DNA of 45,346 nt, taken from the NCBI GenBank assembly GCA_001778055.1, contig MFFY01000004.1, positions 1 through 45,346 of the forward strand, in the 5' to 3' direction. Shown one piece after another: positions 1-45,346 of this stretch. Positions within the stretch are counted from its first letter, which is position 1. Each line of letters opens with the position of its first letter. The notes beneath the pieces were generated by a model. The model was given only the letters and a program-made list of their open reading frames with translations. It did not search any database and was not told the origin of the DNA. Source of the DNA: Candidatus Falkowbacteria bacterium RIFCSPLOWO2_12_FULL_45_13. GTDB taxonomy: Bacteria; Patescibacteriota; Patescibacteriia; Patescibacteriales; GWC2-42-12. The translations under genes and the position numbers were made by a program.

Positions 1-843
1 CTGTTATTGATAACGCTGACCTGTGCCGCTAAGAAAGCCGAAGCTGAAGACAAGAAAGCTTTGACTAAAGGTGAGTTTATTGAACAGCTCTCGGCCGATA
101 AACTTATGAAAGATAAGATTAAGGAGCTTGTTTCCTGGACCGTTGGATACGACGTTTCAAAAGTTAGCAAGGTTAAGCTTACGCCAACCATTACTTATGT
201 CAAAGCAATCCCAAAACGAATGCCGCCGGATGGCAATACGGTGCTGGAAATTTTTGCCTCAGTTTATGATCCGGGAGGGCCGGAGAACATAGCCGGAGTC
301 AGGGCGGACTTAAGCCCTATTGGCAGGTTGGCAAACACAAAGATGATAGATGAAGGGTCATATGGGGATAGGGTGGCGGATGACGGAGTATTTACCGTAC
401 AAACAAATGTTGCGCCAAAAACAACTCTTGGGCCTAAAGAGATTCCTGTCTCGGTGGCGAATAATAGAGGTTGGTTGGCGCGAGCGAAAACCACCTTGGA
501 TGTTGAGAAAAATCCAGCTATAATTGATGTCAAGTTTTTGCCAGAAAAAATACTGCCAGACGATCAGACACTGGCGACAATAATTGTCGAGATTGATAAT
601 CCGGGCAGGGTCGAAGATTTAAAAAGTGTTACGGCTGATTTTCGGGCTTTTGGTTATACTGAACTGTTGCCGCTGAGAAATGATGGTGAGGGAGGTGATG
701 TTGTGGCGGGCGACAACAATTTTGTGGCGCAGTTTGTGGTGCCGTCTTTTACCAGAGCGGGTGATTACCGCATAAGAATAGGGGCTTCAAATATAGTTGG
801 AGGTTATATAGATAGGGATGTTGTTTTGAAGGTGACCAGATAA
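1..843 (+). CDS. Surface/secreted protein fragment with two tandem ~95-aa Ig-like repeats (5' end lies outside the window)
   Basis: Frame 1 is open from base 1, so the TTG at 7 is probably internal. Stop TAA 841-843 overlaps the ATG of the next gene. Two internal repeats share DG/DD..T.L.I...V.DPG..E.I..V.AD....G ... DDG/DGEGGD..AGD..F. No family recognised with certainty. Confidence 0.5.
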   Translation: MLLITLTCAAKKAEAEDKKALTKGEFIEQLSADKLMKDKIKELVSWTVGYDVSKVSKVKLTPTITYVKAIPKRMPPDGNTVLEIFASVYDPGGPENIAGVRADLSPIGRLANTKMIDEGSYGDRVADDGVFTVQTNVAPKTTLGPKEIPVSVANNRGWLARAKTTLDVEKNPAIIDVKFLPEKILPDDQTLATIIVEIDNPGRVEDLKSVTADFRAFGYTELLPLRNDGEGGDVVAGDNNFVAQFVVPSFTRAGDYRIRIGASNIVGGYIDRDVVLKVTR

Positions 844-3047
844 TGTTGTCTACACTGACTATTGTTAATATTTTTAGCGAAATATTTGCCGCGGGTTTTT
901 TGCTTGCCGGAGTTATTGTCTTTATAAAGAATTATTTTTCTTATAAAAAAACTAAGGATTTTTTCTTTGCCTTAATTTTCCTCAGCCTTTTTGTTTATGT
1001 TGCCACAACAATTATTTCACAAATGATGTTTAATCTTGGTCGTGAGGTTTCCGAGCTTATTCTGGTTAATAAAATTATATATGTGAGCATTGTTTTGTGC
1101 TCGATTTTTGTCTGGGCTTTTCTGGTTGAGCGCTTTGATTTGACAAAATTGCGCTGGAGCAATGGATTTCTAATTGGTATCGGCGGCCTTATAATCTATC
1201 GCATCCTGGCCTCTACGGTTAATTTGATATATCGCGAGGGAATAATCGAGCCAATTGTAGACTTCTCTTTGTTTGTGCCAGCGAAGCAGGTTTTTGCCCT
1301 GATGTGGTTAGCCTTAGCTCTTTTTGCGTTTTTTTCAGCGATAAAATCAAAGGGTGGCAGAAGAACCCTTACTATGTATTTAGCCTCTTCCGCTGTGGCC
1401 TTTTTGTTTGTGTTGTTGTTTTCTTTCCTGTATGTGCGCTTTGGTGAGCCGGGCTATTTAGTTGCTTCCTGGAGCTTAATCCTGTTAGCGAGTCTGGGCT
1501 TTCTGTTGGCAGAATTGATTCCAATGGACTCGTTTGAAGCCAGGCAACCGCTGCGTTTTTTTAGGACGCGCTTGTTGTTTAAGCTTCTGCTAATTTTTGT
1601 TTTGTTGATTGTAATTCTTTTTGAAACTACTACTCTGGCTACTATAAATATCAGTAAAGATGCGCTGTCCAAGGTGATCCTATCCAATTATTCCAGGGCG
1701 GCAGAAGATGTGGCGGAAGAAATTGAAAGCTCGAGCGGGGAGCCTTCTTTAGTCTACCTGCAGATGTTGCTGGCTAAAGCTAGAATCAAAGGCCAGGGGG
1801 TAGTTTTTCTGGTTGATCAAGAGGGCAGGCTTATTTCTCATCCGGACAGTAACAGAGCCATACAAAAAGAGGATTTTTCTGGAAACCAGGCGGTGCGGCA
1901 GATTTTAAAAAAAGTTAAGGGAGAGGGGGAATTTCGTGATGAGCTGGGCAGCCTGATGGTTGGAGCTTACGTGCCGATAAATAAATTTGGTTGGGGGGTA
2001 GTAGCCCAGGAGCCCATGGCCTCAGCCTATTTTGAAATGCGCAGATTAGAAACAAACTCTCTTGTTTTTGTCATCCTGGGGATTTTATTGACGGCTTTGG
2101 TGGGGATATTTTTTGCCCGGTCTATCGAGAGGCCAATTAAAGAACTTACTCTAGGCACAGAAGCAGTGGCCAAAGGAGATCTGCGCTGGCAGGTTTTGGT
2201 GAATTCCTCGGATGAGATTGGTCGATTGGCAGCGGCCTTTAATCAAATGACCAAGGATTTGCGTGATAGTCAGGAGCGCCTCGTCCTGTCAGAAAAGTTG
2301 GCTTCTTTGGGGACAATGGCGGCTGGCATGGCGCACGAAATTAAAAATCCACTGGTTTCCATCAGAACCTTTACCCAGATCTTGCAGCAGAAATGGGATG
2401 ATCAGGAATTTAGAAATAAATTCTCTTCCATTATCCCGCATGAGATTGAGCGCATTAATCGTATTGCTGAAAGTTTATTGAAATTTGGCAGGCCGATGAA
2501 GCCTGAGCTGGCCAAGCTAGAGGTTAATCTGCTTTTGGATGAAGTTCTCTTGCTTTTTGAGAGCGAGTGCAAGAAGTACAATATCAGAGTTGCCAAGAAA
2601 CTGGCAGAGCTGCCGGAGATAACCGGCGATGCTGGTCAATTGCAACAAGTTTTTGTTAATATGATTAAAAATGCGATTGAAGCAATGCACGAAAAAGGTG
2701 GAGAGCTTATTATTAAAACAGATCTGGGGGAAGTGGTGAGACTTGGCAAAATAGAAAAACAGGGAATGAAAAAAGGTGAGGATATGGTTTGGGGCGAAGG
2801 AGAAGCTCTAGCGGCACCGATCCCCGTGGTTTTTATTGAAATTACAGATACCGGGGAAGGGGTCTCCGATGAGAATCTGAAGAGTTTATTCGATCCATTT
2901 TTTACCACTAAGATGACGGGTACTGGAATGGGATTGCCAATTACTTTACGTATTATTGAAGAGCACAAAGGATCAATTAAGGTGAGGAGTCGGCCAGGGA
3001 TGGGGACTACGTTTATTATTACTTTACCTCAGACAATTAATGTGTAG
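843..3047 (+). CDS. Sensor histidine kinase: about 8 N-terminal TM helices, Cache-like extracytoplasmic domain, TM, HAMP, HisKA, HATPase_c
   Basis: H-box MAAGMAHEIKNPL. N-box VNMIKNAIEAM. G-boxes DTGEGV and GTGMGLPI. HAMP-like segment RSIERPIKELT...DEIGRLAAAFNQMT. Cache-like segment VFLVDQEGRLISHPD. Long hydrophobic N-terminus. No cognate response regulator is adjacent. Confidence 0.9.
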   Translation: MLSTLTIVNIFSEIFAAGFLLAGVIVFIKNYFSYKKTKDFFFALIFLSLFVYVATTIISQMMFNLGREVSELILVNKIIYVSIVLCSIFVWAFLVERFDLTKLRWSNGFLIGIGGLIIYRILASTVNLIYREGIIEPIVDFSLFVPAKQVFALMWLALALFAFFSAIKSKGGRRTLTMYLASSAVAFLFVLLFSFLYVRFGEPGYLVASWSLILLASLGFLLAELIPMDSFEARQPLRFFRTRLLFKLLLIFVLLIVILFETTTLATINISKDALSKVILSNYSRAAEDVAEEIESSSGEPSLVYLQMLLAKARIKGQGVVFLVDQEGRLISHPDSNRAIQKEDFSGNQAVRQILKKVKGEGEFRDELGSLMVGAYVPINKFGWGVVAQEPMASAYFEMRRLETNSLVFVILGILLTALVGIFFARSIERPIKELTLGTEAVAKGDLRWQVLVNSSDEIGRLAAAFNQMTKDLRDSQERLVLSEKLASLGTMAAGMAHEIKNPLVSIRTFTQILQQKWDDQEFRNKFSSIIPHEIERINRIAESLLKFGRPMKPELAKLEVNLLLDEVLLLFESECKKYNIRVAKKLAELPEITGDAGQLQQVFVNMIKNAIEAMHEKGGELIIKTDLGEVVRLGKIEKQGMKKGEDMVWGEGEALAAPIPVVFIEITDTGEGVSDENLKSLFDPFFTTKMTGTGMGLPITLRIIEEHKGSIKVRSRPGMGTTFIITLPQTINV

Positions 3048-3231
3048 CTTTTTTTAAGAAGCTGTGTATGCCATTTTCCAGCAGCGTATTCATATTTTCA
3101 AGAAGATCGCTTTGGGCCAGGAAAAACGATTTTTCTTCTGAACCGGCAAACAAAATGTTGCCGCTGGTTTTATAAATTACCCCTTCAATAGTTATAGTAT
3201 TTGACGTTTGTTCTTTATATTCTGCGCGCAT
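3037..3231 (-). CDS. Possible small hypothetical protein (64 aa), divergent from clpC
   Basis: ATG start (complement of 3229-3231). Non-repetitive sequence. Lies in an otherwise unassigned 270-nt gap. Only a weak GAAGA SD-like element and no recognisable family. Confidence 0.25.
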   Translation of the reverse strand: MRAEYKEQTSNTITIEGVIYKTSGNILFAGSEEKSFFLAQSDLLENMNTLLENGIHSFLKKATH

Positions 3232-3273
3232 AATAGGTCTTCGATATTATTATCGTGCGCGGAAGCCAAAAAC

Positions 3274-3302
3274 TTGCGTCAGTCAGTCAAGATTGTTATA
3301 AT
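3274..3302 (+). promoter_or_regulatory. sigma70-type promoter for clpC
   Basis: TTGCGT (3274-3279), exactly 17 nt, TATAAT (3297-3302). First plausible clpC ATGs are at 3313 and 3319, with no SD between. Confidence 0.45.
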
Positions 3303-3312
3303 GCATGCTGCA

Positions 3313-5805
3313 ATGGCAATGTTTGAAAGATTTACCGAAAAAGCCATCAGAATAATTATGGCCGCGCAAGAAGAGGCCAAACGGCTTGGGTCTCCTTTTG
3401 TTGGGACAGAGCATCTTTTGCTTGGTATGTTGCGTGAGGGCGAGCCCATAGTCATCAAAACCCTGGAATATTATAAAGTCGACGCTAAAACTATAAAAGA
3501 GCGTATTGAAGTTGGGTTAATGGATGAGCAACAAGGAGAGAAAGATGGTTCCGAAATTCCATTTAATGCCCAGGTTAAGTCTGTGATTGAGTTAGCCTGG
3601 GATGAGGCGCGGGGTTTGGGCCATAGCTATGTTGGGGTTGAGCATCTTTTTCTGGGAATCCTGAGGGCAGAGAAGGGTGTTGTTGGTGATATTCTGGCTG
3701 AATTGGACATTACAATTTCTTCAGCCAAGAGCCGTATTATTACAGTTTTGGGTGAGGTTGGCACTTACCAAAAACAGATGCCGCGACCCAGCCGCACTCC
3801 GATTCTTGACGGATTTAGCCGCGACATGACTGCTTTGGCCAGAGGAAGAAAATTAGATCCTGTGATCGGCCGGCATAGTGAAATAGAAAGGGTAACTCAA
3901 ATTCTGTCACGCCGCAAGAAGAACAATCCGGTTTTAATCGGGGAAGCTGGAGTGGGGAAGACCGCAATTGTCGAAGGGTTGTCCCAAAGGATTGTGACTG
4001 GCAATGTGCCCCCACCACTTTTGAGCAAAAAAGTCGTGACCCTGGATTTAGGCTTGTTAGTAGCCGGGACGCGCTACCGTGGAGAATTTGAAGAACGGAT
4101 GAAAAAAGTTATTTCGGAAGTAGGCAAAGACAGCAGTGTGATATTATTTATTGATGAGTTACATACTTTGATTGGGGCAGGGGCGGCAGAGGGAGCCATG
4201 GATGCGGCCAATATACTGAAACCGGCTTTAGCCAGGGGGGAATTGCAATGCATTGGTGCGACGACTATTGACGAATTTCGTAAAAAGATAGAATCCGATC
4301 CGGCGCTTGAGCGCAGGTTTCAATCGGTCATGGTTGAGGAGCCTTCGGTGCCCGAAACCATTGAGATATTAAAAGGCCTGCGCGAGCGCTATGAGGATTT
4401 CCACAGAGTTAAAATTACCAACGATGCTTTAGTGTCGGCGGCACGTTTGTCCGCTCGTTATATCGCGGATCGGCATTTGCCGGATAAGGCGATTGATTTA
4501 ATTGATGAAGCCTCTTCAAGAATTATGCTTAAGTCTTCTGTCGCTCCGCCTGAATTGATAGAGGTGATGAAGGAAATTGAGAAACTAAAAGCAGACAAAG
4601 AAAAAGCTGTTGAAAAACAGGAGTTTGAAACGGCAGCGCAACTCAGGGACAAAGAAGAAACGTTGCGTTTAAAATATGAGGAAATTGCGAAGCAATCAAC
4701 CGGTTTGAGCCGCGAAGGGTATCCGGAGGTAACCTCAGAGGTTATTGCTCAGGTTGTTTCCGCCTGGACCGGTGTGCCGGTGACTCAATTAACCGCGGAA
4801 GAAACACAGCGGCTACTGGACATGGATGATGAAATAAAAAAGAAGGTGGTGGGCCAGGATGAGGCAATTTCTGGTATCTCTAAATCTATTCGGCGGGCAC
4901 GGGCTGGCCTAAAAGATCCTAAAAGACCGATTGGTTCTTATATCTTTCTTGGCCCTTCAGGGGTTGGGAAGACCGAGCTGGCTAAGCGTTTGGCTGAATT
5001 TCTCTTTGGTGATGTCGATGCGGTAATCCGTATCGATATGTCGGAGTATTTGGAGCAGCATACAACTTCGCGTTTAATTGGCTCTCCCCCGGGCTATGTT
5101 GGTTTCGGTGAAGGTGGGCAGTTGACCGAGTCGGTGCGCCGCCGCCCGCATTCAGTTGTGCTTTTTGATGAAATTGAAAAAGCTCATCCTAATGTAATGA
5201 ATGTCCTCTTGCAAATATTAGATGAAGGGCATATTACTGACGCGCAAGGCCGTTCGGTAGATTTTAAAAACACAGTTGTAATTATGACCAGCAATGTGGG
5301 GGCCGAGCTTATCCAGAAAGAAACCTCCATGGGTTTTGCTCGTCATGCTGACGTGCAGGCTTCATATGACAGGATGAAAGAGACTGTGTTAGAAGAGCTA
5401 AAAAAACAGTTTAAGCCGGAGTTTCTTAATCGCGTAGATGCCAAGATTGTTTTCCGCCCATTATCCCGCGAAGATTTAGGCTGTATAATTGAGATTATGA
5501 TGAAAGATATTAATACTCGCCTGGAAGAAAAGGGCATTGCTCTAAAAGTTTCAAAAAATGTGAAAAAATTCTTGGTTGATAAGGGTTATGATCCGAAACT
5601 GGGCGCCAGACCTTTACGTCGCGCGATTGAGGAGTATGTGGAAGATCCGCTATCTGAAGAGGTGCTTAAAGGCAAATTTGGCTATGGTAGCAAGATTAAT
5701 CTGAGGATTGAAAAAGACAAGATAATTTTTTTTGGTAACAAAGGTAAATCTTTGACCTCTTCTAAGAAAACCGCTAAAAAAGAGGTGCCGGCTGTTTCTG
5801 GCTAG
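3313..5805 (+). CDS. clpC: ATP-dependent Clp protease ATP-binding subunit ClpC (class I AAA+)
   Basis: N-terminus [13 protein letters not shown]...GTEHLLLG with a second Clp_N repeat VGVEHLFLG. Walker A motifs GEAGVGKT and [11 protein letters not shown]-like linker [14 protein letters not shown]. ClpP-loop MGF. The ORF-track start 3208 would add an implausible leader that overlaps the promoter. True start is 3313 or 3319. Confidence 0.93.
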
Positions 5806-5971
5806 GCGGCTTCAGCCAATATGTTAATCCATTCCCTGCGTTGCGGACGTCGGATGTTATCCATAAGGCGGAAACCGATAATCCTGCCATTTTGTTTTTC
5901 TCCTCCCAGAAAAAAATAAGCCAAAGAACTTGACAGGGCTCTTTGACTCAATAGTTTATCCGCGTCTTTTC

Positions 5972-6000
5972 TAGAAAATTTTATCTAGTTTTGGTATGAT
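5972..6000 (+). promoter_or_regulatory. Extended -10 promoter abutting the radA start codon
   Basis: TAGAAA (5972-5977), 17 nt, TG (5992-5993), n, TATGAT (5995-6000). The A of the radA ATG (6007) is 7 nt after the -10 box. No SD. Confidence 0.3.
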
Positions 6001-6006
6001 ATAGCT

Positions 6007-7347
6007 ATGCCTAAAACTGAAACCCTCTTTATGTGCCAATCCTGCGGGCAGGACTTTCCCAGATGGTCGGGACAATGTCCGGCTTGTGGTGAATGGAATT
6101 CCCTTGTGGAGGAACATCAAAACAAAGCTCCCTCCTTCGCTCTTCGAGCTTCGGAGGGCAAGCAAATCCCAATATCCATTACTGAAGTTGATTATAAAGA
6201 AGAAAGTAGAATATCAACCGGAATAGTTGAAGTGGATAGAGTGTTAGGTGGTGGGGTGGTTGGGGGATCGGTTGTCTTGGTCTCTGGTGAGCCCGGGATT
6301 GGGAAATCTACCATGATGCTGCAGGTGGCCGAGGCCTTGAGTCTGAAATCTATTATCCTATATGTAAGCGGGGAAGAATCGGCCAATCAGATTAGAATCA
6401 GGGCGGAAAGGTTGGGGACTCTATCGAAAAACTTGATGCTTTTACCGGAGACGAATCTTTTTGCTATTGAAAAAGCGGTTGCTGATGTTAAACCCAAGTT
6501 CGTGGTGATTGATTCTATTCAGACCATGTTTCGAGATGATGTTTCCTCAGCCCCAGGCTCTGTTTCTCAGGTCCGCGAGTGCGCTAATTACCTGGTTAGG
6601 ATTGCCAAATCAACAGGCATACCGATTTTTATTGTTGGTCATGTGACCAAAGAGGGTAATATTGCCGGCCCCAGAATTTTAGAGCACATGGTTGATACTG
6701 TTTTATATTTTGAAGGTGAGAGACATAAGCAATATCGAATTTTACGAGCCAACAAAAATCGATTTGGCTCAACCAATGAAATTGGGATTTTTGAAATGAA
6801 GGATAATGGTTTGGTTGAAGTGGCTAATCCTTCGCAGGTTTTTCTTTCAGAGCGGCCGGAAAATTCTTCTGGCTCTGTTGTGACGGCAGCACTCGAAGGG
6901 ACACGGCCATTGTTAGTTGAAATTCAGGCGTTGGTTGCCCCAACTAAAATGGTTTACCCGGTGCGCAAAGCAACAGGGGTAGATTATAATCGTGTGGTAA
7001 TTATTCTTGCTGTGCTTGAGAGACAATTAGGTTTAAAATTTTCCGATGCTGATGTCTATGTAAACGCGGCTGGCGGAGTCAGAGTTTCTGAGCCGGCCAT
7101 GGATCTGCCGATAGCTTTGGCCATTGTTTCTTGCCATAAAAACAAACCGTTTGACGCAAAAACTGTTGCTGTCGGTGAAATCGGACTGGCGGGTGAGATC
7201 CGCTCGGTTAACCAGATCGAACAAAGGATCAAAGAAGCGGAGAAATTGGGGTTTGAACAAATTATTGTGCCCAAAAGTAATCAAAGTAAATCAAAGATTA
7301 AACTTCTGGCCGTGTCCTCAGTTAAAGAAGCGCTGAATCGTCTATAA
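6007..7347 (+). CDS. radA: DNA repair protein RadA/Sms
   Basis: N-terminal zinc ribbon CQSCG...CPACGEWNS. Walker A GEPGIGKST. KNRFG motif (ANKNRFGSTNE). Lon-protease-like C-terminal domain. Confidence 0.95.
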   Translation: MPKTETLFMCQSCGQDFPRWSGQCPACGEWNSLVEEHQNKAPSFALRASEGKQIPISITEVDYKEESRISTGIVEVDRVLGGGVVGGSVVLVSGEPGIGKSTMMLQVAEALSLKSIILYVSGEESANQIRIRAERLGTLSKNLMLLPETNLFAIEKAVADVKPKFVVIDSIQTMFRDDVSSAPGSVSQVRECANYLVRIAKSTGIPIFIVGHVTKEGNIAGPRILEHMVDTVLYFEGERHKQYRILRANKNRFGSTNEIGIFEMKDNGLVEVANPSQVFLSERPENSSGSVVTAALEGTRPLLVEIQALVAPTKMVYPVRKATGVDYNRVVIILAVLERQLGLKFSDADVYVNAAGGVRVSEPAMDLPIALAIVSCHKNKPFDAKTVAVGEIGLAGEIRSVNQIEQRIKEAEKLGFEQIIVPKSNQSKSKIKLLAVSSVKEALNRL

Positions 7348-7409
7348 TTACTTCTATTTGTGCCCGAGCAGCTGCCAGCCTGGATGACGGTACACTATGG
7401 GGAGGAGGT

Positions 7410-8663
7410 TTATAAATACTTTCGCGGATCCGCGATTTTTCCCTCAATCATCGAAGCGGCCACAGTAGCGGGTGAACCAAGATAGATAAAGGCATTTGGG
7501 TTACCCATTCTACCCTTAAAATTTCGATTAGCAGTTGAAATCACGTTTTCCCCATCTGACGGAACCCCGTTATGCGTGCCGACACAGGGACCGCAACCGG
7601 GCGTGACCGCTACGGCGCCAGCATTGAGTAGGGTTTGATATGTCCCGTCCTTAATCATGTCCAGCAAAATCTGCTTTGAAGCAGGAGCAATGATTAAACG
7701 GCAGCTATCTTTGACTTTTTTGCCCTTTAAAATTTTAGCCGCAATCTGAAAATCTTCTAAACGGCCATTGGTGCAGGTGCCAATCAGGCCTTGCTGAATC
7801 GGAACATCGCCCACTTGCGAAATTGGCACAACATTATCAACGGTGTGCGGTTTAGCGATCTGCGGCTCGAGTTTTGAAACATCAATCTCAACAGGTCTAA
7901 TGTATTTTGCGTCTTTATCTGCTTTAACCGGATTGGGCTTCTTCCTGGCATGAGCTTTAACCCAATCCAAAACCATTTTATCTGCTTCCATCAACCCGGC
8001 CTTGGCTCCGCACTCAATCGCCATGTTGGACATAGTGAAGCGGGCGTCAACAGACATGTTGGCAATGGCGTCGCCATAGATTTCTAGGGCCAGGTAAGTG
8101 GCGCCGTCAGCAGTAATATCGCCAATTAACTTTAAGATTAAGTCTTTGGAATAAACGCCCCTGGGCAGGCTTCCGTTATAAATAACTTTTATTGTGTCCG
8201 GTACCTTAAACCAGAGCTTGCCCGATGTCCAGCCCGCCGCTAAATCAGTCGAACCAATCCCGGTTGAAAAAACATTTATTGCTCCATAGGTGCAAGTGTG
8301 AGAATCGGCGCCAATAATTAAATCGCCAGGCACGGCATGTCCTTGCTCCGGTGTAATCTGGTGGCAAACGCCGCAGCCAATGTCGTAAAGTTTAATGCCT
8401 TGTTCTTTTTGAAAATCCCTGATTTTTTTATGAATAGCAGATACTCCGGAATTAGGGGAGGGTGAGCTGTGGTCGATAATAATGGCAATCTTGGAGGGAT
8501 CAAAAACTTTTTTGGTTCCCATGTTATTAAAAGAATCTATCGCAATGCCCGAGGTGCCGTCCTGACCAATAAGATAATCAAGGTCAGCAATAACAATGTC
8601 CCCGACCCTGGCCTCTTTTCCCGAATGAGCGGAGAGTATCTTTTCCGCTATGGTCTTGCCCAT
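7410..8663 (-). CDS. leuC: Aconitase-family dehydratase large subunit (3-isopropylmalate / homoaconitate dehydratase, short archaeal-type LeuC/HacA)
   Basis: 417 aa starting MGKTIAEKIL. Contains IGADSHTCTYGA and Fe-S ligand region TCTNGR...PGCGPCVG...NRNFKGR. No small subunit is adjacent. Confidence 0.85.
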   Translation of the reverse strand: MGKTIAEKILSAHSGKEARVGDIVIADLDYLIGQDGTSGIAIDSFNNMGTKKVFDPSKIAIIIDHSSPSPNSGVSAIHKKIRDFQKEQGIKLYDIGCGVCHQITPEQGHAVPGDLIIGADSHTCTYGAINVFSTGIGSTDLAAGWTSGKLWFKVPDTIKVIYNGSLPRGVYSKDLILKLIGDITADGATYLALEIYGDAIANMSVDARFTMSNMAIECGAKAGLMEADKMVLDWVKAHARKKPNPVKADKDAKYIRPVEIDVSKLEPQIAKPHTVDNVVPISQVGDVPIQQGLIGTCTNGRLEDFQIAAKILKGKKVKDSCRLIIAPASKQILLDMIKDGTYQTLLNAGAVAVTPGCGPCVGTHNGVPSDGENVISTANRNFKGRMGNPNAFIYLGSPATVAASMIEGKIADPRKYL

Positions 8664-8664
8664 G

Positions 8665-9579
8665 TTATTTGTTTTGTTTCCGCCTTTCTGCTAAAGCTAT
8701 TTCAACAATCCTGGCCTTGTCCATAAGATAAGGATCAAGTCCTTCGGTCTCCAGCACTTCTTTGACCAGCTTGGTAGCTTTTGGCTGTTTGACAATATCT
8801 GCCATGTCTAACTTGGCCCTAAAAATTAGGTCTTGATAGTCAAATGGCATGCTAATGACACTTTCTAGTAGTTTTTCTGCCCGGTCAAAGTCCCCTCTTT
8901 TGGCGCGACGGATTAAAACTTCAGCCTTTAGCGTTTTGCCTTTGTAGGTAAAATAATCGTCGGAACGTGGCTTTAACTCTTTTAAAGCAGCCTCAGCAAA
9001 CCTTAAGGGGTTGTTGGTATCTTTTGGTGTTTGGTAGAGTTTAATTTCTGTTTTGGTTAAGAAGGCTCTTCCCTTGAAGTACCAGTGAGCGTTTTTGGCC
9101 CTGATAACGTGATCAAGTAACTTAAGGGCCTTGTCCCAGTCCCCCTTATTTTTACGAGCCAGGCGCAGCTCAGCTTCTACCGCAAAAGTTTTGGCGGCAA
9201 AAAAATCGGACATGTCATTCCCCAATAGTTTGCGGGCTTTTTCGCACAAAGAAATAGCCTCATCAAACGCTTCCGGAGAACCGATCATGAGCTCAGCTTT
9301 GCCAATTAGGGTACGCGCCCTGAGCGAATCTGGAATGTGACGTTCCAATATCTGATCAAATATTCTTTTGGCTTCTTTGTAATCTCCCTGTTCACTGCGG
9401 CCGACCAGTAAATCTGCAATTCCAAACATAAGTTCCGGGGCATCGGCACGCTTAGGGTTTTGAGATAAAATATAGCGATAGCGTTTGAGAACTTTGTTGA
9501 TTTTCTCTTTTTCCGAAGGAATAGGGAAGCCAACTTGTTTATCGACAATGTAACTCATAACCGGGGAAAGCACCGCCAT
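8665..9579 (-). CDS. Hypothetical helical-repeat (TPR-like) protein
   Basis: ATG preceded by AGGAGG (complement of 9585-9590). Stop abuts the leuC start. Helix-rich repeats of the form A..L..A......G....A. No family recognised. Confidence 0.6.
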   Translation of the reverse strand: MAVLSPVMSYIVDKQVGFPIPSEKEKINKVLKRYRYILSQNPKRADAPELMFGIADLLVGRSEQGDYKEAKRIFDQILERHIPDSLRARTLIGKAELMIGSPEAFDEAISLCEKARKLLGNDMSDFFAAKTFAVEAELRLARKNKGDWDKALKLLDHVIRAKNAHWYFKGRAFLTKTEIKLYQTPKDTNNPLRFAEAALKELKPRSDDYFTYKGKTLKAEVLIRRAKRGDFDRAEKLLESVISMPFDYQDLIFRAKLDMADIVKQPKATKLVKEVLETEGLDPYLMDKARIVEIALAERRKQNK

Positions 9580-9639
9580 GTTATCCTCCTTTTCTTAACT
9601 GTTACGGTTGAAACCTGATTATAAATAATGTAGAATATA

Positions 9640-10428
9640 ATGTCAATGGAACACCTTTCTCCGCAAAGAGAAAAAAAACTTCTCGAAGTTGAAAAAAAAC
9701 TTGGCACATCTTTCCACAACACAAGCCTGCTCAACCAGTCATTAACCCATAGTTCCTATGGCCATGAAAATAAGATCCCCGACAATGAGCGCATGGAATT
9801 TTTAGGTGACGCGGTCCTAAAGCTGGTAGTCAGTGAATTTCTTTTTCATAAGTTTCCGGAACGAGCCGAAGGAGATTTAACCAAGATAAGAGCCGCGGTC
9901 ATCTCAGACGAGACCCTGGCGACCGTGGGGCGCAAGCTTTATCTGGGAGATTATTTGCTGCTCAGCGCGAACGAACAAGGAACCGGCGGCACGCGCAGAA
10001 AGTCGAACCTGGCTAATACTTTTGAAGCGGTGCTCGGGGCGGTTTTTATTGATGCCGGCATTGGGAAATCGCGCGAGTTGGTTTTAAACGTTTTGACGGA
10101 AGAGATAGATAAAGTTTCAAAAGAAGGTTATATCCGCGACTATAAATCTGCTTTGCAGGAATATACACAAAAGCAAAAATGGGAATTGCCGCGCTACAAG
10201 GTTGTTAAAGAGGCCGGTCCCAAGCATCGCAAGGTTTTTTGGATGGAAGTAAAAATTAGGGGGAGGCGGTATGGGTTGGGTAGAGGGGGTAATAAGAAGG
10301 AGTCTGAACAGCGGGCAGCTATGCAAGCTTTGAAGGCACTTAAGGCGGAGCAAAAAAATGGTGGCAGAGTGGAGAGAAGGGGACTTAAGGGTATTATTTC
10401 TCAGGTAAGGAAGAAAATAAAAATATAA
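9640..10428 (+). CDS. rnc: Ribonuclease III
   Basis: Signature ERMEFLGDAVL, NTFEAVLGAVFID and a C-terminal dsRBD (YKSALQEY...PRYKVV...GPKHRKVF). Start is ATG 9640 or 9646. Basic C-terminal tail. Confidence 0.93.
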   Translation: MSMEHLSPQREKKLLEVEKKLGTSFHNTSLLNQSLTHSSYGHENKIPDNERMEFLGDAVLKLVVSEFLFHKFPERAEGDLTKIRAAVISDETLATVGRKLYLGDYLLLSANEQGTGGTRRKSNLANTFEAVLGAVFIDAGIGKSRELVLNVLTEEIDKVSKEGYIRDYKSALQEYTQKQKWELPRYKVVKEAGPKHRKVFWMEVKIRGRRYGLGRGGNKKESEQRAAMQALKALKAEQKNGGRVERRGLKGIISQVRKKIKI

Positions 10429-11717
10429 TGGCTAAGTTATTGATTAAAAACGGCAGAGTTGTTGATCCCGCCTCTAATTTAGACGGTCAACGGGACGTTT
10501 TGATTGTTGATGGGAAGATTAAAACAATTAAGTCGCAAGTAATGAGTCGCGGAGCACGAGTCATCGAGGCTAAAGGGATGCTGGTTCTGCCTGGCTTGAT
10601 AGATATGCACGCCCATCTGAGGGATCCCGGTCGACCTGATAAGGAGACGATTGCTTCTGGCACCAGGGCCGCCGCCATGGGCGGGTTTACCACTATTTGC
10701 TGCATGGCTAACACAGAGCCTCCCATTGATAATGCCGCGGTTGTTAAATACGTGAAGAATAAAGCGGAGATAGAAGGGGTGGTCAATGTTTTGCCAATTG
10801 CTGCGGTGACCAAAGGGCTTAAGGGGGAAGCTCTAGCAGAGATGGGGATGATGTTAAAGGAGGGAGCCGTTGCTTTTTCTGATGATGGTCAGCCAATTAT
10901 GCGGGCAGACGTTATGCGTCGAGCTTTAGAATACGCCAGGCAGTTTAAAGTGCCAATCATTTCTCATTGTGAAGATAAGGCGCTCTCCCATGGCGGCTCG
11001 ATGAACGAAAGTGCTCTTTCAACTGCTTTGGGCTTGCCAGGTATCCCGGCGCTAGCAGAAGAAAACATGGTGGCGCGCGATATAGCTCTGGCTAGAGAAT
11101 TCGGCAGGCTACACATTGCCCATGTGTCGTCCGCAAAATCTGTCGATCTGATCCGGCAGGCAAAGAAAAAGAAAATAGACGTGACTTGTGAAACTTGTCC
11201 GCATTATTTCTCTTTAACCGAAGAAGCGGTTAAAGGTTATGATACCAATGCCAAGGTTAATCCTCCGTTAAAGTCCAGGACAGATGTTAAGGCTATTATC
11301 AAAGGCTTAAAGGACGGGACTATCGATGTTATCGCAACGGATCATGCGCCGCATAATATTGAAGAGAAAGAGCTTGAGTTCAATTCAGCAGCTTTTGGCC
11401 TGGTTGGCTTGGAAACCGCGCTGGCGCTGGTAATTACATACTTGGTAGACACAAAAGAGCTGACGCTAAAGAAGGCAATTGAAAAACTGACAACCAGCCC
11501 AGCCAAAATTCTTGGCTTGAATAAAGGGGCGCTTAAAATTGGGGCTGATGCCGATCTGGTCATCGTTGATCCCAAAGCCGGGTGGACGGTTGACCCCTCA
11601 CAATTCGCCTCCAAAAGCAAAAATTCCCCGTTCAACGGGTGGAAGCTCAAAGGTAAAGTCCTCTGCACCATCGTGAGTGGCAAAGTGGTAGTACGCGATG
11701 GTAAAGTTTGTAGCTAG
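10428..11717 (+). CDS. pyrC: Dihydroorotase (class I, amidohydrolase fold)
   Basis: LPGLIDMHAHLRDPG, HVSSAKS, ETCPHYF, ATDHAPH. The ATG overlaps the rnc stop (ATAATG). Confidence 0.9.
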   Translation: MAKLLIKNGRVVDPASNLDGQRDVLIVDGKIKTIKSQVMSRGARVIEAKGMLVLPGLIDMHAHLRDPGRPDKETIASGTRAAAMGGFTTICCMANTEPPIDNAAVVKYVKNKAEIEGVVNVLPIAAVTKGLKGEALAEMGMMLKEGAVAFSDDGQPIMRADVMRRALEYARQFKVPIISHCEDKALSHGGSMNESALSTALGLPGIPALAEENMVARDIALAREFGRLHIAHVSSAKSVDLIRQAKKKKIDVTCETCPHYFSLTEEAVKGYDTNAKVNPPLKSRTDVKAIIKGLKDGTIDVIATDHAPHNIEEKELEFNSAAFGLVGLETALALVITYLVDTKELTLKKAIEKLTTSPAKILGLNKGALKIGADADLVIVDPKAGWTVDPSQFASKSKNSPFNGWKLKGKVLCTIVSGKVVVRDGKVCS

Positions 11718-12315
11718 CTGCTTGTTAGCAGTAATTTTCTTATCTGGTTGTGGAGATCTTGAGACAAGCTCCTCGGTTTCCAGTATTACAATTTCTCCTT
11801 CGAGTATCACAGTGGGAATAGCCAAAAGTACATTGTTTAGCGCGATTGTCAAAAATAGCGCCGGGAATATTATTAGTGCTTCTCCGACCTGGAGCGTGAG
11901 CGGAACAGGAAGCATAAATAGTTCAACCGGATTATTTACCGCTGGTAGTGCCAGTGGAGAGGGGACAGTCACGGCTACCTATGGTGGGATTTCTGACACG
12001 GCCGCTGTTACCACTACTATTAATGGCTGGGTAGCGGGAAGAGTGTTGGAAAGTCTTGGCAAAAAAGTCCAGGATATAAAGGTTTATTTGATCGGGACCA
12101 GCCTCGAGGATTTTACCGATTCTGATGGCGATTATTCAATTCCAAGTGTTCCTGCCGGAACTTACGAAGTGTGGACGGATAGAGATTCATCGATTTATCG
12201 TGCAGCCTCAAAAGAAGCTACTGTCGTTAGCGGGGAGACGGAAACAGTAAACTTTACTATCTTATACTTTACCGATCCACCCGATCTTAATCCCCCGGTG
12301 TTTGAGTTCGAATAA
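11698..12315 (+). CDS. Lipoprotein with Big_2 (bacterial Ig-like) and carboxypeptidase-regulatory-like domains
   Basis: Lipobox FLSGC. Big_2-like ITISPSSITVG...TVTATYGGISDTAAV. CarboxypepD_reg-like GRVL...DSDGDYSIPSVPAGTYEV. Confidence 0.7.
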   Translation: MVKFVASCLLAVIFLSGCGDLETSSSVSSITISPSSITVGIAKSTLFSAIVKNSAGNIISASPTWSVSGTGSINSSTGLFTAGSASGEGTVTATYGGISDTAAVTTTINGWVAGRVLESLGKKVQDIKVYLIGTSLEDFTDSDGDYSIPSVPAGTYEVWTDRDSSIYRAASKEATVVSGETETVNFTILYFTDPPDLNPPVFEFE

Positions 12316-12333
12316 TGGCGGTGGGAGGGATAA

Positions 12334-13314
12334 ATGGTCTGGATTAAATTCATTGTTTGCTCGCTGGTTATCTTTTTTGCCGGGCATAAAGTTGCCAAAT
12401 ATGGTGACATGATTGCCGAAAAAACCGGTCTCTGCCGAGCCTGGCTCGGCCTAACTCTTTTGGCCGCGGTAACCTCTCTGCCTGAATTGGCCAACGCTGT
12501 GTCGGCGACAACCGCTAATTTACCAGAGCTGGCTGTCGGAGATATCCTCGGCGCCTGCATGATCAATGTCCTTACCTTGGCCATGCTTGATATTATCCTT
12601 TGGTTTAGAGGACGCAAGTCAATTTTTATAAAATCTGAAAAAAACAATATTCTCTCGGCACTTTTTGGCATGGGCCTGTTAAGTTTTGTGGCTTTTTCCC
12701 TGGCGGTTACCCGTTATTTTATTGGTTTTAAGATTTTTGGTGTTTCCGGTTATACTTTGGCAATTGTTTTGATCTATCTTGTTATTCAAAAAATATTATA
12801 TTCTCAGAGCCAGGCTGAAAAAACAGAGGAGAAAAAGCATTATGATCAGGTGTCCAGTTTCAAGACATATTTGGGCTTTTTGCTTTGTGCCTTAATTGTT
12901 ATTATTGCCGGTGGTTGGCTGCCTTTTATTGGGGCGGAGATTGTGGAGATTATGGGTTGGGGTAGGACTTTTGTAGCCGTGCTGTTTTTGGGCTTTGCCA
13001 CAACCCTGCCTGAAGCCACCGTTTCTCTCTCAGCCTTGCGTTTGGGCTCGGTTGGCATGGGTATTGGTAATCTTTTAGGTAGTAATATTTTTAACGTAGC
13101 AATATTGTTTGTGGCAGACGTTTTTTATCAACCCGGAGACCTATTGACCGCAGTGCCGGTGAGTATGATCTTCGCGGCTTTATTTGGGGCCTTGCTGACA
13201 TTTATTGTTTTCCTGGCACTAGAGAAACGGATAAAAAATCGAATCCCTTCCCTGTTAATTGTGTTTTGTTATCTCCTGTCCCTTTTTCTCCTCTTCAAAG
13301 CCAGCGCGATGTAA
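12334..13314 (+). CDS. Ca2+/cation antiporter (CaCA, YrbG-like) membrane protein
   Basis: About 10 TM helices with two alpha-repeat motifs (VTSLPELANAV and ATTLPEATVSLSAL). Confidence 0.8.
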   Translation: MVWIKFIVCSLVIFFAGHKVAKYGDMIAEKTGLCRAWLGLTLLAAVTSLPELANAVSATTANLPELAVGDILGACMINVLTLAMLDIILWFRGRKSIFIKSEKNNILSALFGMGLLSFVAFSLAVTRYFIGFKIFGVSGYTLAIVLIYLVIQKILYSQSQAEKTEEKKHYDQVSSFKTYLGFLLCALIVIIAGGWLPFIGAEIVEIMGWGRTFVAVLFLGFATTLPEATVSLSALRLGSVGMGIGNLLGSNIFNVAILFVADVFYQPGDLLTAVPVSMIFAALFGALLTFIVFLALEKRIKNRIPSLLIVFCYLLSLFLLFKASAM

Positions 13315-13320
13315 GCAAAA

Positions 13321-13338
13321 GTGTCGTAATCTCGACAC
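13321..13338 (+). other. Small stem-loop just downstream of the antiporter stop
   Basis: gtgtcg (13321-13326) / cgacac (13333-13338), 6-nt loop. No U-tract follows, so it is not a canonical intrinsic terminator. Confidence 0.3.
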
Positions 13339-13341
13339 CTA

Positions 13342-13486
13342 TTAACTAACAACACGATCCGATTTTATCGGATCTACAACTAACAACTTACAACTACTCC
13401 CTAAATTTTTCCCGTAATTATTATAAATAATAGTTGTTTGTTGTAAGTTGTAGTCCGCCGCAGGCGGACGTCTTGTTAGGTGGTAA
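13342..13486. repeat. Composite imperfect palindrome built from ACAAC/GTTGT heptad-spaced repeats, with two embedded GC hairpins (structured RNA, MITE or operator array)
   Basis: The left arm at 13375-13397 pairs with the right arm at 13431-13453 at 20 of 23 positions. ACAAC occurs at 13376, 13383 and 13390. GTTGT occurs at 13433, 13440 and 13447. Hairpin gatccgat-ttt-atcggatc lies at 13356-13374. Hairpin gtccgcc-gca-ggcggac lies at 13453-13469. The outer arms share ctaacaa/ttgttag. Confidence 0.55.
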
Positions 13487-13520
13487 CTAGCTTGCTACCC
13501 CTTGAACATGGAGGTTTAGA

Positions 13521-13934
13521 ATGATTATTAAATGTTGTCTGCTTATTTTACTTGCTCTCCTGCTTTCCTCATGTTCCACCCAAAAGGATGAAAAAAATAT
13601 TAACACCGGTTTTCGCGAGGATGATGTTGCTATAGTTGAAGAACAGGCGGCGTCTCCTGAAGTTGATGCTCGTCAACCTATCTATATATATAATCAGCAA
13701 AAGCAAAATGAAGAGCAAGAAACCACTTTACGTTTGAATGGCGACCCCCTCCTCCTGCGCAACAACTATGTTCGGTTAGTTGGGGTGGTCAGTGGGGGAA
13801 GACCGATGGCTCTTGTTGAAGTCGGGGGGAGGGGTTGTGTTCTAGGTGCAGGCGAAATGGTGAGTGGTTGTCGGGTGGTTAGTATTATGGAGAATTGCAT
13901 AATACTTAGTAATGCAGGAAGTAGTAAGTTATGA
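13521..13934 (+). CDS. Lipoprotein, PilP/pilot-like partner of the downstream secretin
   Basis: GGAGG at 13510-13514. Lipobox LLSSC. C-terminal beta-rich segment LVGVVSGGRPMALVEVGGRG..LGAGE.V.G..VVSI resembles PilP/GspC-type domains. Translationally coupled to the secretin. Confidence 0.5.
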   Translation: MIIKCCLLILLALLLSSCSTQKDEKNINTGFREDDVAIVEEQAASPEVDARQPIYIYNQQKQNEEQETTLRLNGDPLLLRNNYVRLVGVVSGGRPMALVEVGGRGCVLGAGEMVSGCRVVSIMENCIILSNAGSSKL

Positions 13935-15082
13935 GGCAGATTGTTGTTTTAATAATGCTCTTAAATTATTTGGTTGGCACCTCTTTGGCGAGTTTGCCAT
14001 TACCCAAGGTTGAATTCGAAGATGCCGCGGTTTTAGATGTGGTGCGCATTCTGGCTAAGCAAGCAGGCCTAAATTTAGTTGTTAGTGGAAATGGCGGCTT
14101 GGATCAGACAAAACGGACAACGTTGCATCTCAAAAATGTTACAGCTGAAGAAGCGTTAGAATACGTGTTAAAAACCAACGATATGACTTTTGAGAGGAAA
14201 GGAAGCGCCGTACTAGTGTCTATGTTGTTGCAGGATCCTGAGGCAAAAGGTGAGATTGAAACAATGAGTCTCAAGTATCTCTCAGCCGAGAAAATATCCT
14301 CCCTGCTGGCAAGAGTTCTCCCGGTACTAAAAACTAGTATGGGCGGCAGCGCCAACTCTATTGTCCTGAAAGGGCGAGGAGAGATGATTGATGAGGCAAG
14401 AAAACTTATCTCTTCGGTCGATTTGCCTATTCCTCAGATATTAATTGAATGTAAAGTTCTGGAAATCTCTGAATCAGACTCCATGCATTTGGGGCTTTCT
14501 TACGGTGAAGAGGCCGGGACTATTCAGTTTTTAACCGATAAAGATACCAGAAAAACCTCTGCAGTAAGTGACTTGCAGACAACGTTAAATGGCTTGATCA
14601 GCAATGGGCAAGCAAAAATTGTCGCCAGCCCAAAAATCGCTACGCTTGATGATCACCAAGCAGTTCTTAATATTGGCAGTCGTATTCCTTATGCGGTTCC
14701 GGTCAGCAGTACATCAGGCAGTACTCAATGGACAGTTGAATATATCGAGGCAGGGGTTAAGCTGAAGATTACTCCCCGCCTTGGGGAGGCAGGCTATATT
14801 ACGACTTCAATTCAGCCTGAAGTTTCTTCAGTGTCCGAATGGCGAACAACCGCCGCCGGAGATTTCCCCGTTATCAGCTCACGCAACGCCCAGGCAACAC
14901 TGCGGGTGAAGGATGGGGAGACAATTGTGGTTGGTGGTTTAATGTCAGAATCCGAGAGAGAGAATGTTTCTCGCGTGCCGATTTTGGGCTATATTCCTTT
15001 AGCCGGGATATTGTTTCAAAATAAAACCATGGAGAAGGCGAAAACAGAGATAGTTTTTCTAATTACGCCGCATGTGATCTAA
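13931..15082 (+). CDS. Minimal secretin (PilQ/GspD family; N0-N1-secretin domain, 383 aa)
   Basis: Signal peptide present. N0-like FEDAAVLDVVRILAKQAGLNLVVS. Secretin core VASPKIATLDDHQAVLNIG...GGLM...VSRVPILGYIPLAGILFQNK...EIVFLITPHVI. Confidence 0.85.
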   Translation: MRQIVVLIMLLNYLVGTSLASLPLPKVEFEDAAVLDVVRILAKQAGLNLVVSGNGGLDQTKRTTLHLKNVTAEEALEYVLKTNDMTFERKGSAVLVSMLLQDPEAKGEIETMSLKYLSAEKISSLLARVLPVLKTSMGGSANSIVLKGRGEMIDEARKLISSVDLPIPQILIECKVLEISESDSMHLGLSYGEEAGTIQFLTDKDTRKTSAVSDLQTTLNGLISNGQAKIVASPKIATLDDHQAVLNIGSRIPYAVPVSSTSGSTQWTVEYIEAGVKLKITPRLGEAGYITTSIQPEVSSVSEWRTTAAGDFPVISSRNAQATLRVKDGETIVVGGLMSESERENVSRVPILGYIPLAGILFQNKTMEKAKTEIVFLITPHVI

Positions 15083-15091
15083 CCTGGAAGT

Positions 15092-15817
15092 TTAAAGGGG
15101 AACCAGCTTTACTCTCCCCAGCGCCCCCAGCTGGTCGTCCTTGATAATTAAGACACCGTCCAAGCCCCTGATCTTTTTTGCCAATTGTAAACCATGATTA
15201 ATATCTGTAATTTCTTTGACAACATTGCCGATGGCGGTTGCCGCGGCATCAGCCAAAGCCGCGCTTTTGGCGATTACGACCACGGCATCGGCTTTGCCAA
15301 AACTAAAAGAATGGCCCACTGTTCCTGAGGAGGTGCAAACCGAAAAAGGTTCCTTTCTTGGGTCAAGCTCCAGAGCGATTTTTTCTGAAAAGGCTGAGCC
15401 CCCAGCGAAAATGCCGACTTTGCGGGGTTGTTTAATTTTTAAAAGGATATCGCCGCCATTTTCAACGATTATTTCGTCGGTAAAAGCCAGTAGCTCTTTA
15501 CCCACAAACTCAGCCAGGGCGCCGGCTACCGTTGCCATGGGGCCAACCTTAGCTATTTTGGCGGCGGCGCCCATTGCTTTGACAATTGGCGGAGCGTCAC
15601 GACGAATTTTTAGCGGAGAATATGACTTGGCAAAGTTCTGGTCGGAGCCGATATACCTTTCGATGTCTGAGCGGTATTGCAAAACAAAGGCCAGGGCTTT
15701 GTCGTAAAGGTTTTTATCGGACAGGATAAGCAGGTCGGTCTCTTGTTCGATAATTTCACACTTAATCAGGTTATCAGCCTTGACGTAGTTACGGTAAGCG
15801 CGTTCCTGATAAGCCAT
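15092..15817 (-). CDS. UPF0280 family protein (ApbE-like fold)
   Basis: Matches remembered UPF0280 hallmarks: YQERAYRNY, ETDLLI, VGPMATVAGALAE, VENGGDI, CTSSGTVGHSFSFGKADAVVV, LADAAATAIGN. Confidence 0.78.
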   Translation of the reverse strand: MAYQERAYRNYVKADNLIKCEIIEQETDLLILSDKNLYDKALAFVLQYRSDIERYIGSDQNFAKSYSPLKIRRDAPPIVKAMGAAAKIAKVGPMATVAGALAEFVGKELLAFTDEIIVENGGDILLKIKQPRKVGIFAGGSAFSEKIALELDPRKEPFSVCTSSGTVGHSFSFGKADAVVVIAKSAALADAAATAIGNVVKEITDINHGLQLAKKIRGLDGVLIIKDDQLGALGRVKLVPL

Positions 15818-16452
15818 TACAGCTTCCCCTTAGTCGACGGGACACCTTTTTTCCTTGGATTAATCTGGCAGGCTTTGGAGAGGGCAACACCAAAAGCTTT
15901 GAAGATCGATTCTATTTTATGATGAGTGTTTTTCCCCCGCTTGAGATCAATATGCAGGGTTATCCCTGATGTATAGACAAAAGATTCAAAAAATTCGCGC
16001 AGCATCTCGGCATCAAGAAATAATGTTACGCTCTTTCCTGTTTCAATGTCTCCGATAAATGAAACAAACTGTTTTACGAATCTCGCTTTAAATGTAAAAT
16101 GTGGCCGGCCGGAAATATCAACGGCCGCTTTAACTTCGGAGAGCGATTCATCCATGGGAACAACGGCGTGGCCATAGCGCTCGATTTTTTTCTTTGCACC
16201 CAAAGCTTTTTTAAACGCTTCTCCCAGGGTTAGCCCGGTATCTTCGACTAAATGATGCAGATCGACTTCGATGTCGCCCTTAGCGGTTAATTTTAAATCA
16301 AAAAGGCCATGTTTGGAAAAAAGTGTAAACATGTGGGACAGAAAAGGAATAGGGTAATCAATTTTGCTTTTGCCGGATCCGTCAATAAGCAAGTCAATTT
16401 TAATGTCTGTTTCTTTGGTTCTGCGATTAATTTTTGCCTGCCTTTTTTTCAC
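15817..16452 (-). CDS. hisB: Imidazoleglycerol-phosphate dehydratase
   Basis: [48 protein letters not shown]. Confidence 0.93.
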
Positions 16453-17492
16453 TTTGACTCATCCTCGAATAGAACGGCTTGATTGCCGGTCTTTGATTGT
16501 TTTACTTTTATCCCCAGGTGTTCATAGGCCGCCGCGGTGGCCATTCTCCCTCTTGGGGTTCTCTCGATAAAGCCAATTTGCAGCAGATATGGCTCATAAA
16601 CATCTTCGATCCCTGTTGCTTCTTCGTGGATCGAGGCGGCTAAGGTGTCAACTCCGACCGGGCCGCCGGAAAATTTTTTGATAATTGATTCTAGTATCCG
16701 ACGGTCGATTTTATCCAGGCCCAATTCGTCGACATCCAAGCTGGCGAGGGCATTTTTGGCAGTTGCTTCATCAATCTTTCCTTTGGCTTTGACCTGCGCG
16801 AAGTCGCGTACCCGGCGCAATAGCCGATTGGCAATCCTGGGGGTGCCTCGTGAACGCCGGGCGATCTCTTCAGCTCCGGAATTTTTAATTTCTATGTTTA
16901 GAATGTTGGCAGCATGCAGGATAATTTGTTTTATCTCTTTAGGATTGTAAAATTCCAGCCGGCTGATGATGCCAAAGCGATCGCGCAGGGGGGAAGAGAG
17001 GTGTCCGATACGAGTTGTGGCGCCGATCAGCGTAAATTTTGGCAAATCAAGACGAATTGACCTGGCGCTGGGGCCTTTACCGATGATAATATCTAATCCA
17101 AAATCTTCCATCGCAGGATACAATACTTCTTCGACCACGCGATTCAAACGGTGAATTTCGTCGATAAAAAATACATCATTTGCCTGGAGATTAGTTAGAA
17201 TTGCGGCGAGATCGCCCGGCCGTTCAATGGCTGGCCCCGAGGTGATTTTGCAGCTTACTCCCATTTCGTTAGCAATGATGTTTGCCAGAGTAGTCTTCCC
17301 CAGCCCTGGCGGACCACAAAAAAGCAGGTGCTCCAGCTGTTCACCGCGACCTTTAACGGCGTTGATGTGAATGTTCAGGTTTTCTTTAATTTTTTCCTGG
17401 CCAATAAAATTTTTGAAGGTCTTTGGGCGCAGCCCTTCAAAAACTTTATCTTCGTCTCTACGCGCTAGTTCAATAATCCCTTCTTCAGCCAC
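16449..17492 (-). CDS. ruvB: Holliday junction branch migration helicase RuvB
   Basis: LRPKTF..FIGQEK, Walker [12 protein letters not shown], Walker [30 protein letters not shown]. Confidence 0.95.
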
Positions 17493-19518
17493 CGGAATAC
17501 ACTCTCTTGTAACCGTAATAGCTCTTCATGACCTTTTTAACATAATTTCTGGTCTCAGAAATAGGGATATCTTCCACAAATTCGTCAAGGTCAAATTTAT
17601 CATAATTATTGAGCCATTTTTTCACCCTGACCGGGCCGCCATTGTATCCGGCTAGTGCCAGTGGGACGTTACCATCAAAACGCTTAATTAAACTGGCTAA
17701 ATAGTAGGTTCCCATTTGAATATTAACACGAGGGTCATACATATTCCAGCGAGAGTAGCGCAGGCCAAGAGCATTGGAGATTATTTTACCTGTGCCGGGA
17801 ATGATCTGCATCAACCCGTGAGCGGAAGAGTGGGAAAGCGCCCGCGATTGAAAACGGCTCTCTTCCCTGATAACTGCGTAAACCAGATGGGGGTCGAGAC
17901 CGTTTTCTAAGGAATATTTTTCAACATACTGCCAGAACCCGCGCGGGTAAGCAAAACTCCAAAGCTTGGGGTCCAGGCTGGCCAGTGAGTTGTCTTCCAT
18001 GGCCGCATAGATTTCTTTTTCTGCGAAGTTGATCGGTTTGCTGAATTTCCCTTTCATAACATAGGCGTGGTATTGGGCCAGTCGGGCCATTTCTTTCTTA
18101 GCCGCGGGGGCCTTTTCTTCAATAAATGCGGCTTCTTCTATCGCCTCATCAGCCAGGTCAAGCGCTAAGAGCTCCTGATATTTACGTTCATGCTCTGATT
18201 CGCCGTTTGTGGTAATAGGCTTGTCAGGGATATCCGGGATGGCATGGGCTTTGATATTTAGTTTTTCGCGAGCCCGATAGGCATAATAGGAATGGTCATA
18301 ATTCTTAATGGTTGTTTTGTAAGCCTCGATTGCTTCGGTGCTTTTGCCGAGTTTTTCCGCTGCTTTGCCCAGCCAAAAGTTTAAACGGTCAGCATCGTAT
18401 TGGTTTGTAGCTTTTGCGGCCTCCTTAAAGTTGTCATAAGCCGCTGTATAATTATTCTGCTTATAGTAGGCATTGCCGATGAGCCAAAGGGTTTCATTGT
18501 AATAATCAGAGTTTGGATAGGACTCGATTAGCCGGCGGCATGCCGTGAGGGCTGCGTCGGTGTGGTTTTTTCTTTTATGGTAATAGCCAAGATAATAATA
18601 TGCGTCATCAGCGATGTGGCTTGTTGGATACATGGCAACTAATTTTTCCAGGGCGGCGATGGCTGAGGCAAAGGAGCTGTCTGCATAGCTGTAACTACGG
18701 CCCAAGTAGTACATGGCTTCCGGCTTTGAATCCTGGTCCAGGTTAATTACCTGCTTGAAGTAGCTAATGGCTTGGCTACTCTTCCCTTTTCTTAACAGGA
18801 TTCTCCCGAGCATAAGAATAGCGTCATCATGAAAAGAGCTTTTTTTGTAATATTTTTGCAGGCGGGTAAAATATTCCTTGGCTTTGGTAAAATTCCCAGC
18901 CATAAAATATTTAAGACCCCAATTATAAACGCTGGCAGCTGGCGCTTCGTAACCGGCCAGTGAGGTTTCTTTGGCCAATTTATCAAGGCGCTCAAGTCCC
19001 TGTTCGGCAAAGTAGCTGTCGCCGTGTAAAAGGTTGAGGTTTTGGTAGGTGCTAATCGCCTGGGTGTTTTTCCCTTGTTTTTCCAGGTTTACACCTAAGA
19101 GATACCGGGCCTGTGGCGCCAAATCATGTTTTGGTTCCTCGGATAAAAATTGTTTTAGGAGTCTTTCGGCCTGCGGGTAGTTGTTTAAATCGTAATAGCA
19201 TCTGGATTTTTCTATTATTGCGCCTGGGATAAAGCGGCTGTTTGGGTAATAACGCAAGAGTATGTCGTAAACCTGGATAGCAAGCGCAGAATTATGTTTT
19301 TCCTGGTAAGACCGGGCAATGTAATAGTAACTGTAGTCTAAAAGAGGGAAAGAGGTGTCGTTAAGGCATAGTTTATAGCTCTCAATCGCCGCGTAATATT
19401 CTTTTTTTTGAAAGAGCTCATAGGCTTCTTTGAAGGCTGACCGTGCTTCTAACGTGGTCGAGAACGCAGGAAAAGCCTGCACCAATAGAAGAGAGAGTAT
19501 TATCAGTGGTAGGCGCAT
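17485..19518 (-). CDS. Soluble lytic murein transglycosylase (TPR-rich N-terminal region plus SLT catalytic domain)
   Basis: SLT motif [26 protein letters not shown] and [10 protein letters not shown]. Many TPR-like repeats. Start set at the ATG complementary to 19516-19518, giving signal peptide [20 protein letters not shown]. The ORF-track start 19554 adds 12 residues before that signal peptide. Confidence 0.85.
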
Positions 19519-19576
19519 GAATGTAATTATAGCGCAGCTTGTTTTAGAATACAATTTTGGCTATACTTATTATCCG

Positions 19577-21799
19577 GTGAACAAATTCGTGCTACTCAAA
19601 ACTATTATCAAAGGTGCTTCCTTATTTGTTTTTTGTGCCTCGTTTGTTTTACTGTTGGATGGCATGTTTTTTTTTCGACTGGCTGCGCCTTCTCTCAAGC
19701 AGGTGCTAGATCAACAGCATTTGTCGTCACAACATCTTCGTTCAATGTTTCCCGCTTGGCTGGCTATGCTGGCAGTATCTTTTTCTTTCTTCTCGGGGGT
19801 TCAGCTTTATGAAACATTTAAGGGTCGAAAAAATAGCCCCAAATTATTTTCGGACGTGGAACAAACAGTCCGGAAACCAAAAGTGATCCACGGTTCGTCC
19901 TTGCTGACGGAGTATGATGTTTTTCTATTTAAGGAAGGGAACCACTCCAGGCTCCAGGACAAGCTGGGCGCGCATTTGTTGACAGTTGACGGCCAACCTG
20001 GAGTGTATTTTGCTGTTTGGGCGCCAAACGCGGAAAAAGTTTCTCTGGTCGGCGATTTCAACTACTGGAACCCTGAAACTCATCTGCTGGCGCCGCGCTG
20101 GGATGATTCAGGTATCTGGGAAGGTTTTATCCCCGAGCTTAAGGATCATTCGCTTTACAAATATCATATTACTTCCAAATATAATGGTTCTCGGATCGAA
20201 AAAGGTGATCCCTATGCCTTTTTCTGGGAAATCGCGCCGCGCACGGCCTCTATAGTTTGGTCGCTGGATTATCAGTGGGGGGATGATGCGTGGATGCGCC
20301 AAAGGCGCCAGGCAAATGCTTTGAACGCGCCGATATCAGTTTATGAGGTTCATATAGGTTCGTGGCGAAGGGTGCCGGAGGAGGGAGACCGTTCCCTCAA
20401 TTATCGGGAAATGGCCCATCATCTGGCAGATTATTGCAAGCAGACGGGATTTACCCATGTTGAGTTCCTTCCGGTTATGGAGCATCCATTCTATGGTTCC
20501 TGGGGATATCAGACCACAGGTTATTTTGCGCCAACCAGCCGCTATGGCACACCGCAGGATTTTATGTACCTGGTCGACCATCTGCATCAAAACGGCATTG
20601 GTGTGATCCTGGACTGGGTGCCTTCGCATTTTCCATCCGACCAACACGGCCTTGCATATTTTGACGGCACCCATCTTTATGAACATGAAGATCCTAAACA
20701 AGGTTTCCACCCCGACTGGAAGAGTTGTATTTTTAATTATGGCCGCAACGAGGTTAAAGGCTTCCTGATTAGTAGTGCCCTGTTTTGGTTGGAGAAATAT
20801 CACATCGACTGTATCAGAATTGATGCCGTTGCCTCCATGATCTACTTGGACTATTCCAGGAAAGAAGGGGAATGGATCCCCAATGAACATGGTGAGCGGG
20901 AGAATCTGGAAGCCATGCGCTTCCTGCAGCGGCTCAATAAGGTTGTTTATAGTGAACAACCGGACGTACAAACTATTGCCGAGGAATCAACTGCCTGGCC
21001 CATGGTAACACGGCCAATTGATATGGGTGGGCTGGGTTTTGGCCTTAAATGGAACATGGGTTGGATGCATGACACGCTCAAGTATATTTCCCAGGACCCG
21101 ATCTTTCGCAGGTATCACCAGGATCAATTATCTTTCAGTCTCTGGTACGCTTTTTTTGAGAACTTCATGCTTTCTTTGTCTCATGATGAAGTGGTCCATG
21201 GCAAAGGTTCAATGTTTGGCAAGATGCCGGGCGACGATTGGCAAAAATTCGCTAACCTGCGGCTGCTTTATGGTTACATGTTTGGTCATCCCGGCAAGAA
21301 ACTGCTTTTCATGGGCTGTGAATTTGGTCAGTGGAAAGAATGGTCCCATGAAGAAAGCCTGGAATGGCACGCGCTCAATTTTGACCCGCACCAGCAGCTG
21401 CTGCGCTGGGTCAGCGACCTGAATTATCTGTATCGGGCTGAGCCGTCTCTTTTTGAAAATGACTTTTGCCAGGACGGCTTTGAATGGATTGACTTCGGCG
21501 ACCACCAAAACAGTGTCATCAGTTTTATTCGCAAAGGGCGCTCCAATGGTGATATCATGTTGGTGGTTTGTAATTTTACTCCAGTGCCCCGAATAAATTA
21601 CCGGGTTGGTGTGCCGGCTGATGGTTTCTGGCAGGAAAAGCTGAATAGCGATGCCAGGGAATATGGCGGCAGTGGCTTGGGCAACTTTGGTGGTTTTGCG
21701 GCCGATTCGGTGCCAGCGCACGGCAGGCCTTTTTCTCTAAATTTAACGCTCCCACCGCTGGGAGTTGTTTTTTTTAAGAGTTCAGTAAGCAAAAGATGA
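19577..21799 (+). CDS. glgB: 1,4-alpha-glucan branching enzyme (GH13), with an unusual hydrophobic N-terminal extension; start uncertain
   Basis: Core begins at [22 protein letters not shown]. Also [56 protein letters not shown]. Candidate starts: ATG 19517, GTG 19577, ATG 19664, ATG 19745. The frame has no stop from 19430. Confidence 0.9.
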
Positions 21800-24303
21800 A
21801 GGCGGCAATATTAGCGGGTGGATTAGGCACCAGGCTTCACCCTTTAACAGTTGATCTTCCCAAGCCAATGATGCCCATGGCCAATCGGCCGATCATGAGC
21901 TATTTAATGGAGCTTTTGGCCAGGCATGGTTTTGCTGACCTTTGCGTTTTGCTTTATCACCAACCAGAAGTGATCAAGGATCATTTTAAAGACGGGGGAG
22001 AATTTGGCGTAACCATAAAATATGTTGAAGCCACTAAGGATTTTGGCACGGCTGGCGCGATCAGGCTTGCTTATCCTAATCTTAAGGAGCCGCTGCTGGT
22101 TATTAGCGCCGATTTGATCACTGACATTAATCTGGCCGCGGCGCTAGATTTTCACCGGCAAAAAAAATCTCTGGCCACGATGGTGCTAACCAGAGTACAA
22201 AATCCGCTTCCCTATGGCATTGTTATTACTGATGATGAAGGGCGCATAAAAAAGTTTCTGGAAAAACCAACCCCGAGCGAAGTCTTCTCTGACACGATCA
22301 ATGCGGGTATTTACGTGCTGGAACCCAAAGCGGTTGCTCGTATCCCGGCGCAGAAACAGTTTGATTTCAGTTGTGACTTTTTTCCGGCCCTGCTAAAAGA
22401 GCAGCAAATTATTTACGGCTATGTGGCCGAGGGATATTGGAAAGATATCGGCAAGATAGAAGAGTATCGTCAAGCCCATTATGATTTGCTTAATGGCCAA
22501 GTTAAGGTTAACCTCGAAGGGAATAGATATAAGCAAAGCAGGTTCATTGTTGGTGACAATGTTCAGCTTCCTGGTTCGGTGGTGTTGGAGGGGGTAGGGA
22601 TGATTGGCGATAACACGCTTGTTGGCGAAAATGTGATTTTAATGGATACGATTATTGGCAGCGATTGTAAGATTGCCAGGGATAGCGAATTAAGGGCAAC
22701 CATTGTCTGGCGCGGGACAGATATTGGTCCGGAAGCCAGGTTGGAAAAAGCCATCGTTTGTAATGACGTCAAAATTGGCTCTTTGGTTTATATTCAGGAA
22801 GGAGCGGTAGTCGGTGGTGAAACAGAGATTGGCTGCGAAGCGGTTATTTATCCCTTTATCAAGGTTTGGCCACGCAAAGTGATTGAGGAAAAATCGAGAG
22901 TTTCCCGTTCGGTTATCTGGCGGGAGCGCTGGACCAGATCAATTTTTGGCCAGCACGGCGTAACCGGTCTATGCAATGTTGAGATTACGCCGCAGTTTGC
23001 CGTGGCGCTGGGTGCGGCCTATGGCTCGGTTGTGGGTAAGGGGAGCATTATTTCCTGTAGCCGGGACAGCCACAAAGCCTCACGTATGATCTTTCAGGCC
23101 CTGATCTCCGGCGTTTTAGCCACGGGGGTTAATCTCTCTGACTTGGAAATGGTCCCTATTCCAGTTAACCGTTTTGAGGTGCGCTCGCTCAAGTCAAAAG
23201 GGGGATTTCATGTTCGGAAATCGCCTTTTGATACGGAGGTCATCGACATAAAATTCTTTGATGAGCGAGGTTTGGACATTAGCTCGGCGGTTGAGAAAAA
23301 AATCGAGCGTAATTTTTTTGGCGAAGATTTTGTCCGAAGCAATGTCAAAACGGTCGGCGAATTAACTTTTCCCATCCATAAAGTGACCGAGGAGTACCGG
23401 ACAAGGCTTTTAGCGTGTTTGGATACCCGGGCGGTTGCCGGCTCAAAAATAAAATTGGCCATTGATTATGCTTATGGCTCCGCCGCGCAGCTTTTTCCTT
23501 CAATTCTAGGAGAATTAGGATTGAAGGTTGTTTCTCTTGACGCTTACATTGATGAAACTAAAATAACCAAGGACCGGAAAACTTTTGAAAAATCCTGGAG
23601 CCAAATGACCCAGATAGTAAAAAATCTGAATATTGGTCTTGGGGTTGTCATGGATACCGGTTCAGAAAAGATTTTTCTCTGCGACGAAAAAGGCAGGATG
23701 ATCGATGGCAGCCAAGCGCTGGCCATGATGGCTCTGTTGACCTTGAAATTGAACAAGCATGCGATTATTGCCGTACCGGTCAAAGAATCCAAAGCTATTG
23801 ATGAATTGGCGCGCCAATACAAGGGTAAGGTTATTAGGACCGGCAACAGCCCTCGGGCTATGATGGAAGTTGCTGAGTCTGGACAGGCGATTTTTCTGGG
23901 AGAGAGTCAGGGCGGGTTTATTTTTCCTGATTTCATGCCGTGCTTTGACGGAATGTATTCGGTTTGTAAACTGGTTGAATTTTTGGCCAGAGCGAAGGTA
24001 CGGCTTTCCGATCTGGTGGCGGAACTGCCTGTTATTAGGCTGGTTAGCCTGGATATTCCTTGTTCCCAGGAAAAAATGGGTTTGGTGATGCGCTTTGCAA
24101 TTGAGCAAGCCAGGAAAACCGAAAAAATAGAAATGATTGACGGCCTTAAGTTTTGGCAGGGCGACGACTGGATATTGGTCTTGCCGGATACCACGCGGCC
24201 GGAGATCCATTTGTCTGCTGAAGCCGCGACTGAAAAACGCGCGCGTTTGCTTTTGGCTAAGTACCAAAAAATGATTGAATCGATTAAGGAGGGAAAAATA
24301 TGA
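21796..24303 (+). CDS. Sugar-1-phosphate nucleotidyltransferase (NTP_transferase plus left-handed beta-helix) fused to a phosphoglucomutase/phosphomannomutase-like domain
   Basis: N-terminus [24 protein letters not shown]. Hexapeptide-repeat middle region. C-terminal half aligns with PGM/PMM (FGQHGVTG..., GESQGGFIF), but three catalytic loops deviate; see findings. Occupies the glgC position between glgB and glgA. Confidence 0.85.
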
Positions 24304-25706
24304 AGATACTGTTTGTTTCGTCGGAGGTTGTCCCTTTTGCCAAGACCGGAGGACTGGCTGATGTGGCCGGCGCCTTACCCAAGGCTTTAAAAGAGTTGGG
24401 ACACGATATCAGGCTCTTTATGCCGCGCTATAAAAAAATCGAGGCGGCCAATTTCGGTTTAAAGAAGGTTTCAGAGGAGATTTGGGAGGGAAAAATTCCC
24501 GGATCAGACGTTGTTATCTATTTTTATGAAAATGAAAAATATTTCGGCGGCCGTGAAGAATTGTACCAGGTAAAAGGTGTTGATTACGAAGATAACCTGG
24601 AAAGATTCGCGGCTTTTTGCCAGGCAACGCTCCGGCTGCCGAAAGCTTTGAATTGGACACCGGAAATTATTCATTGCAACGACTGGCAATCAGCCTTGAT
24701 TGCCGCTTACGTTAAGCTCGGCAGTGAGCCGATCTATAGCCGGATCGGGGTTGTCTATTCAATTCACAATATGGGTTATCTGGGTCTCTTCCCCAAGGAA
24801 AAAATGCCGGCCACCGGGTTGGGTTGGGATCAGTTCTCTACCGACAAACTGGAATTTTGGGGCAAAATTGCGCTGTCCAAGGCGGGCTTTATTTACGCGG
24901 ATGTTATTAACACAGTTTCACAGACTTATGCCAAAGAGATCCAGACCGAAGAATATGGCCATGGGCTGGACGGCCTGATTCGGCATCGCAGCCGAGACGT
25001 TTATGGTATTGTCAACGGCTTGGATTACGATGTTTGGAACCCGGCAACTGACAAAAATATCCCCCAGCGTTATTCCACGATTTCGCTTTTGGGTAAGGCG
25101 GCAAACAAGGCTGCCCTGCAAAAGCAGAACAACCTGCCGCAAAAAAAGGAAACTCCGGTGATCGGCATGATAACGCGTCTGGCTGACCAGAAGGGCCTGG
25201 ATATTTTAGCCGGCGCGCTTGACGAAATCATGAAACTAAAATGCCAGTTTATTGTTTTGGGAACAGGTGACCCACAGTATCATGAGCTATTAACGCGGGC
25301 CAAGCAAAAATATCCGGATTACATCGGTGCCAACCTTAAGTTTGACGCCATGCAGGCCCAGCTGATCTATGCCGGCTCTGACATGTTCCTGATGCCATCG
25401 CGCTATGAACCTTGTGGGCTGGGGCAGTTGATCAGCTTTAAATATGGCACGATCCCGATCGTGCGAAAAACTGGCGGATTGGCTGATACGGTGCATAATT
25501 TTATCAGCAAAACAGGGGAAGGCGACGGTTTTGTCTTTCAGGAATACAGTTCGGCTGCTTTGCTGGATGCAGTTAAGCGCGCCATGGCTGCGTATAAGAA
25601 GAAGACGCTCTGGAAAAAATTGGTTGAGAAGGTAATGGACTATGATTATTCGTGGGGCACCTCGGCTAAACATTACCAGGAACTTTATGCCAGGGCTCGT
25701 AAGTAA
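24300..25706 (+). CDS. glgA: Glycogen synthase (GT5)
   Basis: [61 protein letters not shown]. Confidence 0.93.
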   Translation: MKILFVSSEVVPFAKTGGLADVAGALPKALKELGHDIRLFMPRYKKIEAANFGLKKVSEEIWEGKIPGSDVVIYFYENEKYFGGREELYQVKGVDYEDNLERFAAFCQATLRLPKALNWTPEIIHCNDWQSALIAAYVKLGSEPIYSRIGVVYSIHNMGYLGLFPKEKMPATGLGWDQFSTDKLEFWGKIALSKAGFIYADVINTVSQTYAKEIQTEEYGHGLDGLIRHRSRDVYGIVNGLDYDVWNPATDKNIPQRYSTISLLGKAANKAALQKQNNLPQKKETPVIGMITRLADQKGLDILAGALDEIMKLKCQFIVLGTGDPQYHELLTRAKQKYPDYIGANLKFDAMQAQLIYAGSDMFLMPSRYEPCGLGQLISFKYGTIPIVRKTGGLADTVHNFISKTGEGDGFVFQEYSSAALLDAVKRAMAAYKKKTLWKKLVEKVMDYDYSWGTSAKHYQELYARARK

Positions 25707-25712
25707 AGGGGC

Positions 25713-25741
25713 TTGACTTTGTCATGACGGAAGATTAGAAT
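25713..25741 (+). promoter_or_regulatory. Internal sigma70-type promoter ahead of the wHTH-GH57-malQ genes
   Basis: TTGACT (25713-25718), exactly 17 nt, TAGAAT (25736-25741). Followed by AAGGAGG (25758-25764) and ATG 25770. Confidence 0.45.
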
Positions 25742-25769
25742 TCTATTCGGTTGTTATAAGGAGGAATAT

Positions 25770-26000
25770 ATGCAAGAACAAATCGGGCGAACGGCGGGAA
25801 AAGTTTGGGAAACCCTGGGACAAAAAGGTGAAATTAATATGGAGATGCTGCCCAAAGTGATCAAAGAAAAAAGTGAAGTAACTTTTCAGGCTCTGGGTTG
25901 GCTGGCTCACGAAGGCAAGATCATTTACCATAAGAAGGGAGACAAAAGCTTCGTAGCGCTTTCGCTGCCTGAACAAGAGGTTTTTAAGACTGCCCATTGA
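25770..26000 (+). CDS. Small winged-helix protein (DUF2582-like)
   Basis: 76 aa with a strong SD. The pattern IGRTAGKVWETL...G.......L.........ALGWLAHEGKI matches my recollection of the DUF2582 wHTH family. Confidence 0.65.
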   Translation: MQEQIGRTAGKVWETLGQKGEINMEMLPKVIKEKSEVTFQALGWLAHEGKIIYHKKGDKSFVALSLPEQEVFKTAH

Positions 26001-28429
26001 GCCGATATGTATGTATCCATGGCCATTTTTATCAGCCTCCGAGAGAGAATCCCTGGCTGGAAGAGATTGAGCTTCAGGAGTCGGCTTATCCTTATCACGA
26101 CTGGAATCAACGCGTAACCGCTGAGTGCTATGCTCCCAATGTTGCTTCTCGCATCCTTAATCACGACAACAAAATCATTAATATTATTAACAACTATTCA
26201 AAAATCAGTTTTAATTTTGGGCCCACTCTTCTTTCCTGGCTGGACAAAAAAGAGCCGGATGTATATTCCGCCATCCTGGATGCTGACATTTTAAGTCAGC
26301 AAAATTTTACCGGCCACGGTTCAGCCCTAGCCCAGGTCTACAACCATATGATTATGCCATTAGCCAATAGCCGTGATAAGGAAACACAGATTGTTTGGGG
26401 GATCAAGGATTTTGAATATCGCTTTAAGCGGAAACCCGAAGGTATGTGGCTGGCGGAAACTGCCGTCGATCTAGAAACCCTGGAACTTATGGCAAAACAT
26501 GGCATCCGGTTCACGATTCTGGCGCCAAACCAGGCTAAACGGATCCGTAAGATAGGCAGTAAAAGCTGGAGGGATGTTAGCGGTGGACGAGTTAACCCCA
26601 AATCTCCCTATTTGGTCAATCTTTCGTCCGGCCAAAAAATAGTGATTTTTTTCTATGATGGGCCCGTCTCTCAGGACGTGGCTTTTGCCGGTTTGTTGAA
26701 TAACGGCGAGAACTTTGGCAACCGGCTGGCCGGTGCTTTTGTGGATCAAGAAAATGAACCACAGCTGGTGCACATTGCTACTGATGGCGAGTCTTACGGC
26801 CACCATCACCGGAACGGGGAAATGGCGCTTTCCTATTGTCTATATCATATCGAGAATAATGGTTTGGCTGAGTTAACCAATTATGGCGCTTATCTGGCAG
26901 AGAACGAACCAGTATATGAAGCCGAGATCTTTGAGAATTCGTCCTGGAGCTGCGCCCATGGCGTGGAGCGTTGGAAAGCTGATTGCGGCTGCAATTCCGG
27001 CTGTCATCAGGGTTGGCGCCAGCAATGGCGCGCCCCGCTCAGGCAGGCGATGGATTGGTTAAGGGACGAATTGGTCAAGATTTACGAGCTGGAGATGTCG
27101 ACACTGGTCAAGGATCCCTGGCGGGCAAGGAATGATTATATTGAAGTTATTCTAAATCGATCCGAAGAAAACAATGAACTGTTCCTGACCAGGCAAGCGG
27201 GCGCGAAACTTGCCTGGCAGAAACAGGTCAAGGCGCGGCAGTTGCTGGAGATGCAGCGTTATGCCATGCTCATGTTCACGAGTTGCGGTTGGTTTTTTGA
27301 CGACGTTTCAGGGATAGAGACCGTTCAGATCATACTTTATGCCTCACGGGCTATCCAGCTGGCGCAAGAGATAAGCGGAATTAATTTTGAGTCAGCTTTT
27401 GTGAAAAAACTGGAACAGGCCTCGGGCAATCTGCCTGCTCTTGCCAATGGCGCAGAGGCTTACAAAAGGTATGTCAAGCCCGAAATCCTTGACCTTTCGA
27501 GAGTTGGTGCGCATTACGCGATTTCTTCCCTGTTTGAGGATTATCCTGCCAATGTCAAGCTCTTTTGCTACTGGGTAGACAAACAATCTTTTGAGCGGTT
27601 GGAGAAAAACAACGCAAAACTGGCGGTGGGTAAGGCACACATCTATTCAACCCTGACGGCAGAAGAGCTTGATGTCTGCTTTGCTGTCGTGCATTTGGGT
27701 GGCGAAGAATTTTTTGGCGGGGTCAATTATTGCGGCAAAAACGGCAATTTTGATGACATGGTTAAAAGGATCAAAGAAGTCTTTTTAACCGATGGCCGAG
27801 AAAAAGTTAAATCTTTACTTGACGATTATTTTATCCACAATAATTATTCGCTCCGACATCTCTTTTGTGATGAACAGCGAAAGATCCTTAGTCTGGTAGC
27901 CAAGCCGGCTTTTGAAGAGATTAAAGAGTCGCTGCGCCTGATCTTTGAGAAACATTACCAGACTATCCGAGGCATGAACAAGCTGCGGATCCACCTGCCG
28001 ATGGCGCTTTATACTACGGCCAAATTTGTGATCAATAATGAGCTACGGCAATTGCTGGAGGCGGACGAATTTAATCATGCCCGTTTTCAAAAAGTTGTCG
28101 AAGAGTTCAAGGACTGGCCGATAAAACTGGACCGCAAAACCATTATCTATCATGCTTCGCTGGTGATCAATCGCCTGGTGGAAAAGTGTTTTGCTTTTCC
28201 CGAGAATATCAATTGGCTTAAGCAGGTTAATTTGACACTCCAGGTTTTTCTTGGCCCGCCGTTGGGGTTGAACCTTAATCTTTGGCGAGCCCAAAATCTT
28301 TATTTTAAGATTGGTCAAAAACTTTATGCCGTGATGTCAAATAAAGAAGCTAAGGGATCAGAAGACGCCAGTCGCTGGAGACAGGAATTTGATAGGTTGG
28401 GAGAATATCTTAAAGTCAGGGTTAGATAA
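25997..28429 (+). CDS. Glycoside hydrolase family 57 protein with a long C-terminal DUF3536-like region
   Basis: TTG start overlapping the upstream stop. N-terminus YVCIHGHFYQPPRENPW. Also MWLAETAV, HIATDGESYGHHH and WSCAHGVERW..DCGC. Confidence 0.85.
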   Translation: MSRYVCIHGHFYQPPRENPWLEEIELQESAYPYHDWNQRVTAECYAPNVASRILNHDNKIINIINNYSKISFNFGPTLLSWLDKKEPDVYSAILDADILSQQNFTGHGSALAQVYNHMIMPLANSRDKETQIVWGIKDFEYRFKRKPEGMWLAETAVDLETLELMAKHGIRFTILAPNQAKRIRKIGSKSWRDVSGGRVNPKSPYLVNLSSGQKIVIFFYDGPVSQDVAFAGLLNNGENFGNRLAGAFVDQENEPQLVHIATDGESYGHHHRNGEMALSYCLYHIENNGLAELTNYGAYLAENEPVYEAEIFENSSWSCAHGVERWKADCGCNSGCHQGWRQQWRAPLRQAMDWLRDELVKIYELEMSTLVKDPWRARNDYIEVILNRSEENNELFLTRQAGAKLAWQKQVKARQLLEMQRYAMLMFTSCGWFFDDVSGIETVQIILYASRAIQLAQEISGINFESAFVKKLEQASGNLPALANGAEAYKRYVKPEILDLSRVGAHYAISSLFEDYPANVKLFCYWVDKQSFERLEKNNAKLAVGKAHIYSTLTAEELDVCFAVVHLGGEEFFGGVNYCGKNGNFDDMVKRIKEVFLTDGREKVKSLLDDYFIHNNYSLRHLFCDEQRKILSLVAKPAFEEIKESLRLIFEKHYQTIRGMNKLRIHLPMALYTTAKFVINNELRQLLEADEFNHARFQKVVEEFKDWPIKLDRKTIIYHASLVINRLVEKCFAFPENINWLKQVNLTLQVFLGPPLGLNLNLWRAQNLYFKIGQKLYAVMSNKEAKGSEDASRWRQEFDRLGEYLKVRVR

Positions 28430-29934
28430 TGATCAGAGATCGTGGCAGCGGGATTTTATTGCATATTACCTCTTTACCGTCGCCTTATGGTATTGGCGAC
28501 CTGGGCCCGGGGGCTTTTAGTTTTGCTGATTTTTTGGCTAAGGCTGGTCAATCCTTTTGGCAGGTTTTGCCGCTTTGCCCCACGGATTCGGCCAGTGGCA
28601 ACTCTCCTTACAGCAGCAATTCGGCTTTTGCCGGAAATATCTTGTTAATCAGTCCTGAGCTGCTGGTGGTGGACGGATTTTTATCCCAAAAGGAATTGAA
28701 GACCGCGTCTGATCTTCCGGCCGATTGCTCCGATTATCAAGAGGCCATCCCATACAAAATCAAGTTACTGGACCTGGCTTATGATAATTTCCGTCGCGGC
28801 AAAAAACTGCGCCAGGAGTTCTCGGGTTTTTGTTTGGCCAATTCCTCCTGGCTGGATAATTTTGCCGTTTTTGTGGTATTAAAGACGAAGCGCTTTGGTT
28901 GGACTGCCTGGGGCAGTTGGGATAGCGCTTTGCGTGATCGTCAGCCGAAGCAGCTTGAGGCGGCCAAGCGGGAGTATGTCCAGGCCATTGAACGCGAAAA
29001 GTTCTTTCAATACATTTTTTATAAGCAATGGTCTGAATTGCGAAAATATTGTAATAGCAAAGGCGTTAAGTTGATTGGGGATATCCCGATCTATGTTTCT
29101 TATGACAGCGCGGATGTTTGGGAACACAGACAAATTTTTAAACTGGACGAGAACGGACAGTTAGCCGCCTTGGCCGGTGTGCCGCCGGATTATTTTAGCC
29201 GGACCGGACAATTGTGGGGTAATCCAGTTTATCGCTGGGAGGTACTTAAACAGCAGTCATATAAATGGTGGTTGCAGCGGCTGGAGCATAACCTGGGTCT
29301 TTATGATGTGGTTAGGATTGATCACTTTCGCGGTTTTGTCAGCTATTGGGAAGTACCGGCGGGAGAAGTAACCGCGGTTAACGGCCGCTGGGTCAAAGCC
29401 CCGGCAGAAGATTTCTTTGCTGCGGCAATCCGGAAGCTGCCGGACCTGGATTTAATCGCTGAAGATCTGGGCACTATTACCGATGAGGTCAAGGAAATCA
29501 TGACGCAGTTTGGCTTTCCCGGCATGAAGATATTACTGTTCGCTTTTGGCGAGGACTTGAAAAAACACCCTTATTTGCCGCACAATTATTCTGAAAACTG
29601 CGTGGTTTATACCGGCACCCATGACAATAGTACAGTTAGAGGCTGGTACGAAAACATAGCTTTGCCTCACGAGAAAAAAAATCTGGCTGAGTACCTGGGC
29701 CATTGTCCATCACCTGGCCAGGTTAATTGGGATTTGATTAAACTGGCGCTAAACTCCGAAGCTAAGCTTTCGATTTTTCCGCTACAGGATATTCTCGGCT
29801 TAGGCAATGAAGCCAGGATGAATGTCCCCTCCCAAAGCCACGGCAACTGGCAGTGGCGGGTTTTGGCCAGCCAACTCGATCGCTCAATTGCCGAGCGCTT
29901 GCGGCAATTAACCATATTGTCCAAGCGAGATTGA
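28429..29934 (+). CDS. malQ: 4-alpha-glucanotransferase (amylomaltase, GH77)
   Basis: GILLHITSLPS.YGIGDLG, WQVLPL, GDIPIYV, VVRIDHFRGF, AEDLG, YTGTHDN. Confidence 0.92.
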   Translation: MIRDRGSGILLHITSLPSPYGIGDLGPGAFSFADFLAKAGQSFWQVLPLCPTDSASGNSPYSSNSAFAGNILLISPELLVVDGFLSQKELKTASDLPADCSDYQEAIPYKIKLLDLAYDNFRRGKKLRQEFSGFCLANSSWLDNFAVFVVLKTKRFGWTAWGSWDSALRDRQPKQLEAAKREYVQAIEREKFFQYIFYKQWSELRKYCNSKGVKLIGDIPIYVSYDSADVWEHRQIFKLDENGQLAALAGVPPDYFSRTGQLWGNPVYRWEVLKQQSYKWWLQRLEHNLGLYDVVRIDHFRGFVSYWEVPAGEVTAVNGRWVKAPAEDFFAAAIRKLPDLDLIAEDLGTITDEVKEIMTQFGFPGMKILLFAFGEDLKKHPYLPHNYSENCVVYTGTHDNSTVRGWYENIALPHEKKNLAEYLGHCPSPGQVNWDLIKLALNSEAKLSIFPLQDILGLGNEARMNVPSQSHGNWQWRVLASQLDRSIAERLRQLTILSKRD

Positions 29935-30747
29935 ATGAAGAAAAGATTGGATCAACTTTTAGTAGAGAAAGAACTTTTCGCATCGCGCTCAAAAGCCCAG
30001 GCCGCGATTATGGCTGGTCAGGTCTATGTTAATGGCCAGAAAAGTGATAAGGCCGGAAAACTTTTCTCTGCTGACGCGCGAATTGAGATCAAAGGAAACC
30101 TTTGTCCTTACGTTAGTCGTGGGGGGGTGAAGCTTGAGAGGGCGCTTGATGAGTTTAGGGTTGAAGTAAAAGACAAAATCTGCCTGGACATAGGTGCTTC
30201 GACCGGCGGATTTACCGATTGTCTGCTTCAGCGCGGCGCCGCTAAAGTTTATGCTATTGATGTTGGTTATGGACAGCTTGCCTGGAAGCTTCGTCAGGAG
30301 GAGCGGGTTGTGGTTGTTGAGAAAACTAATGTTCGACACCTAGTTCCAGAAAATTTTTATTCTCGTTACTCGTTACCTGCCTGCCGCCTGCCTGCCGGTA
30401 GGCAGGGGAAGGCGCGACCAATTACTCATTACCCAGCGCTTGCTGTTGTTGACGTTTCCTTTATTTCTCTGGCAAAGGTTTTGCCGGCGGTTTACAGCTT
30501 ATTGGCTGACAAAGCAGAAATCATTGCTCTAATTAAACCTCAGTTTGAGGCGAAGCGAGAACAAGTTGGCAAGGGTGGGATAGTTCGGAGCGAGGAGATT
30601 CGAAGTGAAGTAGTTGAGAAAGTAAAAACTGAGGCCAAGGCTGTAGGTTTCAAGGTTAAAGGTCTTATCCAATCGCCAATCACCGGCGCTGATGGAAACG
30701 TTGAATTTTTGCTTCTTTTGACAAAAGGGGATATAATTTCCCTGTAA
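29935..30747 (+). CDS. tlyA: TlyA-family rRNA (cytidine-2'-O)-methyltransferase, S4 plus FtsJ-like domains
   Basis: RLDQLLVE..L..SR..A...I..G.V.VNG, YVSRGG.KLE.AL, LDIGASTGGFTDCLLQRGA..VYAIDVG, DVSFISL, IALIKPQFE. Contains an extra ~20-aa segment; see the repeat feature. Confidence 0.88.
   Translation: MKKRLDQLLVEKELFASRSKAQAAIMAGQVYVNGQKSDKAGKLFSADARIEIKGNLCPYVSRGGVKLERALDEFRVEVKDKICLDIGASTGGFTDCLLQRGAAKVYAIDVGYGQLAWKLRQEERVVVVEKTNVRHLVPENFYSRYSLPACRLPAGRQGKARPITHYPALAVVDVSFISLAKVLPAVYSLLADKAEIIALIKPQFEAKREQVGKGGIVRSEEIRSEVVEKVKTEAKAVGFKVKGLIQSPITGADGNVEFLLLLTKGDIISL
30364..30434 (+). repeat. GC-rich mini-insertion inside tlyA, flanked by imperfect 14-nt direct repeats
   Basis: Flanks are cgttactcgttacc (30364-30377) and aattactcattacc (30420-30433), matching at 11 of 14 positions. 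They bracket a GC-rich core. The core holds a tandem cctgcctgccg x2 (30376-30397) and the hairpin cctgcc-ggta-ggcagg (30391-30406). Confidence 0.5.
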
Positions 30748-31277
30748 TGCAACAGATCCTAATCTCTTTATTGGTCGGTATTCTTCTGGGCTTGTTTATT
30801 TTCTTTTTTATCAGTCAAGCGCGTCAGCGACAACAGCTGGCCAAAGCAGAGCCCACTCGTTTTTCAGAAAAGGAAGCGGAGGGCTTGCTTGGTCAAGCGG
30901 GTTATCGGATTTTAGATAAGCAATTTAAAGAAACAATTATTACCAATATAGACGGTAAAGACCATGTTGGTTATCTGCTGGCGGATTATACGGTTCAAAG
31001 GGATAAAGATAAATTCGTGGTAGTAATCAAAACGGGGGAAGGGGAGGGGGATCCCAATGAGCCGGTTTTTCGGAGAAAACTTATGGAATACCGGCTGGCT
31101 TTTAAAGACTACGGGATTTTGGTTTTGGATGTTGGCCGCGGCGAGCTGCACGAAGTTCATTTTCGCTTTCCTCATGAACGAAATATCGACTTTTTCTTTA
31201 GATTCTTAACCGCCCTGTTTATTGTTTTTGGCGTCATTGGTATAATCTGGCTGCTGATCAGCTTAAAGCTTTTCTAA
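30747..31277 (+). CDS. Hypothetical membrane protein (TM at both termini, ~110-aa soluble core)
   Basis: The ATG overlaps the tlyA stop. Hydrophobic N-terminus ILISLLVGILLGLFIFFFI and C-terminus LTALFIVFGVIGIIWLLISL. No family recognised. Confidence 0.6.
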   Translation: MQQILISLLVGILLGLFIFFFISQARQRQQLAKAEPTRFSEKEAEGLLGQAGYRILDKQFKETIITNIDGKDHVGYLLADYTVQRDKDKFVVVIKTGEGEGDPNEPVFRRKLMEYRLAFKDYGILVLDVGRGELHEVHFRFPHERNIDFFFRFLTALFIVFGVIGIIWLLISLKLF

Positions 31278-31287
31278 GGAGGAGCCC

Positions 31288-32049
31288 ATGACAACCATAG
31301 GAGTCATTTATAAAAAAGAAGATAAATTAATAGCCGGCACGGCCAGGCAGGTGATTAAAGAACTTGAAGGAAAAGGTTATACGCTCGACCTTAACAAGGC
31401 AAAATTTGTTATTACTTTGGGTGGGGACGGCACGATCTTGCGGGCCGCCAGGCTTTTGGCTGAAAATAAAATACCAATATTAAGCATACACATGGGCGGG
31501 CTTGGTTTTATGGCGGAGATCGAACTGCATAAGCTGGATGAAGCTTTGGCGCTAGTTAAAAAAGGAAAATTTACCATTGATGAAAGGATGATGATGGAGG
31601 CCCAGGTTGGAGGCAGAAAAATGACCGCCCTCAATGACATTGTTATTTGCAAAAGCGGTATTGCCCGGGTTATTAAGCTTGAGCTGAAAGGGGTTGCCGA
31701 ATACACGGCTGACGGCATGATTTTTTCTACGGCAACCGGCTCAACCGCTTATAATTTATCAGCCGGCGGCCCCATTCTTACTCCGGAATCAAAAAGCATC
31801 GTTGTTTCAGCCATTTGTCCGCACAGCATAAGCAACCGTTCTATTGTGATGGATGGGCCGATTGATGTTGTCTTAAACAGAGGGAAAGAAACACTCTTAA
31901 CGGCTGACGGGCAGCACATGGTTCCGCTGCGTGAAGGGCAAAAAATCCGCATCCAGACATCAGAATTAAAGGCCAGATTTATACGATTGCGAGGTGCCAG
32001 GTTTTTTGAACGGATAAAAGAGGCTTTTGGTTTTGGGCCGAATGTTTAG
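31288..32049 (+). CDS. nadK: NAD+ kinase
   Basis: GGDGTILRAAR, GGLGFM, ND.VI, ADG.I.STATGSTAYNLSAGGPI. Confidence 0.92.
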   Translation: MTTIGVIYKKEDKLIAGTARQVIKELEGKGYTLDLNKAKFVITLGGDGTILRAARLLAENKIPILSIHMGGLGFMAEIELHKLDEALALVKKGKFTIDERMMMEAQVGGRKMTALNDIVICKSGIARVIKLELKGVAEYTADGMIFSTATGSTAYNLSAGGPILTPESKSIVVSAICPHSISNRSIVMDGPIDVVLNRGKETLLTADGQHMVPLREGQKIRIQTSELKARFIRLRGARFFERIKEAFGFGPNV

Positions 32050-32264
32050 TTTCCGTACACGCCGCTGTTCATGTCAGCGATCTTAGTTAGATCATCCACC
32101 AGCAGGAAGTAAACCGGGTTAGACAGGTTTGGTGTGGCGGTGATGGGGAAGCGGGTAAAGAGCGTTATCTTGTGCATTTCGGTGTGAGACAACTTCTCCA
32201 GGTAATTTATAAAAGCCTGTTTTTCAATTGTTTCTATTATTTTTGCATTATCCATTGTTCTCAT
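32046..32264 (-). CDS. Small hypothetical protein (72 aa, or 69 aa from the second ATG)
   Basis: ATG start 10 nt after the stop of the upstream 64-aa ORF. Partial SD AGGCGAG. Non-repetitive, acidic. No family recognised. Confidence 0.4.
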   Translation of the reverse strand: MRTMDNAKIIETIEKQAFINYLEKLSHTEMHKITLFTRFPITATPNLSNPVYFLLVDDLTKIADMNSGVYGN

Positions 32265-32274
32265 TATACTCGCC

Positions 32275-32469
32275 TTAAATAATCGCCTTTTTGCCGGCTT
32301 CGCGCTTTAAAAATATATCTGAAAAGACTTTAACGAATTGACTGGGGGAAGCGACCCTTTCCCTCTCAATATGCATGGCATCTTGAACATAATTAGCCCG
32401 TTTAGCCTTCCCTTGTTGGCTAATTGAGACTACATCGTAATTGCTTTTATCTACATATCCTTGTTCCAT
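32275..32469 (-). CDS. Small hypothetical protein (64 aa)
   Basis: ATG (complement of 32467-32469) preceded by GAGGGG at about 9 nt. No family recognised. Confidence 0.5.
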   Translation of the reverse strand: MEQGYVDKSNYDVVSISQQGKAKRANYVQDAMHIERERVASPSQFVKVFSDIFLKREAGKKAII

Positions 32470-32523
32470 TGTCTTTACCCCTCATATATATATCGACACA
32501 TTCCAAAGAAAATTTCACACATT

Positions 32524-32546
32524 TTATAACTGAGAAATTGAAAGTT
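32524..32546. repeat. IS terminal inverted repeat (transposase-distal end)
   Basis: Exact reverse complement of 34758-34780. Confidence 0.9.
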
Positions 32547-32758
32547 GGCCAAATTTCACGTTTTATGTCGACAAAATGGCCTAGAAACGATGATTTTGTG
32601 ACTTGTTATTTTTTGTGTTTTTGGTGATTTTTGGGTGTTTTGAGGTTGGAAGCGATTTTTACGATGGTGTGCCAACTAAAAAGATCCAGGCGAAAAATAT
32701 TGCCCTTTACATTATAGTAATGCGAATGCTGGTCAGCTGATCTTTGTTTTGAGTTTGG

Positions 32759-34267
32759 CTAACAAGTAAGTTTTTGTTGGACAACCTCGAACTGTTCTTT
32801 AGGTAAGAGCCTTTCGAGATTTTTAAGATAGCTGGCTTTTAATCTTTCTTCGGTAATTCTCCTGGTCCTGGTTTCAATTAGAATTTTGTATTGCCGACTG
32901 CTAAAGGTAGCGAAATAACCATTGGCATAAACAATAATGCCCTGGCCGCCGATGAAACTGCGCTCACCCCAAGCTTTTATCTCTTCCTTATTCTTCTGCC
33001 ATTCTTGGCCGTGTTTCATTTCCATGATTTTCATCGCGTTGTAAAGCTTTAATATCAAGCAAATCCTGGCGGTTACGGCATTAAGAGTTCGTCCAGCAGG
33101 AATTCGGATTAACCAGCGCTGCGATAAATCCCTAATCCCTTGATTTTCCACGCTCCAGCGGCTGGCGTAGAGTTTGACGATTTTAAGCGGGTCGCCCGTA
33201 ATTCTTTTGTTAGTAACATAGAAAATCTCTTTTTGCTTCTTCCCTTTGCCTTCCTTAATGGTTTTTAGCAATACAACTACATTAACCATCCCTTGGTAGG
33301 GCTGGGCTTTGCTGACATAGCCATGATAAAGATCATTAACATAACCAACTTTGACGTCTTCATGTTCTTTTTTGCTGGGATTATATAATCTTCTCTCCTG
33401 GAACTTGATTTGCTTGCTGTCAATCATATGCCGCAAGTCTTCTTTAACAAACATAAAACTTTTCTTGGCAATCAAAACGTAATCTATCCCGTATTTTTTA
33501 ACAATTGTCTCTTGCATAAAATCATAACCCCAATAACCGCGATCCAAAACAATCACATCCATGATGTTTTTAATTTTGTCCACATGTTTTCCCAGATCCT
33601 CAAAAATTTCAGCCAGTAACTTCCGCTCATCAGAATTGATTGGGCCAATGGCCACTCCCATGATCCGCTCCCGTTCCTTTTCCACATTCATTAAAATAAC
33701 GACTTTGTAACCGTATTTCCATTTGCCGGCTTTATCGTCATACACTTTCCCCACGCCCTCATAGGTTTTGCCACAAACTTCCAGCTCAAAACCATCGGCC
33801 ACATAGACCTTTCCGCGATTCCAGCGTTTGCGCCGGAGTAAATTGACATACTCATAAAACTCTTTGATGCTTTCTTCTTGTGGAATAGCCTTAAAGTAAT
33901 TACGGACAGTGTCGCGATGGAGTACTCCCTTGCCCCTGCCCCTGGCCGTTGCCACTTCTTCAAGGGTAAAGCCCAGTTCCACCATTAACTTGGTGTCTTT
34001 AATCACCTTTTCCGCTTTTGCTAAATGCCCTACATGCAGCAATTCCAGAAGAATGGCAATCCCCGCGATCTTTTTCCAGTCTTTGCCGTTTTCTTTGCCG
34101 CGGTCGGGTTTGACCAGGAGCGGACCCCATAGCCCGCTCTGTTTAAGAAAATCAACTGCAAATTCATTAGCACCATATTTGGTGAGGTCTTCCTCCTGTT
34201 CTTCTCCTGCTAAAATTGCCGCTTCCACTTTCTCTGGATTGTGTGTCCAAACTTTAATTGCTGACAT
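32759..34267 (-). CDS. DDE transposase (IS4 superfamily)
   Basis: 502 aa. Acidic-residue contexts VYVADGFEL and IVLDRGYWGY. C-terminal YASRWSVENQGIRDL (Y-x2-R-x3-E signature of IS4-type enzymes). The ATG immediately follows the orfA stop (TAAATG). Confidence 0.85.
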   Translation of the reverse strand: MSAIKVWTHNPEKVEAAILAGEEQEEDLTKYGANEFAVDFLKQSGLWGPLLVKPDRGKENGKDWKKIAGIAILLELLHVGHLAKAEKVIKDTKLMVELGFTLEEVATARGRGKGVLHRDTVRNYFKAIPQEESIKEFYEYVNLLRRKRWNRGKVYVADGFELEVCGKTYEGVGKVYDDKAGKWKYGYKVVILMNVEKERERIMGVAIGPINSDERKLLAEIFEDLGKHVDKIKNIMDVIVLDRGYWGYDFMQETIVKKYGIDYVLIAKKSFMFVKEDLRHMIDSKQIKFQERRLYNPSKKEHEDVKVGYVNDLYHGYVSKAQPYQGMVNVVVLLKTIKEGKGKKQKEIFYVTNKRITGDPLKIVKLYASRWSVENQGIRDLSQRWLIRIPAGRTLNAVTARICLILKLYNAMKIMEMKHGQEWQKNKEEIKAWGERSFIGGQGIIVYANGYFATFSSRQYKILIETRTRRITEERLKASYLKNLERLLPKEQFEVVQQKLTC

Positions 34268-34642
34268 TTACTTCACCTTCTTTCTCAATTTACTGCGATT
34301 CAATTTCTCCAAAAGCTTGTCAATCTCTTTGTTGATCTGCCGAAGTCTGGCCAGATCCTTAATATACTCAGAATACCGACGAGCCTGCTCGATCAATTCC
34401 TGGTTGCGCCCAAGGTAAATATTGGTGTAGGCGCCCTTTATCTTTATTTGGGCATAATAATATGGGCCATGCCCCTTGCTGCCTTTTTTCTTGCAGCGGC
34501 AGTTGGGCTTCCCGCAAGGAGCATATCGTTCCACCAGCGGGCCGGACAGCATCTCCCCGGGCTTTGCCATAAGCTTGTCTTCCAGGCGGTGTCTCTCCCC
34601 GCGCAAGGCAACGATCTTTACTCTTAGGGCAGTTAAATCCAT
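34268..34642 (-). CDS. IS orfA: small zinc-ribbon/coiled-coil protein (DUF6788-like)
   Basis: CGKPNCRCKKKGSKGHGPYYY motif followed by a basic coiled-coil tail. Lies inside the IS inverted repeats. Confidence 0.7.
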   Translation of the reverse strand: MDLTALRVKIVALRGERHRLEDKLMAKPGEMLSGPLVERYAPCGKPNCRCKKKGSKGHGPYYYAQIKIKGAYTNIYLGRNQELIEQARRYSEYIKDLARLRQINKEIDKLLEKLNRSKLRKKVK

Positions 34643-34757
34643 GTTAATAGTCCTATTATATTATTTATTATTATATTAGGATTATAGCTGAACGGAATAA
34701 CCAGGTCAAGTATTTTTTGCAGGGCTTAATTTTTGGCGCGGGTTAGCTAAATTATCT

Positions 34758-34780
34758 AACTTTCAATTTCTCAGTTATAA
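34758..34780. repeat. IS terminal inverted repeat (orfA-proximal end)
   Basis: Exact reverse complement of 32524-32546. Confidence 0.9.
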
Positions 34781-34804
34781 TTTGACTTAGAACAACTCTC
34801 ATGA

Positions 34805-35749
34805 CTACCCCCCCCACCAGCCTTCAGGTGGCTCAGGATTTACTTCTAACTGCATCCCATCTGGCCATTGCAAGCAGTTCGGGAAACGCGCCTCTCTCCA
34901 GGTAGGCGTAATTATGCCAGGAGAAAAGAAAAATTTACCATCTGTAATAAATTGAAAAACTTTAAAATCGGGAGCAACATGCAGGGCAAGAGTCATCAGA
35001 AAGCTTGTAACTGCTATCTCAGGAATGCCTCCGGTGGCGCCGCTTTCTGCATAGACCCCCCACACCTCAGTATCTTTTTCTCGCGCGGCCCTGAAAAGAA
35101 AGGCGTAGAGGTTAACAGTAGAAAGCATTTTCGCCGTAGACGACCAAATGTCTGTCATTTTTACCAGATTAACCTCCCCTGTCTGGGGATCCACCAGTTC
35201 ACTAAAAGTTTCCGCCGTTAAAACAATCGTGCTTTTATAACCTGACTCTGCTTCTCTCTCAATACTCGTTTTGTTCGCATTAGAATTACCATCAAATCTT
35301 AATTTATGAAGAACAAAACCCCAAACTCCGGGCTGTGGTTCCTCTGACCCAAATATTTCTCCCGTAAACTTTTGCTCTCTTTCAGGTAAAAGTTTTTCCC
35401 GAGTAAGCCCGAGCTTCCGGGCTAAATCTATGTGCTGGAAGTCTCCCCCGTCTCCATGAGGGGTGGGTATTCCAAAAACAACAAGAGGAAAACCGCGCTG
35501 ACAAGAGGAATAGAACCGCTCTTCTAAAGGCTGTTCCTTTTTCTGCTGATCGGTCGGCACCCTGGTAACCGGCAGAACGAAAAGCCCCTTAATTAATCCC
35601 CCCCCCAGGTCAGTAATACTCAAACCGGACACTTTTTCCGACAGCCGCGTTGTCATTTCATCTGGTTTACCAGCGATCGCTCGTTGGATCTTGAGATGTC
35701 TGCAAATGGGACGATCTGTTCTAAATCTACATGCTCCGGTAGAACTCAT
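34805..35749 (-). CDS. Hypothetical protein, 314 aa, no recognisable family, no signal peptide
   Basis: Start moved to the ATG complementary to 35747-35749, which has GGAAGGAG 10 nt upstream. The ORF-track TTG at 35776 lacks an SD. The stop lies 24 nt from the IS end. Co-oriented with and 60 nt downstream of the hydrolase gene. Confidence 0.6.
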   Translation of the reverse strand: MSSTGACRFRTDRPICRHLKIQRAIAGKPDEMTTRLSEKVSGLSITDLGGGLIKGLFVLPVTRVPTDQQKKEQPLEERFYSSCQRGFPLVVFGIPTPHGDGGDFQHIDLARKLGLTREKLLPEREQKFTGEIFGSEEPQPGVWGFVLHKLRFDGNSNANKTSIEREAESGYKSTIVLTAETFSELVDPQTGEVNLVKMTDIWSSTAKMLSTVNLYAFLFRAAREKDTEVWGVYAESGATGGIPEIAVTSFLMTLALHVAPDFKVFQFITDGKFFFSPGIITPTWREARFPNCLQWPDGMQLEVNPEPPEGWWGG

Positions 35750-35809
35750 AGTAAAATTGCTCCTTCCTGCTATCAATATCGTTGACTTTTTAGTAAAATT
35801 TCATTTTAT

Positions 35810-37585
35810 TTATGCTTGCCAAATCACGTCGATAAGTTGATGCAGAAGTGGCCGGACAATTGCTTCTGCGGTTTTGCCGTATAATAAATCTAGGTGGCTT
35901 AGCCCCGCGATGGCAAATCCATGCACTTGACTGGCTACCTTGCTCAGGCGCAAATAATGTAGATCCCTTTGACGAGAAAAATTGTGGATTCCTTTCTCCC
36001 TATGTTGATAGCCTGGGAATTGAGAAAAATCCAGGGCCTTCCCCTGGTAGTAGTCAGGTTGAATAAAGGCCAGATTAAGAGGCGGCGCGAGAGGGTCTAA
36101 CGAACCTGTTAAGTGAAAAATCGGGATATCAGGAGGGATTTCATCTAAATGTGCTGAATAATTAAACCGGCCATTGCCCATTCTTCTGATGCCTTTGCCT
36201 GAGTAAACGGCTTTTAATAGCTGTAGGCCCACCCCAAGCGGGAAACTGCCTGTGCCTTTATTTGTGAAACTGGCCAGAAACTGTTTAGGATCATCGAAAT
36301 TATCGGGATTTATTAGTTGTCGCGCAACTATAGTCAAAGAGGGGAGCACTTTTACCAGGCCTTTAGCGACATCGACTGGCACACTTTCAGCGCCAAATAT
36401 TGGCAAGAAAATATTCAACATAAGCAGCGCAGGAAAAATTGGGTGAGAATTTTTGTCAAAGATCTTTGGGGAGCCAATCGTGATCAAACCTTTCACGCAA
36501 TCTAACATTGCCAGGAAGGTGCGGGCTTCTGCAATTATAATTTTTATTTCTTGGTCAGGTTGTTTTCCGTTTGTGAGCGCGGCAGTGGTTTCGTTAAGAA
36601 AAGTTTCCACCTCTCTTCTGGTTTTACCTTTTGGCTCAAAGTCCGATCGCTTTCCGGATAATTTACAAATGTCCCTTACCAGAGAGTTGAGTTTATAAGC
36701 TTGCCGCACCAGCATAAATTCGGCAATCATTCCTCCCATGCTGTAACCCACAAGCACAACAGGTTTTTTAGTCTTTGGGCGATTGTATAAGAATTCCACT
36801 GCTGCCGGGAGGTCATTGCTTACTAGGGTGTCGAAAAAGCATTGCGCGTCAAATTCACCCTTGTTTTTACCAAGACCGCGTGGATCAAATAAGAAAGTCC
36901 AATTACCTTTGTCAGCAAGTTCCAGGGCCAGGGATGTCTCGGCGTCCAGATCAAACATGCCGCTATGACAGGCAATGCCAGGAATTAAGAGCAGAGAAGG
37001 ATTGTCGTCATTTGTTTTAACTCGGTCTTGATTGATTATGCGCGTCACTGTCAGTGGTTTGCCGTCGCGAGTATAAACAAAATAGCCTCTTTCCATATAA
37101 GTTCCCCTGTCTAACTCACGAAAGGCAGCGCCGAAAAAACCTTTTGATTGATCAGCAAAAACATATTCTCGTAATAAATAATGCTTTCTGGCAGCGGCCA
37201 AAAAATCACTTTTTTGTTCCAGGGGAATGGTTAATTTTTCCAAGAGATCTTCGGCGTGATGCGGGTTGATAAAAATAGCCTCACCATAATTGTTAAAGAG
37301 CCCGGTGTGGGCTCCCCGTCTAATAATTTGGCGCACCTGGTCCAAAGGCAGGGTTCGACCGGTTATTTCTTTTACGACATGTTGGAGAGTTGGGGCCATG
37401 CGATGGGAAGTTTCTGCCTCAATTGCTTCTGGTGTCCGGACAAATGATTCGGGACGGCGCGCCGCTAATTTTGTTACGGCGGAGCGTCGCAATGTGCTGG
37501 CAGCGGTGTAAGCCAAATTTCCGGAACGCGCTGTTCCTCGAAAAACAGCTTCCTTGATTCTAGCTTTGCTTGGAATAAGTCCCAT
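35810..37585 (-). CDS. Alpha/beta-hydrolase (serine esterase/lipase-like) with a ~190-aa unknown N-terminal region and a large cap insertion
   Basis: LLLIPGIACHSGMFD...FDPRGLGKN. Nucleophile elbow VLVGYSMGGMIA. Candidate acid LTGSLDPLAP. Candidate His GLSHLDLLYG. No signal peptide. Confidence 0.75.
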   Translation of the reverse strand: MGLIPSKARIKEAVFRGTARSGNLAYTAASTLRRSAVTKLAARRPESFVRTPEAIEAETSHRMAPTLQHVVKEITGRTLPLDQVRQIIRRGAHTGLFNNYGEAIFINPHHAEDLLEKLTIPLEQKSDFLAAARKHYLLREYVFADQSKGFFGAAFRELDRGTYMERGYFVYTRDGKPLTVTRIINQDRVKTNDDNPSLLLIPGIACHSGMFDLDAETSLALELADKGNWTFLFDPRGLGKNKGEFDAQCFFDTLVSNDLPAAVEFLYNRPKTKKPVVLVGYSMGGMIAEFMLVRQAYKLNSLVRDICKLSGKRSDFEPKGKTRREVETFLNETTAALTNGKQPDQEIKIIIAEARTFLAMLDCVKGLITIGSPKIFDKNSHPIFPALLMLNIFLPIFGAESVPVDVAKGLVKVLPSLTIVARQLINPDNFDDPKQFLASFTNKGTGSFPLGVGLQLLKAVYSGKGIRRMGNGRFNYSAHLDEIPPDIPIFHLTGSLDPLAPPLNLAFIQPDYYQGKALDFSQFPGYQHREKGIHNFSRQRDLHYLRLSKVASQVHGFAIAGLSHLDLLYGKTAEAIVRPLLHQLIDVIWQA

Positions 37586-37645
37586 TGGTTATCTATCCAA
37601 ACGAACCAATTAAAATTTCACCTAATTTTTTTGGGCGATATCTTG

Positions 37646-37654
37646 TGCTATAAT
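37646..37654 (+). promoter_or_regulatory. Extended -10 element abutting the kinase start codon
   Basis: TG-c-TATAAT (37646-37654). The A of ATG 37662 is 8 nt downstream. No SD. The -35 region is only T-rich. Confidence 0.35.
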
Positions 37655-37661
37655 CTAGGTC

Positions 37662-38684
37662 ATGGAACGCTTCCTCAAGAGCCGTTACCGCATTGGCGAG
37701 AACATTTCTGAAAACCCCTTTAGCGTGACTTATCAGGGCAATTTTATTGGCACCAATAAGCCGGTAATTATTAAAATTTACAAACGAGGCACCCTCAACT
37801 CTAACCTGATTAACCGCATGAAGCAAAAAGTTAAGGAGCTGTCATGCGTCACCTACCACGGCATAGCTAAATTGATAGATGGCGACTACGGCTGGCAGGG
37901 TTTTTATTATGTTCGAGAATATGTCGAAGGACAAAGCTTGCAGGAGATCCTGAACAGCAAACAGGCAATTGGCGCTGAAAAAGCTCAAGTAATTGCCATA
38001 GAAGTGTGTAAAGCGCTTGAGGTTGTTCATGCCAAGGGGATTATTCACGGAGAACTTAAACCAAGCAATGTCTTTATTAGCTCTAAAGGGATGATTAAAA
38101 TTGCTGATTTTGTAATTGAGGGAGAGATTAAAGAAGCTATGCCCCAAAAAGTCATCTCTATTATGGATAATGGTAAGTATACTTCGCCGGAGGAATTAAC
38201 AGGCAGTCCGGCCAGCGTCTCTTCAGACATCTATGCTTTGGGATTAATTATATATGAGATGCTGGTTTCATCTTTATCGATAGAAAAGGGATTGGCTGGT
38301 TCTTTAAAAAGGGTCAAGAACGCAAATCCGATAAACAAAGAAGCGTTGGCGGCCTTTCCGAGATATCTGCAGGAGATAGTGGTCAAAGCTTTGCAGCCAG
38401 ATCCGTTGCGCCGTTTTTTGAACGCAGGCGAAATCCGTGAAAGTTTGGAAAAAAGAAATATAAATGTGGCAATGATTGCCCACGAAGAATATATAAACCT
38501 TTTTGATAACACCGTTATCCGTTATGGCGAAGAAGATGAGGGTGGAGAAGCCGAATCTTTGGAAGATCTAGGCCGGGTTAAGCTTCGCTGGGGTAAGGAG
38601 AAACACCGCAACTGGATATTAGCCTATGTTCTGGCTGCTGCCATATTGTCCGGTATTTTATATGCCTTTGTGTTTGCCAGGTAA
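37662..38684 (+). CDS. Hanks-type Ser/Thr kinase-like protein with degenerate catalytic motifs and a C-terminal TM anchor (PrkC/PknB-like, probable pseudokinase or atypical kinase)
   Basis: Kinase fold motifs: VIIK (K38), EYVEGQSL, SPEE, SDIYALGLIIYEML. However, the catalytic loop is HGELKPSN (H129-G130-E131) instead of HRDLKPxN. DFG is DFV (149-151). The Gly-rich loop is IGENISENPFS. Ends in TM WILAYVLAAAILSGILYAFVF. Confidence 0.85.
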   Translation: MERFLKSRYRIGENISENPFSVTYQGNFIGTNKPVIIKIYKRGTLNSNLINRMKQKVKELSCVTYHGIAKLIDGDYGWQGFYYVREYVEGQSLQEILNSKQAIGAEKAQVIAIEVCKALEVVHAKGIIHGELKPSNVFISSKGMIKIADFVIEGEIKEAMPQKVISIMDNGKYTSPEELTGSPASVSSDIYALGLIIYEMLVSSLSIEKGLAGSLKRVKNANPINKEALAAFPRYLQEIVVKALQPDPLRRFLNAGEIRESLEKRNINVAMIAHEEYINLFDNTVIRYGEEDEGGEAESLEDLGRVKLRWGKEKHRNWILAYVLAAAILSGILYAFVFAR

Positions 38685-38688
38685 CAAG

Positions 38689-39267
38689 ATGAAAAAATAT
38701 TTACCGCTAATTATAATCTTTGCCGTAATTACGCCTGCGCTGCTGGGTTATTTCTATGCTACTTATTTTTCTGCTATTCCCGAAGTGCTAATGCCGGACT
38801 TAACAGGCAAGACCCTGGAAAAAGCGATGATAGAATTGGATTTATTAAATTTAAAAGGCCGGCATGCGGGTAATGTTTTTGATCTGAAGTATTCCGAGGG
38901 CCAGGTCGTGTCTCAGCGGCCGGAGGCGGACAGAATGGTCAAAGCGGGCAGAATCGTTAGCTTGATAACCAGCTCTGGCAGGCAAAAAGTTGCTGTGCCG
39001 AATCTCCTGGGGCGTCCCGCGGATCAGGCAGAAGCTGTGCTGGTGGCCGAAGGGCTGCTTTTGGGTGAGGCAACCAGAGATTTTGTGTCTGAGCTGGATT
39101 CAGGAATAATTCTAACTCAGAATCCTTTACCGGAAGATGAAGTGGAGATAGGCTCAAAAGTTGATATCACTGTGTCGTCGACACAAGAGATAGACCAACC
39201 CTTTAAGAGAGAAGAGAATAATGACGATAAAAAAGAGAAAGAGGGAGGGTTCTGGCCATGGCAATAA
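38689..39267 (+). CDS. Membrane-anchored protein with two PASTA domains
   Basis: ATG 38689 lies 5 nt after the kinase stop. N-terminal TM LPLIIIFAVITPALLGYFYATYF. Two PASTA-like units (MPDLTGKTLEKA...GRIVSLITSSG and VPNLLGRPADQA...GSKVDITVSS). The ORF-track start 38626 would overlap the kinase. Confidence 0.8.
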   Translation: MKKYLPLIIIFAVITPALLGYFYATYFSAIPEVLMPDLTGKTLEKAMIELDLLNLKGRHAGNVFDLKYSEGQVVSQRPEADRMVKAGRIVSLITSSGRQKVAVPNLLGRPADQAEAVLVAEGLLLGEATRDFVSELDSGIILTQNPLPEDEVEIGSKVDITVSSTQEIDQPFKREENNDDKKEKEGGFWPWQ

Positions 39268-39932
39268 AGATTGCCCCGTCTATTCTGTCGGCAGATTTTA
39301 GGAATTTGGAAGCAGCGATTAAAAGGGTGGAAAAAGACGGAGCTGACCTGATCCATATTGATGTGATGGATGGCCATTTTGTGCCAAATATTACGATTGG
39401 ACCGTTAATTGTTAAGGCAGTCCGTAAAATTACAAAATTACCGCTGGATGTCCACTTAATGATTGAAAATCCGGACAAATATATTCCGGTATTTGCGAAA
39501 GCTGGAGCGGATATCATTACTATTCACGTAGAGGCATCAAGGAATATTGGCCGAGATATAGAGTTGATGAAGGACAATAATGTTAAGTCGGGTTTAGTAG
39601 TTAATCCAGCTACGCCGGTTGATGGTGTTTTTCCATATCTTAGTCAACTTGCCATGGTGCTTCTGATGTCGGTAAATCCGGGGTTTGAGGGACAAAAGTT
39701 TATGGCGGAAGTGCTGCCGAAGATTAGAGCGTTGAGAGCTAAGATTATTGATTCTCCACATTTAAATGTGGAGAATAATAAACCACCTGATATTGAAGTT
39801 GACGGAGGCCTCAATCTTGAAACTGCGCCGGAAGTTGTTAAAGCAGGAGCCAATGTTTTAGTCGCAGGGTCGGCGATATTTTATGATAAAAATCCCGCGT
39901 CCGTGATCAAGAAGATGAAGGCTTTAAAATAA
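39258..39932 (+). CDS. rpe: Ribulose-phosphate 3-epimerase
   Basis: IAPSILSADF, HIDVMDGHFVPN, DVHLM, SVNPGF.GQ.F, EVDGG. Confidence 0.93.
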   Translation: MAIKIAPSILSADFRNLEAAIKRVEKDGADLIHIDVMDGHFVPNITIGPLIVKAVRKITKLPLDVHLMIENPDKYIPVFAKAGADIITIHVEASRNIGRDIELMKDNNVKSGLVVNPATPVDGVFPYLSQLAMVLLMSVNPGFEGQKFMAEVLPKIRALRAKIIDSPHLNVENNKPPDIEVDGGLNLETAPEVVKAGANVLVAGSAIFYDKNPASVIKKMKALK

Positions 39933-41027
39933 GTGAGCTGGACCAAAGACGACGTTGTCTTTATGCGCAAAGCACACTCCCTGGCCAAACTGGCCGAGGG
40001 GCGAACCACTCCCGATCCTATGGTGGGGGCGGTTCTGGTTAAAGGGGGTAAGATAATTTCCATGGGTTACCATGGAGAAGTTGCCACTCCGCATGCTGAG
40101 GCCTGGGCCATCCAGAAAATAGGCAAAAAGGCTGAAGGTTCAACTCTTTATCTTAATCTTGAACCATGTTCGCATTATGGCAACAACCCTCCCTGTGCCG
40201 GCCTGGTTGCCAGCTCCGGCATAAAAGAGGTCGTTGCTTCTATGAAAGATCCCAACCCTTTAGTCGATGGGCAAGGTTTTAAGTTGTTGCGAAAACATGG
40301 GGTCAAAGTAAGGGTAGGGCTGTTAGAAAAAGAAGCTGAGCGGCTAAATGAAGTATTTGTCAAATATGTGACAACCAAACGACCTTTTGTGGTTATGAAA
40401 ACTGCCATGACGATTGATGGAAAAATTGCCACGAGAACGGGCGTCAGCCGTTGGGTGGCGGGTCCAGAATCTTTGAATTTTGCTCATCATCTGCGCAATG
40501 TTTATGACGCGATTCTGGTTGGCATTAACAATGTTTTGATTGACGATCCCAGATTAACCACGCGGTTGGTTAAAAAAATTAAAAATCCTATCCGCATTGT
40601 CCTTGATGCTTACGCCAGAACACCTTTAAATGCCGCACTCTTAGGCAAAGAGGCACGTACTATTATAGTAGTGGGGCCTAACGCCCCGAACAAAAGGCTT
40701 GAGGCTTTGAAGGCTAGGGGCGTGGAAATATTAAGGATTAGAGCGCCAAAGGGGTTGGTTGATTTAGGAGATTTAATGATAAAACTTGGCGAAATGAAGA
40801 TTACCAGCTTATTGGTTGAGGGAGGGGGAGAGGTTAATGCTTCTTTCTTAGAACAAAATTTAGTTGATAAAGTTCATTTTATTATTGCGCCGAAAATTTT
40901 TGGTGGCAGGGATGCGAAAACAGGGGTTGAGGGCTTAGGTGTTAGAGTCCCAAGCCAGGCAAAATGGTTGAAAGATGTTCAAATTGATAACTTGGGGAAA
41001 GACCTGCTTCTAACTGCCTATTTGTAA
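39933..41027 (+). CDS. ribD: Bifunctional riboflavin biosynthesis protein RibD (pyrimidine deaminase / uracil reductase)
   Basis: GTG start directly after the rpe stop. Deaminase motifs HAEAWAI and LEPCSHYGNNPPC. Reductase part KTAMTIDGKIAT...LLVEGGGEV. Confidence 0.92.
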   Translation: MSWTKDDVVFMRKAHSLAKLAEGRTTPDPMVGAVLVKGGKIISMGYHGEVATPHAEAWAIQKIGKKAEGSTLYLNLEPCSHYGNNPPCAGLVASSGIKEVVASMKDPNPLVDGQGFKLLRKHGVKVRVGLLEKEAERLNEVFVKYVTTKRPFVVMKTAMTIDGKIATRTGVSRWVAGPESLNFAHHLRNVYDAILVGINNVLIDDPRLTTRLVKKIKNPIRIVLDAYARTPLNAALLGKEARTIIVVGPNAPNKRLEALKARGVEILRIRAPKGLVDLGDLMIKLGEMKITSLLVEGGGEVNASFLEQNLVDKVHFIIAPKIFGGRDAKTGVEGLGVRVPSQAKWLKDVQIDNLGKDLLLTAYL

Positions 41028-41384
41028 CGCCTCATTGATAACTTCGAGGGCGTCTTCTACAACAAATGGTTTGTTGATAATTCCGTCAACCTTGTATTCT
41101 TCGCCAACAACCTTGATGACATCCTCATTCATGCCAGTGACAAAAATAACAGGAGGCAGCTTATATTTGGATTTAATTTTTTTCAAAAACTCAAAACCGT
41201 CGAGCTTTGGCATGTTAACATCTGCCAGAATGAGATTAAAAGAGTTGGGGTCTTGAATGAAAACATTAAAACCTTCTTCGCCGTTTAGTGCAGTGCTGAC
41301 TTCAAACCCCTTATTCCTCAACATTTGAGCAACAATGTTGAGCATACTCTCCTGGTCATCAATCACTAAAATGCGTTTAGCCAT
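41010..41384 (-). CDS. Stand-alone response-regulator receiver domain (CheY-like)
   Basis: DD (VIDDQ), phospho-acceptor context LILADVNMPKLDG, VIFVTG, INKPF. No output domain. Its 3' end overlaps the ribD 3' end by 18 nt (convergent). Confidence 0.88.
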   Translation of the reverse strand: MAKRILVIDDQESMLNIVAQMLRNKGFEVSTALNGEEGFNVFIQDPNSFNLILADVNMPKLDGFEFLKKIKSKYKLPPVIFVTGMNEDVIKVVGEEYKVDGIINKPFVVEDALEVINEALQIGS

Positions 41385-41401
41385 ATAAACACATTCTACG
41401 G

Positions 41402-42721
41402 CTAAGGCAGGGGAGAGTCAAGGGAAACGCCTAAATCTGTAGGAGCACGGCCCATCCCTCTTAGGATGGACAAAGTGGTGTTGATTTGTTTTTGTATGCT
41501 TTCCTGGTTGTGAGCACGATTCGGGTAAATTGAATAGTTTTTGCTAAATTGGTGTGGAGTAACGTTTAACATTACGGAATTGGTGCCGGCCATCAAGCCT
41601 TCTTCGCGTGCTTTTGGGTGAAGTGTTTCAAATCCAGTGGTAACCAGGATTTTTGCGTTAATCGGGTCAAATAAACGAGCTATGGCAAGAGTTTTTAAGA
41701 CATCTTTAACTTCCGGATGAGGGCTTTTTGCTAAAGGGGTGCCTGGGTGAGGTAAAAACGGGCCAAAAGTATACATCTCTGTGTGTAATTTTTTAGCCAA
41801 TAGAAGATCGTTTAATATGTCCCGCCTGGTTTGGCCTGGCAGGCCAATCAATCCACCGGTAATGATCAAATAGCCAAGCCTAAATGCTTCTTCCAGGTGT
41901 TTGATTCTGGAATCAAGAGTGCGGCCAGGATGGATTTGCCGATAAATTTTCTGGTTACTGGTTTCAAACCGCATTAATAAACCCCTGGCTCCGGCTTGAT
42001 AGAGTTTTTTTAGGCCAGCCAGGCCAACTTCCCCGCAACTAATGAAAATTAAGACAGACCAACGCTCTTTTATGGTTTTGACAATCTCACAAAGCGTCTC
42101 AGCTGAATACGTCGAGTCTTCCCCGCTTTGTAAAACCAGGGTTTGAAAGCCGTATTTCTCAATGGCTTGCTTGGCTGCGTCATAAATTTCTTCTTCAGTC
42201 ATACGATAGCGCTTAATTTCTTTGTTGCTTGCCGCAATACCGCAATATTGGCAGTTTTGTGAGCAATAATTAGAGAATTCAATGATGCCATGAACGCAAC
42301 AGGAATTGCTCAGATGCTTTTGACGCAGGAAATTGGCGGTTTTAAACAGAAGCGCCAGCTCTTTTTTATCCTCAAGGTCTAAAAGATAAAGAAGGTCAGC
42401 TTCTTTTAATAGCATGTTTTCCAAAGCTTTGTCCAGAATAAAACTTAGTTTTTTATTGACGCCATATTTTTCCATGCCCACGCGAGATAAGCGTAAATCC
42501 AATTCTTGTAGTTCAAAAAAAGTTTCTTTCCAGACGGTCAGGATGGAGAGAGCTTCTGCTTCGGGGATCTTTTTGATAACAAAGCCGCCCTGGGCATAAA
42601 TGTAGTCGCCAATTTTTAGGTCATCAAGCTCATTGATCGCGGTTTTTTGCTCGCCAAAGTATTCTATGGTGGCGATTCTATCTTTTATTTTTTTAACTTG
42701 TCCGGGTATGGTGTAACACAT
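41402..42721 (-). CDS. Fusion protein: HypC/HybG/HupF-type [NiFe] chaperone domain plus a complete HydE/BioB-like radical-SAM domain
   Basis: From the ATG complementary to 42719-42721: MCYTIPGQVKKI...GDYIYAQGGFVIKKIPEAEA (HypC hallmark, including Cys2). Then IIEFSNYCSQNCQYCGI (CX3CX2C), RYRMTEEEI, VLQSGED, RFETSN, GLPGQT, GPFLPHPGTPLA. The ORF-track TTG at 42733 adds 4 residues before the MC. Confidence 0.85.
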   Translation of the reverse strand: MCYTIPGQVKKIKDRIATIEYFGEQKTAINELDDLKIGDYIYAQGGFVIKKIPEAEALSILTVWKETFFELQELDLRLSRVGMEKYGVNKKLSFILDKALENMLLKEADLLYLLDLEDKKELALLFKTANFLRQKHLSNSCCVHGIIEFSNYCSQNCQYCGIAASNKEIKRYRMTEEEIYDAAKQAIEKYGFQTLVLQSGEDSTYSAETLCEIVKTIKERWSVLIFISCGEVGLAGLKKLYQAGARGLLMRFETSNQKIYRQIHPGRTLDSRIKHLEEAFRLGYLIITGGLIGLPGQTRRDILNDLLLAKKLHTEMYTFGPFLPHPGTPLAKSPHPEVKDVLKTLAIARLFDPINAKILVTTGFETLHPKAREEGLMAGTNSVMLNVTPHQFSKNYSIYPNRAHNQESIQKQINTTLSILRGMGRAPTDLGVSLDSPLP

Positions 42722-42723
42722 TG

Positions 42724-42966
42724 TTATTCGCAATCAAATGAAACTAATCTTATCTCCCTTGTCTGGCTTGGTTCAATTGTAACCTCAGCACCTTCGGCAA
42801 TTGTGCCCTTTGAGTGTTCGGCAATATAATGGCGCAGTATTTCTTCGTTGATTTCTGTAAACGTGCCCATTCTCAAATAAATTTTGCAGATCTTTTTTGC
42901 TTCTTGCTGTTTCGCGTGTTTAAACAGGTCAGCTATTAGGTTTTTTATTAAGTGCATCTCATGCAT
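42724..42966 (-). CDS. HypA-like nickel metallochaperone lacking the zinc-finger domain (80 aa)
   Basis: Start at the ATG complementary to 42964-42966, with GGGAGG upstream, gives MHEMHLIKNLI..., the MHE Ni-binding N-terminus. It aligns through ...AEGAEVTIEP, then jumps to the C-terminal strand EIRLVSFDCE. No CxxC pairs are present. Confidence 0.65.
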   Translation of the reverse strand: MHEMHLIKNLIADLFKHAKQQEAKKICKIYLRMGTFTEINEEILRHYIAEHSKGTIAEGAEVTIEPSQTREIRLVSFDCE

Positions 42967-43002
42967 TTTACTTGCCTCCCGAATGACACCCCGGACTAAA
43001 GT

Positions 43003-43022
43003 CCCCACATTTTAATGTGGGG
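43003..43022 (-). promoter_or_regulatory. Intercistronic perfect hairpin between the endopeptidase and hypA-like genes
   Basis: ccccacat (43003-43010), loop ttta, atgtgggg (43015-43022). No U-tract on the coding (minus) strand, so it is more likely an mRNA processing or stability element than a terminator. Confidence 0.4.
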
Positions 43023-43025
43023 TCG

Positions 43026-43484
43026 CTATCTTTCCAAGATTGTACTGGTGATTTCATCCACAATTTTTTTAACCTCCGGGCTTAAGCCCTCTCCCCAACC
43101 AACATTTTTTGGTTGTACGCCCAGAAAATATACCGTAGCTTTGGTGTCTTCCTCAATGACCCTGGCAATTATTTTTAAAGGGAAGGCGTGGGTGCTCAAG
43201 GTTGTGTCCGGGATGTGTTCGTTGGGTATTATCCGCGTTGCCCCAGCCTCCCCTCCAAAATCAGCCGCGTCAATAATTACCACTTTCTTTGGTTTTTTTG
43301 AAACCGCTTCTTCAATAATATTTTCCGGTTTGTTGCCCGCATTAATAATTGGACATTGGATATTGGAAATTCGACATTTCTTAAAGATGTGGGGACCAAG
43401 TCCGTCGTCAGAGCGCAAATCGTTGCCAACTGTGATTATTAATTCAGCGGTTTGGAGTAAATTTTTAAGGTCAGCGGTTAACAA
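43026..43484 (-). CDS. [NiFe]-hydrogenase maturation endopeptidase (HycI/HoxW/FrhD family)
   Basis: ITVGNDLRSDDGLGPHI, IIDAADFG, LSTHAFPL. Overlaps the large-subunit 3' end by 14 nt. Confidence 0.88.
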   Translation of the reverse strand: MLTADLKNLLQTAELIITVGNDLRSDDGLGPHIFKKCRISNIQCPIINAGNKPENIIEEAVSKKPKKVVIIDAADFGGEAGATRIIPNEHIPDTTLSTHAFPLKIIARVIEEDTKATVYFLGVQPKNVGWGEGLSPEVKKIVDEITSTILER

Positions 43485-44781
43485 ACTTCACGTCCAGGAA
43501 GTGAGCCGAGCAGGAGAGGCATGGGTCGTAGGCTCGAATTAACATTTCCAGGGCCAACGTGATCTCTTCGTCTGTTTTGTTAAGGATTTCCGGCACGAGC
43601 TTTTTCATGTCGTGTTCCATATTGTTAATGTTTTGGCCGGTTGGAATAATACAATTGGCTTTTGCTATGATCCCCTTGTCGTCAACCTCATAATTGTGGT
43701 AAAGAATCCCGCGGGGGACCTCAACCGCGCCAACGCCAGAGCCGGCTTTGACCGGGATCATTTTGTTTTCGTTGAGGCCGACTACGATCGCTTCGTCATG
43801 ATTAATGCCTGTTTGTTTAAGTGTCTCAATAATAGCGATTGAATCTTCGAGAGAGTGGATACATTCAATTAATTGAGCCGCGGTGTTTAAGTATGGATTA
43901 ATACACTTTGGCTTGAGGCCGATAGCTTGAGCCGCTGCTTTGGCTTTGGGATGAAGCTTGTCAGCATTCAAGTTAAATCTGGCCAGGGCGCCTACGGCAA
44001 AAGAATCGCGGCTTAATTTACAATGTTTGGCGCTTGAATGCGGGACAACAAATTCGTTGGTCAGTACTTTATATTCTTTCTTGTTTTTTCTTATTCCATC
44101 AGTTGAGCCGACATCTCCCATTAACATCGGGTATTCATTGTTGTCGCTGACCAGGGCAACATACTCGGTGTCTCTTGCAAAAGCTGGAAATTTTAAGGTT
44201 GCAGCCAGCCCAACAGTAGCGTCCATGTCTGGCTTCAGGCCGTTTAACAGGTGAAGCATGTCGTCCAGGGCTTTTTCTGTCGGTAATTTTGTGAATCCAC
44301 CGACAATTGATGAAATAGGATGCACATGTCGCCCAACCAAAACGTCACAAACATCGTTGCAAGTCTTTTTCATGCGCAGAGCGCGGCGCACGACCGTATT
44401 ATGGCTGTTAATTAAGGGGACAAAGCTTTTTACCCCGAGTAAATCAGGGGCAACCAGGAGATAGATGTGTAGGATGTGGCTGTCCAGGTTCTCCAGATGG
44501 AGCAAGAGCTTTCTTAATTTTATTGTTTGCTCTGATGGAATAAATCCAATCGCATCTTCAGCCGCCTGGATCGAGGCCAGGGTGTGGCCGCAGGCGCAGA
44601 TCCCGCAGATCCTTGAAGTAATGTGCTGTGCCTCAAAGATTGATCTTCCTTGGAGCATCCCTTCAAAAAAACGAGGAGCTTCGACAATTTGTAGCTGGCA
44701 GGTTTCTAATTTGCCTTCTTTAACATTAACAACGATATTGCCATGCCCTTCAACTCTGGTTAAATATTCTACATTAACCAT
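43471..44781 (-). CDS. [NiFe]-hydrogenase large subunit, cytoplasmic group-3 type
   Basis: TRVEGHG near the N-terminus. L1 RICGICACGHTLAS. C-terminal DPCLSCSAHF. Start chosen at the ATG complementary to 44779-44781 (MVNVEYLTRVEGHG). ATG 44808 and GTG 44817 are alternatives. Confidence 0.93.
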   Translation of the reverse strand: MVNVEYLTRVEGHGNIVVNVKEGKLETCQLQIVEAPRFFEGMLQGRSIFEAQHITSRICGICACGHTLASIQAAEDAIGFIPSEQTIKLRKLLLHLENLDSHILHIYLLVAPDLLGVKSFVPLINSHNTVVRRALRMKKTCNDVCDVLVGRHVHPISSIVGGFTKLPTEKALDDMLHLLNGLKPDMDATVGLAATLKFPAFARDTEYVALVSDNNEYPMLMGDVGSTDGIRKNKKEYKVLTNEFVVPHSSAKHCKLSRDSFAVGALARFNLNADKLHPKAKAAAQAIGLKPKCINPYLNTAAQLIECIHSLEDSIAIIETLKQTGINHDEAIVVGLNENKMIPVKAGSGVGAVEVPRGILYHNYEVDDKGIIAKANCIIPTGQNINNMEHDMKKLVPEILNKTDEEITLALEMLIRAYDPCLSCSAHFLDVKFVNR

Positions 44782-44791
44782 TACGTTTCTT

Positions 44792-45346
44792 TTACTCACG
44801 ATTATCATTCTCCCCACATTTATTGTACATATTCATTTTATTGGCAATTAAGTCAACGGAGAGACTGTATTTTTCTAGAATATCCTTGGCCCCTTTGGTG
44901 TTGGGGTTGGAGACCAGGCCACGGCAACCATAGCAAATGTTGCCGTGGTTTATGCACCAGGAGTTGCAGCCGGCCCGGGTGATTGGTCCCAAGCAGGCCA
45001 CCCCCCGCTCATACAGGCAGATGTTTTCATTTAACTTACACTCAACGCAAACTGCATTGTCTGGCACGGGGCGGGGGAGCCCGGCTAAAAAGGCCTTTAA
45101 GACCGCAACAACTTCCGGTAAATACACAGGGCAGCCGGGGATAACATAATCAACTTTAACCACTTGATGGATGGCTTTTGTTTCTACGGTAGGGAAGAAA
45201 TTGGCATCTTTACCGTAAACACTTTTGCGGATATCTTCCAGTTTATAATTATTTTTCATACCGTTAACTCCGCCAATGGCGGCGCATGAGCCGTAAGCGA
45301 CGAGGGTCTTTGTGCGAGCTCTTAGTCTTTTAATATGTTCGATAGC
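44792..45346 (-). CDS. [NiFe]-hydrogenase small subunit, group-3 type (5' end outside the window)
   Basis: The frame stays open upstream of the ATG at 45259 to the window edge, reading ...LVAYGSCAAIGGVNG. Also VDYVIPGCPV and the Fe-S Cys cluster region CVECK..ENICL...G.ACLGPITRAGC..WC...G..CYGCRG. Confidence 0.88.
   Translation of the reverse strand, partial: AIEHIKRLRARTKTLVAYGSCAAIGGVNGMKNNYKLEDIRKSVYGKDANFFPTVETKAIHQVVKVDYVIPGCPVYLPEVVAVLKAFLAGLPRPVPDNAVCVECKLNENICLYERGVACLGPITRAGCNSWCINHGNICYGCRGLVSNPNTKGAKDILEKYSLSVDLIANKMNMYNKCGENDNRE

Follow-up and report, generated by a model that had tools for sequence, protein, structure and literature searches.

We wanted to investigate why a gene located at the end of a [NiFe] hydrogenase operon joins HypC, the iron-carrying chaperone of [NiFe] maturation, to a copy of HydE, an enzyme otherwise known only from assembly of the unrelated [FeFe] hydrogenases. 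The [FeFe] (HydEFG) and [NiFe] (HypA-F) maturation systems are treated as separate inventions, and how anaerobes make the CO ligand of the [NiFe] site is a long-standing open question. We asked whether the fusion is real, whether it recurs, and which of the two pathways it is likely to serve. The window, that is the whole stretch of DNA analysed, comprises 45,346 nucleotides (contig MFFY01000004.1, assembly GCA_001778055.1).

The fusion gene and its operon

We confirmed that a single ORF encodes both domains. It lies on the minus strand, which the preliminary description did not state, with the stop codon at 41402-41404 and the ATG at 42719-42721. It encodes 439 aa starting MCYTIPGQV. The features of the locus are as follows.

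41010..41384, minus strand: stand-alone response-regulator receiver gene (PF00072, 82.5 bits), 17 bp after the stop codon of the fusion
41402..42721, minus strand: HypC::HydE fusion gene (439 aa plus stop)
42485..42721, minus strand: HypC-type domain, residues 1-79, with a predicted beta-barrel (residues 2-52) and a conserved helix (54-79); the Cys2 codon is at 42716-42718 and Gln44 at 42590-42592
42434..42484, minus strand: short variable connector, residues 80-96 (RVGMEKYGVNKKLSFIL)
41405..42433, minus strand: HydE-type radical-SAM (beta-alpha)8 domain, residues 97-439
42290..42298, minus strand: clade-specific Cys142-Val-His144, replacing T. maritima H52 and R54 at the product (S3) end of the barrel
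42242..42265, minus strand: CX3CX2C radical-SAM cluster motif CSQNCQYC (C153, C157, C160), aligned with T. maritima C63/C67/C70
41981..42046, minus strand: further remodelled product-site residues, Phe226 (42044-42046, T. maritima T134), Arg246 and Gly247 (41981-41986, T. maritima D154 and R155)
41570..41776, minus strand: retained relay and substrate residues Met316 (41774-41776, T. maritima M224), Thr361/Thr362 (T. maritima T268/T269) and Met384 (41570-41572, T. maritima M291), with Ser382 (41576-41578) replacing T. maritima V289
42724..42966, minus strand: mini-HypA, 80 aa, with an MHE N-terminus and no zinc-finger module; its stop lies 2 nt before the ATG of the fusion
43026..43484, minus strand: HycI-type maturation endopeptidase (TIGR00142, 121.8 bits, cut-off 119.1)
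43471..44817, minus strand: [NiFe] hydrogenase large subunit (PF00374), group 3b-like
44792..45346, minus strand: [NiFe] small (delta) subunit, ShyD/HydD-like

Profile searches with Pfam identified HupF_HypC (PF01455) on residues 1-64 (47.1 bits, cut-off 28.5), Radical_SAM on residues 147-306 (70.9 bits) and BATS on residues 323-403. The best NCBIfam hit was HydE TIGR03956 (E = 1.3e-75, 254.8 bits), matching residues 97-408 to model positions 3-314 of 340, while PylB scored 157, BioB 114, HmdB 97, ThiH 79 and HydG 59. In a PDB sequence search T. maritima HydE aligned over residues 110-427 at 215 bits with about 36% identity, and T. kodakarensis HypC over residues 1-67; the HypC hits had E = 6e-9. 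The AF2 model (pLDDT 91.8, pTM 0.91) was compared by Foldseek and its predicted fold matched T. maritima HydE at TM 0.93-0.96, against 0.86 for PylB and BioB. Therefore we rejected BioB, PylB, HmdB/HcgA and ThiH identities of the radical-SAM half on score and fold.

The preliminary description had to be corrected in three further points. First, it called the HypC domain textbook. The N-terminal Met-Cys and the MCxxxPG motif are present, and M1, C2, P6, G7 and Q44 are conserved in at least 90% of 53 homologs. However, the His that accompanies Cys2 in all four solved HypC proteins (PDB 2z1c, 3vyr, 3d3r and 2ot2) is Gln44 here (YAQGGF) and in at least 90% of relatives, and the TIGR00074 score was 41.8 bits, below its 48-bit cut-off. 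Second, it described a motif-for-motif match with HydE. The HydE half sits exactly at the equivalog cut-off (254.8 against 254.6 bits) and differs from canonical HydE at the product site. Third, the proposed linker of about 25 aa is mostly a conserved helix (residues 54-79; W64, F68, L71, D75 and L78 nearly invariant), followed by a loop of about 10 residues. The connector between the two domains is the block with the lowest pLDDT (69) and is variable in the alignment.

Further, we analyzed the operon. The genes upstream of the fusion lie on the same strand, with overlaps or short gaps. The large subunit carries an N-terminal RICGICACGH motif and a C-terminal DPCLSCSAH motif with a cleavable tail (DPCLSCSAH-FLDVKFVNR), and the best NCBIfam hits of the two subunits were the sulfhydrogenase alpha and delta models. 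The reading frame of the small subunit stays open to the window end, so the gene is not truncated, as was also seen in comparison with the small subunit of another locus (L001). The beta and gamma subunits lie beyond the window end but are present in two syntenic loci, L044 and L045. The mini-HypA matched only positions 1-68 of 112 of the Pfam HypA profile and positions 1-67 of 116 of TIGR00100, and contains no CxxC pair. No hydA, hydF, hydG or hypB/D/E/F was found anywhere in the 45 kb window.

Distribution and gene neighbourhoods of the fusion

We wanted to see whether the fusion occurs elsewhere. Of the 120 closest protein clusters, originating from NCBI, JGI, ENA and Logan assemblies, 117 showed both domains, with the same architecture and length (about 432-440 aa). 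About 20 clusters at 50% identity are fused. The fusion occurs in Saganbacteria, Margulisbacteria, Omnitrophota, Spirochaetota, Atribacterota and WOR-3, and about 30 species-representative genomes from Omnitrophota, Spirochaetota, Atribacterota, WOR-3 and 'Planctomycetales' MAGs carry it.

The neighbourhoods of 38 distinct fusion loci were inspected within about 10 kb. A [NiFe] large subunit was present in 36 of them (33 group 3b-like, 3 group 4-like), HycI in at least 31, HypA in 25, a bona fide HydG in 14, [FeFe] HydA in 3 and HydF in 1. HypB, HypD, HypE or HypF was present in none. Searches by tblastn with E. coli HypB/D/E/F gave no hits in 742 kb covering 47 loci plus the window, although the shorter HypA, HypC and HycI probes hit 11-30 loci. 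Apart from HycI, HypA and Rex, HydG was the only recurrent non-structural partner. Unlabelled recurring neighbour families turned out to be ATP synthase, glutamate dehydrogenase, HD-domain and PAS-GGDEF proteins, among others, and none was Hyp- or Hyd-related.

The gene that follows the fusion was identified as HydG at 504-506 bits against a cut-off of 312, and it keeps both Cys motifs; three HydGs carry a variant of the C-terminal motif, CTAGYRCGRTGKC. In L044 and in locus L005 the stand-alone response regulator follows hydG. Contig matching showed the fusion and HydG together in many of the closest relatives of the window. Further, two proteins (P0122 and P0129) fuse HypC, HydE and HydG into one chain, and both sit among group 3b [NiFe] genes. 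The single locus with HydF (L020) carries hydF (278 bits), hydG and a separate canonical hydE (360 bits) in addition to the fusion in the 3b operon.

Residues of the HydE-type domain

We compared 53 fused with 96 canonical HydE sequences. In a neighbour-joining tree the fused clade formed a monophyletic HydE subfamily, where the canonical set consisted of the best-scoring unfused representatives, which were not individually validated. There were 35 invariant columns in the alignment of the fused sequences, and C153, C157 and C160 were invariant in 53 of 53. The residues corresponding to T. maritima Q107, R159, M224, T268/T269, M291, Y303 and Y306 were invariant or at least 94% conserved. M224 and M291 carry the mono-iron intermediate (PMC10114646, PMC11826987), and R159 and T268 probably belong with T269 to the substrate pocket.

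In contrast, residues which contact the CN ligands of the di-iron product [Fe2S2(CO)4(CN)2] in canonical HydE (R54, T134 and R155; PMC11826987) were replaced. R54 was His in 53 of 53 fused sequences, T134 was Phe or Cys in 50 of 53 (Phe in 81%) and R155 was Gly or Ala in 53 of 53 (Gly in 91%), while the canonical set had R in 84 of 96, T in 83 of 96 and R in 83 of 96, respectively. Additionally, H52 was replaced by Cys (100%) and V289 by Ser (98%). The Cys142-Val-His144 signature was 100% conserved in the fused clade and present in 2% of canonical HydEs. No auxiliary-cluster cysteines were found. The signature tracks the [NiFe] context even without fusion, as in locus L046 the order is [NiFe] large subunit, signature-type HydE, HydG. 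A stand-alone HypC in locus L043 keeps the canonical His.

The equivalog scores of relatives were also at or below the cut-off, namely 219.9 bits for locus L022 of Caldatribacterium inferamans SIUC1 (a carrier in pure culture with a closed genome), 235.2 for protein P0144 and 244.7 for P0143. The triple fusions scored 348-371 bits.

Possible function of the fusion and comparison with known maturases

These results suggest, with moderate confidence, that the gene encodes a maturation factor dedicated to the adjacent [NiFe] hydrogenase. The preliminary description proposed an undescribed radical-SAM step in [NiFe] cofactor assembly or a hybrid of the two maturation pathways; this interpretation is supported, and the hybrid idea is strengthened by the triple fusions located in [NiFe] operons. 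We propose that HydG, encoded next to the fusion in about 40% of loci, makes the organometallic [Fe(Cys)(CO)2(CN)] synthon from tyrosine. The HydE-type barrel would bind the synthon, use the 5'-deoxyadenosyl radical to strip off the cysteine backbone and move the resulting Fe(CO)x(CN)y(S) unit down the barrel over the two conserved methionines. Canonical HydE would pair two such units into the [2Fe] precursor for HydF. Here the Arg/Thr/Arg cradle is gone and an invariant Cys and His are added, and a single Fe unit may therefore be retained and handed to Cys2 of the tethered HypC domain, which would insert it into the large subunit as HypC does in the canonical pathway. Mini-HypA would then deliver nickel and HycI would cleave the C-terminal tail. 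Every chemical step of this scheme is inferred. Moreover, the synthon carries 2 CO and 1 CN, whereas the [NiFe] site needs 1 CO and 2 CN, so an extra ligand-exchange step has to be assumed, and HydG is not adjacent in about 60% of loci. If the inference holds, HydE or HydG in metagenomes would no longer imply an [FeFe] hydrogenase, minimal gene sets for heterologous production of group 3b hydrogenases would be suggested, and the fusion would be a natural HydE variant that probably stops at the mono-iron stage, useful for dissecting the HydE mechanism.

A further possibility, which we consider only tentatively, is that in these lineages HydG together with the fusion replaces HypD, HypE and HypF altogether. 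The Fe-CO/CN unit would then be built from tyrosine by radical-SAM chemistry borrowed from the [FeFe] pathway, trimmed to a mono-iron fragment by a HydE variant whose dimerisation site has been disabled, and delivered by the HypC domain of the enzyme itself. This would be a third, hybrid route of hydrogenase cofactor biosynthesis and an anaerobic source of the [NiFe] CO ligand.

Among the alternatives, the HydE-like half may have diverged to a radical-SAM reaction which does not use the HydG synthon, for example acting directly on an Fe species bound to the N-terminal cysteine of its own HypC domain, or making or remodelling one ligand, within an otherwise canonical HypCDEF pathway encoded elsewhere. 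The lack of hydG in the window and near the fusion in about 60% of loci, including a sister Saganbacteria MAG (L045), the equivalog scores, the remodelled product site with its new Cys/His pair and the His to Gln replacement in HypC are in line with this. Nevertheless, we find it unlikely, since the residues which probably bind and relay the HydG product (R159, T268/T269, M291, M224) remain invariant or nearly so, and HydG is a recurrent partner, physically fused in two lineages.

It is less likely still that two independent activities are joined only for co-expression, with the HypC half working in the ordinary HypCDEF pathway and the HydE half serving an [FeFe] hydrogenase encoded elsewhere. 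Three loci (L006, L025 and L032) do have an [FeFe] HydABC cluster within 10 kb, so a role in [FeFe] maturation is not excluded there. In addition, NCBI names many of these proteins HydE, the catalytic residues for the first half of the HydE reaction are intact, and Margulisbacteria do have [FeFe] hydrogenases. On the other hand, L020 has its own canonical hydF-hydG-hydE set, the residues cradling the di-iron product are replaced, HydF is absent from 37 of 38 neighbourhoods and HypD from all 38, and the triple fusions lie in [NiFe] operons. Saganbacteria are reported to lack [FeFe] hydrogenases (PMC6349859), yet named Saganbacteria/WOR-1 MAGs carry the fusion and HydG. The conserved inter-domain helix and the pTM of 0.91 argue against a loose tether. 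Finally, although no read data were used, an assembly or annotation artefact or a decaying pseudogene was rejected on the recurrence of the fusion and conservation of the connecting helix.

In the literature searched, the fusion was mentioned only once, in passing. A 2026 preprint on Ca. Centrionella anaeramoebae (bioRxiv 10.64898/2026.04.11.717937), whose closed 1.52 Mb symbiont genome is described with only a [NiFe] hydrogenase, lists an 'unusual HydE-HypC fusion' in that operon together with a maturation protease and HypA. The mention is one sentence, without analysis of function, distribution or residues. That operon also has HypB.

Compared with T. maritima HydE (PDB 3IIZ, 7O1O), the fusion shares the barrel, the CX3CX2C motif, the substrate and relay residues and the frequent adjacency to HydG, but it has an N-terminal HypC domain and a replaced product site and lies in [NiFe] rather than [FeFe] operons. 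Compared with HypC/HybG/HupF (PDB 2Z1C, 2OT2), it shares the Met-Cys start, the predicted beta-barrel plus helix fold and the [NiFe] operon with HycI and HypA, but its C-terminus is extended into a 340-aa radical-SAM enzyme and no HypD gene lies nearby in any of 38 loci. HypX, the aerobic CO-ligand source for [NiFe] hydrogenases (PMC6802093), is likewise an accessory enzyme supplying a diatomic ligand to the Hyp machinery, but it probably has an unrelated fold and chemistry, with CO derived from formyl-tetrahydrofolate, is found in aerobes and is not fused to HypC. We also found a HydE-HydG fusion (P0151), likewise a physical fusion of consecutive steps of an organometallic assembly line. It lacks HypC, keeps the canonical R54, T134 and R155 and stays within the [FeFe] pathway, whereas the fusion studied here appears to cross into the [NiFe] pathway.

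The fusion gene, its recurrence and its surroundings

We wanted to establish whether the open reading frame joining a HypC domain to a HydE-type radical-SAM domain was real. The ORF exists as given in the preliminary description, but it lies on the minus strand. The ATG is at 42719-42721 and the stop codon at 41402-41404, which gives 439 aa beginning with MCYTIPGQV. Pfam profiles detected HupF_HypC on residues 1-64 (47.1 bits, cut-off 28.5), Radical_SAM on residues 147-306 and BATS on residues 323-403. Among the NCBIfam models the radical-SAM half was best explained by HydE (TIGR03956, E = 1.3e-75), ahead of PylB (157 bits), BioB (114), HmdB (97), ThiH (79) and HydG (59), although its score of 254.8 bits sits exactly on the curated cut-off of 254.6. 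In comparison with solved structures, T. maritima HydE aligned end to end (residues 110-427, 215 bits) and T. kodakarensis HypC aligned to residues 1-67. Further, we built an AlphaFold2 model on 53 homologs, which was confident (pLDDT 91.8, pTM 0.91). Its best structural matches were the T. maritima HydE entries (TM 0.93-0.96), ahead of PylB and BioB at 0.86.

The fusion is the last maturation gene of a tightly packed operon, in which the genes are on the same strand in the following order:

Minus strand, running off the window end and not truncated: the small subunit.
43471-44817, minus strand: the group 3b-like large subunit.
43026-43484, minus strand: HycI.
42724-42966, minus strand: an 80-aa HypA ("mini-HypA"), with its stop 2 nt before the ATG of the fusion.
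41402-42721, minus strand: the HypC::HydE fusion.
41010-41384, minus strand: a stand-alone response-regulator receiver gene, 17 bp beyond the fusion.

The mini-HypA starts with the nickel-binding MHE motif, but it matches only HypA profile positions 1-68 and has no CxxC...CxxC zinc module. Nothing else in the 45 kb window is hydrogenase-related. We noted that a gene at 21796-24303 (plus strand) encodes an 835-aa protein in which a sugar-phosphate nucleotidyltransferase (NTP_transferase plus a left-handed beta-helix) is fused to a complete phosphoglucomutase/phosphomannomutase. It lies inside a glycogen gene cluster, with branching enzyme at 19430-21799, glycogen synthase at 24300-25706, GH57/DUF3536 at 25997-28429 and GH77 at 28429-29934.

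We observed the fusion repeatedly. Of the 120 closest protein clusters (59-100% identity), 117 showed both Pfam domains at the same length. They came from NCBI, JGI, ENA and Logan assemblies, and the named ones were Saganbacteria, Margulisbacteria and Omnitrophota. A scan of species-representative genomes found the fusion in about 30 genomes, including Omnitrophota, Brevinematales/Spirochaetes, WOR-3, 'Planctomycetales' MAGs and two Caldatribacterium species, one of these being the closed genome of the cultured H2 producer C. inferamans SIUC1. An exhaustive search of 50%-identity representatives showed about 20 fused clusters scoring 270-585 bits, and below them unfused HydEs at 254 bits or less.

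The window itself is Saganbacteria-like. Its fusion is 70% and 66% identical to those of two named Saganbacteria MAGs, and the flanking genes (RibD, ribulose-phosphate epimerase, PASTA protein, Ser/Thr kinase, hydrolase) are syntenic with those MAGs. One difference was found at 32759-34642 (minus strand), where a DDE-family transposase (502 aa) with an adjacent DUF6788 gene, probably an insertion sequence, lies between NAD kinase and the hydrolase gene. The syntenic Saganbacteria loci, L044 and L045, have no such pair there.

Gene neighbourhoods and linkage to HydG

In order to compare contexts, we called ORFs in all fetched loci, clustered them, labelled recurring families with Pfam or NCBIfam and then probed all sequences by tblastn. 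Among 38 distinct fusion-bearing loci, a [NiFe] large subunit was present in 36 (33 group 3b-like, 3 group 4-like), HycI in at least 31, HypA in 25 and Rex in 17. HydG was present in 14, with one additional partial copy, [FeFe] HydA in 3, and HydF and a canonical HydE in 1 each. HypB, HypD, HypE and HypF were present in none of these neighbourhoods. E. coli HypA, HypC and HycI are shorter and less conserved proteins, yet they hit 11-30 loci in the same search; therefore the HypB/D/E/F negatives are meaningful for these neighbourhoods. The typical order was beta, gamma, delta, alpha, HycI, mini-HypA, fusion, and then optionally Rex and HydG, all on one strand. The same 80-aa form of HypA accompanies the fusion in 25 of 38 loci, with no HypB nearby. 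Where the fusion accompanies a group 4 (Ech/Mbh-like) [NiFe] hydrogenase instead of group 3b (loci L003:8976-9698 and L023), the HypA in L003 is full length (113 aa), and a CbiM-type Ni/Co transporter gene sits between that HypA and the fusion.

The gene after the fusion in locus L001 and in the Saganbacteria MAG L044 is an unambiguous HydG (504 and 506 bits, cut-off 312), and it overlaps the stop codon of the fusion by a few bases. These HydGs keep the radical-SAM motif and the C-terminal CX2CX22C motif of the auxiliary cluster. The HydG proteins of three other loci (L009:3329-4825, L020:597-2114 and L026:8296-9861) have a C-terminal cysteine pattern CTAGYRCGRTGKC...C instead of the CX2CX22C pattern seen in the other HydG partners. 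A homolog search with the Saganbacteria HydG showed that at least 14 of the 29 closest HydGs lie on contigs whose lengths match fusion-bearing contigs. HydG also occurs in the Rifle 'candidate division WOR-1' MAGs.

Most tellingly, two representative proteins, P0122 (906 aa) and P0129 (881 aa), are single HypC-HydE-HydG polypeptides on which all three models score well. P0122 lies at the end of a 3b operon (locus L037), while P0129 lies within a dispersed 3b cluster (locus L040). In another, divergent locus (L043:9766-17595), a stand-alone HypC directly precedes the fusion, which is followed by a 458-aa Radical_SAM+BATS gene; the latter is HydG-like (48-49% identical to HydG), without a score against TIGR03955. 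This cluster sits beside a 3b operon, which is headed by a further 373-aa radical-SAM gene of unknown subfamily.

In our window hydG is absent, and the sister Saganbacteria MAG L045 also lacks it at this locus. Within Saganbacteria, hydG is present or absent at this exact position. L044 has fusion, HydG (11301-12689) and response regulator, L045 has the fusion alone (this position being 11298-11305), and the window has the fusion and then the response regulator, separated by only 17 bp (41385-41401). The response-regulator gene also follows HydG in locus L005. Elsewhere, a HydE-like protein (P0230, 486 aa) carries a receiver domain fused to its C-terminus.

Residues that distinguish the fused HydE and HypC domains

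We compared 53 fused sequences with 96 unfused high-scoring HydEs, and T. maritima HydE was included for numbering. The fused clade keeps the CX3CX2C motif, Q107, R159, T268/T269, Y303 and Y306, and both methionines, M224 and M291, which carry the mono-iron Fe(CO)2(CN)(S) intermediate down the barrel (PMC10114646, PMC11826987). Uniform changes in the fused clade were R54 to His (53 of 53), H52 to Cys (53 of 53), T134 to Phe or Cys (50 of 53), D154/R155 to Arg/Gly (about 91%), V289 to Ser (98%) and G195 to a bulky aliphatic residue. R54, T134 and R155, together with T269, are the residues reported to contact the CN ligands of the [Fe2S2(CO)4(CN)2] product. They define the S3 site, where mutation impairs maturation.

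Both triple fusions share this signature. Arg, Thr and Arg are kept in the canonical HydE of L020 (an Omnitrophota MAG locus), in the HydE-HydG fusion P0151 and in the representative protein P0146, while P0166 and P0197, which have a different N-terminal domain, keep R54 and T134 but have Asn at position 155. In a neighbour-joining tree the fused proteins and the triple fusions form one clade. The only unfused members of that clade, P0143 and P0144, also carry the signature. P0144 lies directly after a [NiFe] large-subunit gene and before a HydG (locus L046). P0143 and the strong HydG (545 bits) that follows it lie at L047:4766-7208, on an archaeal-looking contig (histone-fold protein, DUF359, inositol-1-phosphate synthase) with no hydrogenase gene within reach. 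So the signature tracks the [NiFe]/HydG context rather than the physical fusion as such. Signature-type proteins also score low on the HydE equivalog model (220-255 bits), against 348-394 bits for L020's canonical HydE, P0151 and the two triple fusions.

In the HypC half, Cys2 and the MCxxxPG motif are conserved. Placing HypC at the N-terminus is the only domain order that preserves a free N-terminal cysteine. The His found in the ...VHxGF... strand of all four solved HypC proteins is Gln44 here and in at least 90% of the family, while the stand-alone HypC in L043 keeps His. The segment regarded as a linker in the preliminary description is mostly a long helix (residues 54-79) with nearly invariant W64, F68, L71, D75 and L78, followed by a loop of about 10 residues modelled with lower confidence. 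Together with the pTM of 0.91, this suggests a fixed arrangement of the two domains rather than a loose tether.

Possible role of the fusion in [NiFe] maturation

The best-supported reading, which we hold with moderate confidence, is that the fusion is a [NiFe]-dedicated HydE paralog. While the domain identities, the clade-specific substitutions, the operon linkage, the linkage and fusion to HydG and the paralogy with canonical HydE were observed, the substrate, the hand-off, the identity of the product and independence from HypDEF are inferred. We propose that the protein performs the first half of the HydE reaction on the HydG synthon and, instead of pairing two Fe units for HydF, retains a single Fe-CO/CN unit at a rebuilt product site (Cys142/His144). 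It would then hand that unit to Cys2 of its own HypC domain for insertion into the large subunit, and mini-HypA and HycI would complete maturation. There are difficulties with this reading: hydG is not adjacent in about 60% of loci, including this window; the HydG synthon has 2 CO and 1 CN, whereas the [NiFe] site needs 1 CO and 2 CN; and three loci have an [FeFe] hydrogenase nearby. The most far-reaching reading is that HydG plus this fusion would replace HypDEF entirely. It is not excluded, but in the absence of whole-genome inventories, on which it hinges, we regard it as only a tentative possibility.

Alternatively, the HydE-like domain may have diverged to a different radical-SAM step within an otherwise canonical Hyp pathway, which we consider doubtful. 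It seems still less likely that the fusion serves co-expression only, with the HydE half acting for an [FeFe] enzyme. Three lines of evidence argue against the protein being simply the HydE of the organism. First, locus L020 begins with the C-terminal half of HydF (278 bits over model positions 210-392), cut by the locus edge. HydG and a canonical unfused HydE (360 bits) follow, the three genes spanning L020:2-3424, and then the 3b operon, which ends in HycI, HypA and the fusion. The fusion therefore coexists with a complete canonical set, and the [FeFe]-type and hybrid maturases sit side by side in one Omnitrophota MAG. Second, Saganbacteria are reported to lack [FeFe] hydrogenases (PMC6349859), yet Saganbacteria/WOR-1 MAGs carry the fusion and HydG. 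Third, a 2026 preprint on the closed 1.52 Mb genome of the symbiont Ca. Centrionella anaeramoebae describes only a [NiFe] hydrogenase. Its passing remark is the only mention of the fusion that we found in the literature we could search. An artefact can be dismissed, given the recurrence of the fusion across assemblies.

The protein resembles HydE in its upper pocket and HypC at its N-terminus, but it lacks one defining feature of each family, namely the Arg/Thr/Arg product site of HydE and the conserved His of HypC. It also lacks the usual genomic partners (HydF/HydA and HypD) in its neighbourhood. Therefore we describe it as a hybrid of two known maturation systems rather than a plain member of either. 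Database names for these proteins are inconsistent (HydE, 'radical SAM protein', HypC, 'biotin synthase').

Small carrier domains at the HydE N-terminus seem to be a recurring theme. Four HydE-like representative proteins (P0166, P0184, P0189 and P0197, the first and last being those with Asn at position 155) carry an N-terminal PF11823 'Se/S carrier-like' domain at the position where HypC sits in the fusion. Others have a C-terminal cpYpsA (P0198) or CoaE (P0210) domain.
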